54,002 nucleotides of DNA from a virus: positions 1-54,002 of the IMG/VR virus record IMGVR_UViG_3300012117_000002. The stretch is one strand, 5' to 3'. Shown here in pieces: positions 1 to 54,002 of the stretch. The translations under genes and the position numbers were made by a program. How positions within the stretch are numbered: the stretch's first letter is position 1; the number at the start of each line of letters is the position of its first letter. Below the pieces are notes generated by a model that saw only the letters and a program-made list of their open reading frames with translations, made no database searches and had not been told where the DNA came from.

Positions 1-59
1 ATTCCGCAGCTGGGGTTTTGTTATACTTCCATTTTCCATTCCTAAAACTCATATCAAAT
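1..59. repeat. 59-bp terminal direct repeat identical to 53944-54002 (circular-assembly overlap or short terminal redundancy)
   Basis: Bases 1-59 (attccgcagctggggttttgttatacttcc...ctcatatcaaat) recur exactly at 53944-54002. An ORF reads in frame across the junction. Confidence 0.95.
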
Positions 60-208
60 TGTTTTTCCGCTGGCAGGTTTAGATTGTTGGATACGTTAGC
101 CCAATCGTCCACGATAGCCGCCGCAAGAAAGCCCTGCTCACTATGTTCAACTGCCCATTCGTACAGTAATTCCATTATGGTCTTTAGCTCTTCAAATTTG
201 TTTCCCAT
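1..208 (-). CDS. hypothetical early protein, N-terminal part of an ORF that wraps the window ends (75 aa when circularised)
   Basis: ATG at 208-206 overlaps the upstream gene by 17 nt. The frame stays open to base 1 and continues from 53943 to TAA at 53926-53924. Confidence 0.6.
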   Translation of the reverse strand, partial: MGNKFEELKTIMELLYEWAVEHSEQGFLAAAIVDDWANVSNNLNLPAEKQFDMSFRNGKWKYNKTPAAE

Positions 209-419
209 TGTCTTTACTCCCTTCTGCGCACCCCTGATACATGCTGAACAGTATATCAAACAGTTTCGCCACCTCTTCAATTGTGTAGGCGGTGCCAGGG
301 TCACATTTTGCATGCTCATTAATCCAACCTGCGATCTGACAAAATGCGCTGTCGAAATCTTTATCGGCATCCCGCGCCACGAAATCCAGCGCGGTCAACC
401 TTACTATTACTTTTTCCAT
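192..419 (-). CDS. hypothetical early protein (75 aa)
   Basis: Internal ATG at 419 is preceded by AAAGGAGG plus 6 nt. The longer track ORF (to 494) would overlap the upstream gene. Confidence 0.6.
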   Translation of the reverse strand: MEKVIVRLTALDFVARDADKDFDSAFCQIAGWINEHAKCDPGTAYTIEEVAKLFDILFSMYQGCAEGSKDNGKQI

Positions 420-432
420 TGCTTTCCTCCTT

Positions 433-621
433 TCACTGGACAAGCATCTTCCCGCATGATTTGCAGTAAGCATGTATATGATTATTCGTGCCACCTCTGG
501 AAAAGCGCATTATGCCGCCACATGTGCAAGTTATTTCTTCTTTACCCTCTTTCTCGGATTTTTCAATTAATTCAAGAAATTGATTTAATTCCCTTATCTT
601 TAATTGGATTAATTCGTCCAC
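433..621 (-). CDS. small zinc-ribbon protein
   Basis: 62 aa with a GTG start after GAGAGG. Cys pairs CTCGG...CKSCG are present. Confidence 0.6.
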   Translation of the reverse strand: MDELIQLKIRELNQFLELIEKSEKEGKEEITCTCGGIMRFSRGGTNNHIHAYCKSCGKMLVQ

Positions 622-649
622 GCTTTTACCTCTCTTTGCAAAAACTAAT

Positions 650-970
650 TTATGCTCCTACTCCATAAGGATCATCTGGCTCCCAATCAGCCCGTAGTTG
701 ACACTTCTCACATTTAGGCTTATCCCTGCCAATACACAAGGGATAAGGATTATTCTGTTCTGGTGTATAACACTCTGGGTATTCGTATTTTTCACCCTCC
801 TGCGCCTGTTTTACACCCGTTGCCATGTCCCGAATATATTCATGCGGCACATCACAGTTAACCGCATTCATAAGCAATTCAGATAATGTTGCCTCTTTCA
901 TCATTCTATAAAAATCCGTAAATGTAACTTCCACTCTGTCTTCTTTTGATAAAGCATCTATAAAACCCAT
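650..970 (-). CDS. hypothetical early protein with Cys-rich C-terminus (CIGRDKPKCEKC)
   Basis: 106-aa ORF with AAGGAGG 7 nt upstream of the ATG. Confidence 0.65.
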   Translation of the reverse strand: MGFIDALSKEDRVEVTFTDFYRMMKEATLSELLMNAVNCDVPHEYIRDMATGVKQAQEGEKYEYPECYTPEQNNPYPLCIGRDKPKCEKCQLRADWEPDDPYGVGA

Positions 971-988
971 CGTTTTTCCTCCTTGACT

Positions 989-1141
989 TTAATTTATCTT
1001 AACGGTAATGGGCGGCATTATTTCCGGCTCCCTCTCCGGCCGCACACGGGCGGGATTAGTCCGCACAATGAATGGATTGAGTGCGCCGTCATTGATGACG
1101 TGGCAGTACTCCGGATCGATTTTCTTATTTTCTTGCTTCAA
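989..1141 (-). CDS. possible 50-aa protein (TTG start), below the ORF-track length cutoff
   Basis: GGAGGA lies 9 nt upstream of TTG at 1141. The ORF fills the gap between the flanking genes. Translation is MKQENKKIDPEYCHVINDGALNPFIVRTNPARVRPEREPEIMPPITVKIN. Confidence 0.35.
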   Translation of the reverse strand: MKQENKKIDPEYCHVINDGALNPFIVRTNPARVRPEREPEIMPPITVKIN

Positions 1142-1766
1142 AGTCACGGTTTCCTCCAATCACATTGCCCAAATCATCCATCTCGTCCCACAAATAGCGG
1201 CCTTTCCCACTGTTTCGCCACTGTCCCATGCCCCTCAGTTCTCCGTAATCAAGCCACTCCCTCACGGCATTGATATGTGCGTCACACAGGCACGAAATTG
1301 TAAAATCAATATAGGCACCCGCCGGAATGGTCTCGCTGTTTGCTAAGGCAATCCGTTCGCCCTGCGCTGTCTGCCCTCTCAACGGACGCTGGCAGTTTCC
1401 GATTTCTCCGACAAAAACAATTGGTATCATCCGCTCTTTTACGAAAATCAACCCATCAATTTCCTTTTTGTACGCTTTGATTTTCGACGAAGCTGAATTG
1501 GGCACCTTCCGTAGGCAGCCGCAGGCGTCCTTGAAAAATCCTTTCACCTGATAATCCCACATGATGGGATGTCCCTCTTTGTTGCGCGGGAAGATGGTCA
1601 TTGATTTTTCAATCACTTCATCAACTCCGACCGCTGCGACTTCTTCGGCCCGTGTTGGTGCGTCAGGTGCGTTGGATGCGATAAATGTGCTGTGAATCTC
1701 CGGATCACTGCTTGCCGTTCCTAAAATTTCCTCCGCAAATGTTACTCTTACTTTTAATTCCTTCAT
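1125..1766 (-). CDS. hypothetical early protein (213 aa) with RAMP-like motifs; function unknown
   Basis: ATG at 1766 is preceded by GAGGAGA. The longer track ORF (to 1883) runs into the repeat tract. Motifs are GHPIMWDYQVKGFFKDA and a C-terminal glycine-rich loop GMGQWRNSGKGRY. Confidence 0.55.
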   Translation of the reverse strand: MKELKVRVTFAEEILGTASSDPEIHSTFIASNAPDAPTRAEEVAAVGVDEVIEKSMTIFPRNKEGHPIMWDYQVKGFFKDACGCLRKVPNSASSKIKAYKKEIDGLIFVKERMIPIVFVGEIGNCQRPLRGQTAQGERIALANSETIPAGAYIDFTISCLCDAHINAVREWLDYGELRGMGQWRNSGKGRYLWDEMDDLGNVIGGNRDFEARK

Positions 1767-1815
1767 TTCTGATCTCCTCTTCTTTGTTGATATTTTAGTT
1801 TTTGAATCCTGTGCT

Positions 1816-2500
1816 GTGCCTTTGCGCTGCTGCACTGTGCATGGCCGTTCCTTTGCTGTGACCTGCCTGGCCTGGCTGTGCAATTCCTCGGCTATTCAAG
1901 ACTATCCACAACCACGCCCAGCGATGCTCTGCCTATACCCTGCTACCCACAGCCTCGCCACTCCTTTGCAACACTTTGCCATGCTCCGCCGTGCCCTTGC
2001 CATACTCCGCCATGTTATCCTGCGCTATGCCTTTGCAACGCGCTGCGTTTCCTTTACAATGCCATCCCTCGCCCTGCCTTGCTCTGCCGTTGCCGTGCAA
2101 GTCGTCGCAATTCCTTCGCTGCTCATCACCATGCCGAGCTACTCCCTTGCTATGCCGTGCCCCGCTGATCAGCGCCATTGCCCTGCCTAGCCATGCCTCG
2201 CTACTCCTTTGCCAATCGGCGGTTAGCACTGCCTTTGCCATTCGTAGTCCCGCCTTGCTCTGCCAACCATCGCTTTGCTTTGCCATTGCATCTCATTGCG
2301 TTGCCATTCCTTTGCTATGCCCAACTCAGCCCTTCGATGCCAATCCTTTGCTATGATCAACGCTTCTGTGCCCTGCCATCCCTTTGCTTGGCGATACCAC
2401 GCTTCGCTCTGCCGTCGCCCGGCCGTGCATTGCCATTCCTTTGCAAATCACCGTCTTGCCCTCCGGCATCCGGCAAATCCAAGCCGGTGCGCTCGTAAAA
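1816..2500 (-). repeat. degenerate G/A-rich (on transcribed strand) repeat tract with no RBS-supported ORF; candidate structured or sponge ncRNA
   Basis: CCTTTGC (GCAAAGG on minus) occurs exactly at 1819, 1850, 1963, 2030, 2206, 2232, 2309, 2345, 2381 and 2438. Three copies are spaced exactly 36 bp apart. Eight mutually overlapping track ORFs in five frames reflect the composition skew. Confidence 0.8.
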
Positions 2501-2647
2501 ATACTTCCGTGATATCCGTCCGGCCACAATGTAAAATCCTTTCGCTGTCAATTCTTCATTGAACTGCTTAATGATCTTGTAAGCCGTGTTTCTTGACACA
2601 TTCATCAACTCTGCGACCTCTGTCGCCCGCATGATTGGTGCTGGCAT
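2357..2647 (-). CDS. excisionase-family/MerR-like HTH DNA-binding protein
   Basis: The N-terminal sequence ATEVAELMNVSRNTAYKIIKQF...GRISRKYFYERTGL is typical of excisionase-type HTH proteins. The last ~40 codons run into the repeat tract and look low-complexity. Confidence 0.7.
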   Translation of the reverse strand: MPAPIMRATEVAELMNVSRNTAYKIIKQFNEELTAKGFYIVAGRISRKYFYERTGLDLPDAGGQDGDLQRNGNARPGDGRAKRGIAKQRDGRAQKR

Positions 2648-2659
2648 AATGTCACCTCC

Positions 2660-2818
2660 TTATCCGACTTTTTCATCACTTGCGATGGTATGTAGATTGA
2701 ATATAGTGGATATTGTCGTAAACAACATCTGCTTCTCTTTAGGGGACAATTCATCCGTTCCATTCAAGATTTCTTCAATCTGATCAAGGCGCTCTTTCAA
2801 CTTTTTGGATTTCTTCAC
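2660..2818 (-). CDS. possible 52-aa protein (GTG start)
   Basis: GTG at 2818. The ORF ends with TAA at 2660-2662, inside the RBS of the next gene, and fills the 2647-2846 gap. Confidence 0.35.
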   Translation of the reverse strand: MKKSKKLKERLDQIEEILNGTDELSPKEKQMLFTTISTIFNLHTIASDEKVG

Positions 2819-2845
2819 TTTCTCACCCCGCTTTCCGTTTGTTTT

Positions 2846-3595
2846 TTAGGCAATAAACTTGTTGATAAAATATTGCTGGCCGTATCCTGTTACCTTGGTT
2901 GTCTTGCTAATAGTTGTATGCCCATCGGAATGGGTGATTGCAGTTTCCTTAACTTCGAAAAGTTTCATCTCCATACTGCGTTGCGTGGGGGCATTGTAGT
3001 CAGTTCCCTTCCGACGGATCAGATAGCCATTATTTCTTAAATATTCAAATAACCGCTTCTCGCCGGTATCTACACCGTTTTGTTTTAGGATTTTCGCCAG
3101 TTCGCCAATCAAGATCGATGTCTTGCTTGTGGCTACCGCATCGGCAAATAATGCTTTGGGCTTCATTTCGCCAATTAGTTTGTCTTTGCCGGCAATAATG
3201 TTTTGAGCGACAACAAGCGCATTTGCTACAATCTGTTCTGGTGTCAAGTTTTCCTGATTTGCAATATACCCACCATTATTTCTAATTGATGGCAGTACTT
3301 CGCTCGTCACCCAATGCTTGAATCGTTTCGCCGACTCTAGTTTGCTGCTAAGAATAAGGGCATACATTCCGGACTCGTTTATAATTACCGCTTTGCTTTT
3401 GTAATTCGAACCCGTACCCTGTAATAGGGTGGTGGTTTTATCATCATCATCTACGTGCTGACTTATTGCGTTTTCTGTTTTCGCATATCCCAATGCTTTT
3501 GCGATGTCCCTTCCCACAAAATATGTTTCGTTATTCAGTTGTACTGTTCGTATTTGCCCGAACTCTTCGTTGCTAAATATCTGCAATTCCTTCAT
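2846..3595 (-). CDS. phage antirepressor (Bro-N N-terminal domain plus KilAC/ANT-type C-terminal domain)
   Basis: The sequence MKELQIFSNEEFGQIRTV...FVGRDIAKALGY...INESGMYALILSS...AKRFKHWVTSEVLPSIR is the Bro-N signature. It is the first gene of the early operon. Confidence 0.85.
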   Translation of the reverse strand: MKELQIFSNEEFGQIRTVQLNNETYFVGRDIAKALGYAKTENAISQHVDDDDKTTTLLQGTGSNYKSKAVIINESGMYALILSSKLESAKRFKHWVTSEVLPSIRNNGGYIANQENLTPEQIVANALVVAQNIIAGKDKLIGEMKPKALFADAVATSKTSILIGELAKILKQNGVDTGEKRLFEYLRNNGYLIRRKGTDYNAPTQRSMEMKLFEVKETAITHSDGHTTISKTTKVTGYGQQYFINKFIA

Positions 3596-3638
3596 TAACT
3601 ACCTCACTTTCTTTATCAATATCTTGTCCGCTATAGAC

Positions 3639-3667
3639 ATTATATCACCCATGTTGGTCTGTGTCAA
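3639..3667 (-). promoter_or_regulatory. early (lytic) promoter with consensus sigma-A elements
   Basis: The minus strand reads TTGACA (3667-3662), a 17-nt spacer, then TATAAT (3644-3639). The antirepressor RBS lies about 40 nt downstream. Confidence 0.65.
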
Positions 3668-3690
3668 ACATTATTTTTAAAATATTGTTG

Positions 3691-3719
3691 TTTACAGACA
3701 TTCAATTTTGTGTTATTAT
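3691..3719 (+). promoter_or_regulatory. repressor/integrase promoter, divergent from the early promoter
   Basis: TTTACA (3691-3696), 17-nt spacer, TATTAT (3714-3719), with TGT just upstream (extended -10). AAGGAGG and ATG 3739 follow. Confidence 0.55.
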
Positions 3720-3738
3720 ATTATTAAGGAGGAATGCT

Positions 3739-4140
3739 ATGGTAAATAGGATAAAAAAATTGAGAAATGAAAATGATATGACGCAGGAAGAATTCTCTAA
3801 ACGAATCAACATAAGTCGTTCAAACCTTGCAGGTATAGAGACAGGAAAAGTCGGAATCACGGATAGAATCATAAACGATATCTGCCGAGAATTCAATATA
3901 AACGACATTTGGTTGCGGACCGGCAAGGGCAATATGAAAAAAGATCTTTCCATAGAAGAAGAAACATATGGACGATTCGGGAAGATAATGGAAGTGGGAA
4001 GTCCCATAAAGAAAAACATGGCTACAATGCTATTAAAGATAGTAGAAACACTTCCAGACGAACAGTGGGAAAGCATATATGAGGAATTTAAGGCCTGCAT
4101 CGACAGGGTAGAAAGGGCAGAAAAAGAGAGCGAAGACTAA
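3739..4140 (+). CDS. CI-like XRE-family HTH repressor
   Basis: ATG 3739 follows AAGGAGG. The HTH is LRNENDMTQEEFSKRINISRSNLAGIETGK. The gene is divergent from the antirepressor and co-oriented with int. Confidence 0.8.
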   Translation: MVNRIKKLRNENDMTQEEFSKRINISRSNLAGIETGKVGITDRIINDICREFNINDIWLRTGKGNMKKDLSIEEETYGRFGKIMEVGSPIKKNMATMLLKIVETLPDEQWESIYEEFKACIDRVERAEKESED

Positions 4141-4408
4141 TCCTCGCTCTCTAAAACACTCCTTATTAAACTAATGAGACTTTTCAGGAATTTTGCGCTA
4201 TGTATTTTGTCAATCAATTCATGCAGTTCGTTTTTGAGACTATCCACGTATACACACCCCTTTCACTGTCAGCAAGCCAGATATTCATTACAGATTTGCC
4301 GATGTGTATATTATAACTGCACGCCAACATCATGTCAACAGGAAAATAGAACACAGGTTCGACTTATTTCAAAGTTATTCGACAAATAGAAAAGGAGGAA
4401 TTGAAATC

Positions 4409-5476
4409 ATGCCAGCATACAAAGATGAGGCCAGAAAGACATGGTATTGCAAATTTTCATACACTGATTGGACGGGAAAACAGCGGCAGAAGTTAAAACG
4501 CGGTTTCCCGTCGAAGAAAGAAGCCGCTGCTTGGGAGCGTAATTTTTTAGAACGGCAGCAAGGAAGCCCTGACATGACCTTTGGGACCCTCTGTGCGCTC
4601 TATGTGGAGGATATCACCTTACACATTAGGGCATCCACGGTCAAGGGCAAGACAGGCCGTATTAAGAATCATATACTGCCATACTTCGAGGATAAGCGTG
4701 CAAACGAAATAACAACCGCCGATATTCGGAAATGGCAGGGAATTATTATAACAAAGGAATTCAGTCCAACATACCAGCGGCTGATAAACAGGGATCTTAA
4801 TTCTATCTTTAATTTTGCGAAAAAGTATTACAAATTGAACGCTGATCCATGTGCGCCAATAAAGGCTATAGGAAAATCAAAGGCGGGGCGCATGGATTTT
4901 TGGACACAATCCGAATTTATTACTTTTCTCGGATGTGTTGAAAAACCGGAAACTAGATTGGCTTTTCAAATTCTTTTTTACACAGGTGTGCGTTTTGGTG
5001 AGCTGATGGCTATTAATCCGGCTACGGATATTGACTTGAAAAACAAAACCCTGACCGTATCAAAGTCCCACTATCGAGACCACGGCGAAGACATAATTAC
5101 ACCCCCAAAAACCGAAAATAGCAATCGCGTTGTTGCGCTGCCACCTTTTTTAACTGATTTAATTGAAGATTATATGAGCCATATCTATGATATTCAGTCC
5201 AGAAACAGGTTATTTTTGTTCTCGCGCTCGAAATTAAGAAGAGCAATGAATAGAAGCTGCCAGCAATCCGGTATCAAGCAAATTCGGGTACATGACATTA
5301 GGCATAGCCACGCTTCCATGTTGATAGAGATGGGGTTTTCTCCCATATTGATAGCCGAAAGAATTGGCGATACCGTCGAGATGGTTAACAACACCTACGG
5401 CCACCTGTATCCCAACAAGCATAAGGATGTGGCTGATGCATTGGCTCAATCGTATCAAAACTGTATCACGGGCTGA
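4409..5476 (+). CDS. int: tyrosine recombinase (phage integrase) with N-terminal arm-type DNA-binding domain
   Basis: ATG 4409 follows AAAGGAGG. The N-terminus is KTWYCKFSYTDWTGKQRQKLKRGF. Catalytic motifs are GVRFGEL, HDIRHSHASMLI and NTYGHLY. Confidence 0.93.
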   Translation: MPAYKDEARKTWYCKFSYTDWTGKQRQKLKRGFPSKKEAAAWERNFLERQQGSPDMTFGTLCALYVEDITLHIRASTVKGKTGRIKNHILPYFEDKRANEITTADIRKWQGIIITKEFSPTYQRLINRDLNSIFNFAKKYYKLNADPCAPIKAIGKSKAGRMDFWTQSEFITFLGCVEKPETRLAFQILFYTGVRFGELMAINPATDIDLKNKTLTVSKSHYRDHGEDIITPPKTENSNRVVALPPFLTDLIEDYMSHIYDIQSRNRLFLFSRSKLRRAMNRSCQQSGIKQIRVHDIRHSHASMLIEMGFSPILIAERIGDTVEMVNNTYGHLYPNKHKDVADALAQSYQNCITG

Positions 5477-5729
5477 AATAAACTGGCAAAAATGACGTAA
5501 AATCGTTGATTTCAAGCATTTTTTGAATGACTCTACCTGAATTGATAATTTTATATTCTTACATAATTTACATATTTTTGGTATATATTTTAACGTTTGG
5601 TATCAGGAAAAATGATTTTCACAGGATGTGCTAAAATAAAACGTATCATTTTCGTATCATCCAAGGCGAAAAAGAAGCAAGGGCATCAGCCCTAATGCGC
5701 CATAATGCTAAACAAATGTAAAAGTTTAA
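5477..5729. other. probable attP region (AT-rich, non-coding, next to int)
   Basis: About 250 bp without an ORF between int and a bidirectional terminator. Short direct repeats are present (cgtatcat twice at ~5641-5665). The core site was not identifiable. Confidence 0.4.
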
Positions 5730-5755
5730 CCCCGGCTTGCCACCGGGGCTTTTTT
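5730..5755. terminator. hairpin terminator between int and the convergent cargo operon
   Basis: CCCCGG-cttgcca-CCGGGG followed by CTTTTTT on the plus strand. It directly abuts the stop of the 5754-6302 gene. Confidence 0.7.
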
Positions 5756-6302
5756 AATATTTGTATCCCATCTTTTCTTCTTTTTTCTCTGCCGCATCGT
5801 GATTGTTATAATTTGTGCTCTCATAGATCATAAGATCGTGTAGGGCAGTACCCTGCGCTTTCATATCGGCATATCTCTTAATCTTACGGTTCAAGTCCAC
5901 GATAGCGCACTTGATACATCCGGCGCGCTCGTACAGCGGACAGGCCAAATCTCTAAGGCATAACGGTGCCACAAACATGTTCGCGCTCTCATGTAGCTTC
6001 CAGTACATATCCCACAATCCATTCCGGTATTCCGTTAAGAACGTTTCAACGCTATTAACATTAGGAAACGACGCGTTCGCCTTCTGGGGATAAATCTCAA
6101 CCTCGAACAAGTCAAAGGCTTCTGATTGTAGGTATTTTCGGATATTTTCGTCCTTGGTACCTTCCATGCGCGCTTCCCGCTTTTTCCCTTGGATGCCCAT
6201 GGACAGGGCTTTGACAAATGCTGTGTTTTCAAATTCCTCAAACGCATACAGATAATTCACAGTATTTTGAATCTGTCTTATGCAGTCGGCTTTATTGACC
6301 AT
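5754..6302 (-). CDS. hypothetical protein (182 aa), last gene of the attP-proximal operon
   Basis: ATG 6302 follows AGGAGG. Cys motifs are CPLYERAGCIKC. No family recognised. Confidence 0.6.
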   Translation of the reverse strand: MVNKADCIRQIQNTVNYLYAFEEFENTAFVKALSMGIQGKKREARMEGTKDENIRKYLQSEAFDLFEVEIYPQKANASFPNVNSVETFLTEYRNGLWDMYWKLHESANMFVAPLCLRDLACPLYERAGCIKCAIVDLNRKIKRYADMKAQGTALHDLMIYESTNYNNHDAAEKKEEKMGYKY

Positions 6303-6313
6303 TTTCCTACCTC

Positions 6314-6514
6314 CTAAAAATAAGATGTCCGCGGATTCCCGTCCATCATCTCTGTATGCATGCCGTCGCGCATTTCTTTCCACTTCTCAACATGCTTTCT
6401 GTTTTCCAACAAAACATGCAGATCGTATTCTTCTTTCGTGAGTTTCTTGGATTCAGACTTGATCAGGCCGTCAATAGCCATGTCAAGCTTTTCGATATAT
6501 TTTTGCACATGCAT
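6314..6514 (-). CDS. hypothetical small helical protein
   Basis: 66 aa, with AGGAGG 5 nt upstream. Confidence 0.55.
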   Translation of the reverse strand: MHVQKYIEKLDMAIDGLIKSESKKLTKEEYDLHVLLENRKHVEKWKEMRDGMHTEMMDGNPRTSYF

Positions 6515-6523
6515 GGCAGCCTC

Positions 6524-6940
6524 CTAACAAACTTTTGTAACGACGGTTTCGAAGTTACTAAAGACAGCTCCGACACCCGTGTCGACAAATGTAAGCGTGG
6601 TTATCGGATTTCCGCACGGGCCGCAATCCGGCTTAACTCTGACAAGGGTTTCAAAGTCCAGATTAACGATCGTGGTGACTGCGCCACTGGTTGCCGTGGC
6701 TTCTGCTCCGGGATACAGAACCCCATCGACAAATAGCTGTACTGTGATGTCTCCAGCTACGCCGGATTCTGCTGCATCGGCATTGAAATGTACCATGTAG
6801 ATTCCCGGCTTGTTAAGATCGATTCCGGCAGAACCGGCAGCGTGAGTAACGGTACACCCGGTGATGATTCGGTTGTTGTTAAATGCAAGGGCTTCCCCTG
6901 TGACAACGGTTTGGTCTGAATTTGTATATGTGTCTAACAT
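6524..6940 (-). CDS. BclA C-terminal-domain-like (C1q/TNF-like jelly roll) protein
   Basis: 138 aa with AAGGAGG. The pattern AFNNN...KPGIYMVHFNADAA...ITVQLFVDGVLYPGAEATA...NFETVVTKVC resembles the exosporium BclA C-terminal domain. Confidence 0.55.
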   Translation of the reverse strand: MLDTYTNSDQTVVTGEALAFNNNRIITGCTVTHAAGSAGIDLNKPGIYMVHFNADAAESGVAGDITVQLFVDGVLYPGAEATATSGAVTTIVNLDFETLVRVKPDCGPCGNPITTLTFVDTGVGAVFSNFETVVTKVC

Positions 6941-7033
6941 TTTAAAATCCTCCTTAAAATAAAAATAAGTGTGGGCTATCCCACACGGCGTTTAAATGGT
7001 GCGGATATGCACTCTATTGCTATATTCTTTTGT

Positions 7034-7273
7034 TCATGGCTCACTAATCTTTTCTCGGATATCCCGCAAAACCTCAAGCGCTTGCTTTCCGGTTTGGGCG
7101 CTCTGCCTGTTGTTTTCGACATTCTGCTGGCTCAGCCGGACATTTTGAGCGTTCAGCGCAATGTTTCTATAATTCAATCCAATAATCTCTACCGTCAGAG
7201 CAAGGATGGCTATATTGACAAGCAGGTTAGACCATTCGGCACCGTTATTCCTTCGGTTTTGCAGGTTGTGCAT
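7034..7273 (-). CDS. small membrane-anchored protein
   Basis: 79 aa with one hydrophobic helix (WSNLLVNIAILALTVEIIGL). The RBS is weak. It overlaps the upstream small ORF by 29 nt. Confidence 0.45.
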   Translation of the reverse strand: MHNLQNRRNNGAEWSNLLVNIAILALTVEIIGLNYRNIALNAQNVRLSQQNVENNRQSAQTGKQALEVLRDIREKISEP

Positions 7274-7403
7274 TTCCCATTTTGTTCAGCGTGTCAATTC
7301 CCTGTCCGGCGAGTTGCTGGAGTGCGACGCCAAACTTATCTCTTGCGGCCGGGTTCCCAAGCAGGTAGCCAGCACCAAGGAAAATCAATCCTGTAACATT
7401 CAT
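7245..7403 (-). CDS. possible 52-aa membrane protein
   Basis: ATG 7403 follows GAGGTGA. Translation is MNVTGLIFLGAGYLLGNPAARDKF... It is below the track cutoff. Confidence 0.4.
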   Translation of the reverse strand: MNVTGLIFLGAGYLLGNPAARDKFGVALQQLAGQGIDTLNKMGNAQPAKPKE

Positions 7404-7482
7404 GCCATCACCTCTATTCGCAGATCATCCAGCAGGGCAACAACCGTCACCCCGCCAGTCGATCTAATAACTTGATTATCTG

Positions 7483-8163
7483 TTACGCAACGCCATACTC
7501 GTATCCGTCGCACTTGCCGCGTCTCGGATAGTTGCATTCATGGTTGCGCGGTGGATAATCGTAGATGGTCGGCTCGCCGCCACAAGCATAGAACGGAGGC
7601 CGTTTCGGGACTTCACATTCCAGCATGCCGATGCGCTGGTTGGTGCAGTTGATAGCACCCAGCACCTGGTCGATCTTGCGCTCGGTGAACGCCTCGTTAT
7701 TCATAGTCTGAATCTTTGTATTCTGCTCTGCGATCTTATCGCGCAGATCCTGAATGTAATTCTGCTCAATCAGTGTGCGGGTCTTTTCGCCTTCACAATG
7801 AACCTCTTTCTGTGTTGCACATGCGGTTTTCCACACATCTTGATCGGTTTTCCAGATGTCCTTCTCAACGCAACATAACTTGTCTTTCAAGTGAGATTCC
7901 TGCTCCCAGTTACTTTCGTCTTTGTAGGTAGGTTGTACACAAGGACCGCAGCCGCAGCCATTGCCGAAGCCGTAGCCCGGATAGCCGTGATCATAGCCGC
8001 CGTGTCCGTGTCCATCCTTGAAAAGACACCACAAGACAACAACTACAAGCAGAATGAGTATTCCGCTGCCGCCGAAGCCGCCGCCGTAACCAACACCACC
8101 ATAGCCAATGCTGGGATATCCAACGTTGTCTACCATTTCATTGCCGGAACTATTAAATGCCAT
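7483..8163 (-). CDS. Gly/Tyr-rich single-pass membrane protein with Cys-rich coiled-coil ectodomain (YjcZ-like N-terminus)
   Basis: AAAGGAG RBS. The N-terminus is GYGGVGYGGGFGGSGILILLVVVVLWCLF, followed by HGHGGYDHGYPGYGFGNGCGCGPC and a Cys-rich coiled coil. Confidence 0.6.
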   Translation of the reverse strand: MAFNSSGNEMVDNVGYPSIGYGGVGYGGGFGGSGILILLVVVVLWCLFKDGHGHGGYDHGYPGYGFGNGCGCGPCVQPTYKDESNWEQESHLKDKLCCVEKDIWKTDQDVWKTACATQKEVHCEGEKTRTLIEQNYIQDLRDKIAEQNTKIQTMNNEAFTERKIDQVLGAINCTNQRIGMLECEVPKRPPFYACGGEPTIYDYPPRNHECNYPRRGKCDGYEYGVA

Positions 8164-8217
8164 AGTATTTCTCCTTTCTGGTTTTGTTTTATATCAAAGG
8201 CACAAGGCCATTAATAT

Positions 8218-8595
8218 CTATACTTTTGGATACCGCGAACTGTCGAATCTCGGTTTTGCATCCCTGCCGGATGGAGCCGCGTTACTTTTGCCCGGACCGT
8301 TTGCATTGACCGCATTTCCCAGATTGTCAACCATCGATTTGAGGTTGCTTGTGTCCAGTCCTAATTTGGACGAATATTTTCCGTATTTGTTGAACATGCT
8401 ATTTATAAATTCCTTGTCAACTCCCATGCTTCGAAGTGTATCGATTCCGGAATTTGGATTATTGATCAGGCCCGGAAGCACCTTTTTCCCTTGTGCCAGA
8501 GCCTCTTTTACCTGCTGCGGGCTTCTGCCCGTTATCTGCGCTATTTTGCTCGTCTGACTTTCCGCGAGATTCAGCGCCATATCTATCATCGACAT
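8218..8595 (-). CDS. hypothetical protein (125 aa)
   Basis: AAAGGAG lies 9 nt upstream of ATG 8595. The start lies 137 nt inside the preceding ORF, in another frame. Confidence 0.5.
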   Translation of the reverse strand: MSMIDMALNLAESQTSKIAQITGRSPQQVKEALAQGKKVLPGLINNPNSGIDTLRSMGVDKEFINSMFNKYGKYSSKLGLDTSNLKSMVDNLGNAVNANGPGKSNAAPSGRDAKPRFDSSRYPKV

Positions 8596-8941
8596 TCGAT
8601 CCAGCTCCTTTCAGTTCTTTTATTTCTGCATTCAATGCGCCTATAGCTTCCAGCAACTGCTGGTTGATTCTGGCCTGCTCCATGGCCTGCTCCATGGCAA
8701 TTTCTTCGGCGCTTTTTTGCGGAGTAATCACACCCAGCTCAACGAGTTTGTCGTAATAATTTTTAATGATTTCTTCTTGATCCTCGATTAACTTCAAAAG
8801 CTCGGTTTCCCGCTCGTTATCAATTCCGATCTTGTCTCTCGCTCCCCGGTAATTAGCGTTGTAGATATCACCGTTTTCGCTTATTAATCCCGTAAATACA
8901 TTTTCGGCGCTATACCTTGTGTAACTTTCTTCATATGCCAT
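8459..8941 (-). CDS. hypothetical coiled-coil protein (160 aa)
   Basis: The ATG overlaps the upstream stop (ATGGCATATGA). The C-terminal ~46 codons are low-complexity and overlap the next gene. Confidence 0.55.
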   Translation of the reverse strand: MAYEESYTRYSAENVFTGLISENGDIYNANYRGARDKIGIDNERETELLKLIEDQEEIIKNYYDKLVELGVITPQKSAEEIAMEQAMEQARINQQLLEAIGALNAEIKELKGAGSNVDDRYGAESRGKSDEQNSADNGQKPAAGKRGSGTREKGASGPDQ

Positions 8942-9101
8942 ACACTTCTCCTCGTGGCTTCAATGACATTTCGTTCATTAACCCGACAATGCCAATATTT
9001 TCAATACAGTCGATGGACAAATAAAAATCATATATTTCCCCTGCTTCTTCTGCCGTATATCCAACTTTCGTCATTCGGTCAATAAACTGCTTTTCGCTCA
9101 T
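8931..9101 (-). CDS. possible 56-aa protein
   Basis: ATGA start/stop overlap with the upstream gene, and its stop overlaps the downstream start. It fills the 8941-9098 gap. Confidence 0.4.
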   Translation of the reverse strand: MSEKQFIDRMTKVGYTAEEAGEIYDFYLSIDCIENIGIVGLMNEMSLKPRGEVYGI

Positions 9102-9343
9102 ATAATTTTCCGTACCTCCGCAATAAAGTCATCCAGCGGCACGCCGTAGCTTCTGGCAACGCTCTCGCCACACTGAACACCGTTTTGCAGCATTAATTTG
9201 AATCGTTCCCGCTGTGCGTCGCCCATCCCGTTCACAAAGAGTCTAGCGCAGTTTTCGGCAGTGACTGAATGACTGTCGGTTTCTTTCTTTTTGCCGGCCG
9301 GTGCGTTCTTGGGTGCCGGCGGCTGAATCAAGTTACTTACCAT
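9098..9343 (-). CDS. hypothetical protein (81 aa)
   Basis: GGGAGG lies 7 nt upstream of ATG 9343. The track ORF begins at TTG 9349. Confidence 0.55.
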   Translation of the reverse strand: MVSNLIQPPAPKNAPAGKKKETDSHSVTAENCARLFVNGMGDAQRERFKLMLQNGVQCGESVARSYGVPLDDFIAEVRKII

Positions 9344-9515
9344 CTCCAAACCTCCCGTAGCTCATTGACAAAACAATGCACGCAGCTTCAATAAAATCCT
9401 TGCTGAAATGCTTCTTTTCCTTGGCTTCTTTGATTGCGTCAAGCGTCATTTCCGTTAAATCTGTTAAGGCTTCGTCTAATTTGTCAATCACGCTGAAACC
9501 TCCTGTCACGTTCAT
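9333..9515 (-). CDS. hypothetical small protein, first gene of the operon (start uncertain)
   Basis: ATG 9515 lacks an SD. An internal GTG at 9491 is preceded by GGAGG plus 7 nt and is the more likely start. Confidence 0.45.
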   Translation of the reverse strand: MNVTGGFSVIDKLDEALTDLTEMTLDAIKEAKEKKHFSKDFIEAACIVLSMSYGRFGDGK

Positions 9516-9606
9516 TTCTTATATGGTAATTTTAAGGGATTTCGGGGAAAGAAAAGCATTTGAATAATGCTTATAAAACTTAGGAAAGGTGTTGAAAAAA
9601 TACAAT

Positions 9607-9642
9607 AAAAAAAGAGACCTCTTATAATCAAAGAAGTCTCTT
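9607..9642 (-). terminator. rho-independent terminator ending the 11568-9653 operon
   Basis: The minus strand has an AAGAGAC...GTCTCTT stem (extended by 4 further pairs) followed by a T-run (9611-9607). Confidence 0.75.
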
Positions 9643-9652
9643 GTGCCTGAAT

Positions 9653-9943
9653 CTATCTCGTTTTTCTCCTGCCAACGCTTGCCGGATACAGCACAACGGG
9701 CAGGCCGTCCGGCTGATTCTTAAAAAAGGCAGAATTTCTATAGTCCAGGGTATACCCATTGTCAAAAGCAAACTTGGCGCAGTCGGGATACTTTTCAATG
9801 TGTGCCGTTACTCTACCGGCAAAAAGAATATATCCGTTTTCGTTGTAATCAGCGCTCTTTAATTCGTCAATGCTTTCCGAAATACAATCCAGAATGTTTT
9901 TTAACACCAGATTTTCCAGTTCTAATTTTTCAGTCCTTGTCAT
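9653..9943 (-). CDS. hypothetical protein (96 aa)
   Basis: ORF with AGAGGAA upstream. It is the last gene before the terminator. Confidence 0.55.
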   Translation of the reverse strand: MTRTEKLELENLVLKNILDCISESIDELKSADYNENGYILFAGRVTAHIEKYPDCAKFAFDNGYTLDYRNSAFFKNQPDGLPVVLYPASVGRRKTR

Positions 9944-9988
9944 AACGTTCCTCTCTGCCCCGAATACCGCTGGAGCTGGTATGTGCTT

Positions 9989-10192
9989 TTATCCAAAAAT
10001 AATCAGCGTCAACATGAATGCCATAACCATTCCCATCATAATCAGCGCAAACAGATAGTCGCTGCTAAAATGCAATTCCCGCTCGTACCGCTGTAATCTC
10101 GATGCCTTGAGGAATGCGTCCTTGTCTTTTTCTATATGTTTAATCGTCTTGCAAAAATCCTTGAATACCTCTCGTTCGCTCTTGTCTTTCAT
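9989..10192 (-). CDS. small tail-anchored membrane protein
   Basis: 67 aa with C-terminal helix YLFALIMMGMVMAFMLTLIIFG. ATGA overlap with the upstream ORF. Confidence 0.55.
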   Translation of the reverse strand: MKDKSEREVFKDFCKTIKHIEKDKDAFLKASRLQRYERELHFSSDYLFALIMMGMVMAFMLTLIIFG

Positions 10193-10320
10193 AATATCTT
10201 ACCGCCTTTCTGTGTGTATACACTTTTCACGAGAGTATATACGCACCTCACAAAAGTATCACTGCCAATTCTTTCTAAGTAATCCACGATTGATTTAATA
10301 TACGTTTCGCGTTCGGTCAT
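10189..10320 (-). CDS. 43-aa microprotein, paralog of 10317-10442
   Basis: Translation is MTERETYIKSIVDYLERIGSDTFVRCVYTLVKSVYTQKGGKIL. ATGA couplings on both sides. Confidence 0.45.
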   Translation of the reverse strand: MTERETYIKSIVDYLERIGSDTFVRCVYTLVKSVYTQKGGKIL

Positions 10321-10442
10321 AATTTTTTACCTCCTCCGCACATGCTTCTCACAAAGTAGTACGCGCACCTTGTCAGTGTCACATTATTGGTTCTCTCTAA
10401 TATTTCCATGATTAACTTGATATACTCCTTATGTTCTGCCAT
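10317..10442 (-). CDS. 41-aa microprotein, paralog of 10189-10320
   Basis: Translation is MAEHKEYIKLIMEILERTNNVTLTRCAYYFVRSMCGGGKKL. GGGAGA RBS and ATGA coupling. Confidence 0.45.
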   Translation of the reverse strand: MAEHKEYIKLIMEILERTNNVTLTRCAYYFVRSMCGGGKKL

Positions 10443-10457
10443 GATTTATATCTCCCT

Positions 10458-11267
10458 TCATCTCTGCACGCCGTGTATAGCCTGATGTTTTTTTACTATT
10501 CCTTCAAAAATCTGCCGCAATTGCTTATCTTTGCTGATAACATCCATCTTTGTCAGAGTTTTTGCTTCGGTTTTAGTAGCTCCTCGCCTCACCATATCTT
10601 TTCTGCGACGGATTAAGCGGCTGCCCAGCAGGATGCCGGAGCTTTCCTCCAGCTCTTTGTATATCATTCCCCGGAACTTGACCGGGCTTAAATGATATGT
10701 CGCTACCATCGCATTGATTGCGCCGTTCATATCAGCGCTCCAGTGGTCAATGCTCGGGTTTGCAAACACTTTTAGTGTGGTTTCCAGCTTCGTCGCTGAT
10801 TCCTGCGCTGTCTGCTCAATGACGGCAAGGCGCCGATCTTGGATTTCCAACAGTTGCCCCTGGGCTTCTAATTTCCGCTCAAGCTCAACGGTGTTCTGTG
10901 CCATTTGGAGAATCATTTCGGCTTGCGTAAGCTGAGGGAGGGTGTAGCCTCCTTGTTTGCGGATAGATGGCAGCACTTCGGACGTAACCCAACGTTTGAA
11001 TTTCTTGGCGCTTGGAAGCTCGCTCATAATGATTAGGGCATACATGCCAGATTCGTTGATAAGAGTCGTTTGCTGTTCGCCTCCTCTTGAAGGGATACCT
11101 CGTTTCAGGGTATCCTCTGCATCCACATGCCGGATTACTGCGTCATAGGGCTTTGCATACCCCAGAGCGGTCGCGATATCCCTACCAACGAACCAGCCTT
11201 CTCCATCAATATCCACTGTCCTGACTTCTCCGAATTCTGGATTGTTAAAAATCTGTAATTCATTCAT
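10458..11267 (-). CDS. second Bro-N-domain antirepressor-like protein with a different C-terminal domain
   Basis: The sequence MNELQIFNNPEFGEVRTV...FVGRDIATALGY...INESGMYALIIMS...AKKFKRWVTSEVLPSIR closely parallels 2846-3595 over roughly the first 110 aa. Confidence 0.8.
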   Translation of the reverse strand: MNELQIFNNPEFGEVRTVDIDGEGWFVGRDIATALGYAKPYDAVIRHVDAEDTLKRGIPSRGGEQQTTLINESGMYALIIMSELPSAKKFKRWVTSEVLPSIRKQGGYTLPQLTQAEMILQMAQNTVELERKLEAQGQLLEIQDRRLAVIEQTAQESATKLETTLKVFANPSIDHWSADMNGAINAMVATYHLSPVKFRGMIYKELEESSGILLGSRLIRRRKDMVRRGATKTEAKTLTKMDVISKDKQLRQIFEGIVKKHQAIHGVQR

Positions 11268-11385
11268 AATAAAAAATCTCCTCTCAAATTTCGTGCTTGA
11301 AGGAGATCTCTGCTCATGCTATAATATTCATGAGAGAAATCTCGCCCAGAACACTTGCCAAACTTTCCACGGTGGAGCGAGTGTT

Positions 11386-11568
11386 CTATTTTTTTGCCCA
11401 TTTTAAAACTTCTTCTTTTTCAATCCTCCAATCTCTTCCTAATTTGAATCCTTGCAATTCACCAGATTTTAATGCACGTTTAACAGTCATCTCGCTAATT
11501 TGCAAAAATTCTGCTAATTGTTTTGGCGTTATAATTTCTGGAAGATTTTCTAAACCCAAACATATCAC
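11386..11568 (-). CDS. excisionase-family HTH DNA-binding protein (start uncertain)
   Basis: ITPKQLAEFLQISEMTVKRALKSGELQGFKLGRDWRI. The SD GGAGG fits TTG 11559 better than GTG 11568. Confidence 0.65.
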   Translation of the reverse strand: MICLGLENLPEIITPKQLAEFLQISEMTVKRALKSGELQGFKLGRDWRIEKEEVLKWAKK

Positions 11569-11665
11569 CTCCTGTAATTTATTATAACTAACTATAACAT
11601 ACTATTACAAACATGTCAATATCTTTTTGGGAATGATTTTCGAGTTGCAATTTTCCACAATCTAC

Positions 11666-11702
11666 CATATAATAATTTCATCAAAAGAGAAAGGGGGATA
11701 TA
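11666..11702 (+). promoter_or_regulatory. promoter/leader cassette (TATAAT plus RBS), duplicated at 12753-12787
   Basis: catataataatttcatcaaaagagaaagggggatata here versus catataataatctcatcaaaagaaaaggggatata at the second site. Confidence 0.5.
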
Positions 11703-11707
11703 AACAT

Positions 11708-12679
11708 TTGAAAATAATTAAAGCCTTTCTAATAATTAGTATTTTATCGATTTTATTTGCCGGGATTATGCAGATTTCATTCTTGTCAGAAAACGCAAAG
11801 TTTTTACTATTTATATCTATAATTATTCTGTGGATGATAAAAAAGAATTTTCTTAAAATTAGAATTTTATTTTTAAAAATCGGAATGAAAATTCAAAAGA
11901 CAAAAATGTTTTTTTCGAAGATAGGACTGCGTTTAATTAATGTGAAATTTCGTTTTAGCAACATAAGGCTAGGGAAATCGGATGCAACCCCTAGATATTC
12001 AAGTATGTCCGATTCTGCTCCCGTAGTTGCACCGTTAGACTCACTGACAGACGGCTACGCATTCGAGGCTTACATAGCCGATCTACTCTTGAAAAATGGC
12101 TATAGCAAGGCATCGCCAACACAAAAATCCGGAGATTTTGGTGCTGATGTAATAGCTGAAAAAGATGGTGTGAGATATGCTATTCAATGCAAGTTATATA
12201 GTCAACCGGTAGGAAATAAGGCTGTAGGGGAAATTCTTGCTGGAATGCAATATTACAACTGTCACGTGGGGGTTGTGGCGACAAATAACACTTTCACAAA
12301 AGCTGCAATCGAAATAGCCCAAAAATCGAACGTATTGCTGTGGGATAGGAGCGTGCTATTAAAAATGGCTCCAATACCAAGTCCAGAGCATTTCAATTCA
12401 TATCAATCGTCTTACCGCCTTAGACACAATCTCCAGTCAGAGGAATGTAGTGATAATGAATTGTATTTACATGCGGTGGAATGTGCCTTGGAAAAAGGAA
12501 AGGTATCTATTGGATCACTGCAAAGGGAATTGGGTATAAAATTTAATTGTGCATTTGCCATTGTGGAAAAAATGGAGAAAAATGGAATCATTGATTGTTC
12601 CGACGAATCAACTTACCGTCACACATTAATATCAAACGAAAAATGGATAGAGATAAAGTCCGGGCAAAACATTTCATAA
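11708..12679 (+). CDS. membrane-anchored Mrr-type (PD-(D/E)xK) restriction endonuclease-like protein with C-terminal FtsK-gamma-like winged helix
   Basis: TTG 11708 follows AAGGGGGA. There are two N-terminal hydrophobic helices. The Mrr_cat pattern is FEAYIADLLLKNGY...GDFGADVIAE...YAIQCKLY. The C-terminus is VSIGSLQRELGIKFNCAFAIVEKMEKNGII. Confidence 0.7.
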   Translation: MKIIKAFLIISILSILFAGIMQISFLSENAKFLLFISIIILWMIKKNFLKIRILFLKIGMKIQKTKMFFSKIGLRLINVKFRFSNIRLGKSDATPRYSSMSDSAPVVAPLDSLTDGYAFEAYIADLLLKNGYSKASPTQKSGDFGADVIAEKDGVRYAIQCKLYSQPVGNKAVGEILAGMQYYNCHVGVVATNNTFTKAAIEIAQKSNVLLWDRSVLLKMAPIPSPEHFNSYQSSYRLRHNLQSEECSDNELYLHAVECALEKGKVSIGSLQRELGIKFNCAFAIVEKMEKNGIIDCSDESTYRHTLISNEKWIEIKSGQNIS

Positions 12680-12752
12680 TGTAAAAGCCAACACTAATTT
12701 GCCGGCTTTTATTTCAAAGTTATTTTTTAAATTGCACTTTCCCGCTATTTAT

Positions 12753-12787
12753 CATATAATAATCTCATCAAAAGAAAAGGGGATATA
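12753..12787 (+). promoter_or_regulatory. second copy of the promoter/leader cassette
   Basis: It matches 11666-11702 with few mismatches and ends at the RBS of the lipoprotein gene. Confidence 0.5.
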
Positions 12788-12791
12788 GATC

Positions 12792-13436
12792 ATGAAGAGA
12801 GTGGGAATTATTTTCGCATTGGCATTGATCGCCGGAACTACTACGGCCTGCGGGGGAAGTTCTCTGACCGCAAGCACGGCAGCGCAAACGACGACCGCAG
12901 AAACGGAAGTAGAAACAGAAATTGAGGCAGAAATCGAAACAGTGGCAGAGACTACTGCGAAGCCGGAGACTACCGCGGGGAAAGATGAAGAAACATTAAA
13001 AAATGAACAACTGGCCATTATAACTAGCGTCAGCATTGTCGAACAGAGTACAGAGTATAAATCTCTCTACCCGGACATGGTTCAGTGGATACTTGAAAAC
13101 AAATCAGGAAATGTTATTAAAAATTATACGGTTTCTGTTTTGGCCTATGATGAAAATGGATATCCGGTCAAAGTTGAGGGGCAATACGACTATAAACCCG
13201 GATTTGAAAAATCAGTGCTCGCAGAAGCGGTAAATGTTCAGCCGGACACAACTCACGGAGATGATTATGGCTATGGCCTGGGTACGAATCATGGAATCGC
13301 TTATGCAATTGTTCTTGTGAAAGAATTGGAATTTTATGATTCCGATACTTGGAAGAACCCCTATTATGATATTTGGATTAAAAAGTATAAAGAAAAACCA
13401 ATTTCGCTCGATGATTTGAATGCTATGTATAATTAG
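12792..13436 (+). CDS. lipoprotein (candidate superinfection-exclusion or surface protein)
   Basis: Signal peptide with lipobox MKRVGIIFALALIAGTTTAC, a T/E/A-rich linker and a globular C-terminal domain. Confidence 0.75.
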   Translation: MKRVGIIFALALIAGTTTACGGSSLTASTAAQTTTAETEVETEIEAEIETVAETTAKPETTAGKDEETLKNEQLAIITSVSIVEQSTEYKSLYPDMVQWILENKSGNVIKNYTVSVLAYDENGYPVKVEGQYDYKPGFEKSVLAEAVNVQPDTTHGDDYGYGLGTNHGIAYAIVLVKELEFYDSDTWKNPYYDIWIKKYKEKPISLDDLNAMYN

Positions 13437-13448
13437 CACGTCTTTTTT

Positions 13449-13476
13449 AAAGCCAGTGATTAAACTCACTGGCTTT
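13449..13476. terminator. 11-bp stem-loop between convergent genes
   Basis: AAAGCCAGTGA-ttaaac-TCACTGGCTTT. The U-tract is only partial. Confidence 0.5.
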
Positions 13477-13494
13477 AAATTGAGTCTTATGTTT

Positions 13495-14139
13495 CTATCG
13501 TCTGTCTAATGACAGGGATAGTTCTGGCGTTAATGTCTGATATGTTTTCTGATATTCGACTGTTGCTAAATCCTCCAACACATAAACATCCTCGCCAGTG
13601 ATATGCACATTTGTCCAATATTCCCCTTCATAATATACAATTGTTCCATCCGATAGACCTTTTAAGAGTTTGGATAATTCAATCGATCCGCACCGATACC
13701 ACGTTCCCCCATAAGGCGGCGCGCCAACGGATGAAGCGGTTTCTGCTGGACTGGCAGTATGGGCTTTCCAATAATACCCGCCATAATAGACCACGGTTCC
13801 GTTTGCCTTTCCTTTATTTATCGCATCCTGCCCGTCAGCGTTGCATATTTCCCATTTAACGCCCATTTCCGAATATAATGGCGGCGGTGTGTTCGGGTCT
13901 TTCCATACGCCGTTGCTTCCTATTTGATATTCACCAATAGTGGTATCATGCGCCATTTTTCCATCCTCGTAAAAATAAAACCATCCCATCGTAAAAAGCA
14001 CCCATCCCGTGAGCAATTCGCCGTCTGCATTGCGGTAATACGAATCAGAACCAATGTCCTCCCATCCGGCAAACGCATTCATAACTGGTGTTGATAATAA
14101 AACAAATGCCAAAATAAAAATAGTTCCTAATTTCTTCAT
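13495..14139 (-). CDS. secreted protein with cell-wall-binding (CW_binding-like) repeats and two carbohydrate-binding-like repeats
   Basis: ATG 14139 lies 9 nt after AAGGAGA. There is a signal peptide. Repeats are GW..YYRNADGELLTGW and WFYFYEDGKM, and GTVVYYGGYYWKAHT / GTIVYYEGEYWTNVH. Confidence 0.65.
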   Translation of the reverse strand: MKKLGTIFILAFVLLSTPVMNAFAGWEDIGSDSYYRNADGELLTGWVLFTMGWFYFYEDGKMAHDTTIGEYQIGSNGVWKDPNTPPPLYSEMGVKWEICNADGQDAINKGKANGTVVYYGGYYWKAHTASPAETASSVGAPPYGGTWYRCGSIELSKLLKGLSDGTIVYYEGEYWTNVHITGEDVYVLEDLATVEYQKTYQTLTPELSLSLDRR

Positions 14140-14205
14140 ACCTCGCATTCTCCTTTTCTTTTTTTCTAATTATAACAGATTGCGGAAAAATTGTCGATAG
14201 GTGGG

Positions 14206-14230
14206 AGACGGGAAAGCGATCCCGTCTTTT
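14206..14230 (+). terminator. plus-strand hairpin terminator insulating the downstream island
   Basis: GACGGGA-aagcga-TCCCGTC followed by TTTTTC. Confidence 0.55.
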
Positions 14231-14250
14231 TCTTCTTTCTCAATGCAAAA

Positions 14251-14306
14251 AAAGTTTGAAATATCTGTAAAAATCTCTTGACAATCTAACACTATAGTGT
14301 TATGAT
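14251..14306 (+). promoter_or_regulatory. sigma-A-type promoter with upstream box, duplicated at 14982-15038
   Basis: TTGACA (14278-14283), 17 nt, TATGAT (14301-14306). The upstream 34 nt aaagtttgaaatatctgtaaaaatctcttgacaa match 14982-15015 at 28/34 positions. Confidence 0.6.
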
Positions 14307-14355
14307 AGTATTAAGTTAAGGAGCACAAAACACACAATAAAAGGAGAATAAAACT

Positions 14356-14538
14356 ATGAGAACACCAACAGCAAAAGAAATTACCGAGATGAAAAGTATA
14401 GTTAAGAAAGCAACTGGAAGAAACATGAAAGACATCGAAATCACATCTTATAGTGCCAGCGTAATCGGTTATAAGTATTTCGCTACAAACCATGATCGCG
14501 TAACTAATAATTACACCCATGGAACGGTTGGGGTGTAA
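14356..14538 (+). CDS. hypothetical small protein
   Basis: 60 aa, with AAAGGAGA upstream. Confidence 0.55.
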   Translation: MRTPTAKEITEMKSIVKKATGRNMKDIEITSYSASVIGYKYFATNHDRVTNNYTHGTVGV

Positions 14539-14539
14539 T

Positions 14540-14974
14540 ATGAAATTACAAGAATTCAGAGTCCGGGCCGGATACTCCCAGTCCGGACTTGCGGAAGCAA
14601 CGGGGATATCTTATTCGTTAATTCGTAACATAGAACAAGGCCAGAAGCGGATTGGTGGAATGTCAGGAGAAAAGCTGTACAAGCTTGCGCTGGTGTTAGG
14701 ATGCCGCATGGAGGATTTTCTTGACACGGGCAGTCTTGTGCGAGAAACTACGAAGAATTATGCAAAATTGACTTGGGGGAGTTTAAGGACAGAGGAACAG
14801 GAGATGCTTCTTGACGGCGCGAATGCAGTTGACGGAAGAACCGGAAACAATATGACTGGCAGTGGCGAATGCATCATTGATCTTTCTGCATACCCATTTT
14901 CGATTCTCGGAAAGATTGTAGATGGGGGGATTGAAATTGCCAATACGGCAGCCATATATAATAGCGAGAAATAA
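14540..14974 (+). CDS. XRE-family HTH regulator with extra C-terminal domain
   Basis: ATG 14540 follows GGGGTG. The HTH is FRVRAGYSQSGLAEATGISYSLIRNIEQGQ. Confidence 0.7.
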   Translation: MKLQEFRVRAGYSQSGLAEATGISYSLIRNIEQGQKRIGGMSGEKLYKLALVLGCRMEDFLDTGSLVRETTKNYAKLTWGSLRTEEQEMLLDGANAVDGRTGNNMTGSGECIIDLSAYPFSILGKIVDGGIEIANTAAIYNSEK

Positions 14975-14981
14975 AAGTGAA

Positions 14982-15038
14982 AAAGCTTGAAATACTCGTA
15001 AAAACCCCTTGACAAACCATCGATGTCGGTGGTATAAT
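14982..15038 (+). promoter_or_regulatory. second copy of the island promoter
   Basis: TTGACA (15009-15014), 18 nt, TGgTATAAT (extended -10, TATAAT at 15033-15038). The upstream box aaagcttgaaatactcgtaaaaaccccttgacaa is present. Confidence 0.6.
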
Positions 15039-15072
15039 AAGGTATAAGATAAAGAGAGCGGAGGGAATAAAG

Positions 15073-15546
15073 ATGGCAAAGTATACTATTAATCACACAT
15101 GCGGACACAAAAGCGAGGCTGAACTTTTCGGGAAAAACGAGTATAGAAAAAGCAGAATCGCATATCTTGAAACTACTACATGCGCAGCATGTCGCGCAGA
15201 AGAAAAAGCCCAAGAATCCGGCGGCGAGTGGGTCAAAATGTCTTACAAGGAGTATAAGGCCGAATACAGCCATTGCGAAAAAATGGACTATGATCCAAAG
15301 GACAAAACAATCATGGTCTTAGTAGCTCCTAAAACAAATAAGCAACTGGCCGTAGAGGAGATGAAGGAGCTGGGCATCCCTGAAAAAGCGATTGAGCATG
15401 CATTTAATACCGGCCACGAAAAGTATAAAGAAAATTATCAAAGAGTACTGGAAAAAACAAAAGGGCAGGAACTTCCCGCGGAACAGCAAGAAGCTAAAGA
15501 AACGATCGAAGCCGTAATTAAAGTTTTTGAAAAATACGATTTATAA
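15073..15546 (+). CDS. hypothetical protein with N-terminal zinc-ribbon-like motif (HTCGH...CAAC)
   Basis: 157 aa with a GGAGGG RBS. Confidence 0.6.
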   Translation: MAKYTINHTCGHKSEAELFGKNEYRKSRIAYLETTTCAACRAEEKAQESGGEWVKMSYKEYKAEYSHCEKMDYDPKDKTIMVLVAPKTNKQLAVEEMKELGIPEKAIEHAFNTGHEKYKENYQRVLEKTKGQELPAEQQEAKETIEAVIKVFEKYDL

Positions 15547-15555
15547 GGAGGAAAC

Positions 15556-15987
15556 ATGAAAGTAAAAGGCGTATGGAATATAAAGCAAATGCCCGTGAAG
15601 TACGTGGCAGAACTGGAAAATGGAGAGTTGGCGACATTTAACATAGTCCCATTCCGGACCGTATCAGCCGACGAATTAACCCCGTTCAAAGGACATCACC
15701 CGATCTGCCAAAACAGCACCGCAATGCCGGAATATCTATATAGGTTTTATGACTTAGAATCGGCGGGAGCGGCGAAAGAGGGATATAAAAAAGTAAAAAA
15801 AATGTTATTATCTGAATGGGCGAAAAAAAACGGCATTAGTGATGTCACGGCCAGACAAAAAGCGCAAAAGGGGTTGCTGGAAACTGCCGAAAAAAGCGGT
15901 AAGTTCTGGCTGATCGATGAAGACGAACCGAATGTAGATAATCGCACAAGGAAACCCGCACCGGCGGGAGAAAGAAGGATAAAATGA
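15556..15987 (+). CDS. hypothetical protein with C-terminal excisionase-like HTH
   Basis: AAGGAGG RBS. The C-terminus is LSEWAKKNGISDVTARQKAQKGLLETAEKSGKFWLI. Confidence 0.55.
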   Translation: MKVKGVWNIKQMPVKYVAELENGELATFNIVPFRTVSADELTPFKGHHPICQNSTAMPEYLYRFYDLESAGAAKEGYKKVKKMLLSEWAKKNGISDVTARQKAQKGLLETAEKSGKFWLIDEDEPNVDNRTRKPAPAGERRIK

Positions 15988-16232
15988 AAAAATATGAAAT
16001 ATTATATATTTCTGGAGCAACCGGATTTGGGTGGGAGCATGCCTGTGATAGCATAAATGAAGTTGAATCTATGATAGAAGAAATAAAGAATATACATACT
16101 GCAATGGTAACTGTTTATGATAATATTTTAAATGATTTTATTTTTTATAAACACGCTTTATCTAAACCCGATATCGATTTTCTTCATGATTACAATAGGG
16201 ATTTGCGAACAACAACACGTAAAAGAAAATAA
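15984..16232 (+). CDS. hypothetical protein (visibly AT-rich gene)
   Basis: 82 aa. ATGA overlap with the upstream gene. Confidence 0.55.
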   Translation: MKKYEILYISGATGFGWEHACDSINEVESMIEEIKNIHTAMVTVYDNILNDFIFYKHALSKPDIDFLHDYNRDLRTTTRKRK

Positions 16233-16271
16233 TCGTTCTCTGGATGGTATCCGGGGAGAAGGGTAATAAAG

Positions 16272-16463
16272 ATGAAAGACAATTCATGTCAGCAGTACTA
16301 TTTTCAAAATAGCGACAAAGCTGAAAACAATGAAATTCCCCGCGAAGAGTGGGAAAAATGGTATGCAGAGCACTGTGCTAAATGCCCTTACATGAATCAT
16401 GCGTACAACACGTGTGTGTATAGTCACGCAATGAACATTGGTGACTTATTCGCTGGAAGATAG
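16272..16463 (+). CDS. hypothetical small Cys/His-containing protein
   Basis: 63 aa with RBS GGGGAGAAGGG. Motif HCAKCPYMNH...C. Confidence 0.5.
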   Translation: MKDNSCQQYYFQNSDKAENNEIPREEWEKWYAEHCAKCPYMNHAYNTCVYSHAMNIGDLFAGR

Positions 16464-16506
16464 ATAAAATACTCGACTCATTGGCGAAAGAAAGGGAGGC
16501 GCGAAT

Positions 16507-16704
16507 ATGAAAAGATATGAATTTACAGATACGTATGAATTGAGTGAAGAAGCGTTTCGGGTATACAGTAATAGCGGTTTTGTTTTTTACAAATCAGGTG
16601 ACACTTTTTATGTGGCTGATAACAGTTCGGATGATCCGTGGGAACTCGGAACTTTGGAAGACGTTGAAGAATATCTGTTGGTTTTCGCTGATAATGGCGT
16701 ATAA
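16507..16704 (+). CDS. hypothetical small acidic protein
   Basis: 65 aa with a GGGAGG RBS. It is rich in D/E. Confidence 0.5.
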   Translation: MKRYEFTDTYELSEEAFRVYSNSGFVFYKSGDTFYVADNSSDDPWELGTLEDVEEYLLVFADNGV

Positions 16705-16722
16705 AATCATATAAAACCTTAG

Positions 16723-16760
16723 AAATAGCGGGATCCGGACAACTGGAACCCGCTATTTTT
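16723..16760. terminator. bidirectional hairpin terminator
   Basis: AAATAGCGGG...CCCGCTATTT followed by TTCT. It sits between convergent genes. Confidence 0.7.
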
Positions 16761-16973
16761 CTATAAAACTCTTATAATCTTCGATTTTACCTTTTTTGAC
16801 AAAATATCCGCCTTGGATTTGGATATGTTCATGGCGAAAGTGATCTCTATAATACTTTTGTTCCGGCTCCGGAGGTTGAAAAACTCCATTTCCTCCGATG
16901 TGAAATTGCATAGTGTACGGAACCGCTCAATCTCCGGCATTGTAAAATCGCATATTTTGAGTTGCTGGGCCAT
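16761..16973 (-). CDS. small sigma-70 region-4-like/LuxR-type HTH protein
   Basis: 70 aa from ATG 16973. The pattern is FTSEEMEFFNLRSRNKSIIEITFAMNISKSKADILSKKVKSKI. Confidence 0.5.
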   Translation of the reverse strand: MAQQLKICDFTMPEIERFRTLCNFTSEEMEFFNLRSRNKSIIEITFAMNISKSKADILSKKVKSKIIRVL

Positions 16974-16986
16974 CAAATTGCTCCAA

Positions 16987-17014
16987 TCAAAAAGGATGCC
17001 TTGAGCGACATCCT
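16987..17014 (-). terminator. terminator after the lysis cassette
   Basis: The minus strand has AGGATG-tcgctcaagg-CATCCT followed by TTTTTG. Confidence 0.6.
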
Positions 17015-17059
17015 CGATTTTATTTCTTTTTCGTTTTTCTAACCGCCGTGCCTTTTTTG

Positions 17060-17356
17060 TTACCGCTCTTTTTGAGTCTCGTTTTGACTTTTTGTCCCAT
17101 TGTTATTCTGCACCGATCCTCCATTGTTGACATTTACGTTGTTGTAACCGTTTCCATCCTGCGAGTAGCCTATATAGTCGTATTGCGAAATGTACCAGAC
17201 AAAGCCACCGATAGTAGCGGCCCATAGCGATAATATTATAATCAAAATTATCCACAGTCGCTTAATTGTCGACTTCAATTCCTGCAATATCTCCGTGGCG
17301 AAATTAAGATGTTCCACTCTTTCCTCCACGTCCACAATTCTTTCGTTAATATCCAC
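17060..17356 (-). CDS. XhlA-like membrane protein (coiled coil followed by a TM helix)
   Basis: The N-terminal coil ERIVDVEERVEHLN is followed by LWIILIIILSLWAATIGGFVWYI. It sits downstream of the endolysin. Confidence 0.5.
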   Translation of the reverse strand: MDINERIVDVEERVEHLNFATEILQELKSTIKRLWIILIIILSLWAATIGGFVWYISQYDYIGYSQDGNGYNNVNVNNGGSVQNNNGTKSQNETQKER

Positions 17357-17368
17357 AATCCCTCCTTG

Positions 17369-17650
17369 TTAACCAGAGCGTTTAGGCACGGTCTGATTGT
17401 GTTCTTTTCTTAAGTGTTCGTCCAGGCGGTCATGCACGCGCCTGATGGAATCTTTTGTGTCCCTGGAATTCTGCCCGACCAGATTCTTGATCTCGTCCAA
17501 ATCCTTGCGCACATATTCCATTTCCTTGTTGAACGCTCCCCAGCGTTCATTTTCTCTCGCACTGTCTGTATTACCGCTTCGCCAAAAGGAAGCAGCAGCA
17601 AGACAGCAGCAAACAATAGTGCACATTAGCTGTATTGTATTCGTGTCCAT
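17369..17650 (-). CDS. BhlA/UviB-like membrane protein (N-terminal TM helix plus coiled coil)
   Basis: TM helix LMCTIVCCCLAAASFW followed by a charged helical region. It is adjacent to the endolysin. Confidence 0.45.
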   Translation of the reverse strand: MDTNTIQLMCTIVCCCLAAASFWRSGNTDSARENERWGAFNKEMEYVRKDLDEIKNLVGQNSRDTKDSIRRVHDRLDEHLRKEHNQTVPKRSG

Positions 17651-17709
17651 TTAATCACCACCGTCATATTATTTTATCTGATATGTCCAAACCTATCGAA
17701 TCCGAGAGG

Positions 17710-19122
17710 TTATCCAATGCCCGGGTATTGCAATGCGCCGTCTTTGTCGGGTGTCAGCGTGACCGGCTCCGTTGCCATTTCGCCATTTTCGTTCAAATAG
17801 TACCACTTTTCGCCGACGTCCTGCAAGCCTTTCAACATGGCCCCGTCTGCACCAAGATAATACCAGTGGCCGTTATGCATATACCAGACATTGGCAACCA
17901 TCATTCCGGCACCATCAAACCAATACCATTTGCCATCGTTGGGATCTTTTAGCCACTTGTTAATTACGCAATCGCCCGTGTCGCCGTTATAGTAGCGCCA
18001 GCCACCATCCTCTTCGTACCAGCCGGACTTCTTTTCCGATGCGTGATTTCCCGTATCGTCAACGCCGTAGTGCATTGCTATCGCGGACGCTTCTGCTTGT
18101 GCCAGCCGGTCAAGATTGTTATCATCAAGCAACCAGGCCGTTATGGCTGCGTTGGTATGAAACGAATGTTCCAGGATTAACCCCGGTGTTCCCACCGCTG
18201 TGGCTCCGCGGATTACGCCGTAATAATCGCCGTTATTGCCGCTTCTATTTTCGATTCTGGCGGCCTGTTTGGTTCCCATGCAATTTTCTACCACCTGTGC
18301 CAGCAAAAGCCCTACAGCGTCCGCTGAATGATTTACAGCGCAATAAGCAGCAGGGTAATCAACACTGTTATTGACCGTACTTGCTACCGCATTGGAATGA
18401 TTGGATATGAATAGATCGCATCCTTTCGAAGCTATGCCGCGGTCATACGTTGCCTTGTCGGTCGCCTGATTGGCGCGCGTGGTAATGACTTCGAATCCAT
18501 GTTGCTGTAAGTACTTTTTTTGCAGCTCTGTCAGTTTCCACACCATGTCTGATTCATAATACCGGCTGTCTGCCGGTGACTGATTATATTTTCCGAAATG
18601 CCCTGCATCAAGACATATTTTCATCGTTTTCCCTCCATCATATTTGGCCAGATCGTTGCTCTCAATGACTGCACATAGCTTGTCTACATAGGCCGTGTCA
18701 GTCGCATATCCACCGGCCTTAATGATCTGCGCTGCCATTCGGTAATCCGTGCAGCCAGAAAGACCAGCATAGCGCAAGTTGTTCCCGCTCATGGCTCCTG
18801 TCAAGTAATCACTGTGATCCTTGATGGACTGCGCAAGCGATTGATATTCGCGAAAAGCTGCCGTGATTGTGTATACATTGCCGGCAGAATCCTGCTCCTT
18901 GGTTTCCTTGATATATGTGCTGCCATCCCACTCTGATAGCCACGTATTGCCGGATAGGACGGCTTTCATGCCAAACAGGTTATTTGCCCGGGCCGCCAGC
19001 TCACTGGCTCCGTAGGCCGATTCTAGGCACGCCTGCGCTATCGTGACGCTTGCAAGGATGCCGGATGTTTTCATGTCGGCTTGGGCAGCTTCGGCAATTA
19101 ATCCTATAAATATCTGTGACAT
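17710..19122 (-). CDS. modular endolysin: N-acetylglucosaminidase plus N-acetylmuramoyl-L-alanine amidase (Amidase_3) plus cell-wall-binding repeats
   Basis: Glucosaminidase motif TIAQACLESAYGASELAARANNLFGMKA. Amidase motif MKICLDAGHFG...DLFISNHSNA. The C-terminus carries GW.YY/WYYL repeats. Confidence 0.93.
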   Translation of the reverse strand: MSQIFIGLIAEAAQADMKTSGILASVTIAQACLESAYGASELAARANNLFGMKAVLSGNTWLSEWDGSTYIKETKEQDSAGNVYTITAAFREYQSLAQSIKDHSDYLTGAMSGNNLRYAGLSGCTDYRMAAQIIKAGGYATDTAYVDKLCAVIESNDLAKYDGGKTMKICLDAGHFGKYNQSPADSRYYESDMVWKLTELQKKYLQQHGFEVITTRANQATDKATYDRGIASKGCDLFISNHSNAVASTVNNSVDYPAAYCAVNHSADAVGLLLAQVVENCMGTKQAARIENRSGNNGDYYGVIRGATAVGTPGLILEHSFHTNAAITAWLLDDNNLDRLAQAEASAIAMHYGVDDTGNHASEKKSGWYEEDGGWRYYNGDTGDCVINKWLKDPNDGKWYWFDGAGMMVANVWYMHNGHWYYLGADGAMLKGLQDVGEKWYYLNENGEMATEPVTLTPDKDGALQYPGIG

Positions 19123-19183
19123 AATCCTCCGATCAAAAAGGGCCGGAACGTTCCCGACCCAATCAGCAGTTGCGATATCGCAA

Positions 19184-19378
19184 TTATTCCGTCACTTCCG
19201 GCATGCCAGTGATTACCGATGTCATCACGGAAGCCACCGCCGCTACTGCCGAAATAGACAGCATCCCAAGCCAATCAACATCGGACACCGCCTGTCCGAC
19301 TGTAATCATTGTCAAGCCGGTCTGGCAAAAGGTTTTCAATGCTCTCACGCCCGCTGCTTTTACCCATTCTTTACTCAT
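19184..19378 (-). CDS. holin (r1t-type)
   Basis: 64 aa. AAGVRALKTFCQTGL...WLGMLSISAVAAVASVMTSVITG gives two hydrophobic helices. It lies immediately upstream of the endolysin. Confidence 0.8.
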   Translation of the reverse strand: MSKEWVKAAGVRALKTFCQTGLTMITVGQAVSDVDWLGMLSISAVAAVASVMTSVITGMPEVTE

Positions 19379-19436
19379 TCTTAATTCCTCGCTTTCGTTT
19401 TGTAAATAAACTAACCACCCGCAGGTGGATTGTTGC

Positions 19437-19853
19437 TCATATCAATTTGTAATGCGGCCGCTCCTGCCCGAAAAACCAATACCGAAGCCAATCATCAAGC
19501 ACGATTCCGATCAGTGATACCGGCATCCACAGTATCATGTATTGCGGACACACTTGACCGAGAATATTCCCCCACATACCGCTGTAATCCCATATCGCCC
19601 ACCCTAAGCACAAATTAACAACGCAGCCGGTAAAAAACTCTAAAACCGTTACGATGCATGTTCCAACCAATACCTGCCGCCAGAGTGGCATTTCCCACGG
19701 TATAATCTCGTTGATTAACCCCAGACAGACAAAACAGATACCACCCAAAACAAACATAGTCCAGTGGCTGTATCCACGCCAGAGCAATTCAATTACGACA
19801 TATAGACCGCCGCCAGTAAGAAGCAGGGCCAAGCATTTGATTAATTGCTTCAT
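19437..19853 (-). CDS. polytopic membrane protein resembling the 'putative ABC-transporter type IV' (PF06541-like) family
   Basis: 138 aa with four hydrophobic helices. Motifs ELLWRG and GGICFV. ATGA overlap with the upstream fibre-module gene. Confidence 0.5.
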   Translation of the reverse strand: MKQLIKCLALLLTGGGLYVVIELLWRGYSHWTMFVLGGICFVCLGLINEIIPWEMPLWRQVLVGTCIVTVLEFFTGCVVNLCLGWAIWDYSGMWGNILGQVCPQYMILWMPVSLIGIVLDDWLRYWFFGQERPHYKLI

Positions 19854-20560
19854 GCGTTCCCTCCAGATACCGCCGCAATAATGGCAGCCATGTTATCTGC
19901 CAAATCGGCCGGCAAAGCTGCGCCGTAATTGATCATATCAAGTTCCGCAAATGATTCGGCGCGACGAATCCACGCGTTGAGGTGATTACAGTACGTTGTG
20001 TGATATAGCTTGTGTTCCGTCGCAGCCGTGCCGATACTTATGATATCTGCCGCTTGGTACAATTTGCACAGCGTACCATCTGCGTGATAAGGATATGCAG
20101 GCGCACCAGCTTGCACCGCTGCCACTGCTGCGGATAGATTGATTTGATCTGTTTCGGTCAGGCTGTAGTGCTCTGTATCGCCGTCAGACAGTTGCACGTC
20201 AAAACCGGCTGCAATAGCTGTTGAGCAAGCCGCTGCTATCTCTTGGAGCTTGGATAGCTGCCGTTCTGGCAGGGTTGGCGTGTATGGCTCTGGCGGTTCC
20301 TGTGGCATGCCGGTAGATCCTTGATACGTGCTGCCATCGTTGCTAAGATATATCGTTTGCCCATCGTTTCGGTATATGGTGTCGTATCCGACTATGATGG
20401 TTGCCTCTTCGCCGCCAGATGTGTATAATGTGATTTTTCCCCATTCTGCCGGAATCTCATCGGCAAAGATAATCTGCATAATATTTGGTGTTTGCGGATG
20501 AATGCTCTCGATTTTGTATAATTTTTCGTTGTATCCAATTTTAATCGCTTCCATTTTCAC
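19850..20560 (-). CDS. tail-fibre-associated protein (DUF4376-like C-terminal domain)
   Basis: 236 aa downstream of the fibre gene. The C-terminus has the HYSLTETDQINL...A pattern. Confidence 0.5.
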   Translation of the reverse strand: MKMEAIKIGYNEKLYKIESIHPQTPNIMQIIFADEIPAEWGKITLYTSGGEEATIIVGYDTIYRNDGQTIYLSNDGSTYQGSTGMPQEPPEPYTPTLPERQLSKLQEIAAACSTAIAAGFDVQLSDGDTEHYSLTETDQINLSAAVAAVQAGAPAYPYHADGTLCKLYQAADIISIGTAATEHKLYHTTYCNHLNAWIRRAESFAELDMINYGAALPADLADNMAAIIAAVSGGNA

Positions 20561-20625
20561 GCTCCTTTTCTTTGATTTTCGTGGTAAGATTTGTTACACA
20601 AACTATTTTTTATTCAATCTAGTAA

Positions 20626-21546
20626 TTAATCTGCTGAGAAACCTATGCTTTGAACGCTCTGTCTCGGGTAAAAAAGCTTTATGTTCCCGCCGATAACCCC
20701 GGTGGATAAAGCCAGTTTTATTCTTACCGTTCCATCTCCATTGTTGATGGCGCTGATTCCTTGCAGTATGCCGCTTGAAGATATTATGGGAGTATAGTTA
20801 AAACCTACTTGGCCAATTGAGCTTGTTGCCATCAGTGATGGCACTGCCGTGACAATATAAACATCAGTATAAAATTGTATTTGAAAACCAATCAGATCAA
20901 GACTGCCGTGGTTTATAATAACATTCATGTTTCTGGCACTCGTAACGGAATTGCTAAACCATGTTCCCATGCTATTTAAAAGTGATGAATATGCATTGTA
21001 TACCGCCGCACTGCTAGCTGTCATTCCTGCACTTGCAGCTCCGCCGGAACTGGTATAACTATCAGATATCTTGACATGTCCATAATTACTGGCGTTCCCG
21101 ATACCGTAGGTTGTTGCACTGCTAGCATGTCCGACGGGTGCTTTACCGCTCAATCCCGCTGTTAAATCGCTGTTTGTTTGCGTGATTTGATCTTGTAACA
21201 CCTTAGCCACCGCTGCCGACACCGGTAACTGCGAGTTATTGGTGACAGCATTATTGACCAGCATGCCCACTGTGAGGATGCCGGTTTTGAAGCTGTTAAA
21301 ATCTTGAATAAATTTTCGAATTTTGCCGGCGAACGTTTTTGTTGCTTCGCCCGCTGCTGGCACAGGAAACTCTCCGGTGACTGCGTCGAATGTCGTTATT
21401 TGCGTACTGGAAATGTCGCCATCTCTTAGTACTCTCTTTTTTAATTCTGCGTCGATAATATCGGCGTTGTCGTTGAAATCACCGATGTCGTAAACGTCCT
21501 CCGGGCTTGGTTTGATCAAATTATAATTTTCCGTAAAGCTCGCCAT
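20626..21546 (-). CDS. tail fibre protein
   Basis: The N-terminus FTENYNLIKPSPEDVYDIGDFNDNADIIDAEL is typical of phage fibre N-termini. The remainder is S/A/G-rich. It follows the baseplate genes. Confidence 0.7.
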   Translation of the reverse strand: MASFTENYNLIKPSPEDVYDIGDFNDNADIIDAELKKRVLRDGDISSTQITTFDAVTGEFPVPAAGEATKTFAGKIRKFIQDFNSFKTGILTVGMLVNNAVTNNSQLPVSAAVAKVLQDQITQTNSDLTAGLSGKAPVGHASSATTYGIGNASNYGHVKISDSYTSSGGAASAGMTASSAAVYNAYSSLLNSMGTWFSNSVTSARNMNVIINHGSLDLIGFQIQFYTDVYIVTAVPSLMATSSIGQVGFNYTPIISSSGILQGISAINNGDGTVRIKLALSTGVIGGNIKLFYPRQSVQSIGFSAD

Positions 21547-22082
21547 TATCCTAAGTCCTCCTCCCTGATTTTAAGATGCGTGAATTGTCCTAAAAACCTA
21601 TGTGTGTAATCGCTTAGCGCTTGGTGCTGATTGTATCTGATAACGAGTGTATACACCAGATTTGCTGGAATAATCTTATCAATCGTTATTTTCACTTCGT
21701 TTACCCAGTTTTTCCCATGCCGCAAACTGGCGATATTTAATGTATGCGCGCGATAATTCAATTCATAAGACCAGCCACCGGAACCCATAATATTATTCAT
21801 GATATCCCGCAATGCTGTTTCCGTATATGGGATATCACTAATCAGCCTGTTCAGTATTCGGCCACGCCTAAAATCCAGCGTTTCGGTCAATGGATCGGAA
21901 ATTATGCTTAGGGCATTTTCCCACTGCAAGACACCCCGTTCTGTGGCTATTATCGGAAATGCATCACGGAATGAATTTTCCGCAGATTCCGACAATGCGT
22001 CCAATTCTGGCTGAATCGCATTAATGATTTCCTGCACATCAATATTGTCGTCATAGATGCGATTATAAAAATCTCTTAACAT
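21546..22082 (-). CDS. baseplate/tail protein (XkdU/DUF2313-like)
   Basis: Position after the baseplate J gene, 178 aa, start/stop couplings. Confidence 0.6.
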   Translation of the reverse strand: MLRDFYNRIYDDNIDVQEIINAIQPELDALSESAENSFRDAFPIIATERGVLQWENALSIISDPLTETLDFRRGRILNRLISDIPYTETALRDIMNNIMGSGGWSYELNYRAHTLNIASLRHGKNWVNEVKITIDKIIPANLVYTLVIRYNQHQALSDYTHRFLGQFTHLKIREEDLG

Positions 22083-23176
22083 TAATTGATCACCACGCTT
22101 TCGAGAATCGGCAGGTGTTGGGACAAGGGCGATTGCTGAATATATAAATCTGTCGGTGAACCGTTAATTAATACATTTGTGACATTATTGATTCCCGGCA
22201 GACTGATTATTGCAGATGTTATGCGCGCGACAAATATTGATAAGCCATCTGAATCAGACCATTGCTTTCGCACTTCCAGTATGTATTCAAGCAAGGCATC
22301 TTCGATCAATGATTGTAACTGGCCAATCGTGTAGCCGGTTTGCAGATTCACGGAAGCAGTTATATTGACACTTAACTTGTCGGGCGTTACAACCGTCACC
22401 CGATGTCCAATCGGGGCTATTCCAAGCCCTTCTCCGCTGTTGGGAATGGGATCTATTGCGGTCTGCACAACGCTGATAAACTCGCTTGTGGCCGGGTTAT
22501 ATTCTGCGTCAATAATAGATACCATCACCGTGCCGCCGCCATCCCAGACCGGAAATATTTTGGCCGCACCGACGCCCGGGATAGCTGTTGTGAACTGCTT
22601 GTAATCAGAAACGTTGCCACCGAATGCGCGATTGTTAATTCTTTCAATTATGCGCTTTCTCAATTCCTCGTCAGTTTCCGCGTCTTCTCCCGGCGTGTAT
22701 GTTCCGGTGATGGCAGCGGAACCCAAGTTGTTGATGGTGAACAACGGCAAAACGGGACCGAGATATGTATTTCCGACAGTGCCGGCAGTTTCGCATTCCA
22801 AAAGACAGCGGCCGGTGACTTCGAACCTCTCGATTAATACGAAAATCTGCCCGCCAGACAGCGCAGGGACGGAAAAGCGGCTTCCTATGGTCAGATCAAT
22901 GGGATTTCCATCCGTATCAGCCATTTCGCCGATCCTAATCGCTCTGGTTGCCTGATTTCTTGTGATGCCATGGTTGGCGGCCAGGTTCTCCAAGTTGATG
23001 CCGACGGCTGACAATATTGACACCTGCTCTTGAAAAATGGTGGCCACAATACTTTGCTGTGCTAATTCCGCAGCCACTGGCGCAAGGGTATCGTATATGA
23101 TTGATCCCTGCCTTTTGTCTCGGGCCGTGGATACTCTCGCAAGCATCCGTGTCAATGTTTCGTCAAATGATGCCAT
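22082..23176 (-). CDS. baseplate J-like protein (XkdT-like)
   Basis: 364 aa at the syntenic position in a PBSX-like module. Confidence 0.8.
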   Translation of the reverse strand: MASFDETLTRMLARVSTARDKRQGSIIYDTLAPVAAELAQQSIVATIFQEQVSILSAVGINLENLAANHGITRNQATRAIRIGEMADTDGNPIDLTIGSRFSVPALSGGQIFVLIERFEVTGRCLLECETAGTVGNTYLGPVLPLFTINNLGSAAITGTYTPGEDAETDEELRKRIIERINNRAFGGNVSDYKQFTTAIPGVGAAKIFPVWDGGGTVMVSIIDAEYNPATSEFISVVQTAIDPIPNSGEGLGIAPIGHRVTVVTPDKLSVNITASVNLQTGYTIGQLQSLIEDALLEYILEVRKQWSDSDGLSIFVARITSAIISLPGINNVTNVLINGSPTDLYIQQSPLSQHLPILESVVIN

Positions 23177-23567
23177 TTACTGTCACCTCGCTTCCGAATG
23201 TGCCTCTATCGCTTGTTACCTCAAATTCAATCAGCGCGCCGTTTCTTGATACCCGGCTTATATTTGTGACCGAAACCGCTGTAATCCGATCATCTTGCAA
23301 AAGCGCGTCTCTTAGTGTTTTCTGTATTGTGTCGCGTAAAAACGAAAACGGTCTGCCGATATATTTTTTAAACTCAACCCCGCGATTATCGCTGTAAATC
23401 GGATATGCATAACGCTCCGTTGATAGAATATGATATACCGCCTGTTGTATCGCTTCGATTCCGTCCACATTGCCGGAAATTTGATTATCAGTGACGCGGT
23501 ACGTGAATGTCGGGTATTGAACTACGTTGATTTGATCTATTGTAACTCCACTCACCTGCGGTATCAT
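23163..23567 (-). CDS. baseplate protein (XkdS/DUF2634-like)
   Basis: 134 aa; call based on synteny. Confidence 0.6.
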   Translation of the reverse strand: MIPQVSGVTIDQINVVQYPTFTYRVTDNQISGNVDGIEAIQQAVYHILSTERYAYPIYSDNRGVEFKKYIGRPFSFLRDTIQKTLRDALLQDDRITAVSVTNISRVSRNGALIEFEVTSDRGTFGSEVTVNGII

Positions 23568-23884
23568 TTCAATGCACTCCTTTCGACAAAATAACGCTGG
23601 CCAGCATTAAATGACATCAAAGTCACTTTTTCCCCGACCGCAAGATCGCCCCACAGCCGAACGGTTTCTCCGGCGACTGTGATTGTTTTCGCCTTGCAAA
23701 GTGGAGATAGGACAAGCGCACCCGCCGGTAGTGGCAATTCTCGGCTTTCGGATGCCATGATCATGATTCGTAGCGGTGATACACCGGCAACGGTTCCGTC
23801 GAATATCTCCGACCGTATCACGCTCGCGCTGTCATTGCCAATCCTTGTTACCACTCCGGCCAACCTGTTAGCTGATATTCCCAT
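23564..23884 (-). CDS. baseplate protein (XkdR/DUF2577-like)
   Basis: 106 aa; call based on synteny. Confidence 0.55.
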   Translation of the reverse strand: MGISANRLAGVVTRIGNDSASVIRSEIFDGTVAGVSPLRIMIMASESRELPLPAGALVLSPLCKAKTITVAGETVRLWGDLAVGEKVTLMSFNAGQRYFVERSALK

Positions 23885-24896
23885 ATACGCCTCCCGTAAT
23901 AGATACCTCCAGTTGCATCGTGTGAAGCCCCTGCTGGTAGTTGTGTGATGCGGACACTATCCACATATCCTGTTTGATGCCCAGCTTGGCGATCGACAGT
24001 GTAAATCCGCTACCGGCAATCAGTTCCGGCACGCCAAGCGCATTTAGTTTCAAGGTCTGCGCTTCTCTGTTATATCTTTTTAGGTATTTGGCGGCTAAAT
24101 CCGTCATTTGCTCGACGGTCATGGGCGTGTCAATTTCTTCAACCATCTGCAACACGCCCCACTGCTTCTGTGATTCCGTATAGGGCGATACGTGGGAGAT
24201 TATTCTTCCGATATCCTTGTCCGTCCGCGTTATTTTGATTCGATTGTAGACATCCTTGTCAATGCTAAGCTTATATGTGTAGTCCGTCAGCAATGAGCCG
24301 TCGCCGATGATATAATTCGTTTTGCACTGTGCCAACTCTGTAAATTCGAGCGTGCCGAAATTATCGCGGATGAAATAATACTTCCCGGCCTCATGAACGA
24401 TTGACTGTTCAATACCGTATTGAATGACCTCGTACAGTGTGCCGTTATGTATTTTGTATTCCGGAATCCACACCGATGGTGTAACGACCTTATACTGTGA
24501 ATCGGTTTTACGTCCGGCAGATTCGCCGAAATTCTCGCTGCAAACCAACTCGAATATTTGGCTGGCGGTCACGCCCTCGGTAACATAGACTTCCTTGTTT
24601 TGTAGGTACCGGATTTGGTCATAGGCGGTTATCTTGTTGTCTCCATCCTTGGATGTTTCCATCGAGAATACATAGCCGTAGAATATGCCACGGCCATTAA
24701 CGGAAAAAGTAATAATGCTGCCATTGACGATTTGCAACCGGTTGCCCGGATCGTCGCGCACCGTAAACGTACATTTGCCCGGCTGCCCGCTAATAAATGT
24801 GTCGTGCGTTACGGAATCTACCAAAGTGGTAATATCGTACATCGTGCCGGTCAATGTGTTCTGGCATTGAATAGTGTATTGCATTAAGTCACCCAC
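23868..24896 (-). CDS. baseplate hub / late-control-D-like protein (XkdQ-like)
   Basis: 342 aa, located between the LysM protein and the baseplate genes. Confidence 0.65.
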   Translation of the reverse strand: MGDLMQYTIQCQNTLTGTMYDITTLVDSVTHDTFISGQPGKCTFTVRDDPGNRLQIVNGSIITFSVNGRGIFYGYVFSMETSKDGDNKITAYDQIRYLQNKEVYVTEGVTASQIFELVCSENFGESAGRKTDSQYKVVTPSVWIPEYKIHNGTLYEVIQYGIEQSIVHEAGKYYFIRDNFGTLEFTELAQCKTNYIIGDGSLLTDYTYKLSIDKDVYNRIKITRTDKDIGRIISHVSPYTESQKQWGVLQMVEEIDTPMTVEQMTDLAAKYLKRYNREAQTLKLNALGVPELIAGSGFTLSIAKLGIKQDMWIVSASHNYQQGLHTMQLEVSITGGVYGNIS

Positions 24897-25513
24897 CCTT
24901 GTGGAATCACGTAGACTTGTCCGGGATATATAAGGTTTGGATTACTGCCGACCACTGCCTTATTCGCCGCATACAGCTCCGGCCAGTTCGCACCGTTCCC
25001 GGACAACCGCCTTGTGATCGCCCATAGATTATCACCGCTCTTGACCGTATAGGTCTGCGGAACCGATTCGGTGTTGTCTTTTCTCGGTTCTTCCGGTACC
25101 GTCGCGCTGGCAGTCTCTTCCACCGCTTGTATGACGATGATTTTGGCACCATAGGGGCGGTATTCCGACAGCGACAGGGTGTAATATACCCTGTGTTCTT
25201 CTCCTGCCTTGCGAGTATGCTTAAAGTCGTCGACAACTACGTCCATGTTAATGTCAATGTCGCTTGCTGTGAATTCACCGGCCCGCTCGGAATCCCGCCA
25301 GTCTTCGATAAATTCGATAAATTCGTCTCCATCGTCTTCGATAAAGCTTTCAATTACAAAGGTAGCAAGGCCCGGCTTGCGCGGAATTACAACCTCGCCG
25401 GTCCCGATGATATTAACTGTCTCGTTGTTCCCGGGTATTGATATTTCGATTTCTTCCGGCGCGATCGGTAACTCGTAATCACCGTCGCTTGTTTCAATAA
25501 TAATATCTATCAT
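24884..25513 (-). CDS. LysM-domain tail protein (XkdP-like)
   Basis: C-terminal LysM sequence YTVKSGDNLWAITRRLSGNGANWPELYAANKAVVGSNPNLIYPGQVYVIP. Confidence 0.85.
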   Translation of the reverse strand: MIDIIIETSDGDYELPIAPEEIEISIPGNNETVNIIGTGEVVIPRKPGLATFVIESFIEDDGDEFIEFIEDWRDSERAGEFTASDIDINMDVVVDDFKHTRKAGEEHRVYYTLSLSEYRPYGAKIIVIQAVEETASATVPEEPRKDNTESVPQTYTVKSGDNLWAITRRLSGNGANWPELYAANKAVVGSNPNLIYPGQVYVIPQGWVT

Positions 25514-27555
25514 GCCAGCACCACCCTCGAATCTGCGGCTTCTTCAAGCACTGCCGCTATTTCGTCGACAACGTAATTAACGTCAACCGTTTCCCTAACT
25601 GTACCAATGGTCAAAGACAACTGCGGTTCCAGTGTCTGAAAAGTCACTTGATAATCAATAGTTGCCAAGTCCATCAGCAGCTTAATGTCTTCGCTGGAAA
25701 TCTTGACTTCGCCAGTAGTCTTTAATGCTTTTCCGCCGCCTGGGCCCGCAGCGGTGTATTTACTTAAATCAAAATTGGTAAGTTTATCCCCGATGCCGCC
25801 CAGCTTGTCGCCGATACCTGCAAACTTTTCGGAAAATTCATTCATTGTATCGCCGATGTCTTTATATTCCCTGGGTGCAACGAACTCTTCCCAATTCATG
25901 GCTTCTTTCGCCGCCTCGCGGGCAATACCGAGTTCTTCCACCTTGCTTTGAAGATACCCGGATACCCCGGAGCCAATGTCGCTACTAACGCCTGGTATTA
26001 TTTTGATAAGATTTAAGATAGCAGTAACCATACCATCAACAACTTCAATGACTCCTATTGACATATCGTAGAACAAAACCTTTACAGCTCCTATGGGGTC
26101 TTTGAATGCATTACCAATAAAATTCACAAAGGACGCTATTGCATTCCACGCCAATGTTACAACATTGTCTACAACGGCGTACAGCGCCCCAAACCCCGCA
26201 CCTGCAACACTCAAAACATCCGTTACCGTTACCCCGGCATCAACCAGCGCAGAAGATGCAGCTGCTATTAATCCGATAATCAAAAGCAACGGCAGGTTCG
26301 CAAGTGCCCATGATGCGGCCCATATTGCCGCAGCCGCCAACACAAACACGCTAAGTATCGTTAATCCCATCACGACCTTGTCAATATTTTCATTAATCCA
26401 GGTAACGGCAGCTACAGCCTTCTGCGCCATCCAGTCAAATGCACTCGCCGTCATTTCTGATCCTATCGCCATGAGTGGGAGAAGCTGGTCACCAATCGCC
26501 TTTTGTGATTTTTCGATTGATTTGTTAAATTTGTTCATGACCGTCGCCGTTCCGTCAGTGGTCGTCCCCCATTTTCCAGTGGCGTCAAGAACTGAAACAA
26601 CGGAACCTTTGATAGCGTTGGTTATCCGGTTGATCAGGCGCATGGTGCTATATACTCCGGCAGCTTTCGATAGCCAACCGCCGAACGGATTTGCTGCTCC
26701 TTTTATTTTTTGCGCAATTCCAGAAAGTCCGTCTTGTATCTTTGCAAGCTGGCGTTCCGACTTGAGCATTTCCTTGTTCCATTCTTCGGCTTCTTTGCTT
26801 CCTGACATTTCCTTTATTTTTTGCTCCAGTTGCTCAACCTTACTTTTTTGTTGTCCATAGGCCGCATTTGCTTTCATTAATGCAACCTCTGTCCTTCCGT
26901 AGGTTCCGTTAAGCTTATCTTGTGCCGCTATGAGTTTGTCTATCACGGATTGCCGTTTTTCCGAATACGCGAGTTCCTGTGCTGCATTTAATTCGTGTAT
27001 CTTTGCTTCATTTCTATCCATGGCCTCCGTGATCCTATCCAATTCACTCTGGTAATTGGCCGCGCTCTGCGAAGCGATATTCATGGCATCATAAGCTTTT
27101 TGAAGTGCATTTTCCACCGCCAATATTGATGATGATGTTGATTGCATAGCTGCGGATGTATTTGTTGTTGCTTGATTTATTACTTGCAATGCGTCTTCTG
27201 TATCTGTTATTGATTCGGTCGCTGATTGTGCAGACGAAGATACATCATCAACGGCCTGGCTTGTTGTATTTATTGCAGCTTCGGCCGCCGACATACTATC
27301 AACTACGGCATCAATAGGATCAGCAGCATCTTGCGCGACAACTGATGTGTCCGCCAAGCTCTGATTCATTTGATCTACAGCATCTCCTGCTGTTTCTGCA
27401 TCAGTTGCTACCGGGGAAAAAACCGAACTTAATTGTTCAATTTTTTGAACAAGGTCATTCGTTGCTGATGTAGTGCCTGTCATCGCATTAGTAATACTAG
27501 CAAGGACGGCGCTCATTTGATCCTCAAGCGCCAATGTGCTACTGATCGTACTCAT
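25510..27555 (-). CDS. tail tape measure protein
   Basis: 681 aa. The N-terminus is coiled coil, the middle has hydrophobic helices, and it lies downstream of the chaperone genes. Confidence 0.9.
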   Translation of the reverse strand: MSTISSTLALEDQMSAVLASITNAMTGTTSATNDLVQKIEQLSSVFSPVATDAETAGDAVDQMNQSLADTSVVAQDAADPIDAVVDSMSAAEAAINTTSQAVDDVSSSAQSATESITDTEDALQVINQATTNTSAAMQSTSSSILAVENALQKAYDAMNIASQSAANYQSELDRITEAMDRNEAKIHELNAAQELAYSEKRQSVIDKLIAAQDKLNGTYGRTEVALMKANAAYGQQKSKVEQLEQKIKEMSGSKEAEEWNKEMLKSERQLAKIQDGLSGIAQKIKGAANPFGGWLSKAAGVYSTMRLINRITNAIKGSVVSVLDATGKWGTTTDGTATVMNKFNKSIEKSQKAIGDQLLPLMAIGSEMTASAFDWMAQKAVAAVTWINENIDKVVMGLTILSVFVLAAAAIWAASWALANLPLLLIIGLIAAASSALVDAGVTVTDVLSVAGAGFGALYAVVDNVVTLAWNAIASFVNFIGNAFKDPIGAVKVLFYDMSIGVIEVVDGMVTAILNLIKIIPGVSSDIGSGVSGYLQSKVEELGIAREAAKEAMNWEEFVAPREYKDIGDTMNEFSEKFAGIGDKLGGIGDKLTNFDLSKYTAAGPGGGKALKTTGEVKISSEDIKLLMDLATIDYQVTFQTLEPQLSLTIGTVRETVDVNYVVDEIAAVLEEAADSRVVLA

Positions 27556-27565
27556 GATATAATGT

Positions 27566-27787
27566 TCACCTGCCCCTCTTCCTTATCCTCGGCTTTGTTT
27601 GTACTTCTTTTTGCCGACGTTTTGTATCATCTATTTTATTTCCTATGCAAGCAATTACAAAAGCCTCTTCTTTTCGCGGATCGATGCATTCTTTGGAAAG
27701 TCCGACAAACTCATGCGGCTTATAGCCCATGTTAAGGACGGCATATTGGCAATATGCCGCCTCGCCGTCGGACGCTATAAGTTTTTT
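27566..27787 (-). CDS. -1 frameshift extension of the tail assembly chaperone (G/GT-like); alternatively an independent 54-aa ORF from ATG 27730
   Basis: The -1 frame stays open from the slippery site to TGA 27568-27566. It encodes ASDGEAAYCQYAVLNMGYKPHEFVGLSKECIDPRKEEAF... Confidence 0.55.
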   Translation of the reverse strand, partial: KKLIASDGEAAYCQYAVLNMGYKPHEFVGLSKECIDPRKEEAFVIACIGNKIDDTKRRQKEVQTKPRIRKRGR

Positions 27788-28152
27788 GCTTCTTCTATAT
27801 CCTTGTCAATATCGCTCAAATCGCTTATTTCCATGATTTTATTGACAATCCTTGCGGTCGTTCCGGCAGTAAATTTCCTGTTAATAAAATCCGCAACGGT
27901 ATCGCACTTTGCTTTTTCCAAAAAATCCGCATCCTTAAGATTTGGATCTATTACATGATTTTCAATAACCAAGCAATTTAACTTATTAACATCAATATCG
28001 TTATCTTTTTTTTTGCTCCGTATACGATATCCTTGCAACTGCTTCTCGGTTAATGGTTCAACCACAAACGAACCAAGTTGTTTGCTAATATATATATCTT
28101 TTTTGATTTCTGACACGTCCGGCAATAACAATAAATCCTGTAATCTACTCAT
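27775..28152 (-). CDS. tail assembly chaperone (XkdN-like)
   Basis: 125 aa, located between the tube and tape measure genes. Confidence 0.75.
   Translation of the reverse strand: MSRLQDLLLLPDVSEIKKDIYISKQLGSFVVEPLTEKQLQGYRIRSKKKDNDIDVNKLNCLVIENHVIDPNLKDADFLEKAKCDTVADFINRKFTAGTTARIVNKIMEISDLSDIDKDIEEAKNL
27781..27787 (-). promoter_or_regulatory. A_AAA_AAC slippery heptamer for -1 programmed frameshifting
   Basis: The zero frame reads gcA AAA AAC tta TAG. The site is two codons before the chaperone stop. Confidence 0.6.
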
Positions 28153-28164
28153 AAAAAATCCTCC

Positions 28165-28623
28165 TTAAACTGGTGTATTGAAATATTCCAGACCGTCTAC
28201 TTCGCTGAACGTAAAATCAAAACTTCCTTCCAACGATTCACTGTCCACGTCAAGCTGAACGATATCGCCACCATTAATACTTACCTGCCCCAACTTTATA
28301 GTTTGCCGTCCTGCGGAACTGGCCGGATCGTCGTTGGTGGCGGTAATTGTGAAAAACGGCATAACTCCCGTCTTCGCCCCTCTGATAATCATTGCGGTAA
28401 AAACCGGCGACAGCCAGTGATAGGTGCATGATCCCATTCCTGTCCATCCTGCATACTTGTGTCTTGTTGCTCTGTCCCCGAGCACATTGTACTCGCTTTT
28501 ATTAAATTCTATAGAACCGGTTAAAGTCTTAATCTCGCCCAATGTTACAACGTTTCCGCTGATAACTGCGGTAACTGTTCCTTCTCTTCCATGGACGGGA
28601 ACTGCATCAAATGCTAATGCCAT
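28165..28623 (-). CDS. tail tube protein (XkdM-like)
   Basis: 152 aa, directly downstream of the sheath gene. Confidence 0.8.
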   Translation of the reverse strand: MALAFDAVPVHGREGTVTAVISGNVVTLGEIKTLTGSIEFNKSEYNVLGDRATRHKYAGWTGMGSCTYHWLSPVFTAMIIRGAKTGVMPFFTITATNDDPASSAGRQTIKLGQVSINGGDIVQLDVDSESLEGSFDFTFSEVDGLEYFNTPV

Positions 28624-28638
28624 CTATAGTCCTCCTTT

Positions 28639-29964
28639 CTATATTACGTACACAAGAGCATACAGAGTGTCCATTGCGGCGATTGGATTAAGTCTATTAA
28701 TCGTAAGCATGACAGACGTTTTCTCTTTCCCTGCTGATATCTCAATATCGTCTGCACCCTCAAAATTATCTATGGCTCCAATTCTTTGTAGCTCGTTAAG
28801 ATATGTCAAAACATCTGACTTGAAAACGTTACGTCCATTTTCGTTGTTTTGGATTTTGTCTCTGTAGCTTCGTTCCCAAGTATCGGTAAGCCTTGTTCCG
28901 ACCTCATCGAGCACGCGAATGACTTGATTTAATCTGAAATCTTTTGAAAGCTTGCTTGTAAATGTATGCAGGCTATTTATGTCTTTTTCTGGTACGATTT
29001 GTCCGTCAATATTCGTCCTGAGTACAAACATCCCGTGCTGTAGGGCTTCTTCGTATTCGGAATTGGTGCGTGTATTTAAAATTCGTGTTGCACCTGCAAA
29101 CGCTTGTGAACCTGCCGATTCAGTCACGGATGCCCCGGCGGTAATTCCAGCAACCCAAGCAGTAGCCTCTTCGGCAGTTACCTCGACGTTGCCCATCATT
29201 ACACCGCAATCGGAATTGATAACCCCGTGATAATCAGCTGCGTCATAATTTGCAACAACAACCTGGACATATTTGCCTTCCGTGTCGCGCATTTCTTCCG
29301 CAAACTTAGCAAACTGCGCGGCGAAAGTATCATTATCCCGTGTTAATGCCATTGTCTGCCAACGCGCCTTGCGTGCCAATGCCAGGTATGCCGGGTAAGC
29401 CGTTGCCGGTGTTACTGTGCCGTTCGTGCCGCCGGTTAGAGTAATGCCGGCATTTATAGCCAACGCGCCGAATCCGCTGAATTCCACATAATCGTTGTTT
29501 ACAAGTTCCTGCACCGTGGAAGCTGTTTGTGCGTCCCGACTTACGCCGTCAACGTAGGTTGTGACCGTGAATGGGCCATCGGATTCGGTTATAGCCACGG
29601 TAATCATGTTACCCTTCGTACCGGCATATTTTGCCTTTGCTGTAAGACTACCTTGCGTTGCCGTTGCTCTTACGCCGCCGCTGTCGAGCCTGTAAAATAG
29701 CCCGAGATAGCAATTTGATAACATCAGATTCGGGAGTTTCGCCTCTTCATCAAATGCCGTCATTCCGATTTTTGCAAGACTCGTTCCGTCTGTCATATCA
29801 GTGCTGTAGACGCTAATTAGTTCCCCTTCCGGGCCCCAATTCATAGGGAACGCCATTGTTCCGATTCCTCTATCCCCAACCTGCATAGTTGGGGCTGAAA
29901 CGGCATTGAAATTTATGTATGCACCGGGCCTGACCTTGTTTTGGCTGATCCACCGTCCACCCAT
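28639..29964 (-). CDS. contractile tail sheath protein (XkdK-like)
   Basis: 441 aa. The N-terminus is GRWISQNKVRPGAYINF. Confidence 0.9.
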   Translation of the reverse strand: MGGRWISQNKVRPGAYINFNAVSAPTMQVGDRGIGTMAFPMNWGPEGELISVYSTDMTDGTSLAKIGMTAFDEEAKLPNLMLSNCYLGLFYRLDSGGVRATATQGSLTAKAKYAGTKGNMITVAITESDGPFTVTTYVDGVSRDAQTASTVQELVNNDYVEFSGFGALAINAGITLTGGTNGTVTPATAYPAYLALARKARWQTMALTRDNDTFAAQFAKFAEEMRDTEGKYVQVVVANYDAADYHGVINSDCGVMMGNVEVTAEEATAWVAGITAGASVTESAGSQAFAGATRILNTRTNSEYEEALQHGMFVLRTNIDGQIVPEKDINSLHTFTSKLSKDFRLNQVIRVLDEVGTRLTDTWERSYRDKIQNNENGRNVFKSDVLTYLNELQRIGAIDNFEGADDIEISAGKEKTSVMLTINRLNPIAAMDTLYALVYVI

Positions 29965-30023
29965 ATAATTACCTCCTTATAATTCATATAATAAATGCGC
30001 CCGCCCCAATTGGCAGACGCGTG

Positions 30024-30479
30024 CTAAATCGTGATATTTGATTCAATCTGTTCCTGTAACGGTCCGGGTTCAACCGGCTTCGCTGCCATGACGGATACAT
30101 TGCAGAAAAAGTGGAGTACGCCATCGACTTTTTCTGTCCTCCGGCCAGTCAATCGCACCGGCATGCCGTTCCACGTGATATATTCCAAGTCCGACAGCAT
30201 CCGGATACTTATATCATCAAGCTGCTGCTGCAAAAGGTTGACGCTACTTGGGTCGGCAGCGACATGATAACGAATTGTCACAAAATAAGAAACCATCCAG
30301 TGGTTGCGGCGTTCCGGTTGTATGTCAAGTGTGAGTTGCTGAATGAAGAAATGCGGGTATACAAGCAACTGAACCGGCGCGGTTTCTCGAAACCGCATTA
30401 CATTAGGGAATGCCTCGCCCAGAGCTATTACAAGTCCGCTGGTGACACTAGTTGCTGTGAGTTCATACAGATTAGCCAT
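30024..30479 (-). CDS. tail completion/terminator-like protein
   Basis: ATG 30479 lies 8 nt after AAAGGG. The position is upstream of the sheath gene. Confidence 0.5.
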   Translation of the reverse strand: MANLYELTATSVTSGLVIALGEAFPNVMRFRETAPVQLLVYPHFFIQQLTLDIQPERRNHWMVSYFVTIRYHVAADPSSVNLLQQQLDDISIRMLSDLEYITWNGMPVRLTGRRTEKVDGVLHFFCNVSVMAAKPVEPGPLQEQIESNITI

Positions 30480-30669
30480 CGGCATCACCCTTTACAGAAT
30501 ATTCGTGTTTCGTACTGTGTTTTGACATAATTTTAGCCAATCGCGGTAATATGGTTGTATCTTTTTCTGCGGCATCCTTTAAAAGTTCGACAATATCATG
30601 GAACAAGTCCGTATCCTCAATGCGAACAGAAATTCCACCATTCACAATATTGCAAGGCATCTTCGCCAT
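30472..30669 (-). CDS. hypothetical small structural-module protein
   Basis: 65-aa ORF in the head-tail joining block. Confidence 0.5.
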   Translation of the reverse strand: MAKMPCNIVNGGISVRIEDTDLFHDIVELLKDAAEKDTTILPRLAKIMSKHSTKHEYSVKGDADG

Positions 30670-30673
30670 ATTA

Positions 30674-31069
30674 TTACACCCCCTGCCTAACGCTCATTGT
30701 GGCCTCTTGCCGCGATTGATTGACCACGGGCGCGCCAATAACACCGTCATAGGTTTCAAGCACTGTGCCATCAACCACCATCTTGCGCGCTACGATTCTG
30801 TCAGCATTTTGCAAGTCTATTCCCACGGCACAATTAATGCGCAAAGCGTGGATAATAGGCACAGCGCCCACCGCTACGGGATCGGGATTATCAACGTCTG
30901 AAAAAGATATGTGAACCTTGATACCGGAATAGAATGGCACATTCGGATCGCTCGGGGCAAATGAGCCGTCGGGCAACTCAATCAATGTCGCCCTGTAAAT
31001 ATCTATCTCGTCGCTGTCCATATAATCGCCAATAATGCCGCCTATGATGCCGAAATCAAAACTATCCAT
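30674..31069 (-). CDS. head-tail adaptor / head closure protein
   Basis: 131 aa; call based on synteny after the connector protein. Confidence 0.55.
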   Translation of the reverse strand: MDSFDFGIIGGIIGDYMDSDEIDIYRATLIELPDGSFAPSDPNVPFYSGIKVHISFSDVDNPDPVAVGAVPIIHALRINCAVGIDLQNADRIVARKMVVDGTVLETYDGVIGAPVVNQSRQEATMSVRQGV

Positions 31070-31070
31070 G

Positions 31071-31415
31071 CTATCCCCTCCTAAACGGCAGCCTGAAGCT
31101 GTTTAGCTGCTTTTGCCTATCCTCGATCCGGCGTTCAATCGCCATTGTTGCCAGCGACGAATCGAATGACACCGACCGCCCAGCTTCCGAAACGCTTGTT
31201 GCTTTTCCGGTTGTTGTTTTGCTTGCGTCCAGCATTTCGTTGTATGCATCAACAACCATTTGTGCCGCGACGTAAGTTAGTTCGTTCGGCAGTTCCGCGC
31301 GATTGATGTAGTTTAATATTTGCTGTATGGTCATGTCGACATACAGCGTCAAGATTGTGTCCTTTGAAGTGTCCGTTATTCCCAGCAGGGTTTTGACAAT
31401 ATCAAGCAGGTTCAC
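31071..31415 (-). CDS. gp6-like head-tail connector protein
   Basis: The sequence LLDIVKTLLGITDTSKDTILTLYVDMTIQQILNYINRAELPNEL is typical of the gp6-like connector family. Confidence 0.7.
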   Translation of the reverse strand: MNLLDIVKTLLGITDTSKDTILTLYVDMTIQQILNYINRAELPNELTYVAAQMVVDAYNEMLDASKTTTGKATSVSEAGRSVSFDSSLATMAIERRIEDRQKQLNSFRLPFRRG

Positions 31416-31818
31416 GAGTCATCACCTCCACATCGTTATTACATGTCGGACATTTCGCAATCAAAGCTACGGAACCGCCGATGATAGATAATTGCCGGCA
31501 TTCCCTGGCTTCGCGTTTGAATATACAGCCGCAGTCGCAACATTCGAAGCGGTATGCGGGAAATACTCTTGCCCTGTCACCCTCTTTGATTATTCCATCC
31601 GTCGCCGCCTCTGTCGTCAATTTCCTGCCGCATATCGGACAGTAATTGATCTCAAAATATCCGTTTGCCATGTGATCTTTAATCAGAACAATGCCCGGTG
31701 TATCATTTTTTGCCTGATGAATTACTGCGATTTGCGGATAATTGCCATCCGCTGCGCCTTTATTAATTTCAATACCCACGCCAACACAAAATGGTTTTGA
31801 ACAATATTTACAATTCAT
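31402..31818 (-). CDS. multi-zinc-ribbon protein in the head module
   Basis: 138 aa with Cys pairs CKYC, CPICG, CCDCGC and CPTC. Confidence 0.6.
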   Translation of the reverse strand: MNCKYCSKPFCVGVGIEINKGAADGNYPQIAVIHQAKNDTPGIVLIKDHMANGYFEINYCPICGRKLTTEAATDGIIKEGDRARVFPAYRFECCDCGCIFKREARECRQLSIIGGSVALIAKCPTCNNDVEVMTREPA

Positions 31819-31957
31819 CCGTTACCGCCTCGCTTTCCGGCGCAAATATGCTTTCCTTCTTCGACTTTTTCGCAGCCGTTTTTTCAGGCTCGGCTTTCTT
31901 TTCTGTCCGTTCCTGTCGCTTTTGAATTATCTGTCTGCGGCTCAACTCACTTAGCAT
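31808..31957 (-). CDS. possible 49-aa basic protein
   Basis: Only the distal part (from ATG 31957) of track ORF 31808-32128 avoids overlap with the upstream gene. It is K/E-rich. Confidence 0.35.
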   Translation of the reverse strand: MLSELSRRQIIQKRQERTEKKAEPEKTAAKKSKKESIFAPESEAVTDEL

Positions 31958-32267
31958 AATCAACACCTGCCTTTTTAAGCAAATTCTCCACCTGCCGGCG
32001 GGACTTGCCGGAAATGTCGATACCGTTCGCGGCGGCAAGGGCGGCAATCTGTTCCTCGTATGCGTCATTGTCGCTAACGGGTTCTTCTGAAATGGCTGGA
32101 GCAAGGGTTTCCCCTTGCTCCAGTTCAATGTCGATTATTTCAGCGACGTGGGCATTGAGCAATTTTATCGCCCGCTCTTTCGATACGGTGAGTTCCTCGC
32201 CTTTACTAACCCATCCACCAAGCTCCGCATCATTGTAGCCCTGTGTAACCTTTACTCTAAAAATCAT
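31947..32267 (-). CDS. head-associated protein with Rho-N/HeH-like C-terminal motif
   Basis: 106 aa downstream of the capsid gene. The C-terminus is AANGIDISGKSRRQVENLLKKAG. Confidence 0.5.
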   Translation of the reverse strand: MIFRVKVTQGYNDAELGGWVSKGEELTVSKERAIKLLNAHVAEIIDIELEQGETLAPAISEEPVSDNDAYEEQIAALAAANGIDISGKSRRQVENLLKKAGVDYAK

Positions 32268-32278
32268 ACGCGGCCTCC

Positions 32279-33154
32279 TTAGATGGATCCCTTGTTATGC
32301 GTATACACGCCCGTAAGCTTGTTATCATAGACAAAGCAATCATGATACAGCCGGAACTGGTATTTCCATTCATCCATATCCTGATTCACGTCAGGGTTAA
32401 ACAGCTTTGGAACGGCCAGTTTTACGGCCTGAACAATTGCGTTGGGCTGAATGATCATGAAATTTATGGGACTTCCGTTAGGTACGAACCCCCAATCATC
32501 CGTTCCCGTGCCAGGCTTCAAGTTAATGGACGTGTAAAATCTTGCGGGCGGCACATAGGTAATCGGCATACCATTATACTGATTTGCGATAGTGTTAATG
32601 GTTGTGTCACTTCCCCAGCGTCTGTCAAGGGCCTGATTCAGTGCGGGCTGCAAGTCCGAATTGATGAACAACCGTCTGCCCTCGGCAGTTACTTCCCCAG
32701 CGTTCATACTTCTGGTTCCTTCGTCGATTGCGTCAACGATGTTGTCACGATCGAGCACGCCGGCCACGCTCCCCGCGCCTTTTGTGGCATATTTCGCAAA
32801 GCGGTATGCATCCAATTCCGGAATCATGTGTTCGCGGGTGAAATTACCGATCAAGGTGCCGAATGTTAAATTGAGAGTTTCCTCGTTGTCCATCCGGTCT
32901 ACTCCAAGCTCGACACCGCGCTCGATTTCAAGCAGGAAATTTTTCCATACAGCTTTTGCCGATCCTCTCGGATAGCCGTTTTCTCTGTTGTAGTCTCCGA
33001 ATCCTTTTGTCGACACCTGTAAGTATTTAACCTCCGGCGTGTTGGTGAAATCGGGCTGAATAGCCGCATCCATTCCGGCGGTCATGCTATCGGCCTTATA
33101 AATAAGGTCGACGATTGCTTGATATTTTGTTACTAATTCGATTGTGTTTGCCAT
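32279..33154 (-). CDS. major capsid protein (XkdG/P22-coat-like)
   Basis: 291 aa, directly downstream of the scaffold gene. The gene is densely coding and appears to have high-expression codon usage. Confidence 0.8.
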   Translation of the reverse strand: MANTIELVTKYQAIVDLIYKADSMTAGMDAAIQPDFTNTPEVKYLQVSTKGFGDYNRENGYPRGSAKAVWKNFLLEIERGVELGVDRMDNEETLNLTFGTLIGNFTREHMIPELDAYRFAKYATKGAGSVAGVLDRDNIVDAIDEGTRSMNAGEVTAEGRRLFINSDLQPALNQALDRRWGSDTTINTIANQYNGMPITYVPPARFYTSINLKPGTGTDDWGFVPNGSPINFMIIQPNAIVQAVKLAVPKLFNPDVNQDMDEWKYQFRLYHDCFVYDNKLTGVYTHNKGSI

Positions 33155-33169
33155 TTGTAATCACTCCTG

Positions 33170-33814
33170 TTATTTTATTTTTGCTACGTCAATTCCCGCA
33201 CCCTTTGCGAATGCGGCAAGATTAGGGTCTACCGCCGTGCTGCCGCCTCTACTTCCGTCTTGCTGGAAGATTGACACGCCTACGGGAAGTTGTGGGGCTG
33301 GAGCCGGTGCTGGGGTGCTCTGCGTTGGAATTGGAAAATCCGCTAAAGCTGCATCAAGCGCCTTTTCAAAGTCACCGTCTTTGTCCAGATAGCTTTCGGC
33401 CAGTTTTAAATATTTCGGGGCTTTGTCGGTAGGGATGCCTTTGCTAATCGCCGCTATCTGGCGCTGTAAATCCTGTACCTGTCCGGTAAGTGTCTGGTTT
33501 GTTCCGGTTAGTTCCTGCATGGCCTGCTCTGGGGTCTGCTGCTTGGACTTCCATTCAGCTGTCATTTTATTGATTGAATCAGCATCCATTCCGTTTTGCT
33601 GGAGCATAGATTTAAAAACAGCTTCCATCTTCTTCTCTGCGGCCTCTGTGGCTTTTGCGGCTGCCTGTGATGTAAGTTGTTCGATATCCACCGTTGCCGC
33701 GGTGGCGGGCGTTGTGGCTGCCTGTGTGGGCATGGTGACCGGCGTTGGAGCCGTTGGTGTAGCTGGTACTGCTGGCGTTGCTGGCGTTGCTGATGCCTGT
33801 GCCTGTTCGCTCAT
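33170..33814 (-). CDS. scaffolding protein
   Basis: ATG 33814 follows AAAGGA. The N-terminus is P/T/A-rich and the core is helical. It lies upstream of the capsid gene. Confidence 0.75.
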   Translation of the reverse strand: MSEQAQASATPATPAVPATPTAPTPVTMPTQAATTPATAATVDIEQLTSQAAAKATEAAEKKMEAVFKSMLQQNGMDADSINKMTAEWKSKQQTPEQAMQELTGTNQTLTGQVQDLQRQIAAISKGIPTDKAPKYLKLAESYLDKDGDFEKALDAALADFPIPTQSTPAPAPAPQLPVGVSIFQQDGSRGGSTAVDPNLAAFAKGAGIDVAKIK

Positions 33815-33943
33815 ATTAAATCCTTTCATCCGCTTCGAAAGCGTTACCGTTTATGGGCCGTCGCCCGTATTTTTGCAATAAAAAATGCCACCCACTTCCG
33901 GTCAGGAAATGAATGGCTCTGAATCGGCTCTTGTTATTCAGTT

Positions 33944-34324
33944 TTAATAAATTCTTTCCCTTGCCATGTTCTCAAATCCAGGAGGCAATAAAAACGTCAT
34001 GGTTCCGCGATAAAGTTTTCCGCCGCACATTTCATCATCCTCCACATCAAACGCAATCAAATCGTCATCAAATAGCTTGTCGGCCACTCTTCTGCACATG
34101 TCGCGCTTGATATGCTCAATTGGGACATTATCTCTAAGATCAACAGTAACGGCAACGCTATACCGCTCTCCCCTCGCTTGAATGTTAATTATGGGCTGAC
34201 TAAACCATTGCAAAACTTTTTCATGTGCATTTGATATGGCTTCACATTTGATATGGCGCTCTAAATATTCCTTTTCGGAATATCCACCTAATTTATGTAT
34301 TAACCAATTAATAATTTTTTTCAT
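33944..34324 (-). CDS. hypothetical protein (126 aa)
   Basis: AAAGGAGAG RBS. It belongs to the five-gene insert in the head module. Confidence 0.55.
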   Translation of the reverse strand: MKKIINWLIHKLGGYSEKEYLERHIKCEAISNAHEKVLQWFSQPIINIQARGERYSVAVTVDLRDNVPIEHIKRDMCRRVADKLFDDDLIAFDVEDDEMCGGKLYRGTMTFLLPPGFENMARERIY

Positions 34325-34347
34325 CTTATCGGCTCTCCTTTTGGCTC

Positions 34348-34746
34348 TTATTCTTCTCTTTTACATTGGCAATAGTGACATGCCTCTCTCATTTTGAGAT
34401 CAATAATTCTTAAAAATTCTTCGTTGCTCGGATGCGTTATTTCCAGCACTGACACAAAAATACTGACACCACCAGATACGCAGCGATATTCCATTACATC
34501 TGGCGGTTGCCTTGATTTTGTGATCAATTGACACAGCGGGCATCCATTCCAATATGTTTTCGCTGATTCCGGCACTTGTTCCGGAATCTCTACCGGCCAA
34601 TTATTAACACGGGTATTGTTTTCTATTTTAATTTCTTTCTCGCCCCGACACGATTTGCACCAACAAAAAACGCCTTTACTCTCGGCATCGTCGCTGTATG
34701 TCGCTATTCGTTTCCCGCAGTCGGGACATAGATAATCATGTTTCAT
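34348..34746 (-). CDS. zinc-ribbon protein ending in CHYCQCKREE
   Basis: 132 aa with CPDCG...CWCKSC motifs. ATGA coupling to the upstream ORF. Confidence 0.6.
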   Translation of the reverse strand: MKHDYLCPDCGKRIATYSDDAESKGVFCWCKSCRGEKEIKIENNTRVNNWPVEIPEQVPESAKTYWNGCPLCQLITKSRQPPDVMEYRCVSGGVSIFVSVLEITHPSNEEFLRIIDLKMREACHYCQCKREE

Positions 34747-34910
34747 TCGCTAATTTCCTCCGGGCATAGCGTAAATTCAAAAGCGGCATCCGTGTTGGTT
34801 TCTGTAAGAAAATCAACGTCTGTCATTATTGATTCGCACGATTGTTCGCCGTACATATTTGTCTTGATGCGATCGACCCATCTATTCATTACCTTCTCAA
34901 ATGATTGCAT
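34743..34910 (-). CDS. possible 55-aa acidic protein
   Basis: GAGGGAGG RBS, ATG 34910 and ATGA overlap with the next gene. Confidence 0.45.
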   Translation of the reverse strand: MQSFEKVMNRWVDRIKTNMYGEQSCESIMTDVDFLTETNTDAAFEFTLCPEEISE

Positions 34911-34933
34911 TATTGTTTACCTCCCTCGAATTA

Positions 34934-34955
34934 TGCGCAATGATGAAGCGCAGGG
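34934..34955 (-). repeat. conserved hairpin element abutting a stop codon (copy 1)
   Basis: The plus strand reads tgcgcaatgatgaagcgcaggg. On RNA this gives a GCGC stem with a UUCAUCAUU loop, and it touches stop codon 34956-34958. Confidence 0.6.
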
Positions 34956-35147
34956 CTACTCCTTATTGCAATTACATGCGCCTTCGCACGTTGACACAAG
35001 CGGATTTTTGATTGGCGGACACCACTGATAGGGTTGCTGTGGATAAATATAGCCGTCATCCTCTTCCAGAGTAGTTTCGGTGATTTCATTGATAAGATTT
35101 CCGTCCTTATCGTATTCTTTGGTAATTGTGGTTACTTGTCGTTTCAT
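34956..35147 (-). CDS. hypothetical 63-aa protein ending in CEGACNCNKE
   Basis: AAGGAGAA RBS. Confidence 0.55.
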   Translation of the reverse strand: MKRQVTTITKEYDKDGNLINEITETTLEEDDGYIYPQQPYQWCPPIKNPLVSTCEGACNCNKE

Positions 35148-35168
35148 ATCAATTCTCCTTATTCAAAT

Positions 35169-35192
35169 TGCGCACAATGATGAAGCGCGGGG
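35169..35192 (-). repeat. conserved hairpin element abutting a stop codon (copy 2)
   Basis: The plus strand reads tgcgcacaatgatgaagcgcgggg. It touches stop codon 35193-35195. Confidence 0.6.
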
Positions 35193-35381
35193 TCATTCCT
35201 CGATTTCACATTTGCATTTGCATTCAATTGCATACACGGTGTTTATCAAATACAAATATAACTCTTTCGGGTCAAACTCCAGATTATTGTCCTTCGCCAA
35301 CTCAAAAAGCTTCTTCACATCATCAGCCTTTGGCGTATATGCGTAATTATCCCAGCCACCAATGGGTTCAAGTATTGCCAT
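35193..35381 (-). CDS. hypothetical 62-aa protein ending in CKCKCEIEE
   Basis: RBS GAGGAG upstream of ATG 35381. Confidence 0.55.
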   Translation of the reverse strand: MAILEPIGGWDNYAYTPKADDVKKLFELAKDNNLEFDPKELYLYLINTVYAIECKCKCEIEE

Positions 35382-35437
35382 TATTTACTCCTCACTTTCA
35401 AAATATTTTATTGAACGTATAGCGCCGCGCTGCGGGA

Positions 35438-35905
35438 TCAATTTGCCCCCTTGCTCTGCAAATAAGCCTTGAACGCTTTGTTCCAGCGGGCCGGAATCTG
35501 CTTTTGCACCTGATCAATCCCGACCGTCATCATAAATCTGCCGTTATTCCATCTTCCATCACGGAATCTATGGCCAAACTCAACGAACGAGGCGTAATTC
35601 ATCAAGTTAAATATGGTTATCTCGAATGAATCCCCGACCACTTCCACGCTTTCAATTGTAGCAGCCTGCTCAAATGCGGACGGGGCCTGTTCTTTCGTTC
35701 TACCGACTTGGAGTGCTTGGTTTCCAACCCCCCACGAGTTGCGCAGCGCGCCGGTATCCTCCGGTGTATTTCCTACTATCTTGGCAACTGCCCGCAAAGC
35801 CATCTCCAAGAGAAACTTTCTCAAGAAATCGTCGAAATCATTATAGGCATCCGTCCAATTCTCTAAAAACTTCTCCAACTCTCTGAAATCAGCTTCTTTC
35901 GCCAT
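35438..35905 (-). CDS. HK97 gp10-family protein
   Basis: Motif PEDTGALRNSW...YASFVEFGH. ATG 35905 lies just after the Mu-F gene stop. Confidence 0.65.
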   Translation of the reverse strand: MAKEADFRELEKFLENWTDAYNDFDDFLRKFLLEMALRAVAKIVGNTPEDTGALRNSWGVGNQALQVGRTKEQAPSAFEQAATIESVEVVGDSFEITIFNLMNYASFVEFGHRFRDGRWNNGRFMMTVGIDQVQKQIPARWNKAFKAYLQSKGAN

Positions 35906-35908
35906 CAA

Positions 35909-37171
35909 TCATCCCTGCGCTTTCTTCTTTTCAAGTTCTTCTTTCCACCAGCTGCCGGTCAATTGCTTCCTGTTATCTTTGATGATTTCCCATTTCTTTG
36001 AATCCAGATATTTCAATTCCTGGAACCCAACAATGGTTGTCGGCATTCCCTCAAACAGGCCGGATACAAGTTCGTTGCCGTGCTCTTTCTTAGCGGCCGC
36101 AATGAACCGCTTGTAACTTGCCAGCTGCTCCTTGTCGTTCTCGTAATACTTTTCACGTTTTTGGGTAGATAAAAATTCCTTCCCCTGATCTTCCGTCAAA
36201 CTCGCACGCCATTCTTTGTACGGCATGTCTGCGGGAACGTAATAGTTTTTTCCTGTAACGGGATCACGGGCAATTCTGGTTGCCACATCATCGAACATAG
36301 CGTCAATCTCATCGGGAGGCCAGTACGCGACTGTGGTGCTTCGGCAATTCGGATGTGTGGGCGGGTAAGTTACTCCCACTATCTTTTCCGACAAATTGAA
36401 TATCCTCAAATCAAGGCTCTGACAGATATCCGATGTTCGATTGTCAAGTGTGGCCAAAAACTGATATCGCTCAATACCGGCTTCTTCGTAAGTGTCGTAC
36501 GTTGCGGCATTAGCGATGAAATTTGTTTCCGTCCTCGCCAATCTCTCACCATAAGACCGCCGAACGCCCAGCTGGTCGGCTACATCATTGCCGATAATCC
36601 GGGGATTATTACCAAGCGCAATTCCGCGCGGTATGATCTGCCCCATTGCAATAGTCAGCCGATCCTTGTCCGTCCAAATGCGGTCTGAGTAATTCTCACC
36701 CAACCACTTCTGCGATACAGCTTTTTCTATCGTTTTCGTATCCAGCGAAGAAAATGGAGAACCGAAACCTAATCCTTGTTGGATATTAAAGATCGTCCGA
36801 TAGTATGCATCCTCGTATGCGACGCTTAAGCCCTCTCTGAACGTGTCTTGCTCCTGTGCATACAATTTCTCAACCTGGAATTGTATATCGTCCTGTAGCG
36901 CCTCCAGACGGCTCACCGCGGATTTCAAGGACAGCCGCCGGTGTAGTTTCTGCCGGTAGGCCGGATCGAATGCATATCCCGTCTCCTTGATTGCGTCGTA
37001 GTATTCCTGTGTCTGTTCAAGGTAGGATTTCATCTCTGATTTACTGAGGGCTTGGCGGGCCTCTTCCAATGTCACTCCGGCATCGCGTGAATATTTTCCG
37101 TAAAAGCTTTCAATTTCTTTCTGTATGGCCTTTTGCGCTTCTCTATATGTTTTTGCGAGATCGGCGGTCAT
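35909..37171 (-). CDS. minor head / head morphogenesis protein (SPP1 gp7 / Mu F-like); the true N-terminus probably lies upstream (to ~37267)
   Basis: Motif YPPTHPNCRSTT. The family-typical YW.QRAE helix is encoded in frame at 37222-37228 and further upstream, above the first ATG (37171). Confidence 0.8.
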   Translation of the reverse strand: MTADLAKTYREAQKAIQKEIESFYGKYSRDAGVTLEEARQALSKSEMKSYLEQTQEYYDAIKETGYAFDPAYRQKLHRRLSLKSAVSRLEALQDDIQFQVEKLYAQEQDTFREGLSVAYEDAYYRTIFNIQQGLGFGSPFSSLDTKTIEKAVSQKWLGENYSDRIWTDKDRLTIAMGQIIPRGIALGNNPRIIGNDVADQLGVRRSYGERLARTETNFIANAATYDTYEEAGIERYQFLATLDNRTSDICQSLDLRIFNLSEKIVGVTYPPTHPNCRSTTVAYWPPDEIDAMFDDVATRIARDPVTGKNYYVPADMPYKEWRASLTEDQGKEFLSTQKREKYYENDKEQLASYKRFIAAAKKEHGNELVSGLFEGMPTTIVGFQELKYLDSKKWEIIKDNRKQLTGSWWKEELEKKKAQG

Positions 37172-37289
37172 TTCCTCGGCGGTTTTCTCCGAAGCCAGTA
37201 TAACCCTCTCTGCCCTCTGTGACCAATAGCGTTCCTGTGCTTCTTTTGGTTTGCTAAGTATGGAAATGAAGCATCACCGCCTTTCAAAC

Positions 37290-37529
37290 TTACGCCGCAT
37301 TAAAGCTTGCGCAAATTACACCTTTTTCTATATTCTCCGCAGCTTCTCCGATGTATTTGCATTGGACTGCATCCGGCATATTGCACCACGTGAAGACAGA
37401 GTGCATATTTCTGTTCTCGCCTGCCGGGTGCATCAGTTTTGCTTCTTCTTCGTTTTCTGCGGCCACAACGCAAGAATCGTATGTATCGTAATCGTCATTT
37501 ACGTCCTGCGATAATAGATATAGTTTCAT
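37290..37529 (-). CDS. hypothetical 79-aa protein
   Basis: GGGAGGG lies 8 nt upstream of the ATG. The gene is inserted between the portal and Mu-F genes. Confidence 0.55.
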   Translation of the reverse strand: MKLYLLSQDVNDDYDTYDSCVVAAENEEEAKLMHPAGENRNMHSVFTWCNMPDAVQCKYIGEAAENIEKGVICASFNAA

Positions 37530-37725
37530 TCTCCCTGCCCTCCCGCTCTAACGGTTCAAATCCTATCGAACCGCATATTCTGCATGGCGCGGGATTTTCT
37601 ATCGCGTGTTCATGTTTAACAATATCGCCGCACAAACTACACTTCCATTTCTTCGCCACCCATGGAGGCTGGTTTATTGCGTCCGGGAATCTCCCCATAA
37701 ATCTGATCAAGTCATGCTCATTCAT
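37495..37725 (-). CDS. small zinc-ribbon protein
   Basis: ATG 37725 sits in an ATGAATGA overlap with the portal stop. Cys motifs CSLCG...CRICG. Confidence 0.55.
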   Translation of the reverse strand: MNEHDLIRFMGRFPDAINQPPWVAKKWKCSLCGDIVKHEHAIENPAPCRICGSIGFEPLEREGRENETISIIAGRK

Positions 37726-39283
37726 CGTTATCGCCCTCCCGCGCCAACCTCTCGTTTTCTTCCCGCAGCCTTGCAAGTTCCCGTTCTGTGCTCATGTCGG
37801 ACATGGCGGCCTTGGCCTCACGTTCACGCCGCTGCTGCTCAATCTCGTGCGATTCTGTCGCCGGATTAAAGTTATCAAGCGTCTCCTGAGATACACCGGT
37901 TGCCGCAAGCTTGACCGTATCGTCAATAGCTTCTGATTCGTTCACCATCATATCGCGATTGAGTGTAGCAATCAGTTTATACTGTGACCACTGATCAGCC
38001 GTACCGATGCCACGGAATTCCAACCATATATCAAAGAAATACTTAAGCTGTTGCATAAATACCTCAAATTCGGCCTCCAGTCCATCCGTGTAAGTGTCAA
38101 GTCCCTGGAAACGAAACTTAAGCGCGATTCCCGATGTGTCACTTGATGTATCGCTGTCGGTTGTCATGATCATCTGCGCAGCCTTGCGGATGTTTTTTTC
38201 TATGATCTTCAATGCGGTTTCTGTGGCAATAATCTCCGGGCTGGCCTGCACATAATAAGCCTTACCGCCGGTTCCGATCGCAACAATGCGTGAGTTCTGC
38301 ATAATGGCCCGTTGCGAGATCAGGGTGCCCAGCTCCGGTGAATAACCCTCAAGTGCAAGCACCGGCTCCAGGGCATCCATGATGGAATCCACCATCTTGC
38401 TCTGTAGCTTGTCATAACTGTCTACAAGCTCCCTGATTGGATTAAGCGCCGGTAATTCATCCTCATTGCCCTTGAACGCAATGAACGGGGCTTTCCCCCA
38501 TGATATCCCTATACCTTCTTGGTCCATGTGTGCCGTCGGACCGGGACTGTCCGGGTCTGATATTAATGCGCCTTGTCCCTTGTCGATGTATCGTTCAACG
38601 ATTTCTCTGTCCCAAAACTCAACCTTGTTGACATCCTCACGGTTCCCGTTGATGTAATGGACTTCTATGTAATCCCTAACCATGACATCAAGTATAGTAT
38701 GCTCATTATCCGACCACTCCGGATACATCTGTTCAGATTCCATATGCTGTATGGCGAGATCGCCGGTTTGGTCGATGGAGACATAAGCGAATCCAATGCC
38801 TTTGTTAATGGCTCCCTGTTTGCCTATCCTTCTGATTGTTTTTCTGCGCTCGGAAGTGAGATACTTTGTCCATTCCTCTTGATAGATTGCCGCTTGGGGA
38901 TCTTCGACCGGATTTCCAGCTTCGTCGGTAGTTTCCGGCAGCGGGCTTTCTACGTTGATAGAAAACGGCTTCCCCATAGCGTAATTGCTTTTTTCGGTAA
39001 CACTCTCATTCAAAAACGCTGATGGTATTTTGGCGTTTGATAGGGTTCTGTTCTCACCGTATCCGGGTAAGTCGCGTCGCTTCATGGCTATGGTTGTGTT
39101 CTCGACAAGAAAGTACTTTTCCGCATCAAGCATATCCTTGATAGTCTGTGCATCTTCGCCATTGCGCCACTCGTTGAGGATAATGCGCGTGATATCTTTG
39201 TTTGTCCGGCCGCGTCCGTAGAAGCGAATCCTTGCGTTTATCAAATCTGTTTCGATCAACTCGTCACCCCTTTCGCCCGTCAT
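37718..39283 (-). CDS. portal protein (SPP1 gp6-like)
   Basis: 521 aa, between terL and the Mu-F-like gene. Confidence 0.85.
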   Translation of the reverse strand: MTGERGDELIETDLINARIRFYGRGRTNKDITRIILNEWRNGEDAQTIKDMLDAEKYFLVENTTIAMKRRDLPGYGENRTLSNAKIPSAFLNESVTEKSNYAMGKPFSINVESPLPETTDEAGNPVEDPQAAIYQEEWTKYLTSERRKTIRRIGKQGAINKGIGFAYVSIDQTGDLAIQHMESEQMYPEWSDNEHTILDVMVRDYIEVHYINGNREDVNKVEFWDREIVERYIDKGQGALISDPDSPGPTAHMDQEGIGISWGKAPFIAFKGNEDELPALNPIRELVDSYDKLQSKMVDSIMDALEPVLALEGYSPELGTLISQRAIMQNSRIVAIGTGGKAYYVQASPEIIATETALKIIEKNIRKAAQMIMTTDSDTSSDTSGIALKFRFQGLDTYTDGLEAEFEVFMQQLKYFFDIWLEFRGIGTADQWSQYKLIATLNRDMMVNESEAIDDTVKLAATGVSQETLDNFNPATESHEIEQQRREREAKAAMSDMSTERELARLREENERLAREGDNDE

Positions 39284-39394
39284 TTGTTAATATTTCACAA
39301 AACCAAAAAGTATTTTGCCGTGTTTTTTAATACTGGCACTGGTAATATGCACAATTTTTCTACCTTGCTTTTTGCCATAATTTCCTCGTGTACT

Positions 39395-40588
39395 TTACGC
39401 GCTGTGCCATTGCTTAGCCTTATCCAATATTGTTTTGCAAAAATATCGTGTATCGTCCATATGATGGTCATTTTCTTTCACGGGAACGTCTTCATCTTGA
39501 ATTTTTTCGTTCCATGTGTATAACCCGAACTCCCTTATCGTTTCCCTGCAACAATCGCATATTTTAATTTTTCCAGATTCCAGTAGGCTTCCGGTGAGAC
39601 GGATTCCGTCAAGCACCGAATTATCAGCGGGAATCACCGGTACATATCGTTGCCTTAGCTCTGCGATAAACGAAGTTGCTGATGGATCGACGATCATGGC
39701 CGTTATGGGCAAATCACCAACAAACTTCAAGTAATCATCTGCAAACTGCCTGTCTGTGCGCTGTTTGCTTTGTTCTCGCCCCGAATAGTGGTACTCTTTA
39801 ATCTTATACCAGACCGCATTATAAAGCCCCCACAGCCCGAATGTTGTAGGGTTTTGAGTGCCGTAATCACAGCTTACATAATATCTTGTGTATGCACGCT
39901 GCTCTGATGGGACAACGTTAGTTTTCTCATTGAACATGTCATAGATTCTCCCGGTTGCCTGAACCCAAAGCCCCTTGATGAATCTGTCATGGAAAACACC
40001 GAGATACTCCTTGCTTACTTGATCTATATACTCCTGTGTCAGAGAAGGATTATCTTTCATGTCGAATTTGATATTTTTCAGGCCGAGTTCATCTTTGCGG
40101 TCAAGATAATCCGATTTCACAAAATTCATGGGCGAGTCAGGGTTAGTAGTGCCCAGAAAGCAGGCATTCGGTGTCCTTAAGCTTCCCATGCACCGCACCA
40201 GAAATGGCCGGTTCCACAGTGTTAATTCGTCGCCGTAGATAAACTCTGCCGTGCTCCCCCGTATCTTTGCTTCTGCTGATATGTCATTACATCCCTCAAG
40301 CTCGATGCGTATTCCGCAAATACTGGCCTTCTTCTGGTTTAGGCTATACTTGAAATCCCTCCCGTATTGCAGTGCCAACGGTTCGAGCACATTGCGTTCC
40401 AGCGTTGTCAGAGTGCGTCCAACAAAGAATATAAGCCCTTGGTTAGTGTAATTATTTACAATATGTTCAATGGCTTTGTGATTGCATATGAATGTTTTCC
40501 CGGATGAAATAGCGCCCTCGCATATCGTCATTCGTGGCAATGGGGATATCATGAATTCAGCCTGTTTCCTACTTATCGAAATTATCAC
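39395..40588 (-). CDS. terL: terminase large subunit (PBSX/Terminase_3-like)
   Basis: Walker A GAISSGKT, Walker B IYGDELTLW, and nuclease motifs VDPSATSF and HHMDDTRY. Confidence 0.93.
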   Translation of the reverse strand: MIISISRKQAEFMISPLPRMTICEGAISSGKTFICNHKAIEHIVNNYTNQGLIFFVGRTLTTLERNVLEPLALQYGRDFKYSLNQKKASICGIRIELEGCNDISAEAKIRGSTAEFIYGDELTLWNRPFLVRCMGSLRTPNACFLGTTNPDSPMNFVKSDYLDRKDELGLKNIKFDMKDNPSLTQEYIDQVSKEYLGVFHDRFIKGLWVQATGRIYDMFNEKTNVVPSEQRAYTRYYVSCDYGTQNPTTFGLWGLYNAVWYKIKEYHYSGREQSKQRTDRQFADDYLKFVGDLPITAMIVDPSATSFIAELRQRYVPVIPADNSVLDGIRLTGSLLESGKIKICDCCRETIREFGLYTWNEKIQDEDVPVKENDHHMDDTRYFCKTILDKAKQWHSA

Positions 40589-41150
40589 TCACCACCTTAA
40601 ATGTTTCCCTTAGAGCCTCTAAGCGGGAATTATCTTTATCCTGTTCACGCTCTGCCAGTCCTAAGATATCAGCCAGTTTGTACAGGGCCGTATCCCGGCA
40701 ATAGGTTTTAAACTTGAATTGTCCGTTTGCTCCGATGGATACCTCCGAAACATTTTTTGTCTTTATTTTCCTGCTGTCTTTTAGTTCTACGATTGGTGCG
40801 TATCCTATTATTGGTTCTCCGGTTTCCCGGTCGATCCCTACTTGCGTTTTCTCTGTTCTGAAATCAAGATAATTTGATATATCGTCTTTTGCAATTGAGA
40901 CAATCTCCGCAAGTACTTCTTTCGCTGTGATAATAGTATCGTTTTCGGCTTCCTGAATCAGCCTATCACGTAATTCATTATACCTTGTCCGTACCTTGTC
41001 TATCTTAAACAGTTTACACGCTTTTGCGTCAACCGCTGCATCAGGGGCCTTGCAAGAAGGATATGCAGCGCGGTATGCTTCACGCTGGCTTTTGCCCTCT
41101 ATTAATCCAAGCACAAATTTTTCTTGCTTTTCGGTTAAGTTTTTGGCCAA
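40569..41150 (-). CDS. terS: terminase small subunit (Terminase_2-like)
   Basis: TTG start after GGTGGTGA. The sequence is LTEKQEKFVLGLIEGKSQREAYRAAY. It overlaps terL by 20 nt. Confidence 0.85.
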   Translation of the reverse strand: MAKNLTEKQEKFVLGLIEGKSQREAYRAAYPSCKAPDAAVDAKACKLFKIDKVRTRYNELRDRLIQEAENDTIITAKEVLAEIVSIAKDDISNYLDFRTEKTQVGIDRETGEPIIGYAPIVELKDSRKIKTKNVSEVSIGANGQFKFKTYCRDTALYKLADILGLAEREQDKDNSRLEALRETFKVVSDNFDK

Positions 41151-41469
41151 AGTATTTCACCACCGTTCCGTATTTCAAGCAGCCACTCCTATTAGATGTC
41201 TAAACCATGTAATCAATAAATTATTTGCGCTTGCCTCTTGCGCCGCTTGCCTACCTCATCAGAGGATACCCACCTATTTTTCCCTCGCAAAAAGAGACAC
41301 CTGCCGCGCTAAGCAACAAATGCCTCTTTCAAAGGAGAGTGTCATGAAACAATCGGCGACCGGGCTGTGACACCCGGAAGCCGTATATAAAATTGGAGAG
41401 GAGGACCGGAAATTCGGGAACATTATCAGGGAGTTAATATTGTTCCCAAATATCGATAATACAGTTATA

Positions 41470-41904
41470 TCACATTATGTCGCTCAATTTGAACCCATTT
41501 TTCAAAAGATGCAAATTAAAGTAAAATAATCGGCGATATCCGTTAAAATCCGTCTTCCCCACGGGTATCCGTCCGTATTCGTGATCATATTCAACCATCT
41601 CATACGGTATGTTCTTGGTCACGCTCCTCAATATGTGTCTGTATATGCTTGGGTTTGCACGGATCGCCGCCTCCTCTATCAACTGGCAGTCCCTTCGCAG
41701 TTCCTCGTTTTGGATGGCTGCCCCCTCTGTTTGATTGCTCACGCCGGTCCCCCGCGGCATCCCGTCAAACTTCACGGCGGGGAGGCCGTATTTTATTTTT
41801 TTCTTCTTTTCCTCGTATTGCCGGCAGAATGCTCGAAGTTCATCGTATCTGTCTTTTGAGATACCATAATCATCCCAATTTAGGTCACGTACTCTTTTGT
41901 TCAT
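41470..41904 (-). CDS. putative late-gene transcriptional activator (ArpU/RinA/sigma-like), tentative
   Basis: 144 aa from ATG 41904 (GGAGG plus 8 nt). It is the last gene before a 320-nt non-coding region upstream of terS. Confidence 0.4.
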   Translation of the reverse strand: MNKRVRDLNWDDYGISKDRYDELRAFCRQYEEKKKKIKYGLPAVKFDGMPRGTGVSNQTEGAAIQNEELRRDCQLIEEAAIRANPSIYRHILRSVTKNIPYEMVEYDHEYGRIPVGKTDFNGYRRLFYFNLHLLKNGFKLSDIM

Positions 41905-41909
41905 CGGCA

Positions 41910-42098
41910 TCACCTCCCATCATGCTCTCCGCTCCACGCCCTCTTTTCTGCATCCACCGCAAGCAGTATCGCTGTGTTTGCGCGCTCTTCCGACATCCCG
42001 AAATCTTCTGTCAATATAGCCCTTGTCCCTGCTATCATGGTTGTCAGAGCGAAAAGTATGCTTCTTGGCGTAGATTCTGTCATGTAATTATTCTTCAT
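41910..42098 (-). CDS. hypothetical small protein
   Basis: 62 aa with a GAGGAGGG RBS. Confidence 0.5.
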   Translation of the reverse strand: MKNNYMTESTPRSILFALTTMIAGTRAILTEDFGMSEERANTAILLAVDAEKRAWSGEHDGR

Positions 42099-42261
42099 TA
42101 TCCCTCCTCGTAATCACTTCCCCATACAATCTCCCGCCCAGCCGATACCGCCGATCCGGACATAACTCCGTGAAGCAATACGGCGGCCATGTCTTCACCG
42201 GCGATCTCTCAAGCATGTCCATATATCCGGCCCGGCGGGCGCTTCCGTCTTTCTTATCCAT
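42088..42261 (-). CDS. hypothetical small protein (57 aa)
   Basis: The internal ATG 42261 is preceded by GGAGGAA plus 6 nt. Confidence 0.5.
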   Translation of the reverse strand: MDKKDGSARRAGYMDMLERSPVKTWPPYCFTELCPDRRYRLGGRLYGEVITRRDNEE

Positions 42262-42281
42262 TTTGGGTTCCTCCATCCAGC

Positions 42282-42482
42282 CTAGCATACAATGTTGTTA
42301 TCTAAGATGTACTGCAACCCTTCGGCCATATATCCAGGCTGGCAGTTCAGGGTTACGTATTCTTCAACATCTTCATCCCATATTTTCCGTTCTATTTCTT
42401 TCAGGACTTTCTGGGTCGTTTCAATAGCTTTTCTTTCTTCATCAGTCAACTTTATGTCAATCTTTACATCATGATATACCAT
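42282..42482 (-). CDS. hypothetical small acidic protein (66 aa)
   Basis: ATG 42482 is preceded by AGGAGGA plus 6 nt. Confidence 0.5.
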   Translation of the reverse strand: MVYHDVKIDIKLTDEERKAIETTQKVLKEIERKIWDEDVEEYVTLNCQPGYMAEGLQYILDNNIVC

Positions 42483-42512
42483 TCCGATTCCTCCTATCGT
42501 CAAATTTCATTT

Positions 42513-42755
42513 TTACCAATCAAGTTTCTGCCCACAGTTCCAGCAATGTATAATTTCTTCATCGTTACCCACACCGCCCATCAAATCATAATCGCAGCTA
42601 GGGCAGTGTATTATCTCTCTGTTGCAAGTGTATACAGGCTTTTGGGGTATCTGTTTTTCCAGCGCCGCGATACCTTCATTGATCGCATCGGTAGTCTCTT
42701 TCACGTATCCCCAATTATGCAGTTCCAATCGTTCTATCGCTGTTTCTGGTTTCAT
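42513..42755 (-). CDS. zinc-ribbon protein
   Basis: CPSCDYD...CWNCGQ motifs and an AGGAGG RBS. Confidence 0.6.
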   Translation of the reverse strand: MKPETAIERLELHNWGYVKETTDAINEGIAALEKQIPQKPVYTCNREIIHCPSCDYDLMGGVGNDEEIIHCWNCGQKLDW

Positions 42756-42771
42756 CTGGTACCTCCTGTTA

Positions 42772-43146
42772 TTAATCGTTCTTATGGTTGCAAATCAATG
42801 TCGTGTACTTTACGTTGCCGATCGGCATCGTCATTATGGGCAAGCCGTCTTTGACGACAGTATAGATACACCTGTCTGTCATTCCAAAATCATCACAATC
42901 AACCGATATCATGCCGCCGTCGCCAGCGAAAAAGATTTTAACCGTGTATCGCCGCTTAGAACGTTTTTTGCCAGCAAGCCATGATTCATATTCTTCGTTT
43001 GCGTCTTCTAGCATTCCGCAAACAGTGCCGCCTTCTTCACTTGAATCGTCACAGCATGGACGACCATAATCTTCTAAGCACCTTCTGCATATCTCGTTGA
43101 GTTTGGTTTCTATAAATTTTGATGACATATTTATAACCCTGATCAT
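42772..43146 (-). CDS. hypothetical protein (124 aa)
   Basis: ORF with GGGAGGGAG upstream. Confidence 0.55.
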   Translation of the reverse strand: MIRVINMSSKFIETKLNEICRRCLEDYGRPCCDDSSEEGGTVCGMLEDANEEYESWLAGKKRSKRRYTVKIFFAGDGGMISVDCDDFGMTDRCIYTVVKDGLPIMTMPIGNVKYTTLICNHKND

Positions 43147-43151
43147 AATTT

Positions 43152-43316
43152 TTACTCCCTCCCGCTCTGGTATCCCTCTACAATCGCCACCAGCTCCTCG
43201 GCATCGTCTGCACTTATAAATATGCCGTCACTGCAATGCTCACATATTGGACATACATGGCAGTCGTTATCTCGGCATATCTCATTTGTTTTTTTGAAAA
43301 ACTCCCTTGCTTCCAT
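43152..43316 (-). CDS. possible 54-aa Cys-rich protein
   Basis: AGGAGGAG RBS. Motif CRDNDCHVCPICEHC. Confidence 0.45.
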   Translation of the reverse strand: MEAREFFKKTNEICRDNDCHVCPICEHCSDGIFISADDAEELVAIVEGYQSGRE

Positions 43317-43339
43317 TTGTTTCTCCTCCTGGCTTTGAT

Positions 43340-43525
43340 TTATTTAAATCCCATTCCCTCATATCGCAAAAACCTTTCTCTATTTTGTTTACCGCACTTA
43401 GTACACACCCTTATATCTGCCTCGCCAGAAATTATCCTAAATTGAGAATTTGAAGGCTTTTGGAACCATTGATAATCATGTTTGCAAAACAATTGTTGGA
43501 ACCAGTTTTTTCTTTTTATTTTCAT
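43340..43525 (-). CDS. small zinc-ribbon protein (61 aa)
   Basis: ATG 43525 follows AAAGGAG plus 5 nt. Cys motifs CKHD...CTKCG. Confidence 0.5.
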   Translation of the reverse strand: MKIKRKNWFQQLFCKHDYQWFQKPSNSQFRIISGEADIRVCTKCGKQNRERFLRYEGMGFK

Positions 43526-43551
43526 ATTGCTCCTTTCTGTAATAATGCACA

Positions 43552-44046
43552 TTAATTTTGTGCTACCGTATAACCCTCAGATAACGCCGTTTCATAAAGC
43601 TTGATCACATCATCTTTTTTGTCGGAATACCAAGGCCGCCCGAAAAGACTGTTTTCCGTGGAATCCGTCCCGAAAACCCTTTTGTACATTTCCGGGTAAT
43701 CGCTCGGCAGATTGTGGATGTTGGCAATTTCCAAATCACTGCCGAAATGCTGCCGCCTTTTACGAAAGCGTTCTAATTCCTCCGCTTCTTTTTCTGTTAG
43801 CAAAACCACCTTCTCTGCCTCTAATTTCAATTCGTCCCGCTGCTTCATAACCCAAGTTCTGTATGTATCAATGTCGCGCACAAGGGCGTTAAGCGCCGGC
43901 ATTATCTCTTCCAATATCCAGCAATCCCTCTTGCTGTACATCCTCCTGCGTACTTCACGCAACATTTCAACGTCCATTTCAATATCGTTTTCGTAATCAA
44001 GTGCATCGTCGTGCAATTTAGCTAAATCCATCTTTTCCACCTCCAT
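43552..44046 (-). CDS. hypothetical protein (164 aa; alternative start at Met6)
   Basis: ORF with RBS candidates for both Met1 and Met6. Confidence 0.55.
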   Translation of the reverse strand: MEVEKMDLAKLHDDALDYENDIEMDVEMLREVRRRMYSKRDCWILEEIMPALNALVRDIDTYRTWVMKQRDELKLEAEKVVLLTEKEAEELERFRKRRQHFGSDLEIANIHNLPSDYPEMYKRVFGTDSTENSLFGRPWYSDKKDDVIKLYETALSEGYTVAQN

Positions 44047-44049
44047 TAA

Positions 44050-44241
44050 TCATATCCTTTTCACAATGCCCGTTATCAGCTTAAGGGCTTCTACCTGCCG
44101 CGCCACCTCTTTCGGCTCCAGTCCGGTATCCTCGTAGGCCGCCAGCTTTTTCAAGCACGTTTTGTGGCCGATTATCTTTCCATTCACTCGCTCTTGGACA
44201 GGAATCCATTCTTCACCCGCCCATTCTGTTAATCTTTGCAC
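44050..44241 (-). CDS. hypothetical small protein
   Basis: GTG start after GGAGGTGA. Confidence 0.5.
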   Translation of the reverse strand: MQRLTEWAGEEWIPVQERVNGKIIGHKTCLKKLAAYEDTGLEPKEVARQVEALKLITGIVKRI

Positions 44242-44259
44242 ATTTCACCTCCGTTAAAA

Positions 44260-44433
44260 TTATTTTGCCACGGTAAGCCCGTCAGTCGCATAACACCCGC
44301 TGTAGCCCTCCAGCCAAACACATGCCGTGCCGCATACCATCTGCGGTCCTGCCGTAATAATAAACTCCCTTCCCTTGTTTTTCTCACTGACGTAATATTT
44401 GCCGTTCATGACAACTTTGTCTCCTGGTTTCAT
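44260..44433 (-). CDS. possible 57-aa protein
   Basis: ATG 44433. Translation is MKPGDKVVMNGKYYVSEKNKGREFIITAGPQMVCGTACVWLEGYSGCYATDGLTVAK. It fills the gap. Confidence 0.4.
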   Translation of the reverse strand: MKPGDKVVMNGKYYVSEKNKGREFIITAGPQMVCGTACVWLEGYSGCYATDGLTVAK

Positions 44434-44474
44434 GATTGTGCTCCTTTACATAATTCTTATTTTTATTTCGTATA

Positions 44475-45326
44475 CTATGGGGACGGGAAGTCAGTTATAT
44501 TCATCTGCAAATCAGAGATATGCAGCATTTCTTCCTTTGCCTTTTTATAAAAATCTTTCGATACTTCAAATCCGTAGCTGCTTCGGCCCAATTCCATACA
44601 GGCCCTTAACGTTGTACCGCTGCCCGCACAAGGGTCTATTACCACATCCCCCGGATCAGTAAATATCTCCACCAACCGTTTTAACAGATTCACCGGCTTT
44701 TGCGCTGGGTGTATTTTGGGATATTCCTTTGCGCCATCCCTGCGCCACATCATGTATGTACCGTTACTGTAATAGCTTCTTCCCCATTCTTCTTCATTCC
44801 CGCCATCGAACCAGTTAAAGATCATGTGTCCGTCATTCCGGAATTTTGGAAGTTTTTCCCGATATAGCAGTAGTGCATACTCTGTCGCCCCGCATACTCT
44901 CATATTCGCCTTTAATACTTGCGGACTATAATTCTTGCAAAATATCAAAGGAATATTGTGTTTAAATCCATGTTTCTCGGCATATTTTATAACTGTTTGC
45001 ATCTGCTCAAATGAGCAAAACACGATCATGCACGGCGCATCTGATGATTTTCCCCTGCCGTTACTCTTTGCAGGTTCTTTTTTTAAAAGCCTATTGCAGA
45101 AGTGGAAGTATTCTGCAATATTAAAGTTAAAATCTGTGTTAAATGCAGCTTTCCCGGCAAGCTTACTTTCTCCGTTTTTATTGTCCCCACCTTTGTACCA
45201 CATGGGATTGCTACCATAAAAGCTATTTCCAATATTGTAAGGGATATCGGCTATAACAAGCTGTGCTTTTGGTATGTTGTATCGTTTAAAGTTTTGAAAA
45301 TTATCATTGTATAATTCTGTTTTCAT
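44475..45326 (-). CDS. beta-class N4/N6 DNA methyltransferase
   Basis: N-terminal motif IV-like VIADIPYNIG and C-terminal motif I VIDPCAGSGTT. Confidence 0.8.
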   Translation of the reverse strand: MKTELYNDNFQNFKRYNIPKAQLVIADIPYNIGNSFYGSNPMWYKGGDNKNGESKLAGKAAFNTDFNFNIAEYFHFCNRLLKKEPAKSNGRGKSSDAPCMIVFCSFEQMQTVIKYAEKHGFKHNIPLIFCKNYSPQVLKANMRVCGATEYALLLYREKLPKFRNDGHMIFNWFDGGNEEEWGRSYYSNGTYMMWRRDGAKEYPKIHPAQKPVNLLKRLVEIFTDPGDVVIDPCAGSGTTLRACMELGRSSYGFEVSKDFYKKAKEEMLHISDLQMNITDFPSP

Positions 45327-45377
45327 TTTTTCTTTTTCCCTTCTTTCTCAAGGTTTTAATTTATCGCCGGCACCACC

Positions 45378-45548
45378 CTAAACTTCCAGTAATGCCCGTC
45401 GCTGGTCCACACCTGAAAAATACTCCCCGTAGGGATCATACTTCACGTGGTCGATCTGGCTGGAACTGATCACGATGTCGCGGTACACATCAGAGCTGAT
45501 GGTGTGGTTGTTGCGGTCAAGCAACGCTTGTATTTCGTGTGAGTACAT
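45378..45548 (-). CDS. possible 56-aa protein
   Basis: ATG 45548 follows AGGGGTGA. It is below the track cutoff. Confidence 0.4.
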   Translation of the reverse strand: MYSHEIQALLDRNNHTISSDVYRDIVISSSQIDHVKYDPYGEYFSGVDQRRALLEV

Positions 45549-45635
45549 TTGATCACCCCTGCCTCATTTGTGTTAATTATCCGGGCCGCTGGCCAGCAAA
45601 CCTCTTTTCCCCTTTTCTTTATTTGTCCATCCTAA

Positions 45636-46535
45636 TTACCATTCTGATTCTTCTGCAAAGTCGGCAATGCTCATTTGGCCCTCCACGTTTTTATCCTGCA
45701 TCCACCACAGAAATACTTCATGACCATTTTTCCATCTGGGGGGCCGCTCTTTCCGTCGCTCATTCAATCGTTTTAACATTTCGTCAAATGCTCTGATATA
45801 TGCTCTTTGGTAAGTTGGAAAATCTGCGAACTGTTTCCATCGCCCCGTATCGGCCATGGGGCAACCGACACACCCAACTCGCCGATACCCACAATCATAT
45901 AAGCTGTTATATTCCACCCGTTCTGACCTGATGAAATCCCATATATCGCGGTGTGTCCAGTCGATTATTGGGTTGACAACCATCTTGTTTTTTTTCATGC
46001 AGTGTTCTGTTAATTTCCGTTTGTTTGAATTATCGTTCATCAACATAACTTCATCAGAAATTGTTGTCTTGTTTTTTTTGGATGAAGTGATGGTTTCATA
46101 GGCCGCTCTATCTGCTCTTGCGTTACTTTCGTCCCACCGGACACCCGTGGCAATGAAACGGTTTGCACACCCAGTTTCTTTCAAAACCGAACAACAATAT
46201 CTCATTGTCCTTGACGGCGGTATTGCTTTGTCTGGAATTAATGACCACATAGTCACCCGCTTACCTTGAAATGTAGGCATTTCTATATTCGCCGGAATTC
46301 CTTGTAATTCCAGTTCTCTAAACTTTTTTCGAATATGATATACTGTCGGTGGTGCGTCAACTGTCGTGTGGCTATTGTGAACCTCGAACGGCACGCCCGA
46401 ACGCTTGAACAACTCCAGCATCACATCACTGTCTTTCCCGCCTGAATATGTACACACCAGCGGCTGCCCGTAATGATGCAAGCTCATGTCACTGGCTATC
46501 TGTATTCTTTCAATTGCTTTCTTCTCCAAGTCCAT
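45636..46535 (-). CDS. PAPS-reductase-family PP-loop ATP pyrophosphatase (DndC/IbrA-like)
   Basis: PP-loop motif YSGGKDSDV and Cys cluster RRVGCVGCPMA. 299 aa. Confidence 0.8.
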   Translation of the reverse strand: MDLEKKAIERIQIASDMSLHHYGQPLVCTYSGGKDSDVMLELFKRSGVPFEVHNSHTTVDAPPTVYHIRKKFRELELQGIPANIEMPTFQGKRVTMWSLIPDKAIPPSRTMRYCCSVLKETGCANRFIATGVRWDESNARADRAAYETITSSKKNKTTISDEVMLMNDNSNKRKLTEHCMKKNKMVVNPIIDWTHRDIWDFIRSERVEYNSLYDCGYRRVGCVGCPMADTGRWKQFADFPTYQRAYIRAFDEMLKRLNERRKERPPRWKNGHEVFLWWMQDKNVEGQMSIADFAEESEW

Positions 46536-46743
46536 GCTTGATTCTCACCGCCTTTCTGATCAATCTAATTCTAATCTTAACGGCTTATAAAATATATCCG
46601 TCTGCTTTTGTTGCACTTGTCACAGGAAAATTCATATACGGCTACCGCAATTCTGAATCTGGTGTCATGAAACAATACGAATCTTTCAGCGGCGCATATT
46701 CCGTGTATGCTACTAAAATGCTTTTCAAAACACTTTCTACCTG

Positions 46744-47010
46744 TCATCTTTCACCGTCCGCAAGTTCATCATCAAGCCACCGGCCACAGTTTGAGCAACA
46801 CTTCCAGTCAGCGCATAACTCCGCACCGCAATTGCTACAATTCCCATCTGTGCCATGATCCAGTTTTCGAAGCTCCCGCGCAAAGTCCTCACAGGCTGCC
46901 TCATAGGCTTTATACGCTGCTTCGATCACGGCGATCTCTTTGATGTACAGTTCTGTTCGTTTGTGCTGTAATTCATCTGCTATCCGGTGCGATTCATCTG
47001 TTATTTTCAT
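46744..47010 (-). CDS. coiled-coil plus zinc-ribbon protein
   Basis: Motif CSNCGAELCADWKCCSNCG. Confidence 0.55.
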   Translation of the reverse strand: MKITDESHRIADELQHKRTELYIKEIAVIEAAYKAYEAACEDFARELRKLDHGTDGNCSNCGAELCADWKCCSNCGRWLDDELADGER

Positions 47011-47027
47011 TTCTCTGCCTCTCTTTC

Positions 47028-47693
47028 TTAATAATCAAATATATTCATCTGATCTTTGGCGGCGTTCAATCTTTCGCTGGCCGCCTTGTAATAATCCGGA
47101 TCAAGCTCAAATCCGATGTAATCAAATCCCAGTTCCCTACAGGCCACTAAGCTGCTTGCGCTACCGACATGCGTATCGAGAATCTTGTCACCCTTCTTGG
47201 CGTAGTTGTTTAAAATCCATTTATATAGTGCCACCGGCTTTTGCGTTGGGTGAATACGAACTTCTTTGTTGCTCATGTTTTCCTGCAGCATTCCACTCCA
47301 CCTATATCGAAATTTCCTAACAGCTGTTGGAAAACTGGTCCACGCAAGTTCGCAATCAGCAAAGTCCGTGTTGCCATTGTCTTTATCCCACACGAGCCAG
47401 CAATGGCTATCTAACGGGATGCGGCTAATATAATGATTGGCCCCGAATATGATTTGATTTTTTGATACTCGTAATAATTCCTTGAAATATTCTTCGCCTG
47501 GCGGTTTGGTATCTTTACCAGCAAACGGTTTGTAGTCCTTAGCTTTTGCTAATTTACCGCGGGACTTGTTTTTTTCTCCGCTTTCACCAATGCCATACGG
47601 CGGGTCGGTTATGGCGAGTTCGAAATACTTGTCGGGATATTGTTTCATTCCCTCCACACAATCCATGTTCAGAAAACTGTTTAATTCAAACAT
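47028..47693 (-). CDS. beta-class N4/N6 DNA methyltransferase
   Basis: Motif IV ITDPPYGIG near the N-terminus and motif I-like ILDTHVGSASS near the C-terminus. Confidence 0.85.
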   Translation of the reverse strand: MFELNSFLNMDCVEGMKQYPDKYFELAITDPPYGIGESGEKNKSRGKLAKAKDYKPFAGKDTKPPGEEYFKELLRVSKNQIIFGANHYISRIPLDSHCWLVWDKDNGNTDFADCELAWTSFPTAVRKFRYRWSGMLQENMSNKEVRIHPTQKPVALYKWILNNYAKKGDKILDTHVGSASSLVACRELGFDYIGFELDPDYYKAASERLNAAKDQMNIFDY

Positions 47694-47737
47694 TTATTTT
47701 ACTCCTATCAGCAATCATGGGGATTTTCATCTATGTT

Positions 47738-48250
47738 TTACGTCTTTTCGCCCGGTGGTTGGTACGGTTCCGGCAGCGGCCGCCACGCTATGACAAAATC
47801 ATCTATAACCGCAAATTCCTCCACATAAGTAGCGGCCTCAAACCATCCTTGCGGTACCTTCCAATCGTCAAGTTCCTTGCTGTATTCAAGATCGCTGTCA
47901 AGGCCGTCAAAATCGTTCCAGCCGAAACGGCTGTTTTCCGACCAAATACTCCCATCTTCGTAGATTGCTCTACACGTAAGTCTCCGCGTGCCGTTTTCCA
48001 AGCGGCGTTCAACGCTAACTTCAACCTCTTTTTCATTTTCCGGCAGCCGCTCCCCAACTGGTATCCATCCCCTATCACGTGATTCGTTGAAATGGCGTAT
48101 AGTTTCCGGTTCCACCTCAAACCCATACAGGGCAGACGCGTATGAAGGAACAATATAGTATTTCCCTTCGTCCGGCCCGTACTTAACCACGGAACCCTGC
48201 ACCATCTCGCCCGTATCTTTGCGCCTGGCATTAAATAATATGTTTTTCAT
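47738..48250 (-). CDS. YopX-like N-terminal plus DUF551-like C-terminal protein
   Basis: FNARRKDTGEMVQG, GWIPVGERLPENE and IAWRPLPEPY. Confidence 0.55.
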   Translation of the reverse strand: MKNILFNARRKDTGEMVQGSVVKYGPDEGKYYIVPSYASALYGFEVEPETIRHFNESRDRGWIPVGERLPENEKEVEVSVERRLENGTRRLTCRAIYEDGSIWSENSRFGWNDFDGLDSDLEYSKELDDWKVPQGWFEAATYVEEFAVIDDFVIAWRPLPEPYQPPGEKT

Positions 48251-48698
48251 GCCTTACTCCCTCCAATTCTTGTAAAATATCCACATACGTTACCATCCTT
48301 ACAGACCGTTCGCCCATGGCCTCGCTAACTAGAACGCCCCTGCCGCTGTCTAAAATCTTCGTGACATACATTTCCCTGCAAACCTCAATCGGTGCAAGGT
48401 TGGCGCTCTCACGGTCTGCCACTTCCATCACCACCGGAACCGTGTCGCCTACGCGGATACAGGACCGCAACCTCGCTATGTCAGCTTTGGTTATGGCTTC
48501 GTTCTCCATCCGCTCTTCCCGTTGTCTTCGACTGTTCATGTGCTGTTTTGCGATTAATCCGCATCTCTCCAGATATCGGGCTACGGTCTCGTACCTTACG
48601 CCCAGATGACGGGCTATGGTATATATATCCTCACCTTGTTTGAAAAGCTCTGTCATCTGCGGCACAAGGTCTAGTACTCTTTGCTCCGGATGTCCCAT
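48231..48698 (-). CDS. HTH-containing protein (155 aa)
   Basis: ATG 48698 sits in a TAATG overlap. The HTH is IYTIARHLGVRYETVARYLERCG. Confidence 0.55.
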   Translation of the reverse strand: MGHPEQRVLDLVPQMTELFKQGEDIYTIARHLGVRYETVARYLERCGLIAKQHMNSRRQREERMENEAITKADIARLRSCIRVGDTVPVVMEVADRESANLAPIEVCREMYVTKILDSGRGVLVSEAMGERSVRMVTYVDILQELEGVRHEKHII

Positions 48699-49249
48699 TA
48701 TTTTTCCTCCTGTAACTTCGTACTTTCCGCACCTATGGACAAGCGTTCGGCGCATTGCCTTATTAACTCTGCCTGTTCGCTTCGCACTGCCCCGGGGAGC
48801 ACGTTCTGTTGTTTTATTAAATTGGCCTGTCCCTTGTAGGCCTCTCTAAAATTAGCACGCTCGACGCTGATGTTTTCGCTCTGGCAAATATTCTGATAGC
48901 CCATTCTTCGCACAATCCCCCTGACGGCATCTGGTAGGCTCTCAAGGGCTTCCAGTTCACGCATATAGCCATAGCTTCTTATCGCCATTAGTACCATACC
49001 CCAGGCTTCATCCCATTCCGGCAACCGTTCCGCGGTGATTGCTGTACTCTTTTCCCTGATCTCCGCAATCGTCGGAACAAACTTGTTTTGGCTGATCAAC
49101 TGCGTTACTGCGTTTCTGCAAACTGCATAGTCAATGTCTTTCAACATGCCGTACCACAGATTCAGCGCGGATTCGTCCGGCATGATGTTGCTTTTTCCGT
49201 AGGCGCTATGTAACGCGGATGCCACGGTTGCAAACTCCTCTCTATTCAC
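48698..49249 (-). CDS. G39P-like helicase loader
   Basis: The pattern ALNLWYGMLKDIDYAVCRNAVTQLISQNKFVPTIAEI resembles the SPP1 G39P family. It lies downstream of the replisome organiser. Confidence 0.55.
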   Translation of the reverse strand: MNREEFATVASALHSAYGKSNIMPDESALNLWYGMLKDIDYAVCRNAVTQLISQNKFVPTIAEIREKSTAITAERLPEWDEAWGMVLMAIRSYGYMRELEALESLPDAVRGIVRRMGYQNICQSENISVERANFREAYKGQANLIKQQNVLPGAVRSEQAELIRQCAERLSIGAESTKLQEEK

Positions 49250-49994
49250 TTTCTGCCCACCCTTTCAGCATTTGATTATAGCCACTGTCGGCTTTCCCTT
49301 GATTACGAGCCAGATAATAACCCTCTGACACCTTGGGGAAATTATTAGGTTTCACAAACCAGTCAAAGCTTATTGTCCAACCATTTTTGTTTTGACCCAG
49401 CAGAAACGGACTGCCTTTGATCATTTCAACAGCTTCTAACACTTGATCAACTCCGTACTCCTTAATTCTGGCTTTCAGCATTTGATAACGCTTACTGGTG
49501 GTGGATAGCGTTTTTACTTCCACGGTTCCGCACTGGTTCCAAGCGTCAACAATTCGTCGGACATCAGTCTGACAAGTGGCATCTATGACACTATAGTCTT
49601 TTTCTTCCCTTCTTTCTTTCTTTCCTTCTTCTACTTCTTTCTCTTCTTCTACTTCTTCTATTGTTGTTAACAGAATGTCAACAGAATGTGAAGTGAATGT
49701 GGTCTGCCTGTGGTCTGCCTGTGAAGTGTCTGTGGTCTGACTGTAGTTCTGTACGTTAACGTCTTGATAGAAATCATAGTTTTTTATTGTAAATACGCTG
49801 TATTTTGAATGTGATATGACTGTGATTTCGCCCGTTAATTTTAAGTTTTTTATGGTTCCTCTAGCCTCATTAATTGTTAGCCCTGTTTCTTCGGCAATTT
49901 TGGGAAGGGATGATACAAAAGAACCTCTTTCGATCAAATGGCCTTGAAATCTTCCCTCTTTCCAGTTAGCCTTTAGCAACATGTGAAAAAACAC
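49242..49994 (-). CDS. replication initiator/replisome organiser (N-terminal wHTH plus phage conserved C-terminus); the N-terminus probably extends to ~50066
   Basis: LLKANWKEG...IERGSFVSSLPKIAEETGLTINEARGTIKNL, then the linker containing iterons, then C-terminal FLLGQNKNGWTISFDWFVKPNNF. In-frame HIKIHRKILEWEWY lies upstream of GTG 49994. Confidence 0.75.
   Translation of the reverse strand: MFFHMLLKANWKEGRFQGHLIERGSFVSSLPKIAEETGLTINEARGTIKNLKLTGEITVISHSKYSVFTIKNYDFYQDVNVQNYSQTTDTSQADHRQTTFTSHSVDILLTTIEEVEEEKEVEEGKKERREEKDYSVIDATCQTDVRRIVDAWNQCGTVEVKTLSTTSKRYQMLKARIKEYGVDQVLEAVEMIKGSPFLLGQNKNGWTISFDWFVKPNNFPKVSEGYYLARNQGKADSGYNQMLKGWAESE
49669..49745. repeat. seven tandem 11-bp iteron-like units (candidate origin of replication) inside the organiser gene
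   Basis: aacagaatgtc aacagaatgtg aagtgaatgtg gtctgcctgtg gtctgcctgtg aagtgtctgtg gtctgactgta. A polypyrimidine tract at 49621-49660 precedes them. Confidence 0.65.
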
Positions 49995-50084
49995 TCGGCA
50001 GGTATTCAGATTAGAGTACCATTCCCATTCAAGGATTTTCCTGTGTATCTTGATATGCCCCTCTATCTCGGCCGCCTCCCCTCA

Positions 50085-50561
50085 TTAACTTTCTTCCGGT
50101 TCCCTGCCCGCCTCGCATTCCTTGTATATTTTAATCCAATCCTCCAGCCGCATCGTCACCAACCAACTATGGTTATTTTTCCGATGAAATACCGCCGGAA
50201 GTCTGTCCCCTTCAAAGGGTAGTGGTTTCGTACCGCCCTCAATCGCCTGAGCCATCGCATCGTACAGATTCAGCTTTTCTACCCGCTTACACTCAATATG
50301 TATCCCCGTCAGCCCTACCACGTCCGCTGATCCGTCAGCCCCATTGAATTGCTGTCCCCGGCGGCTGTCACCGTATCCGTGCTGTCTCAATATGCCAGCA
50401 AGTTCCCTTTCTCCCCTGCGTCCCTTATCCTTAGAAAATTTTCCCAATGTGTTCTCCTTTCCCCGCCTCCGGCATTCGGCCAGAGGCGGCAGTACCAACG
50501 GCATGTAGTTTGTGACACAACAGCCGAACAAATATCTATGTAAACCTACCCGTGACGACAT
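50085..50561 (-). CDS. PD-(D/E)xK nuclease, Holliday-junction-resolvase-like
   Basis: KGRRGERELAGILRQHGY...ADVVGLTGIHIECKRVEKLNLYDA. TAATG coupling. Confidence 0.55.
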   Translation of the reverse strand: MSSRVGLHRYLFGCCVTNYMPLVLPPLAECRRRGKENTLGKFSKDKGRRGERELAGILRQHGYGDSRRGQQFNGADGSADVVGLTGIHIECKRVEKLNLYDAMAQAIEGGTKPLPFEGDRLPAVFHRKNNHSWLVTMRLEDWIKIYKECEAGREPEES

Positions 50562-50845
50562 TACAGATAAGATTTACCAAACTCTTTCCGGAAGTCGTCC
50601 CGGCTGCCATAATGCGCTTCGTAATAGGCTTGCGCTTGCCGTTTAAACCTCTCGTCCAACTCTTGATCCATGTGGACACTGTAAGGCGTCATATTGTGCC
50701 AATCCGGCCTCAATGGTACGATGAATCCGTACCGCGTCGAAAACCTCCTATTGGAGCCGTTGAATACGTGGTGCAATTCAACGTGGCAACTGCCAGTTAC
50801 CATACAATGTTCCAGGTCGTCCGTCAGGACACTAAATAGTTTCAT
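50561..50845 (-). CDS. HNH-like Cys/His-motif protein
   Basis: ATG 50845 follows GGAGGA. Motif CMVTGSCHVELHHVFNGSNRR...PLRPDWHN. Confidence 0.45.
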   Translation of the reverse strand: MKLFSVLTDDLEHCMVTGSCHVELHHVFNGSNRRFSTRYGFIVPLRPDWHNMTPYSVHMDQELDERFKRQAQAYYEAHYGSRDDFRKEFGKSYL

Positions 50846-51413
50846 GTTTCTTCCTCCAACTCTGATCATACATATCCATCATGCGTCTATATTCGTCCGG
50901 CGGCAGCGTGTCAATTCCCTGTTCTCTACAATCAGCAACCAGCCCTTCAATCAAGCGGCTCATTTCCTTAGTATCATAGGTGCTGGAACCACGTAGCATC
51001 TTGTAGGTCCGGTATGTCATTCCATCCACTCCGGTATTAACTTCCGTGGTGGGTTTGATGTGATAGGTTTCTGCCTCTAACGCTCTATTTTCGCCGTCAT
51101 CGGTGTCTGGCAGTATGAGGTAGACAAGTTTGCCGCCTATCTCTTCTAATTGCCCGTAGCGCCGTAATAGGATGTTGTGCATGCATGGGTTGGATATCTT
51201 TAGTTTGTCTGCCAGCTTGGTAAGTAGTTGCCAATAATATGAATTAGCGTTTAAGCTTCTCTTTCCTCTTGATTTCTTAGCAACAATTGTGAGCATGCAA
51301 TCCCTAATTTCATCAATAGAACCAGATACATCGTTATCAAATTCGAATGTTATTTGCATTTTCCCGCTATCCCAATTACGCGCTACTCCCTTTAAAACCC
51401 CATTACCCTCCAT
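50832..51413 (-). CDS. NinB/Orf-like recombination-associated protein ('putative HNHc nuclease' N-terminal type)
   Basis: KRSLNANSYYWQLLTKLADKL resembles the RS.DQN..LW motif of NinB-like proteins. Confidence 0.45.
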   Translation of the reverse strand: MEGNGVLKGVARNWDSGKMQITFEFDNDVSGSIDEIRDCMLTIVAKKSRGKRSLNANSYYWQLLTKLADKLKISNPCMHNILLRRYGQLEEIGGKLVYLILPDTDDGENRALEAETYHIKPTTEVNTGVDGMTYRTYKMLRGSSTYDTKEMSRLIEGLVADCREQGIDTLPPDEYRRMMDMYDQSWRKKHETI

Positions 51414-52011
51414 AATCAATTAACTTTCCTTCGTCTTCAAATTTGCTATCATGCATGAACCCCCACATAAAACCACCGGCTGTTTTGCGTTTCCCATTGC
51501 AACAACCGCTAATATTTTGGTGGGAAACTCCAGTATTACGTTCTGCTTCCAAAGCTGATGCGAAGTTTGCAACAAAGTTTTTGGTTTTTGTATATTGCGC
51601 GACTGCCTTACTATGACTCAATCCAATTTGCCTAATTCGTTCCATGTGTTCCTGATTTCCCTTGTTCCATGCGCTCATCTTTTGTTTGGATTTTTCTGTA
51701 TGGACGACTCCAAAACCTCCGCCATTTCCTCCTGATGAAATGTTATAGCATTTTCCGATTTCTCGGTACTTAGCGATTAGAAATCGTTCCATTGCATATG
51801 CTTCGTCTCCCGATATTCCGGCTTCCAATACCTCGTGCTTTATATTGTCCCATCCATATTTCTTTATAGCTGCATAAAATTCTTCGTTGCAGTTATAGCG
51901 ACCACCATTCTGCCACCTCTTGTTAACATTTTGACTGGTCACTCCGACATACACCCATCCATTTGGTGTAATATGCATATACACACTGTACCGATTGTTA
52001 TTCTTATCCAT
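51403..52011 (-). mobile_element. free-standing GIY-YIG homing endonuclease gene
   Basis: GIY-YIG motif YSVYMHITPNGWVYVGVT, NUMOD3-like HTEKSKQKMS, and C-terminal NTGVSHQNISGCCNGKRKTAGGFMW. Confidence 0.8.
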
Positions 52012-52045
52012 GGCACAAATCTCCTTTAAAATATCCTCGCTTTCC

Positions 52046-52648
52046 TCACTTTACTTTACCACCCCGTTTCAGTGATCTTAAACTCCATACCCCGAACCCT
52101 GTTTCTGTCGGAAAGCGCCCCGCATCCAAGCACAGTGACAGGTATATCAATCGCTCAACGTAGTATTCAATAAAAGCCGGATCATAACTTATTTCATAAA
52201 GAGAAGTCCGCTTGGGGTCAATCTCCCGGTAAAAATTGTTGTAATCTTTATCTTCCAGTCCGTAGGCTACTATATAAGCATTACGGATACCCGCGGCATA
52301 CATCTGAACACATACTTGTTCCCGGTACTTCTTTGACACTTTGAAACCATTATAAAATCGGTAAGTTTTAACCTCATAGATGCAGTCACCGGTATCGCCG
52401 TCCAGGTTCACCCGCAGGCGGCCCCGGATGATCTGGCGGTCCTTTTGCATGTTCCAAATGCCCAGACTATCCAATATCTGATGTTCGTAGGCGGTCCCGG
52501 CCATCATGGCCTCATTGCAAAAATCCACTTTATAGAGTCCGGCCTTTTCCAGATACCATTTTTCAAAACTCTTAGTTTCCCAGTTTCCGACCACATATCC
52601 CACATCAGAAGCCCCTATGTAATATGACCGGTCATGATCGGCTATCAT
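52046..52648 (-). CDS. YqaJ/lambda-Exo-like recombination exonuclease
   Basis: YIGASDVGYVVG...AGTAYEHQIL...DGDTGDCIYEVKT (PD-(D/E)xK). Confidence 0.8.
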   Translation of the reverse strand: MIADHDRSYYIGASDVGYVVGNWETKSFEKWYLEKAGLYKVDFCNEAMMAGTAYEHQILDSLGIWNMQKDRQIIRGRLRVNLDGDTGDCIYEVKTYRFYNGFKVSKKYREQVCVQMYAAGIRNAYIVAYGLEDKDYNNFYREIDPKRTSLYEISYDPAFIEYYVERLIYLSLCLDAGRFPTETGFGVWSLRSLKRGGKVK

Positions 52649-53310
52649 TGTTTCTCGTGGATAATGCGCACAAGCTCATTTTCCATTTTGGCAAGGGAGG
52701 CATACATTTTGAATTTCATGTCAAGTTCGTCATCGTCCATGCCGATTGCCTGCGCTATTTCTGACTTGGTCATTCCGCGCTTATTCAAAACCGTGAATTC
52801 TTCCAGCACCCGCTCCCGCACCTTCATGATGTCATGATGGATTTCTCCTTGCCGTTGAAGTTCGCGTTCTGCCTGTTCGCTTGATATCCAGAGATCAAAC
52901 CCTAGGCCGGTACGGATAGCGACCGCCTTGACAAATAACCGGCACTGGCAATTCCATAGCCGCTGCTGGCTCATAGAGTTGTCCTTTACGGGATTAGCGC
53001 CGTTCATCACGGGTCCTTGAAACTCAAATTCAAGGTTATCGATTATCACCCTCACGCGGGTCTCGTAAGCGCTATTAGTGTTATCATTTGAATCCTTGAA
53101 AGTCGCATCCGTCTTAATCAAGGAGGAACCGTTGGGGCCTGGGACTGGTTCAAAGTAAGCCTCCTTCGCTCCGTTTTCATGTAAAAGATCAATACATTTA
53201 GCCCAATTCAAATAAGGGATTTTGACTTCCTTGCCGTTTATTTTTTCTTTGCGTGCTTCACAATATGGTGAAACATCAATTTTCCTTAGTTCGTCATAGC
53301 TTTTCAACAT
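52645..53310 (-). CDS. Rad52-like single-strand annealing protein (Sak/DUF1071-like)
   Basis: KIPYLNWAKCIDLLHENGAKEAYFEPV is typical of the Sak family. It is adjacent to the exonuclease gene. Confidence 0.75.
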   Translation of the reverse strand: MLKSYDELRKIDVSPYCEARKEKINGKEVKIPYLNWAKCIDLLHENGAKEAYFEPVPGPNGSSLIKTDATFKDSNDNTNSAYETRVRVIIDNLEFEFQGPVMNGANPVKDNSMSQQRLWNCQCRLFVKAVAIRTGLGFDLWISSEQAERELQRQGEIHHDIMKVRERVLEEFTVLNKRGMTKSEIAQAIGMDDDELDMKFKMYASLAKMENELVRIIHEKQ

Positions 53311-53579
53311 ATAATTCCCCTCCGTTTCGCTTCTTCACGTGTAACTTCCAGATGGTTCCCAGAATAGAACCATTCCACTAACTCCCTTTGTAATTCGGGA
53401 TCGACCGCCAAAACCCCAAGTGCATGAGTATAAGCATCCTCAAGCGGTATAAATTTCATACCGTTACAACTAATGTATCCCACTATGGCCTCCGCTGTTG
53501 CGATATCGCAATCAGACCTTGGGTCCATAACTGGACTTCCATCCAAGCGGTGATCTGTATCTCTATACCAGCTATACAT
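53304..53579 (-). CDS. hypothetical early protein (91 aa)
   Basis: ATG 53579 overlaps the upstream stop. The track ORF extends to 53597. Confidence 0.5.
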   Translation of the reverse strand: MYSWYRDTDHRLDGSPVMDPRSDCDIATAEAIVGYISCNGMKFIPLEDAYTHALGVLAVDPELQRELVEWFYSGNHLEVTREEAKRRGIIC

Positions 53580-53871
53580 ACTCCACGTCCTCTTCACACA
53601 AACCGATGGGCGGCATAATTTTTGCCATATATTCCTTGTATTCCTCTATGCGTCCTTGGTCTAATGGCATGTCAAGATCAAATTTAAACCGCCTGTCGCA
53701 TCCCGCTTTCCCTCGCTCCCATCCGGTTTCATATATTTGGACTTCCAGTACCGCAATGTGTCCAGCCACGTCAACAAACACCGTTGGCAGGCCCGAAGAG
53801 GCTCTCCGTTCGCCAAATCCATTGACCGCAATGGCAATATCAATAATTTCTTCAACTTGTGCTATATTCAT
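53572..53871 (-). CDS. hypothetical early protein (99 aa)
   Basis: AAAGGAG lies 8 nt upstream of the ATG. Confidence 0.6.
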   Translation of the reverse strand: MNIAQVEEIIDIAIAVNGFGERRASSGLPTVFVDVAGHIAVLEVQIYETGWERGKAGCDRRFKFDLDMPLDQGRIEEYKEYMAKIMPPIGLCEEDVEYV

Positions 53872-53923
53872 GCTTGCAATCTCCTTTCAAAACCCTTATA
53901 ATAAGGGGTGACAGTATAATTAT

Positions 53924-54002
53924 TTACTTCAATTCCCCGGCCGATTCCGCAGCTGGGGTTTTGTTATACTTCCATTTTCCATTCCTAAAACTCATATCAA
54001 AT
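53924..54002 (-). CDS. C-terminal part of the wrap-around ORF listed at 1-208
   Basis: The frame is continuous with 1-208 through the repeat and ends at TAA 53926-53924. Confidence 0.55.
   Translation of the reverse strand, partial: FDMSFRNGKWKYNKTPAAESAGELK
53944..54002. repeat. second copy of the 59-bp terminal repeat
   Basis: Identical to bases 1-59. Confidence 0.95.

Follow-up and report, generated by a model that had tools for sequence, protein, structure and literature searches.

A probable VIPR system with short, punctuated guide modules in the genome of a temperate Clostridia-type myovirus

The DNA analysed here, called the window, is the whole of IMG/VR virus record IMGVR_UViG_3300012117_000002 (54,002 nucleotides), a complete 54-kb temperate phage genome with terminal repeats, in which repressor, integrase, terminase, portal and tail sheath genes were found. 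The phage is a temperate Clostridia-type myovirus, and its host may be Lachnospiraceae-like, judging from where homologs of the protein described below occur (mostly Clostridia genomes and gut viral contigs). An early operon on the minus strand is headed by a Bro-N/ANT antirepressor (2846..3595, minus strand) with the same domain layout as in a related contig, and continues through an excisionase-type HTH gene (phrog_989; 2357..2647, minus strand) and a five-base-periodic array (1810..2449, minus strand) to the vipr gene (1125..1766, minus strand). The 3' end of the HTH gene enters the first array units; its product has 96 amino acids, as against 67 in the related locus L001, because the frame continues into the array. 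A predicted sigma-70 promoter with a perfect 12/12 match and an extended -10 element (3639..3667, minus strand) is directed toward the antirepressor, the HTH gene, the array and vipr, and is presumably the early lytic promoter; no terminator-like site was found on the minus strand between it and vipr. The temperate-phage context is completed by a divergent Cro/CI-type repressor (3739..4140, plus strand), followed by a tyrosine integrase (4409-5476). Elsewhere in the window, positions 11627-12679 encode an FtsK-gamma domain fused to an Mrr-type nuclease.

Across approximately 100 homologous loci, the genes beside vipr form 32 clusters upstream and 26 downstream, with no constant partner; the excisionase-type HTH gene is not a constant neighbour of the array either. 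A small ORF (989..1159, minus strand) that overlaps the vipr stop is present only in the six closest loci and is at most a weak candidate for an accessory gene, so that the system of the window probably has none. A sequence-only reading of the window had stated that the genome contains no other cas gene and no CRISPR array, and this was upheld: the complete 54-kb genome has no match to RAMP (PF03787) or Cas1 (PF01867), the two families searched, and no CRISPR-like direct repeats. A related complete phage of 60.8 kb (L233/G005) has a 79% identical integrase, and no vipr homolog was found in it; it may serve as a natural VIPR-null comparison or be a competitor.

The vipr gene encodes 213 amino acids and has the ribosome-binding site GAGGAGA (1773..1779, minus strand) 6 nt before its ATG; the reading frame, this site (rated as good in the sequence-only reading) and the three protein motifs quoted there were all confirmed. 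The same reading had assigned the protein to the RAMPs, and the fold was borne out by an AlphaFold2 model (mean pLDDT 78.5, pTM 0.75), whose leading structural matches are RAMPs and not, as that reading had named for its refutation, a non-RRM family. The 50 PDB matches listed by Foldseek, of which the best has E = 3.3e-7, are all chains of CRISPR effector complexes, in most cases type III Csm or type VII, and the best VIA-align score (Z 11.9) is to type III RAMP chains (for Csm3, 6ae2_B, rmsd 2.7 over 140 residues), with weaker matches to Cas6 (Z 8.3) and to RNase P proteins (Z 6-7). As modelled, the protein is a single-RRM RAMP nearest to Csm3/Cas7, with a thumb hairpin at approximately residues 123-147 and a C-terminal glycine loop at residues 179-189. 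Searches with the protein gave no match in Pfam or PHROGs and nothing useful in NCBIfam or among PDB sequences, and the TIGR01903 Csm4 model matched 8 of 68 relatives weakly. The description of the protein as an orphan holds only within this genome, as it has at least 8000 clusters of homologs (90% identity, E <= 0.001), or 1745 clusters at 50% identity. Among the homologs, P0185 (458 aa) and P0214 (432 aa) are about twice the usual length and contain two matched stretches, possibly as tandem Vipr fusions; a distant homolog (28% identity, E 9e-5) is found in Hydrogenobaculum phage 1 from a hot spring (KP282676.1:15487-15981).

A CRISPR-related phage system that combines a lone RAMP (Vipr) with five-base-repeat RNAs, the NN dinucleotides of which read DNA with a one-base skip, is described in the text of a preprint (bioRxiv 10.64898/2026.04.26.720920) that catalogues 667 such VIPR systems and reports experimental demonstration of RNA-guided DNA binding for the VIPR of SUSP1. 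No Vipr structure was present in the PDB up to April 2026. SUSP1 Vipr was recognised from residues that the structure paper names, with agreement at eight of the nine residues checked. When a profile of the window clade was compared with 46 kb of SUSP1, the top ORF was SUSP1 Vipr (E 0.022), and HHalign aligned the clade with the SUSP1 Vipr family weakly over its full length (184 columns, E 9.6e-5, probability 58%). SUSP1 residues W178 and R179 are retained as W183 and R184 in the window protein, whereas the scaffold-reading residues H17, R138 and D177 align with T17, E145 and Q182, of which E145 and Q182 are nearly invariant within the clade. Replacement of arginine by glutamate (E145 versus R138) would suit A or C, rather than G, at the second scaffold position.

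The array consists of 104 pentamers of the form G-M-N-N-N (M = A or C), broken every three to nine units by a six-base element, G-C-N-A-N-G, of which there are 20, so as to form approximately 19 putative guide-RNA (vrRNA) modules of 21-51 nt, each 5n+1 long. Its lag-5 autocorrelation is 0.44 (0.283 +/- 0.017 in 500 shuffles), with further peaks at lags of 21, 26, 31 and 36 that indicate a one-base offset between successive guides, and its array score is 220, as against 11.8 at most elsewhere in the genome. The tract has no match in Rfam, no marked RNA structure on folding (z -1.56), and no structured 3' tail between modules. The same architecture recurs in the relatives: modules are 5n+1 long, mostly 26-36 nt and mostly of four to six pentamers, and in the pentamers of 100 loci position 1 is G (94%) and position 2 is A or C (90%), followed by three variable bases (entropy 0.35, 1.44, 1.75, 1.94 and 1.91 bits at positions 1 to 5); the hexamer of these loci is again G-C-N-A-N-G. 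The pentamers lack the canonical GGY scaffold, as only about 2% of them have G at position 2. A co-occurrence check of homologs with similar repeat tracts, proposed in the sequence-only reading, found an array adjoining the gene at 98 of 100 homologous loci (upstream in 80, downstream in 14, on both sides in 4), the two exceptions being at contig ends; together with the RAMP fold, this linkage supports the two-part module of RNA and RNA-binding protein that had been proposed. Phages whose Vipr proteins are 96-99% identical have some modules in common and others swapped. Two other occurrences of similar repeats were noted. At L208:10980-11352, 73 G-M units form a pentamer array (score 50) beside an antirepressor. 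Phages of Staphylococcus, Listeria and Enterococcus with genomes of 130-155 kb (for example KJ591604.1, PQ626786.1 and MH880817.1) contain many AGG(A/T)T tracts (up to at least 34), mostly intergenic and five-base-periodic, which could be arrays of VIPR type or another dispersed repeat.

Candidate targets were found for a few modules of related phages. The lead came from joining positions 3-5 of long modules from L052 and L062, which gave five-base-periodic AGG(A/T)T strings that match phage replication-initiator genes; the motif is of low complexity, and the lead was noticed post hoc after many tests. A module of L057 matches the sense strand of the Javan64 replication initiator at 28 of 30 bases (E 1e-4), the top BLAST match among 50,697 phages, with both mismatches at position 3. 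Its variant in L049 and L052 matches the initiator of a Lachnospiraceae-family prophage (L357) at 26 of 30 bases, and all four mismatches are again at position 3; the module of L049, L052 and L057 is an internal duplication. At positions 4-5, both variants agree with these initiators of other Firmicutes phages at 20 of 20 bases with a one-base skip, the closing hexamer included. The L062 module is spelled differently, and its top 12 BLAST records are in phages of Firmicutes plus one of Tenericutes; 11 of these lie in annotated genes, seven of them named as replication or DnaD-like proteins. The same initiator family has a DDGFV motif that is spelled by a second L062 module, and between an L087 module and another initiator 17 of 18 bases agree, the single mismatch being synonymous. 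The initiators that these related phages themselves encode belong, like that of the window, to a different family from the matched ones, which fits non-self targeting.

Full agreement at positions 4-5, with mismatches only at position 3, implies the register G-M-x-N-N and the published one-base-skip code, and inclusion of the closing hexamer in this register implies that the hexamer is the last unit plus one G. This register is likely to be the one in use, as far as decoding can tell. Position 3 nevertheless agrees with the targets at 8 of 10 sites for L057, 6 of 10 for L052, 7-8 of 10 for L062 and 6 of 6 for L087, as against a fraction of about 0.3 in shuffles, and this may reflect weak pairing, a trace of acquisition or selection bias. 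When all modules were pooled there was no aggregate excess of target matches, so the evidence on targets comes from few modules.

For the 19 modules of the window itself, no target was found above chance. There was no excess of self-targeting within the window under 12 reading rules, nor of matches to genomes of the close clade under 21. The two longest window modules (hexamers at 2289 and 1938) were also scanned against IMG/VR as exact gapped patterns; across the two registers there were 16, 33, 2 and 58 scattered matches, attributed to chance because they stopped short of the neighbouring modules and those in the position 4-5 register failed at the following hexamer. The same gapped patterns in 351 Lachnospiraceae-family genomes stayed near the reversed-pattern control, no gap length from 0 to 8 bases was preferred in guides built from two modules, and the L062 decode had no match within three mismatches in 201 genomes. 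If the skip falls on the wobble base, positions 4-5 of the window module at 2150 agree in 12 of 12 bases with the integrase of L003 (L003:446-463, minus strand), a sibling with a 98% identical Vipr and a different integrase; the module at 2212 agrees equally (12 of 12, wobble skip) with the window's own DNA-methyltransferase-like gene (47028-47693) at 47290-47307. Both matches are within chance and count as leads only, since wobble-phase matches as a class do not exceed those in shuffles. Contiguous decodes of 22 nt in a sulfatase-like gene of an unrelated contig and of 18 nt in an unrelated tape-measure gene were also taken as chance, and a match to the L278 terminase was discarded for want of extension to the neighbouring module and hexamer. 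A module of the L090 array decodes to an 18-nt perfect palindrome (p ~0.015), and a small phage gene rich in Tyr and Gln (L212:540-556) contains 17 nt of it; the match stops before the end of the module.

Several other explanations were weighed. The same VIPR system might read contiguously, with positions 3-5 all pairing, or position 3 might record the skipped base as guides copy the target; either is unlikely. Only two of the five pentamer positions are fixed, position 3 follows the target as described, the contiguous reading exceeded within-module shuffles (z ~2-2.5), the L090 module yields its palindrome under this reading, and the residues that read the scaffold in SUSP1 are replaced. The two best matches, however, are mismatched solely at position 3, none of the three frames of the literal L052 string is free of stops, contiguous reading was not supported by a Markov-likelihood test, and one excess over shuffles was partly present in unrelated DNA too. 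An excess of Shine-Dalgarno-like decodes (7 versus 2.2) proved to be present with scrambled positions as well, which also tells against the notion that short modules bind many host and phage sites, such as gene starts, as a wide damper of transcription during infection. Most modules do hold only 10-14 informative bases, for which chance recurrence is expected in a 3-Mb genome, and the decodes of several resemble Shine-Dalgarno sequences on the sense strand, but the longest modules point at specific phage genes, and such broad binding seems quite improbable. A relaxed code in this clade, in which the third base follows the target by pairing or as a trace of copying and short modular guides are directed against rival replication genes, is a doubtful elaboration; in its copying variant, guides may be made by copying target DNA with two scaffold bases inserted after every third base.

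Very little probability attaches to the proposals that the protein and array form a decoy or anti-CRISPR that jams type I or III complexes of the host, or that the protein processes or protects a sponge RNA, both of which had been raised in the sequence-only reading. The structural closeness to Csm3 and Csm4, the weak Csm4 matches and the location in an early operon could accommodate a decoy, which would need neither hypervariable, reshuffled modules nor a strict five-base period. The tract bears no likeness to a CRISPR repeat and, as noted, lacks an Rfam match and marked structure; its hypervariable pentamer code is that of a VIPR array, and the modules of relatives decode to DNA of other phages, which fits the RNA-guided DNA binding reported for SUSP1. 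That the tract has nothing to do with the vipr protein, being a neutral repeat or a protein-coding gene of low complexity, may be practically dismissed: it is crossed by open frames, the longest of 119 codons, and in a related contig a gene caller predicted an ORF within the array, but such frames are not kept in close relatives, the 5n+1 module lengths are evenly spread modulo 3 (337/268/368), which argues against coding, and the array accompanies vipr on either side of the gene.

The RAMP fold, the alignment with SUSP1 Vipr, the linkage to arrays, the reshuffled modules and the initiator matches speak for a VIPR system; the weak SUSP1 homology (58%), the missing GGY, the short modules and the want of a window target or an aggregate excess weigh against it. 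On balance, the gene and its adjoining five-base array almost certainly constitute a VIPR system, and the best explanation overall, a very likely one, is a VIPR of a temperate Clostridia-type myovirus with guides against rival phages. That rival phage DNA is the main target is itself fairly probable on the decoded matches. With fold, array, linkage, variability and, in relatives, register observed, expression, processing, binding and effect in the window may be envisaged as follows. The layout suggests that array and vipr would be transcribed from the early lytic promoter. Vipr protomers, given the fold homology to SUSP1 Vipr, would coat the RNA, one per pentamer. In each G-M-x-N-N unit, positions 1-2 would be scaffold and positions 4-5 would pair with the target DNA strand, one base being skipped, as in the decoded matches of relatives. 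The hexamer, whose role as last unit those matches support, would by its extra G shift the register and mark the guide boundary, and the array RNA may be cut into separate guides at the hexamers. The filament would then bind the DNA of phage competitors, among other sites at the repeat region of their replication-initiator genes, a target class supported in relatives, and binding may block transcription or replication of the rivals.

VIPR has been proposed to predate CRISPR, and type II is the sole VIPR type studied in depth; guide acquisition is not addressed in the text of the 2026 preprints. The present clade is very large in phages of gut Clostridia (at least 8000 protein clusters) and differs in its scaffold and in its short modules, which can be swapped. 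Should its guides be directed against replication genes of rivals, part of the exclusion between gut phages would be explained, and if position 3 truly mirrors the skipped base, it would offer a testable handle on guide acquisition, or an intermediate between gapped VIPR and contiguous CRISPR.

Compared with known systems, the window protein shares the RRM core, thumb and glycine loop of CRISPR type III Csm3/Cas7-group RAMPs, but at 8-18% identity, outside any cas operon and without a match to RAMP family models, in a genome without cas1 or CRISPR repeats, and with an RNA step of five bases instead of six. Cas6 possesses two RRMs and has CRISPR repeats as substrate; the window protein has one RRM, which aligns to one half of Cas6 at a lower Z, in a genome without such repeats. 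With the type II VIPR of Escherichia phage SUSP1 (Vipr ALH47069.1; bioRxiv 10.64898/2026.04.26.720927, 10.64898/2026.10.15.759431) it has in common a full-length profile alignment, a glycine loop with conserved Trp-Arg and a size of approximately 200 amino acids, but identity is only 17-21%, and the clade lacks the structured 3' tail, the GGY scaffold characteristic of type II (SUSP1, P. fulva) and guides of 9-16 repeats, the length given for published vrRNAs in the preprint text (bioRxiv 10.64898/2026.04.26.720920). VIPR types II-VII have a conserved vap accessory gene, for which no constant candidate is evident beside vipr in the loci compared. Non-canonical VIPR arrays (such as GAC/NN and WGT/NN; bioRxiv 10.64898/2026.10.21.760802) likewise have a five-base period, a non-GGY scaffold and a Vipr-like fold nearby; their motifs are said to repeat about ten times, and that text does not mention a punctuated G-M form. 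Closest are the staggered vrRNA arrays with relaxed repeats (YNNNG/NNNNG) described in the Methods and fig. S18 legend of bioRxiv 10.64898/2026.04.26.720920, a repeat class that, by the preprint text, G-M-N-N-N fits. As described there, common features are a lone small phage RAMP, an adjoining pentamer array with a one-base register shift between guides, a degenerate scaffold and, as proposed here, one-base-skip reading with rival phages as targets; the differences are short modules of three to nine pentamers closed by a fixed G-C-N-A-N-G hexamer, a G-M rather than GGY scaffold, and a position 3 that tends to follow the skipped base of the target. Systems of this kind are already known; the one described here, punctuated, with a G-M scaffold and short modules, is a variant of VIPR, for which the G-M-x-N-N register and the replication-initiator target class, both in related phages, appear to be new.

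What the first reader, a model, noticed from the sequence alone, without database searches (positions are those of the whole stretch)
1816..2500. A ~650-nt G/A-rich degenerate repeat tract with 10 exact GCAAAGG copies inside the early operon: candidate sponge or structured ncRNA
What the sequence shows: about 590 nt separate the HTH gene (stop 2357) from the next RBS-supported start (1766). No ORF there has a Shine-Dalgarno sequence. Yet the ORF track lists eight mutually overlapping ORFs of 67-126 codons in five frames. This is explained by strong strand skew. The plus strand is A-poor and C-rich, so the transcribed minus strand is G/A-rich and T-poor, and stop codons are rare. The heptamer CCTTTGC (GCAAAGG on the RNA) occurs exactly 10 times, at 1819, 1850, 1963, 2030, 2206, 2232, 2309, 2345, 2381 and 2438. 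Near copies occur as CCCTTGC at 1994 and 2144. Three units sit exactly 36 bp apart with an extended core TGCCAWYCCTTTGCT. On the RNA the extended motif is GCAAAGG(A/G)AUGGCA.

Established knowledge: CsrA/RsmA-type regulators bind GGA motifs (SELEX consensus RUACARGGAUGU). Their sRNA antagonists (CsrB, RsmY/Z) are arrays of such motifs. In Firmicutes CsrA is antagonised by the protein FliW, and to my knowledge no sponge RNA is established there. The motif is also a Shine-Dalgarno mimic (AAAGGAG).

Inference, three options: (i) a phage-encoded protein-sponge or SD-decoy RNA expressed early; (ii) an R-loop-prone G-rich transcript; (iii) a decayed or low-complexity coding region. A tract of this size without coding support is highly atypical in an otherwise tightly packed genome.
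Basis: partly seen in the sequence, partly recalled or inferred. Interest (0 to 1): 0.72.

Follow-up and report, generated by a model that had tools for sequence, protein, structure and literature searches.

The report
Phage guide-RNA repeat array beside a Cas7-like gene
The G/A-rich tract is a non-coding array of about 126-136 five-base repeats next to a small Cas7-like (RAMP) gene, which matches the recently described phage "VIPR" RNA-guided DNA-recognition systems and not a CsrA or ribosome sponge.

Summary
All 10 CCTTTGC copies sit at the stated coordinates, against 0.5 expected by chance within the tract.

The heptamer is only the visible part of a larger pattern. On the minus strand, 2458..1806 is a continuous array of about 126 units (105 pentamers, 20 hexamers). 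The consensus is R-G-(C/A)-A-N, with G at position 2 in 95% of units. The period is 5.16 nt and there is no codon periodicity. GCAAAGG is a recurring punctuation: a hexamer (xGC-AAA) followed by a GGx unit, about every sixth unit.

The gene immediately downstream (1125-1766, 213 aa, no Pfam or PHROG match) folds as a CRISPR RAMP/Cas7-type protein and has a G-loop. It aligns over its full length with the Vipr protein of phage SUSP1.

A period-5.1-5.2 tract adjoins this gene in 69 of 80 viral loci and 69 of 80 bacterial-genome loci, upstream or downstream, whatever the other neighbours are.

This matches VIPR systems (two 2026 bioRxiv preprints), in which Vipr protomers coat pentamer-repeat vrRNAs and read DNA through the variable dinucleotides.

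Differences from the characterised type: a degenerate unit, a non-integer period, no 3' tail and no conserved accessory gene. Ten gapped-seed scans found no target.

Verdict: new member of a just-described kind. The sponge reading is not supported.

The parts
1806..2458 (-). Candidate vrRNA array. About 126 head-to-tail units (105 pentamers, 20 hexamers, 1 tetramer). Consensus: pos1 G/A, pos2 G (120/126), pos3 C (88) or A (19), pos4 A-biased, pos5 any. Period 5.16 nt. The periodicity already begins at about 2485, inside the 3' end of the HTH ORF.
   Evidence: Segmentation. GC-anchored profile. Autocorrelation and Fourier analysis. Unique in the window. No Rfam match.
2438..2444 (-). First of the 10 exact GCAAAGG punctuation motifs. 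On the + strand CCTTTGC starts at 1819, 1850, 1963, 2030, 2206, 2232, 2309, 2345, 2381 and 2438. Each is a hexamer unit xGC-AAA followed by a GGA, GGC or GGG unit.
   Evidence: GGA/GGG follows a hexamer in 10/22 cases against 3/110 after a pentamer (Fisher p = 4e-7).
1125..1766 (-). vipr-like gene, 213 aa. RAMP/Cas7-type fold with a C-terminal G-loop, G179-M-G181-Q-W183-R184-N-S-G187-K-G189. The SD sequence AGAGGAG is at 1780-1774.
   Evidence: AlphaFold2 pLDDT 78, pTM 0.73. Foldseek against PDB: all top 50 hits are CRISPR RAMPs. BFVD best hit is annotated 'Cas system-associated RAMP superfamily protein'. Invariant residues. hhalign against the SUSP1 Vipr clade gives P = 2e-5 over the full length.
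2357..2647 (-). Small HTH gene (phrog_989). The homologous part is aa 1-63 (2459-2647). The C-terminal ~30 codons read into the array by chance. It is not a conserved partner of the array.
3639..3667 (-). Perfect sigma-70 consensus promoter (TTGACA-17-TATAAT with TG), divergent from the cI-like repressor gene. It is the likely source of the transcript that carries ant, the HTH gene, the array and vipr.
   Evidence: No minus-strand promoter-like or terminator-like site lies between it and the array.

Best explanation
The tract is the guide-RNA (vrRNA-type) repeat array of a phage VIPR-like system, and the 213-aa gene just downstream is its Vipr (minimal RAMP/Cas7-like) protein.

Shown here:
- An array of about 126-136 units with one near-invariant G per unit.
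- A RAMP fold with a G-loop in the adjacent protein.
- Distant but full-length profile similarity to the founding Vipr of phage SUSP1.
- Tight co-occurrence of gene and array across about 160 loci, whatever the other neighbours are.

Taken from the two VIPR preprints:
- One Vipr protomer binds each pentamer.
- It sequesters the conserved G-G-Y bases (G2 stacks on the G-loop Trp) and presents the two variable bases.
- Those bases pair with double-stranded DNA, skipping every third target base.
- The complex silences genes of competing phages or prophages.

Inferred for this window:
- The array is transcribed early from the consensus promoter at 3667-3639, as part of the ant-HTH-array-vipr operon.
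- The RNA stays single-stranded (purine-rich, little predicted structure) and is coated by the 213-aa protein.
- W183 and R184 hold the invariant G and the C/A that follows it.
- Positions 4-5 of each unit carry the targeting information.
- GCAAAGG, the hexamer-plus-GGx punctuation found about every six units, sets register or marks processing or nucleation points.
For: Array anatomy and periodicity:
- Period 5.161 nt with spectral power 32, against 0.2 at exactly 5.000. No 3-nt periodicity.

The protein:
- The Foldseek top 50 are all Csm3, Cas7, Csf2, Cmr4 or Cas7-11.
- A 61%-identical BFVD entry is named a RAMP superfamily protein.
- The GhGxxxxxGxG loop and the W-R pair are invariant.
- They align with G-V-G-D177-W178-R179 of SUSP1 Vipr, residues that the cryo-EM preprint says read G1, G2 and Y3.

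Association of array and gene:
- 69 of 80 IMG/VR loci carry the tract directly upstream.
- 69 of 80 genome loci carry it adjacent: 53 downstream, 11 upstream, 5 both.
- Controls: 0 of 80 in the gene body and 0 of 63 far upstream.
- A 28%-identical homologue in Hydrogenobaculum phage 1 also has a C-poor tract of period about 5.2 right after the gene.

Evolution of the array:
- Arrays differ by large indels between phages whose Vipr is 96-99% identical.
- Position 2 changes least. In three of the four clades positions 4 and 5 are among the fastest-changing.

Literature:
- VIPR definition and variants NNNGG, YNNNG and NNNNG.
- The SUSP1 locus was re-read here.
Against: [quoted passage not shown] Five seeds came from this window and five from relatives; eight scans were in IMG/VR and two in metagenomes. 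Local searches also found nothing.
- The unit is more degenerate than GGY/NN: position 1 is G in only 51% of units, position 3 is C or A, and position 4 is 54% A.
- The period is 5.16, not 5.0.
- There are no 3' tails or pseudoknots between guides, and no hammerhead ribozymes.
- No conserved vap gene is present.
- Sequence similarity to SUSP1 Vipr is weak (hhalign probability 53-64%).
- In the clade of this window's closest relatives, position 3 changed about as often as position 4, so the position-specific pattern is only modest support.
- Expression, processing and RNP formation are untested.
Confidence: 0.75

Rival explanations
1. The array RNA is bound by the RAMP-like protein but is not a DNA-targeting guide. 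It could be a scaffold or autoregulatory leader that the protein coats to control its own operon. It could also be a decoy that titrates the Vipr proteins or guides of rival phages.
For: No targets were found with the published code. Position 4 is A-biased and the unit is degenerate. The array is very long and has no tails. In this window it sits in the 5' leader of vipr.
Against: In 53 of 80 genome loci the array lies downstream of the gene, which does not fit a leader or attenuator role. The fast, cassette-like turnover of array content among close relatives is what is expected of targeting information.
Confidence: 0.1
2. A DNA-level element: a phased protein-binding or curved region such as iterons, an origin or an operator array. 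Two units of 5.16 bp make 10.3 bp, which is one helical turn.
For: 31 nt equals six units and also three turns of B-DNA. The tract is GC-rich relative to its flanks.
Against: The purine strand is the sense strand of the RAMP-like gene wherever the orientation was examined: in the viral loci and in the two downstream-array genome loci that were read. That points to an RNA or single-strand role. Odd and even multiples of 5.16 are equally strong, so the basic period is 5.16 and not 10.3. The partner gene has an RNA-binding RAMP fold.
Confidence: 0.05
3. One reading: an early phage RNA that sponges CsrA-type regulators or 30S subunits through GGA or SD-like motifs.
For: AAAGGA and AAAGGAG resemble SD and CsrA sites, and the motif is enriched.
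Against: The motif is explained as array punctuation. It is absent from many relatives that keep the array. No hairpin presentation is indicated. The array co-varies in position with the RAMP gene.
Confidence: 0.03
4. A low-complexity or decaying protein-coding region.
For: Long ORFs are open in several frames.
Against: There is no 3-nt periodicity. Indels among near-identical phages are not frame-preserving. The 5.16-nt period cannot be coding. The open frames follow from the low T content.
Confidence: 0.01

Closest known systems
VIPR (Viral Interference Programmable Repeat) systems, type II of Escherichia phage SUSP1 and the Pseudomonas fulva prophage (bioRxiv 10.64898/2026.04.26.720920 and 10.64898/2026.04.26.720927)
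   Same: Phage-encoded. A single small RAMP protein of about 20 kDa with a G-loop W-R pair. An adjacent strand-specific array of pentanucleotide repeats, with a conserved G-rich part alternating with variable bases. No CRISPR repeats and no cas genes.
   Different: Here the unit is R-G-(C/A)-A-N rather than G-G-Y-N-N. One continuous tract holds about 126-136 units, rather than separate vrRNAs of 9-16 repeats that each have a 3' tail or pseudoknot. A hexamer followed by a GGx unit recurs about every six units, which gives a period of 5.16 nt. No conserved vap gene is present. G-loop Asp177 is Gln and His17 is Thr. Hosts are gut Clostridia and Coriobacteriia. No target could be found with the 1-nt-skip code.
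Class 1 CRISPR backbone (Cas7/Csm3/Cmr4 filaments on crRNA)
   Same: The same protein fold (best structural matches). One protomer per short RNA segment, with periodic base flipping by a thumb.
   Different: Six-nt segments of a contiguous spacer rather than a genomically encoded 5-nt repeat code. No CRISPR repeats, Cas6, Cas5, large subunit or adaptation genes are present here.
TRAP and the trp leader (11 G/UAG triplets with 2-3-nt spacers)
   Same: An RNA whose signal is a short conserved triplet repeated every 5-6 nt, with each triplet read by one subunit of an oligomer.
   Different: TRAP is a closed 11-mer ring with an unrelated fold that works by attenuation. The array here is ten times longer and is paired with a RAMP protein.
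CsrB/RsmZ-type sponge RNAs
   Same: A multi-copy short motif containing GGA in a non-coding RNA.
   Different: Sponge motifs sit in hairpin loops at irregular spacing. Here the motif is a phase-locked part of a 5.16-nt lattice with little predicted structure.

Membership tests
VIPR system | Vipr protein: a minimal RAMP (RRM core, glycine-rich loop, thumb) | tested here: met
   AlphaFold2 model. Foldseek against PDB: the top 50 hits are all CRISPR RAMPs, best 6xn3_F Csm3 at E = 6e-6. BFVD homologue annotated as a RAMP superfamily protein. G-loop G179-x-G181-x5-G187-x-G189 is invariant.
VIPR system | Sequence homology to a founding Vipr (SUSP1) | tested here: inconclusive
   Profile-profile alignment is colinear over 178-181 of 195 columns, P = 2e-5 to 7e-5, probability 53-64%. 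The family HMM ranks SUSP1 Vipr first of 199 SUSP1 ORFs, but at E = 0.038. The G-loop motif GxG(D/Q)WR...G(R/K)(F/Y) is shared.
VIPR system | An adjacent array of tandem pentanucleotide repeats with conserved GGY (or the related NNNGG, YNNNG or NNNNG) alternating with variable NN | tested here: met
   About 126-136 units. G at position 2 in 92-95% of units, C or A at position 3, position 5 unconstrained. An array is adjacent in 69/80 and 69/80 related loci. It is met in a degenerate form, with period 5.16 rather than 5.0.
VIPR system | Conserved positions evolve slowly and NN positions are hypervariable | tested here: inconclusive
   Substitution rates across four clades: position 2 is lowest in two clades (0.022, 0.025) and near-lowest in the other two (0.040 vs 0.037; 0.058 vs 0.051). 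Positions 4/5 are highest overall (up to 0.11). The contrast is modest and position 1 or 3 also varies. Turnover by indels is large.
VIPR system | An invariant structured 3' tail or pseudoknot capping each vrRNA (type II), or ribozymes between vrRNAs (some type I and V) | tested here: not met
   No non-repeat spacers or tails inside the array. No Rfam hammerhead or other family. Fold z-scores are -0.9 and -2.0. The preprint does not require this feature for all types.
VIPR system | A vap accessory gene next to vipr | tested here: not met
   Neighbour ORFs of 161 loci were clustered. No family besides vipr is found in more than 24 loci. The window's HTH family is present in only 4 loci. The preprint also reports stand-alone vipr genes.
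VIPR system | Encoded by a phage or prophage | tested here: met
   The window carries an integrase, a cI-like repressor, an antirepressor, a Sak SSAP, portal, terminase, tail sheath and endolysin. A 59-nt terminal overlap indicates a circular assembly.
VIPR system | Non-contiguous targeting of DNA by the NN bases with a 1-nt skip | tested here: inconclusive
   Ten exact seeds of 8-10 units in the NNx pattern gave only chance-level hits, none of which extended. Exact-match scans are insensitive, and the rule for hexamer units is unknown.
VIPR system | vrRNA expressed, processed and co-purifying with Vipr as a helical RNP | not testable with these tools
   This needs RNA-seq, pull-down or cryo-EM.
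CsrA-antagonist sponge RNA | Multiple GGA motifs presented in hairpin loops, irregularly spaced, independent of any RAMP gene | tested here: not met
   The GGA units are phase-locked after hexamers. There is no significant structure. The motif is dispensable in relatives.

The most novel reading that the evidence does not exclude
This clade, widespread in prophages of gut Clostridia and Coriobacteriia, may be a distinct VIPR architecture. Its arrays are one long continuous tract (300-1400 nt) built on a ~31-nt super-unit of five pentamers plus one hexamer followed by GGx. One extra nucleotide about every six protomers matches the six-subunit turn reported for the Vipr-vrRNA filament. Such an array might be read as very long filaments or as six-unit mini-guides, possibly with a recognition code other than the published 1-nt skip. 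That would explain why no target was found.
Probability: 0.3. Interest if true: 0.75.

Novelty: new member of a known kind. Interest (0 to 1): 0.55.

Why it matters
VIPR is a months-old class of RNA-guided DNA recognition, proposed as the ancestor of the CRISPR RAMPs. This locus extends it to temperate phages of dominant gut anaerobes.

The protein family has at least 1,987 clusters at 50% identity and is currently unannotated: no Pfam, PHROG or Rfam entry. The 300-1400-nt "gene-less" tracts are easily mistaken for junk, spurious ORFs or sponge RNAs.

A simple spectral test (period 5.1-5.2 nt next to the RAMP-like gene) finds them reliably. The regular hexamer/GGx punctuation and the failure of the published code to find targets are concrete, testable questions about how guides are delimited and read in this clade.

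Tried and rejected
- Rfam at gathering threshold over the whole window, and at E <= 10 over the region: nothing relevant.
- Tandem Repeats Finder sees only a 21/11-nt fragment.
- Pfam, PHROGs and PDB sequence searches of the 213-aa protein: no hits.
- blastn against GenBank phages matched only the antirepressor gene.
- RNA folding gave no convincing structure.
- Target hunting in local sequences: gapped-seed searches at skip 0-3 with shuffled controls gave only low-complexity chance hits. The apparent excess at skip 1 came from loci that had been fetched with the seed itself.
- Target hunting in public collections: eight IMG/VR scans and two metagenome scans with 8-10-unit NNx seeds gave 0-56 hits each, and none extended into flanking units.
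- The HTH gene as a conserved partner (vap): rejected, present in 4 of 161 loci. No other conserved neighbour exists.
- BLASTP of the gene after vipr against SUSP1 vap1: no similarity.
- Coding, CsrA-sponge and pure DNA-iteron readings were considered and rejected, as set out under the rival explanations.

Full report
**1. The observation**

The ten CCTTTGC copies are at the stated + strand coordinates and make up 10 of the 16 copies in the window. The two CCCTTGC near-copies are at 1994 and 2144. The three 36-bp-spaced extended units are at 2297, 2333 and 2369.

Enrichment is real. Dinucleotide-preserving shuffles of the tract itself give 0.54 +/- 0.72 copies, with a maximum of 4 in 2000. GC is 0.56-0.59 against about 0.40-0.45 in the flanks, with strong C>G and T>A skew on the + strand. 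Many ORFs overlap there in several frames.

**2.

On the transcribed minus strand the tract is a lattice.
- Autocorrelation peaks fall at lags 5, 10/11, 15/16, 21, 26, 31, 36, 41 and onward, and stay at 0.40-0.44 beyond lag 250.
- Lags 3, 6 and 9 are at or below background.
- The Fourier maximum is at 5.161 nt (power 32). Power at exactly 5.000 is 0.2.
- It is the only such tract in the 54-kb window.

Dynamic-programming segmentation gives 136 units over 2500..1796, of which 114 are pentamers and 22 hexamers. Within 2458..1806 there are 126 units, with G at position 2 in 120 of them and C (88) or A (19) at position 3. Position 1 is G in 51% and A in 25% of units, position 4 is A in 54%, and position 5 is unconstrained. 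A profile anchored only on GC dinucleotides, which carries no bias from the segmentation scoring, agrees.

Hexamers recur regularly. The runs of pentamers between them are 3-9 long, mean 5.2, which is not the spread expected of random slips. The unit after a hexamer starts with GG in 20 of 22 cases. It is GGA or GGG in 10 of 22 cases, against 3 of 110 after a pentamer (Fisher p = 4e-7). Across 64 related arrays the figures are 378/809 against 284/3904.

GCAAAGG is this punctuation: xGC-AAA followed by GGx. Shuffling the order of units still gives 4.8 +/- 1.5 copies, against 10 observed (p about 0.0015).

**3. Not coding, not a known RNA, little structure**

- There is no 3-nt periodicity.
- Six IMG/VR phages whose downstream protein is 96-99% identical carry arrays that differ by large indels and rearranged blocks. 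Only the last ~60 nt before the start codon are conserved.
- The HTH protein is 63-67 aa in relatives and 96 aa here, because a stop codon is missing. The extra ~30 codons are array sequence.
- Rfam gives nothing.
- Folding z-scores are -0.89 and -1.95.

**4. The neighbouring gene is the key**

ORF 1125-1766 (minus strand, 213 aa, SD AGAGGAG 7 nt upstream) has no Pfam, PHROG or PDB sequence hit. It does have thousands of homologues, forming 1,987 clusters at 50% identity.

An AlphaFold2 model (pLDDT 78, pTM 0.73) matches only CRISPR RAMPs among the top 50 PDB hits: Csm3, type VII Cas7, Csf2, Cmr4 and Cas7-11. The best is 6xn3_F at E = 6e-6. In BFVD the best hit, at 61% identity, is deposited as "Cas system-associated RAMP superfamily protein". 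Weaker hits include archaeal viruses.

The invariant C-terminal motif G179-M-G181-Q-W183-R184-N-S-G187-K-G189 has the form of a RAMP glycine-rich loop.

**5. The array travels with this gene**

In the 80 IMG/VR loci found with the protein (66-99% identity), 69 carry a period-5 tract directly upstream.
- This holds in clades that lack GCAAAGG altogether and have 42-45% GC.
- It holds whatever lies further upstream: an HTH gene, an antirepressor, a DnaC-like gene, a Cro-like gene or a divergent gene.
- One locus without the tract (L059) serves as a contrast.

In 80 loci from bacterial genomes and MAGs (53-74% identity), 69 have a tract of period 5.1-5.2 adjacent.
- 53 have it immediately downstream of the gene, 11 upstream and 5 on both sides.
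- None have it in the gene body (0/80) or far upstream (0/63).
- In the two downstream-array loci that were read, the purine-rich strand is the sense strand of the gene.
- The hosts are Lachnospiraceae, Oscillospiraceae, Ruminococcaceae, Faecalibacterium, Eggerthella, Olsenella and Atopobiaceae.

A 28%-identical homologue in Hydrogenobaculum phage 1 is followed by a 670-nt tract with 7.5% C. That tract has peaks at 5.2 nt and at lag 31 and no codon periodicity.

No other gene family is conserved next to the gene; the largest is found in 24 of 161 loci. The window's HTH family is found in 4.

**6. Literature**

A full-text search led to two 2026 bioRxiv preprints from one group: 10.64898/2026.04.26.720920 and 10.64898/2026.04.26.720927. 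They describe VIPR systems as follows.
- They are mostly phage-encoded.
- They consist of a ~20-kDa minimal RAMP (Vipr), often an accessory vap gene, and vrRNAs.
- A vrRNA is made of 9-16 YNNGG repeats, with conserved GGY alternating with hypervariable NN, plus a 3' tail.
- Seven types are reported, with variant consensus (NNNGG, YNNNG, NNNNG).
- Array layouts vary: staggered arrays, ribozyme-interspersed arrays or a single vrRNA.
- One protomer binds each repeat. G1 is read by H17 and D177, G2 is held between the thumb Arg and W178, and Y3 sits in a pocket with R179.
- The NN bases pair with dsDNA while every third target base is skipped, forming an R-loop triplex that represses competing phages.

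I re-read the SUSP1 locus: vipr at 28474-29061, vap1 at 28031-28471, and GGT-NN repeats in both flanking gaps.

**7. Link to the founding Vipr**

- hhalign of the shallow family alignment against SUSP1 Vipr is colinear over the full length (E = 0.019).
- A 113-sequence family alignment against a 115-sequence SUSP1-clade alignment (built) gives 178-181 aligned columns, P = 2e-5 to 7e-5 and probability 53-64%.
- The family HMM ranks SUSP1 Vipr first among 199 SUSP1 ORFs, at E = 0.038.
- The aligned G-loops are G-V-G-D-W-R in SUSP1 and G-M-G-Q-W-R here.
- The stacking Trp and the Arg are kept, which fits the near-invariant G at position 2.
- The residues that read G1 differ (Asp to Gln, His to Thr), which fits the relaxed position 1. 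That last step is inference.

**8. Context**

The window is a temperate myovirus-like phage genome. It carries:
- an integrase, a cI-like repressor, a Bro-N/KilAC antirepressor and a Sak SSAP;
- a RecE-like exonuclease, a homing endonuclease and a NinB-like mediator;
- an SPP1-type portal, a large terminase, a tail sheath and an endolysin with choline-binding repeats;
- a 59-nt terminal overlap, typical of a circular assembly.

A perfect sigma-70 consensus promoter at 3667-3639 on the minus strand faces the ant-HTH-array-vipr operon. No minus-strand promoter-like or terminator-like site lies between it and the array. Early co-transcription is the simplest reading, and it is inferred.

**9. Tests that failed**

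Among relatives, position 2 changes least or nearly least (0.022 and 0.025 in the two clades where it is clearly lowest), and positions 4/5 change most overall (up to 0.11). The contrast is modest. In the window's own clade position 3 changed about as much as position 4.

No natural target was found.
- Local gapped-seed searches at skips 0-3 with shuffled controls gave only low-complexity chance hits.
- Eight IMG/VR scans and two metagenome scans with exact NNx seeds of 8-10 units gave chance-level hits, and none extended. Five seeds came from this window and five from relatives.
- Exact seeds are insensitive, pentamer-only runs are short (at most 12 units), and how a hexamer maps onto a target is unknown. 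The result is therefore inconclusive, not negative.

**10. Verdict**

The tract is best explained as the vrRNA-type array of a VIPR-like system, and ORF 1125-1766 as its Vipr. The sponge, R-loop and decayed-coding readings are not needed.

Differences from the characterised type II:
- a degenerate unit, R-G-M-A-N;
- a continuous array of about 130 units with no tails;
- a 5.16-nt period produced by a hexamer plus GGx about every six units;
- no conserved vap gene.

One extra nucleotide per ~6 units matches both the six-subunit turn of the binary Vipr filament and three turns of B-DNA. Whether either coincidence means anything is open.

I could not check whether this clade is one of the preprint's seven types, because its figures and data tables are not held. 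I therefore file it as a new member of a known, very recent kind, and I leave open that it is a distinct architectural variant.

Noticed in passing
window 2357-2647 (-): The HTH ORF is 96 aa here but 63-67 aa in relatives L001, L002 and L004. The window lacks their stop codon, so the last ~30 codons are translated array sequence. This is probably a fortuitous C-terminal extension.
   Followed up: yes
window 1-59 and 53944-54002: The last 59 bases repeat the first 59 exactly, which is typical of a circular assembly. The window is a complete, circularly permuted phage genome of about 53.9 kb. The minus-strand early operon runs off the left end and continues at the right end (Sak, RecE-like and others).
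   Followed up: partly
window 3639-3667 (-) and 3661-4140 (+): A perfect TTGACA-17-TATAAT promoter with an extended -10 TG faces the early operon, back to back with the cI-like repressor gene. This looks like a classical lysis/lysogeny switch region.
   Followed up: no
L066, about 30-360 nt after the vipr stop (also other loci of the 67% clade): A cluster of (T/G/C)(A/G)CAAGCCA-type direct repeats (TTGACAAGCCA, TCGCAAGCCA) in a ~700-nt stretch with no ORFs. These look like iterons and may be an origin or operator array. They are unrelated to the pentamer array.
   Followed up: no
L002, L005, L008, L049, L053, L068, L078: just 5' of the array or of the HTH gene: A conserved element, TTACTCGGCATG(G/C)CAGTGCCTGTA(T/C)..., which contains the palindrome GGCATGCC in some loci. 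It sits where the early promoter/operator should be and is shared by phages whose Vipr is only 67% identical.
   Followed up: no
window 51403-52011 (-): A homing-endonuclease-like ORF (PHROG 314 and others, GIY-YIG/HNH) lies between the RecE-like exonuclease (52046-52648) and the NinB-like mediator (50832-51419) in the recombination module.
   Followed up: no
window 10458-12679: The cargo-like region between the integrase and the lysis genes holds an Mrr-cat restriction endonuclease fused to an FtsK-gamma domain (11627-12679, +) and a second Bro-N protein (10458-11267, -).
   Followed up: no
L265 (Hydrogenobaculum phage 1, KP282676) 3030-3700: A 670-nt tract with 7.5% C follows the distant RAMP homologue. 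It carries period-5.2 and lag-31 signals. The small CDS annotated inside it (3276-3446) is probably spurious.
   Followed up: partly
L234 (-1450..-50), L207, L225, L241 and others: Some related loci carry much longer arrays, up to about 1.4 kb, and five loci have arrays on both sides of the gene.
   Followed up: no

Follow-up and report, generated by a model that had tools for sequence, protein, structure and literature searches.

The window analysed here (the whole stretch of 54,002 nucleotides of the IMG/VR virus record IMGVR_UViG_3300012117_000002) harbors, next to the integrase gene, a set of genes that a preliminary description regarded as an eleven-gene cargo operon, possibly adding to or remodelling the spore surface of its host. 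[quoted passage not shown] The first part of that description holds: eleven conserved minus-strand genes, from 9491 to 5754, are located between two hairpin terminators, with the convergent integrase as their neighbour (Table 1), and all the peptide strings quoted from g9 and g6 are present in them. On comparative grounds, these are real genes rather than chance ORFs, since the g4-g9 order is conserved in 16 related loci, corresponding to about nine phages, with amino acid identities of 35-95%. The genes also proved to be placed as proposed for cargo (a moron), at one end of the prophage and with flanking terminators of the unit's own; the order from g11 to the integrase recurs in another locus (L104), there with a different integrase. 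The neighbouring cargo includes a Mrr-type nuclease fused to an FtsK-gamma domain.

Table 1. Features of the cassette and of its surroundings in the window.
Feature	Position	Strand	Description
Integrase	4409-5476	+	Pfam
Presumed attP region	5477..5729		Between integrase and cassette; position only
GC-rich hairpin	5730..5748		Common to convergent cassette and integrase transcripts
g11	5754..6302	-	182-aa ferritin-like four-helix bundle; family A6
g10	6314..6514	-	66-aa helical protein
g9	6524..6940	-	138-aa standalone BclA_C/C1q-TNF jelly roll; no leader, no collagen repeats
Two hairpins	6956..7012	-	Putative internal terminator or attenuator ahead of g9
g8	7034..7273	-	79-aa single-pass membrane protein, C-terminal coiled coil
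g7	7245..7403	-	52 aa; in most W-type loci
g6	7483..8163	-	226-aa single-pass membrane protein
Intercistronic hairpin g5/g6	8190..8217	-	
g5	8218..8595	-	125-aa helical protein; conserved KYPK[VLI] at its end
g4	8459..8941	-	160 aa; in all 10 distinct loci
g3	8931..9101	-	56 aa; ATGA overlap with g2
g2	9098..9343	-	81-aa protein
g1	9333..9491	-	52-aa helical protein; ORF reaches up to ATG 9515
-10-like hexamer TAAAAT	9529..9534	-	No recognisable -35 box
Inverted repeat AAGCATT-N5-AATGCTT	9554..9572	-	Perfect; candidate operator
Intrinsic terminator	9607..9642	-	Ends upstream gene (9653-9943), insulates cassette
fam8 and fam16 genes	17060..17650	-	Two small TM + coiled-coil genes directly after endolysin
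Endolysin	17710-19122		

Three of the products (g1, g3 and g7) are indeed shorter than 60 residues. The chaining of the genes by ATGA/TAATG overlaps is instead limited to the g2/g3 ATGA; at five junctions the genes are separated by 9-93 nt (g5/g6, 54; g6/g7, 79; g8/g9, 93; g9/g10, 9; g10/g11, 11), and longer overlaps exist between g1 and g2 and between g3 and g4 (11 nt each), between g7 and g8 (29 nt) and, out of frame, between g4 and g5, the latter gene being overprinted in the +1 frame on the final 137 nt of the former. The g4/g5 overlap is kept in most W-type loci and in L098. On the basis of the ribosome-binding site positions and of the gene calls on the source contig, the most likely starts are GTG 9491 for g1, which is preceded at 7 nt by GGAGG and is called as 52 aa also on that contig, and ATG 9343 for g2. 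Neither g5 nor g8 was called on the source contig.

The analysis of the flanking and internal signals confirmed that both the terminator hairpins are real. The upstream one (9642-9607) has a stem of 12 bp and a U7 tract after it (-15.2 kcal/mol, z -3.6), and a terminator precedes the cassette in all the related loci. The hairpin at the opposite end (5748-5730; -16.9 kcal/mol) has its good T-run on the plus strand, i.e., on the integrase side, and is thus better described as the shared terminator of two convergent units than as that of the operon. Within the cassette, the second of the two hairpins between g8 and g9 (6986-6956) is terminator-like, with a T-run after the stem; the pair is common to the window, L001 and L006 and is missing in the other loci. 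The position of the g5/g6 hairpin is kept in nearly every related locus, with a stem sequence that differs each time, and RNAalifold run on the MAFFT alignment returned nothing for it.

The suggestion that a sporulation sigma factor might drive the operon was not supported, no sigma-E/K/F/G consensus pattern being found in six orthologous upstream regions. In each of these regions, belonging to six lineages, there is a sole TA[TA]AAT hexamer; that of the window, located downstream of the inverted repeat, has TATAAT as its aligned counterpart in L010 and L012, and a consensus scan of the upstream region disclosed no full sigma-70 site. The inverted repeat might represent an operator, its centre being about 41 bp upstream of the inferred start site; L001 carries AAGCA-TTT-TGCTT at the equivalent site, and L010 and L012 carry instead a direct repeat, ATGCCG...(A/G)TGCCG.

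As far as the encoded proteins are concerned, the sole significant match obtained in the family searches was that of g9 with BclA_C; no signal peptide was found in the cassette products, and transmembrane segments were found in g6 and g8, the other products showing no hydrophobic leader at the N-terminus. The homologues of g1 (60-63% identity) are present only in L010 and L012, which also harbor relatives of g2 (60-66%). The C-terminal half of g2 looks, by eye, like a helix-turn-helix; the protein matched nothing in Pfam and, in hhalign, did not resemble the GerE-type regulators of related loci. At the position of g3, L001, L010, L011 and L012 encode small proteins sharing the pattern GY..E.A..IYD(Y/F). 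The g4 product begins with a conserved domain, continues with a coiled coil and closes with a low-complexity tail that is not conserved (alignment A3); it matched no family or PDB entry. The N-terminus of g7 is weakly hydrophobic (KD17 hydrophobicity 1.27); g8, with a value of 2.41, is conserved at 41-84% identity, and g10 shares 47% identity with its counterpart in L004, a 66-aa gene occupying the same position in L103.

The g6 protein starts with a Gly/Tyr-rich tail, followed by one transmembrane helix (KD17 hydrophobicity 2.8 at residues 32-48), a His/Gly/Tyr stretch, a CxxC motif, a Cys-rich coiled coil and an FPRRG..C tail, for a total of 13 Cys and 31 Gly; Cys, His, Gly and Tyr abound in its coiled-coil domain. 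It had been compared with YjcZ-type sporulation proteins, and this likeness was not recovered with TIGR01732 in 28 family members, six divergent relatives or isolated N-terminal segments. The resemblance to Cys-rich coat or exosporium morphogenetic proteins also found no counterpart among families or PDB entries. Its family (A1) includes 51 proteins and 233 clusters in the representative library, with homologues in phages of Clostridium perfringens and in crAss-like and Bacteroides phages, and the wider superfamily has members in crAss-like phages and in Bacteroides uniformis phages (hhalign 96.5%); in the crAss-like cr53_1, the g6 homologue directly follows genes annotated as holin, LysB-like and sigma-like.

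The assignment of g9 to the BclA C-terminal domain/C1q fold was, on the other hand, confirmed. The Pfam BclA_C match (E 6.6e-8) scores 32.9 bits and falls short of the gathering cut-off (38); a PDB profile search retrieved the F-BclA C-terminal domain (9h38, E 2.6e-4) and BclA (E 2e-3 to 8e-3); and the AF2 model (pLDDT 92.4) superposed in Foldseek on 9h38 (TM 0.80-0.82), BclA (0.70-0.74) and ExsFA/BxpB (0.66-0.74). The similarity to gut-phage homologues is higher (TM 0.88-0.95). Standalone "BclA" heads are common among gut phages, and the fold is also close to TNF-family ligands (EDA-A1, TM 0.72-0.77) and to phage receptor-binding heads. The g11 protein (AF2 pLDDT 80) lacks conserved di-iron ligands; Foldseek places only bacterioferritin, ferritin or Dps structures at the top of its matches (TM 0.51-0.66, E about 1e-2), and its HMM matches the positional equivalents in L098 and in C. 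perfringens phages.

The window phage is not the only carrier of the cassette, which is nevertheless uncharacterised. The core g4-g9 and the ferritin-like g11 recur in about 15 phage lineages, including several unrelated siphoviruses, a myovirus, temperate phages and C. perfringens phages, the latter being plaque-isolated, integrase-less and members of a group described as virulent. A block that is homologous though divergent is carried by C. perfringens phages, by Dulem virus 35 and by a contig from human faeces; between the cassette types, homology is detectable only for g6 and the ferritin-like protein. The cassette usually adjoins the lysis genes, at one flank or the other, and is preceded by the gene of a small HTH regulator of the GerE/sigma-r4 type, whose Pfam score (28.6 bits) exceeds the gathering cut-off (23.5). 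That of the window lies 7.5 kb from the lysis genes, insulated by terminators, and the fam8 and fam16 genes located there directly precede the cassette in its relatives; one member of each (from L001) had no Pfam holin/XhlA match. In some phages the cassette is embedded in late operons, and in Bacteroides phage C3_41T2LP and in C. perfringens phages the block is placed among early/replication genes rather than lysis genes.

How, then, might this distribution be reconciled with a role at the spore surface, in which a g9 head and a g6 anchor, expressed in the mother cell as lysogenic-conversion cargo, would be added to the coat or exosporium? In the structure and sequence searches, g9 matches best the exosporium proteins F-BclA, BclA and ExsFA/BxpB; signal peptides are missing from the products, a feature shared with the coat proteins put together in the mother cell; and g6 has an abundance of Cys, Gly and Tyr. 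Moreover, wherever a host of the full cassette is known or inferred, it belongs to the Clostridia (C. perfringens and, for L002, an Oscillospiraceae- or Lachnospiraceae-like host), and a search of 50,697 phage records with four proteins (g6 and g9 of the window, and the g6-like and ferritin-like proteins of a C. perfringens phage) matched no phage of Bacillus, Staphylococcus, Streptococcus or Lactococcus. Nevertheless, such a role is improbable, since the cassette is mobile among many gut phages and its signature membrane protein, g6, occurs also in phages of non-sporulating Bacteroides; integrase-less phages isolated as virulent carry such a cassette too. In addition, no product other than g9 matches a YjcZ, coat or exosporium family, the upstream regions show a conserved sigma-A-like -10 and no sporulation sigma pattern, and the cassette occurs in late operons and in a head-gene cluster. 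Lastly, g9 shares the head fold of BclA but neither its exosporium leader nor its collagen stalk, and C1q/BclA heads are common in phage fibres and, as standalone proteins, in gut phages. The idea of spore remodelling is thus poorly supported.

Those same C1q-type heads, which cap many phage fibres, might point to a virion component, with g9 as capsid decoration or fibre head, g4 as coiled-coil shaft and g6-g8 as ejection or membrane-insertion proteins; in Dulem virus 35 the block is located between the minor and major capsid genes, and the records of crAss homologues label them spike or fibre proteins. These labels are the record annotators' own, with no experimental basis found (a literature search for the Bacteroides phage returned nothing), and the same cassette is present in siphoviruses whose tail modules are unrelated, in a myovirus and in crAss-like phages; since it also stands outside the structural operon in the window, has terminators on both sides and its own regulator, and encodes a g9 devoid of an attachment domain, this possibility is very remote. 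There is a slim chance that g9 is a C1q/TNF-like lectin freed by lysis, alone or with g4, g5 or g11, which would act outside the cell, for instance masking receptors on debris or binding other bacteria or animal-host ligands, as in loci for holin-dependent release of toxins or bacteriocins. The adjoining holin/endolysin genes and sigma-like regulators, the absence of signal peptides and the closeness to EDA-A1 and receptor-binding heads agree with it, but the conserved core comprises three membrane proteins, unrelated beta-rich proteins replace g9 in several lineages, and no toxin-like domain is present. It is also unlikely that g6-g8 and their partners act from the prophage as a superinfection exclusion or anti-phage system blocking the entry or development of competing phages: the placement as a moron, with a promoter and terminators belonging to the unit, the membrane anchoring, the nearby Mrr-type fusion and the presence both in temperate phages and in the early region of virulent ones are in line with it, whereas ten products scanned (all except g9) gave no PADLOC match with E <0.001 (g4 being marginal, E 0.005), none has an enzymatic or sensor domain, 7-11 structural-type proteins resemble no known exclusion system, and the prediction places most of the protein mass in the cytoplasm.

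The explanation that we favour, tentatively and with a probability of about 0.38, is that of a conserved accessory cassette, mobile, self-regulated and not part of the virion, whose products would build an assembly anchored in the membrane, with a probable link to lysis or the envelope. The cassette moves horizontally among phages of gut Clostridia as a self-contained transcription unit, and would be transcribed from a -10-only, sigma-A-type promoter that is probably activator-dependent, the candidate activators being the small g1-g3 here and a 70-160-aa LuxR/sigma-region-4-type HTH protein in its relatives. The internal hairpins would split the unit into g1-g5, g6-g8 and g9-g11. Single-pass membrane proteins are g6 and g8, and perhaps g7, and the charge distribution suggests that their bulky coiled-coil domains face the cytoplasm; g4 and g5 are soluble coiled-coil or helical proteins, the g9 head is presumably a trimer, and the products might assemble on the host membrane or against its inner face.

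A role at the envelope or in lysis, proposed with low confidence, is suggested by the near-constant holin/endolysin adjacency, by the XhlA/BhlA-like small membrane proteins that travel with the cassette and by leaderless release, since in such a neighbourhood leaderless proteins are normally released, endolysin-like, through holin lesions. It must be considered that the vicinity of the lysin is the usual site of moron insertion in Firmicutes siphoviruses, which counts against the link with lysis. If the favoured explanation is correct, the cassette would most likely act on the envelope of the host at the time of lysis or close to it, or change it from the prophage, rather than build spore layers.

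The window corresponds to the complete genome of a temperate phage, recovered as a circularly closed assembly of ~53.9 kb with an exact terminal overlap of 59 nt (1-59 = 53944-54002), and derives from contig k141_45076 of ENA ERZ27241861. The early genes run leftward from 3595 and wrap round the window end, and the cassette is located at the far end, convergent with the integrase gene; the 277-nt spacer between them is the expected site of the putative attP. No host junction was recovered, and the tRNA search disclosed none in the window that might represent an att anchor. All eleven genes of the minus-strand operon in the preliminary description were located, and all the peptide motifs quoted there were found. 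The chaining of the genes by ATGA/TAATG overlaps holds for one ATGA junction, but the remaining overlaps are 11, 11, 29 and 137 nt long and five gaps of 9-93 nt exist. As for the terminators thought to bound the operon, the upstream one (9642-9607) is strong and the downstream hairpin (5748-5730) is real, but the T-run of the latter lies on the integrase strand.

Location of the cassette genes (g1-g11) and of other features of the window
Feature	Position	Strand or direction	Remarks
cI-like repressor	3661-4140	rightwards	
Tyrosine integrase	4409-5476	rightwards	
g11	6302-5754	-	
g10	6514-6314	-	
g9	6940-6524	-	
g8	7273-7034	-	
g7	7403-7245	-	
g6	8163-7483	-	
g5	8595-8218	-	
g4	8941-8459	-	
g3	9101-8931	-	
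g2	9343-9098	-	
g1	9491-9333	-	
Bro-N protein	10458-11267		island
Mrr_cat nuclease fused to FtsK-gamma domain	11627-12679		island
DUF5780 protein	12792-13436		island
Choline-binding-repeat protein	13495-14148		island
Endolysin	17710-19122		last of the late genes; glucosaminidase, amidase_3, choline-binding repeats

Automatic gene calling on the source contig overlooked two of these genes, g5 and g8, whose protein products are nevertheless conserved throughout. The start of g5 lies 137 nt within g4 (8459-8595). A programmed frameshift between the two genes was ruled out, since g5, in the +1 frame, possesses its own RBS and ATG and a conserved N-terminus, while the overlapped tail of g4 is unconserved and of low complexity; g5 thus overlaps g4 as a separate gene instead of arising by frameshifting. 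The long out-of-frame overlap (83-140 nt) occurs in most of the relatives with a window-type cassette and in the related locus L098; it is absent in L014, another related locus, and is only 8 nt long in the Clostridium perfringens and Dulem versions. A 12-nt exact tandem repeat within g4 (8671-8698; TGGCCTGCTCCA on the plus strand, 2.3 copies) encodes the coiled-coil sequence AMEQAMEQA. Directly 3' of the g5 stop codon, almost every lineage has a small hairpin (8190-8217 in the window; also loci L001-L016, L097 and L101) whose stem sequence varies from one to another, and which may represent an mRNA-stabilising or processing element. These hairpins come from single-sequence folds, as RNAalifold gave no result on an out-of-register MAFFT alignment. 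The 3' arm of the window hairpin overlaps a TGnTATAAA extended -10-like motif. The gap between g8 and g9 harbors two hairpins and a T-run (7012-6956), i.e., an internal terminator or attenuator, which the window shares with L001 and L006 only.

A terminator is present upstream of every version of the cassette, and exactly one TA[TA]AAT hexamer is embedded in the spacer before the first gene in the six orthologous upstream regions (TAAAAT at 9534-9529 in the window, aligned with TATAAT in the related loci L010 and L012). This -10 hexamer is accompanied by no -35 box and a generic scan retrieved no full sigma-70 site, so that the earlier remark that no convincing sigma-A promoter can be seen is factually correct. 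Upstream repeats also exist, namely a perfect inverted repeat in the window (9572-9554) and a related palindrome in L001. The sporulation-type promoter that had been proposed instead did not emerge: no sigma-E/K/F/G pattern was found in the six orthologous regions using regular expressions built on the B. subtilis-type consensus, from which the clostridial one may differ. Comparison of these regions points to a promoter that would be sigma-A- and activator-dependent rather than of the sporulation type. In the relatives where the cassette directly follows the endolysin gene, it is preceded by an HTH gene encoding a LuxR/sigma-region-4-type protein of 70-160 aa; the 70-aa neighbor in L001 matches Pfam GerE with 28.6 bits (gathering cut-off 23.5). 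None of the window g1-g3 products matches Pfam GerE, and the idea that g2 is a GerE-type HTH protein found no support, hhalign revealing no similarity to the regulators of the relatives. Three AT-rich carriers, L013 (7652-8870), L014 (7774-8986) and L016 (5096-6332), exhibit two genes for polytopic membrane proteins ahead of the cassette; the second protein, which shows a weak AgrB-like N-terminal region and an HTH-like soluble C-terminal tail, could be a membrane-tethered regulator in place of the small soluble HTH protein.

The relative order g4-g5-g6-g7-g8-g9 is maintained in 16 fetched loci representing about nine phages. The DNA of region 5500-9700 shows no similarity to any of 50,697 phage records, and L014 matches no known phage by similarity. 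In every case, the cassette points in the same direction as the late genes. Its usual site is directly after the endolysin gene, behind two small genes encoding TM plus coiled-coil proteins and the HTH gene; in three AT-rich phages it is flanked by the tail genes on one side and the holin/endolysin genes on the other, and a myovirus is among the carriers. The two small TM genes of the window (17060-17650) still adjoin the endolysin gene, and the cassette, adjacent to them in the relatives, has been split off by a 7.5-kb mixed-strand island (9653-16976; GC 0.40 vs. 0.45). Two Bro-N antirepressor-type paralogues exist in the window, at 2846-3595 and within the island (10458-11267), the KilAC/ANT domain being present only on the first. 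Two tandem overlapping genes (10189-10320 and 10317-10442) encode clearly paralogous proteins of 41-43 aa (..YIK.I..(Y/I)LER....T..RC.Y..V.S...) with no family match, and the stretch 1900-2560 (GC content about 0.50) bears a 21-nt tandem repeat (2268-2308) and, on both strands, long ORFs that overlap. L002, a related prophage, abuts pst genes; the PstC encoded there shares 82% identity with the Scatolibacter rhodanostii (Oscillospiraceae) protein and 70-77% with PstC of numerous gut Lachnospiraceae.

More divergent versions were also disclosed. A tblastn search against the 50,697 phage records retrieved MT838536, a human faecal contig carrying, in this order, genes for a lysin, an XhlA-like protein, a sigma-r4-like regulator, and g4-like, overlapping g5-like, g6-like, g9-like (47% identity), g8-like and ferritin-like proteins. 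This contig connects the window type with a block of C. perfringens phages (vB_CpeS-17DYC, HMD-PC1, PMQ04, CPD1, XP41-N3 and CPQ4) encoding proteins of 146, 77, 201 (g6-like), 119 (beta-rich), 65, 132 and 175 aa (ferritin-like). These phages were isolated as plaque formers; no integrase is annotated in vB_CpeS-17DYC, nor was one present in the stretches of PMQ04 and HMD-PC1 that were read, and the phiCP39O group, which includes them, was obtained by screening for virulent phages and is listed among lytic phages. In Dulem virus 35, from lemur gut, the block lies between the minor and major capsid genes.

The position of cargo close to a prophage end, already suggested for this operon, is well supported by its own terminators, the -10 element, the site between the late/lysis and att/int regions and the mosaic distribution. 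The cassette is of the phage moron (conversion-cassette) type, with a predicted promoter. Like the morons of Firmicutes siphoviruses, it occupies the region from lysis to attP/int, has its own terminators and a promoter-like element, and is patchily present; moreover, other cargo is found at the same site. As an example, in the related siphovirus L107 (5177-8896) three genes are located between the GerE-type regulator and the cassette, encoding a GT2 processive-synthase-like glycosyltransferase (440 aa), a UDP-glucose/GDP-mannose dehydrogenase (381 aa) and a 329-aa protein, an insert that looks like a capsule-type conversion module. Unlike usual morons, the cassette is unusually large (7-11 genes), has a fixed internal order and linked regulators, and also occurs in integrase-less phages and within late operons.

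Concerning the products, only the g9 domain is a member of a family described before, and all PHROG matches are to families of "unknown function". Searches of Pfam, NCBIfam and PHROGs with every product and many relatives returned only BclA_C for g9, the GerE-type HTH of the relatives and unknown-function PHROGs. The likeness of g9 to the BclA C-terminal domain (CTD), first noticed in its sequence pattern, is substantiated at several levels. The protein matches Pfam BclA_C (PF18573) with an E-value of 6.6e-8 (32.9 bits, under the gathering cut-off of 38), and some family members carry a precomputed PF18573 match; the family profile matches the F-BclA CTD (9H38; PMC12357932) across nearly its full length, and also BclA. 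The AF2 monomer model (pLDDT 92.4) is a ten-stranded jelly roll superimposable on the BclA CTD; with this model, Foldseek retrieved F-BclA 9H38 first (TM 0.80-0.82, rmsd 1.9 A), then BclA entries (TM 0.70-0.74; 0.66-0.74 for BclA and ExsFA/BxpB together) and, further down, cyanophage tail proteins and TNF/C1q proteins. The g9 protein is a C1q/TNF-type jelly roll like the BclA and F-BclA CTDs (1WCK, 9H38) and ExsFA/BxpB, with significant similarity at the profile level. Unlike BclA, it is encoded by a phage and consists of the head alone, the 138-aa protein being a globular domain with neither an exosporium leader nor collagen-like GXX repeats, i.e., with no targeting N-terminus or stalk. Its closer kin are gut-phage proteins: the nearest structures in the viral library are standalone human-gut phage proteins of 130-145 aa (TM 0.88-0.95), two of which had already been automatically named "BclA protein".

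The g6 product is a single-pass membrane protein of 226 aa (13 Cys, 31 Gly, 14 Tyr) with a large Cys-rich coiled-coil domain, for which a YjcZ-type N-terminus and a likeness to Cys-rich coat or exosporium proteins had been proposed. Neither was recovered. TIGR01732 (YjcZ) gave no match at E-values up to 1 with 28 family members including g6, nor at E-values up to 10 with six divergent homologues and isolated N-terminal segments; the resemblance is presumably compositional only, as the N-terminus contains one hydrophobic helix with a Gly/Tyr-rich segment beside it. The YjcZ proteins are tiny, whereas g6 bears its Cys-rich coiled coil and belongs to a superfamily also found in Bacteroides phages. 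Similarly, neither g6 nor its family profile matches anything in Pfam, NCBIfam or the PDB, and no relationship to CotY/ExsY, CdeC, CdeM or CsxA was detected, a weak absence given that some of these families may have no model. The family comprises 51 members in a collection of 5.8 billion proteins, all metagenomic, as are those of g9 (n = 27) and g11 (n = 42); a full HMM search retrieved 233 clusters, and ten distant relatives looked up by cluster are all metagenomic. A scan of the GTDB species representatives based on the g6 alignment returned no relative, with two window-type peptide patterns that divergent forms would escape.

The g6-like protein of the C. perfringens phages has further matches, 300 aa in length, in crAss-like phages and a Bacteroides uniformis phage; in all of them, a Gly/Trp-rich segment is succeeded by a TM helix, a Gly-rich segment, a CCC motif, a coiled coil and a GCGCGC tail. 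Profile-profile comparison (hhalign) of the window g6 family with this set gave a probability of 96.5% (E 8e-10). The crAss/Bacteroides homologues differ from g6 in being ~80 aa longer and in belonging to phages of Gram-negative hosts; their downstream neighbors are a beta-rich protein of ~146-180 aa and a coiled-coil protein. In the crAss-like phage cr53_1, the g6 homologue lies 3' of genes annotated as holin, LysB-like and sigma-like, and these downstream neighbors measure 146 aa (beta-rich) and 187 aa (coiled-coil). No BclA-type or ferritin-like partner is detectable beside these homologues, and no homology was detected between the beta-rich proteins and g9 or between the C. perfringens/crAss coiled-coil proteins and g4. 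The records, as written, name the homologues "spike protein/glycoprotein" in crAss-like phages (e.g., cr53_1 gp66) and "outer capsid protein/viral fiber" in Bacteroides phage C3_41T2LP, names for which no experimental support emerged. When the cr53_1 stretch 1688-6272 (L109) is translated with table 11, many in-frame stops interrupt the annotated genes surrounding the g6 homologue, in keeping with recoding of stop codons, a phenomenon known in some crAss-like phages.

The AF2 model of g11 (pLDDT 80) is a ferritin-like four-helix bundle with a long B-C loop, and almost all of its top 50 Foldseek matches are ferritins, bacterioferritins or Dps (TM 0.51-0.66, weak E-values of about 1e-2); no ExxH pairs of di-iron ligands (E/ExxH) occur among the invariant residues of helices B and D in the family alignment. 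Next to g9 there invariably follows a protein of ~160-235 aa from the g11, fam20 or fam10 family, and these form one superfamily, since hhalign joins fam20 and fam10 at 90% and the g11 HMM matches intermediates at 1e-9 to 3e-15. The TM helix is clear in g8 and weak in g7, and no N-terminal hydrophobic leader exists in the products other than g6-g8. No family, PHROG-function or PDB match was obtained for g4, g5, g7, g8 and g10, and the PDB sequence-profile searches with g4, g5, g6 and g11 gave nothing meaningful.

Taken together, the comparisons show that the cassette is a real, conserved operon that moves between unrelated phage backbones and positions. We infer that it is not a virion module, because phages of different morphotypes harbor it and it comes with terminators and a regulator of its own. 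Its products would act at the cytoplasmic membrane and, given the neighborhood of the cassette, most probably on the envelope, either at or around lysis or from the prophage. The architecture of this neighborhood is similar to that of XhlA/BhlA-type accessory loci of lysis cassettes and of the UviA-UviB-Bcn and TcdR-TcdE loci, in which release is tied to a sigma factor and a holin, in that a sigma-region-4-like regulator, small proteins combining a TM helix with a coiled coil, and cargo without leaders lie beside holin/endolysin genes; among the proteins scanned, no family-level match to XhlA, BhlA, a holin or a TcdR-type sigma factor was found. Three further readings are each improbable: that the cassette serves in exclusion or defence (PADLOC gave no significant match for g1-g8, g10 and g11, the only listing being a marginal one for g4 with an E-value of 0.005), that it encodes an effector released at lysis (no toxin or bacteriocin domain is present), or that it has a role in the virion.

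Remodelling of the host spore surface, the function originally attributed to the cassette, is likewise doubtful. According to this reading, in the Firmicutes cassettes g9 would be made in sporulating cells together with g6 and its partners and laid onto the developing spore, so that the phage would re-surface the endospore of its host, a scenario with only a slim chance of being correct. It would account for the fold of g9, the absence of leaders and the Cys/Gly/Tyr composition, but the YjcZ and coat-protein tests failed, the promoter evidence speaks against it, the cassette exists in virulent phages and homologues of g6 occur in phages of the non-sporulating Bacteroides. If it were nonetheless true, adhesion, germination or dispersal would be altered, even by a phage trapped in the spore. 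More generally, finding a BclA-like fold in a sporeformer's phage does not amount to evidence of spore remodelling.

Phage accessory cassettes near lysis genes are familiar as a class, whereas this particular conserved multi-gene system, whose anchor protein crosses phyla, has no description in the libraries and literature searchable here. The cassette is experimentally tractable, because homologous blocks are carried by culturable C. perfringens phages. If it is lysis-linked or envelope-acting, it would represent a previously unrecognised function common to many gut phages, with an anchor protein conserved from Clostridium phages to the crAss-like phages, which are among the most abundant viruses of the human gut.
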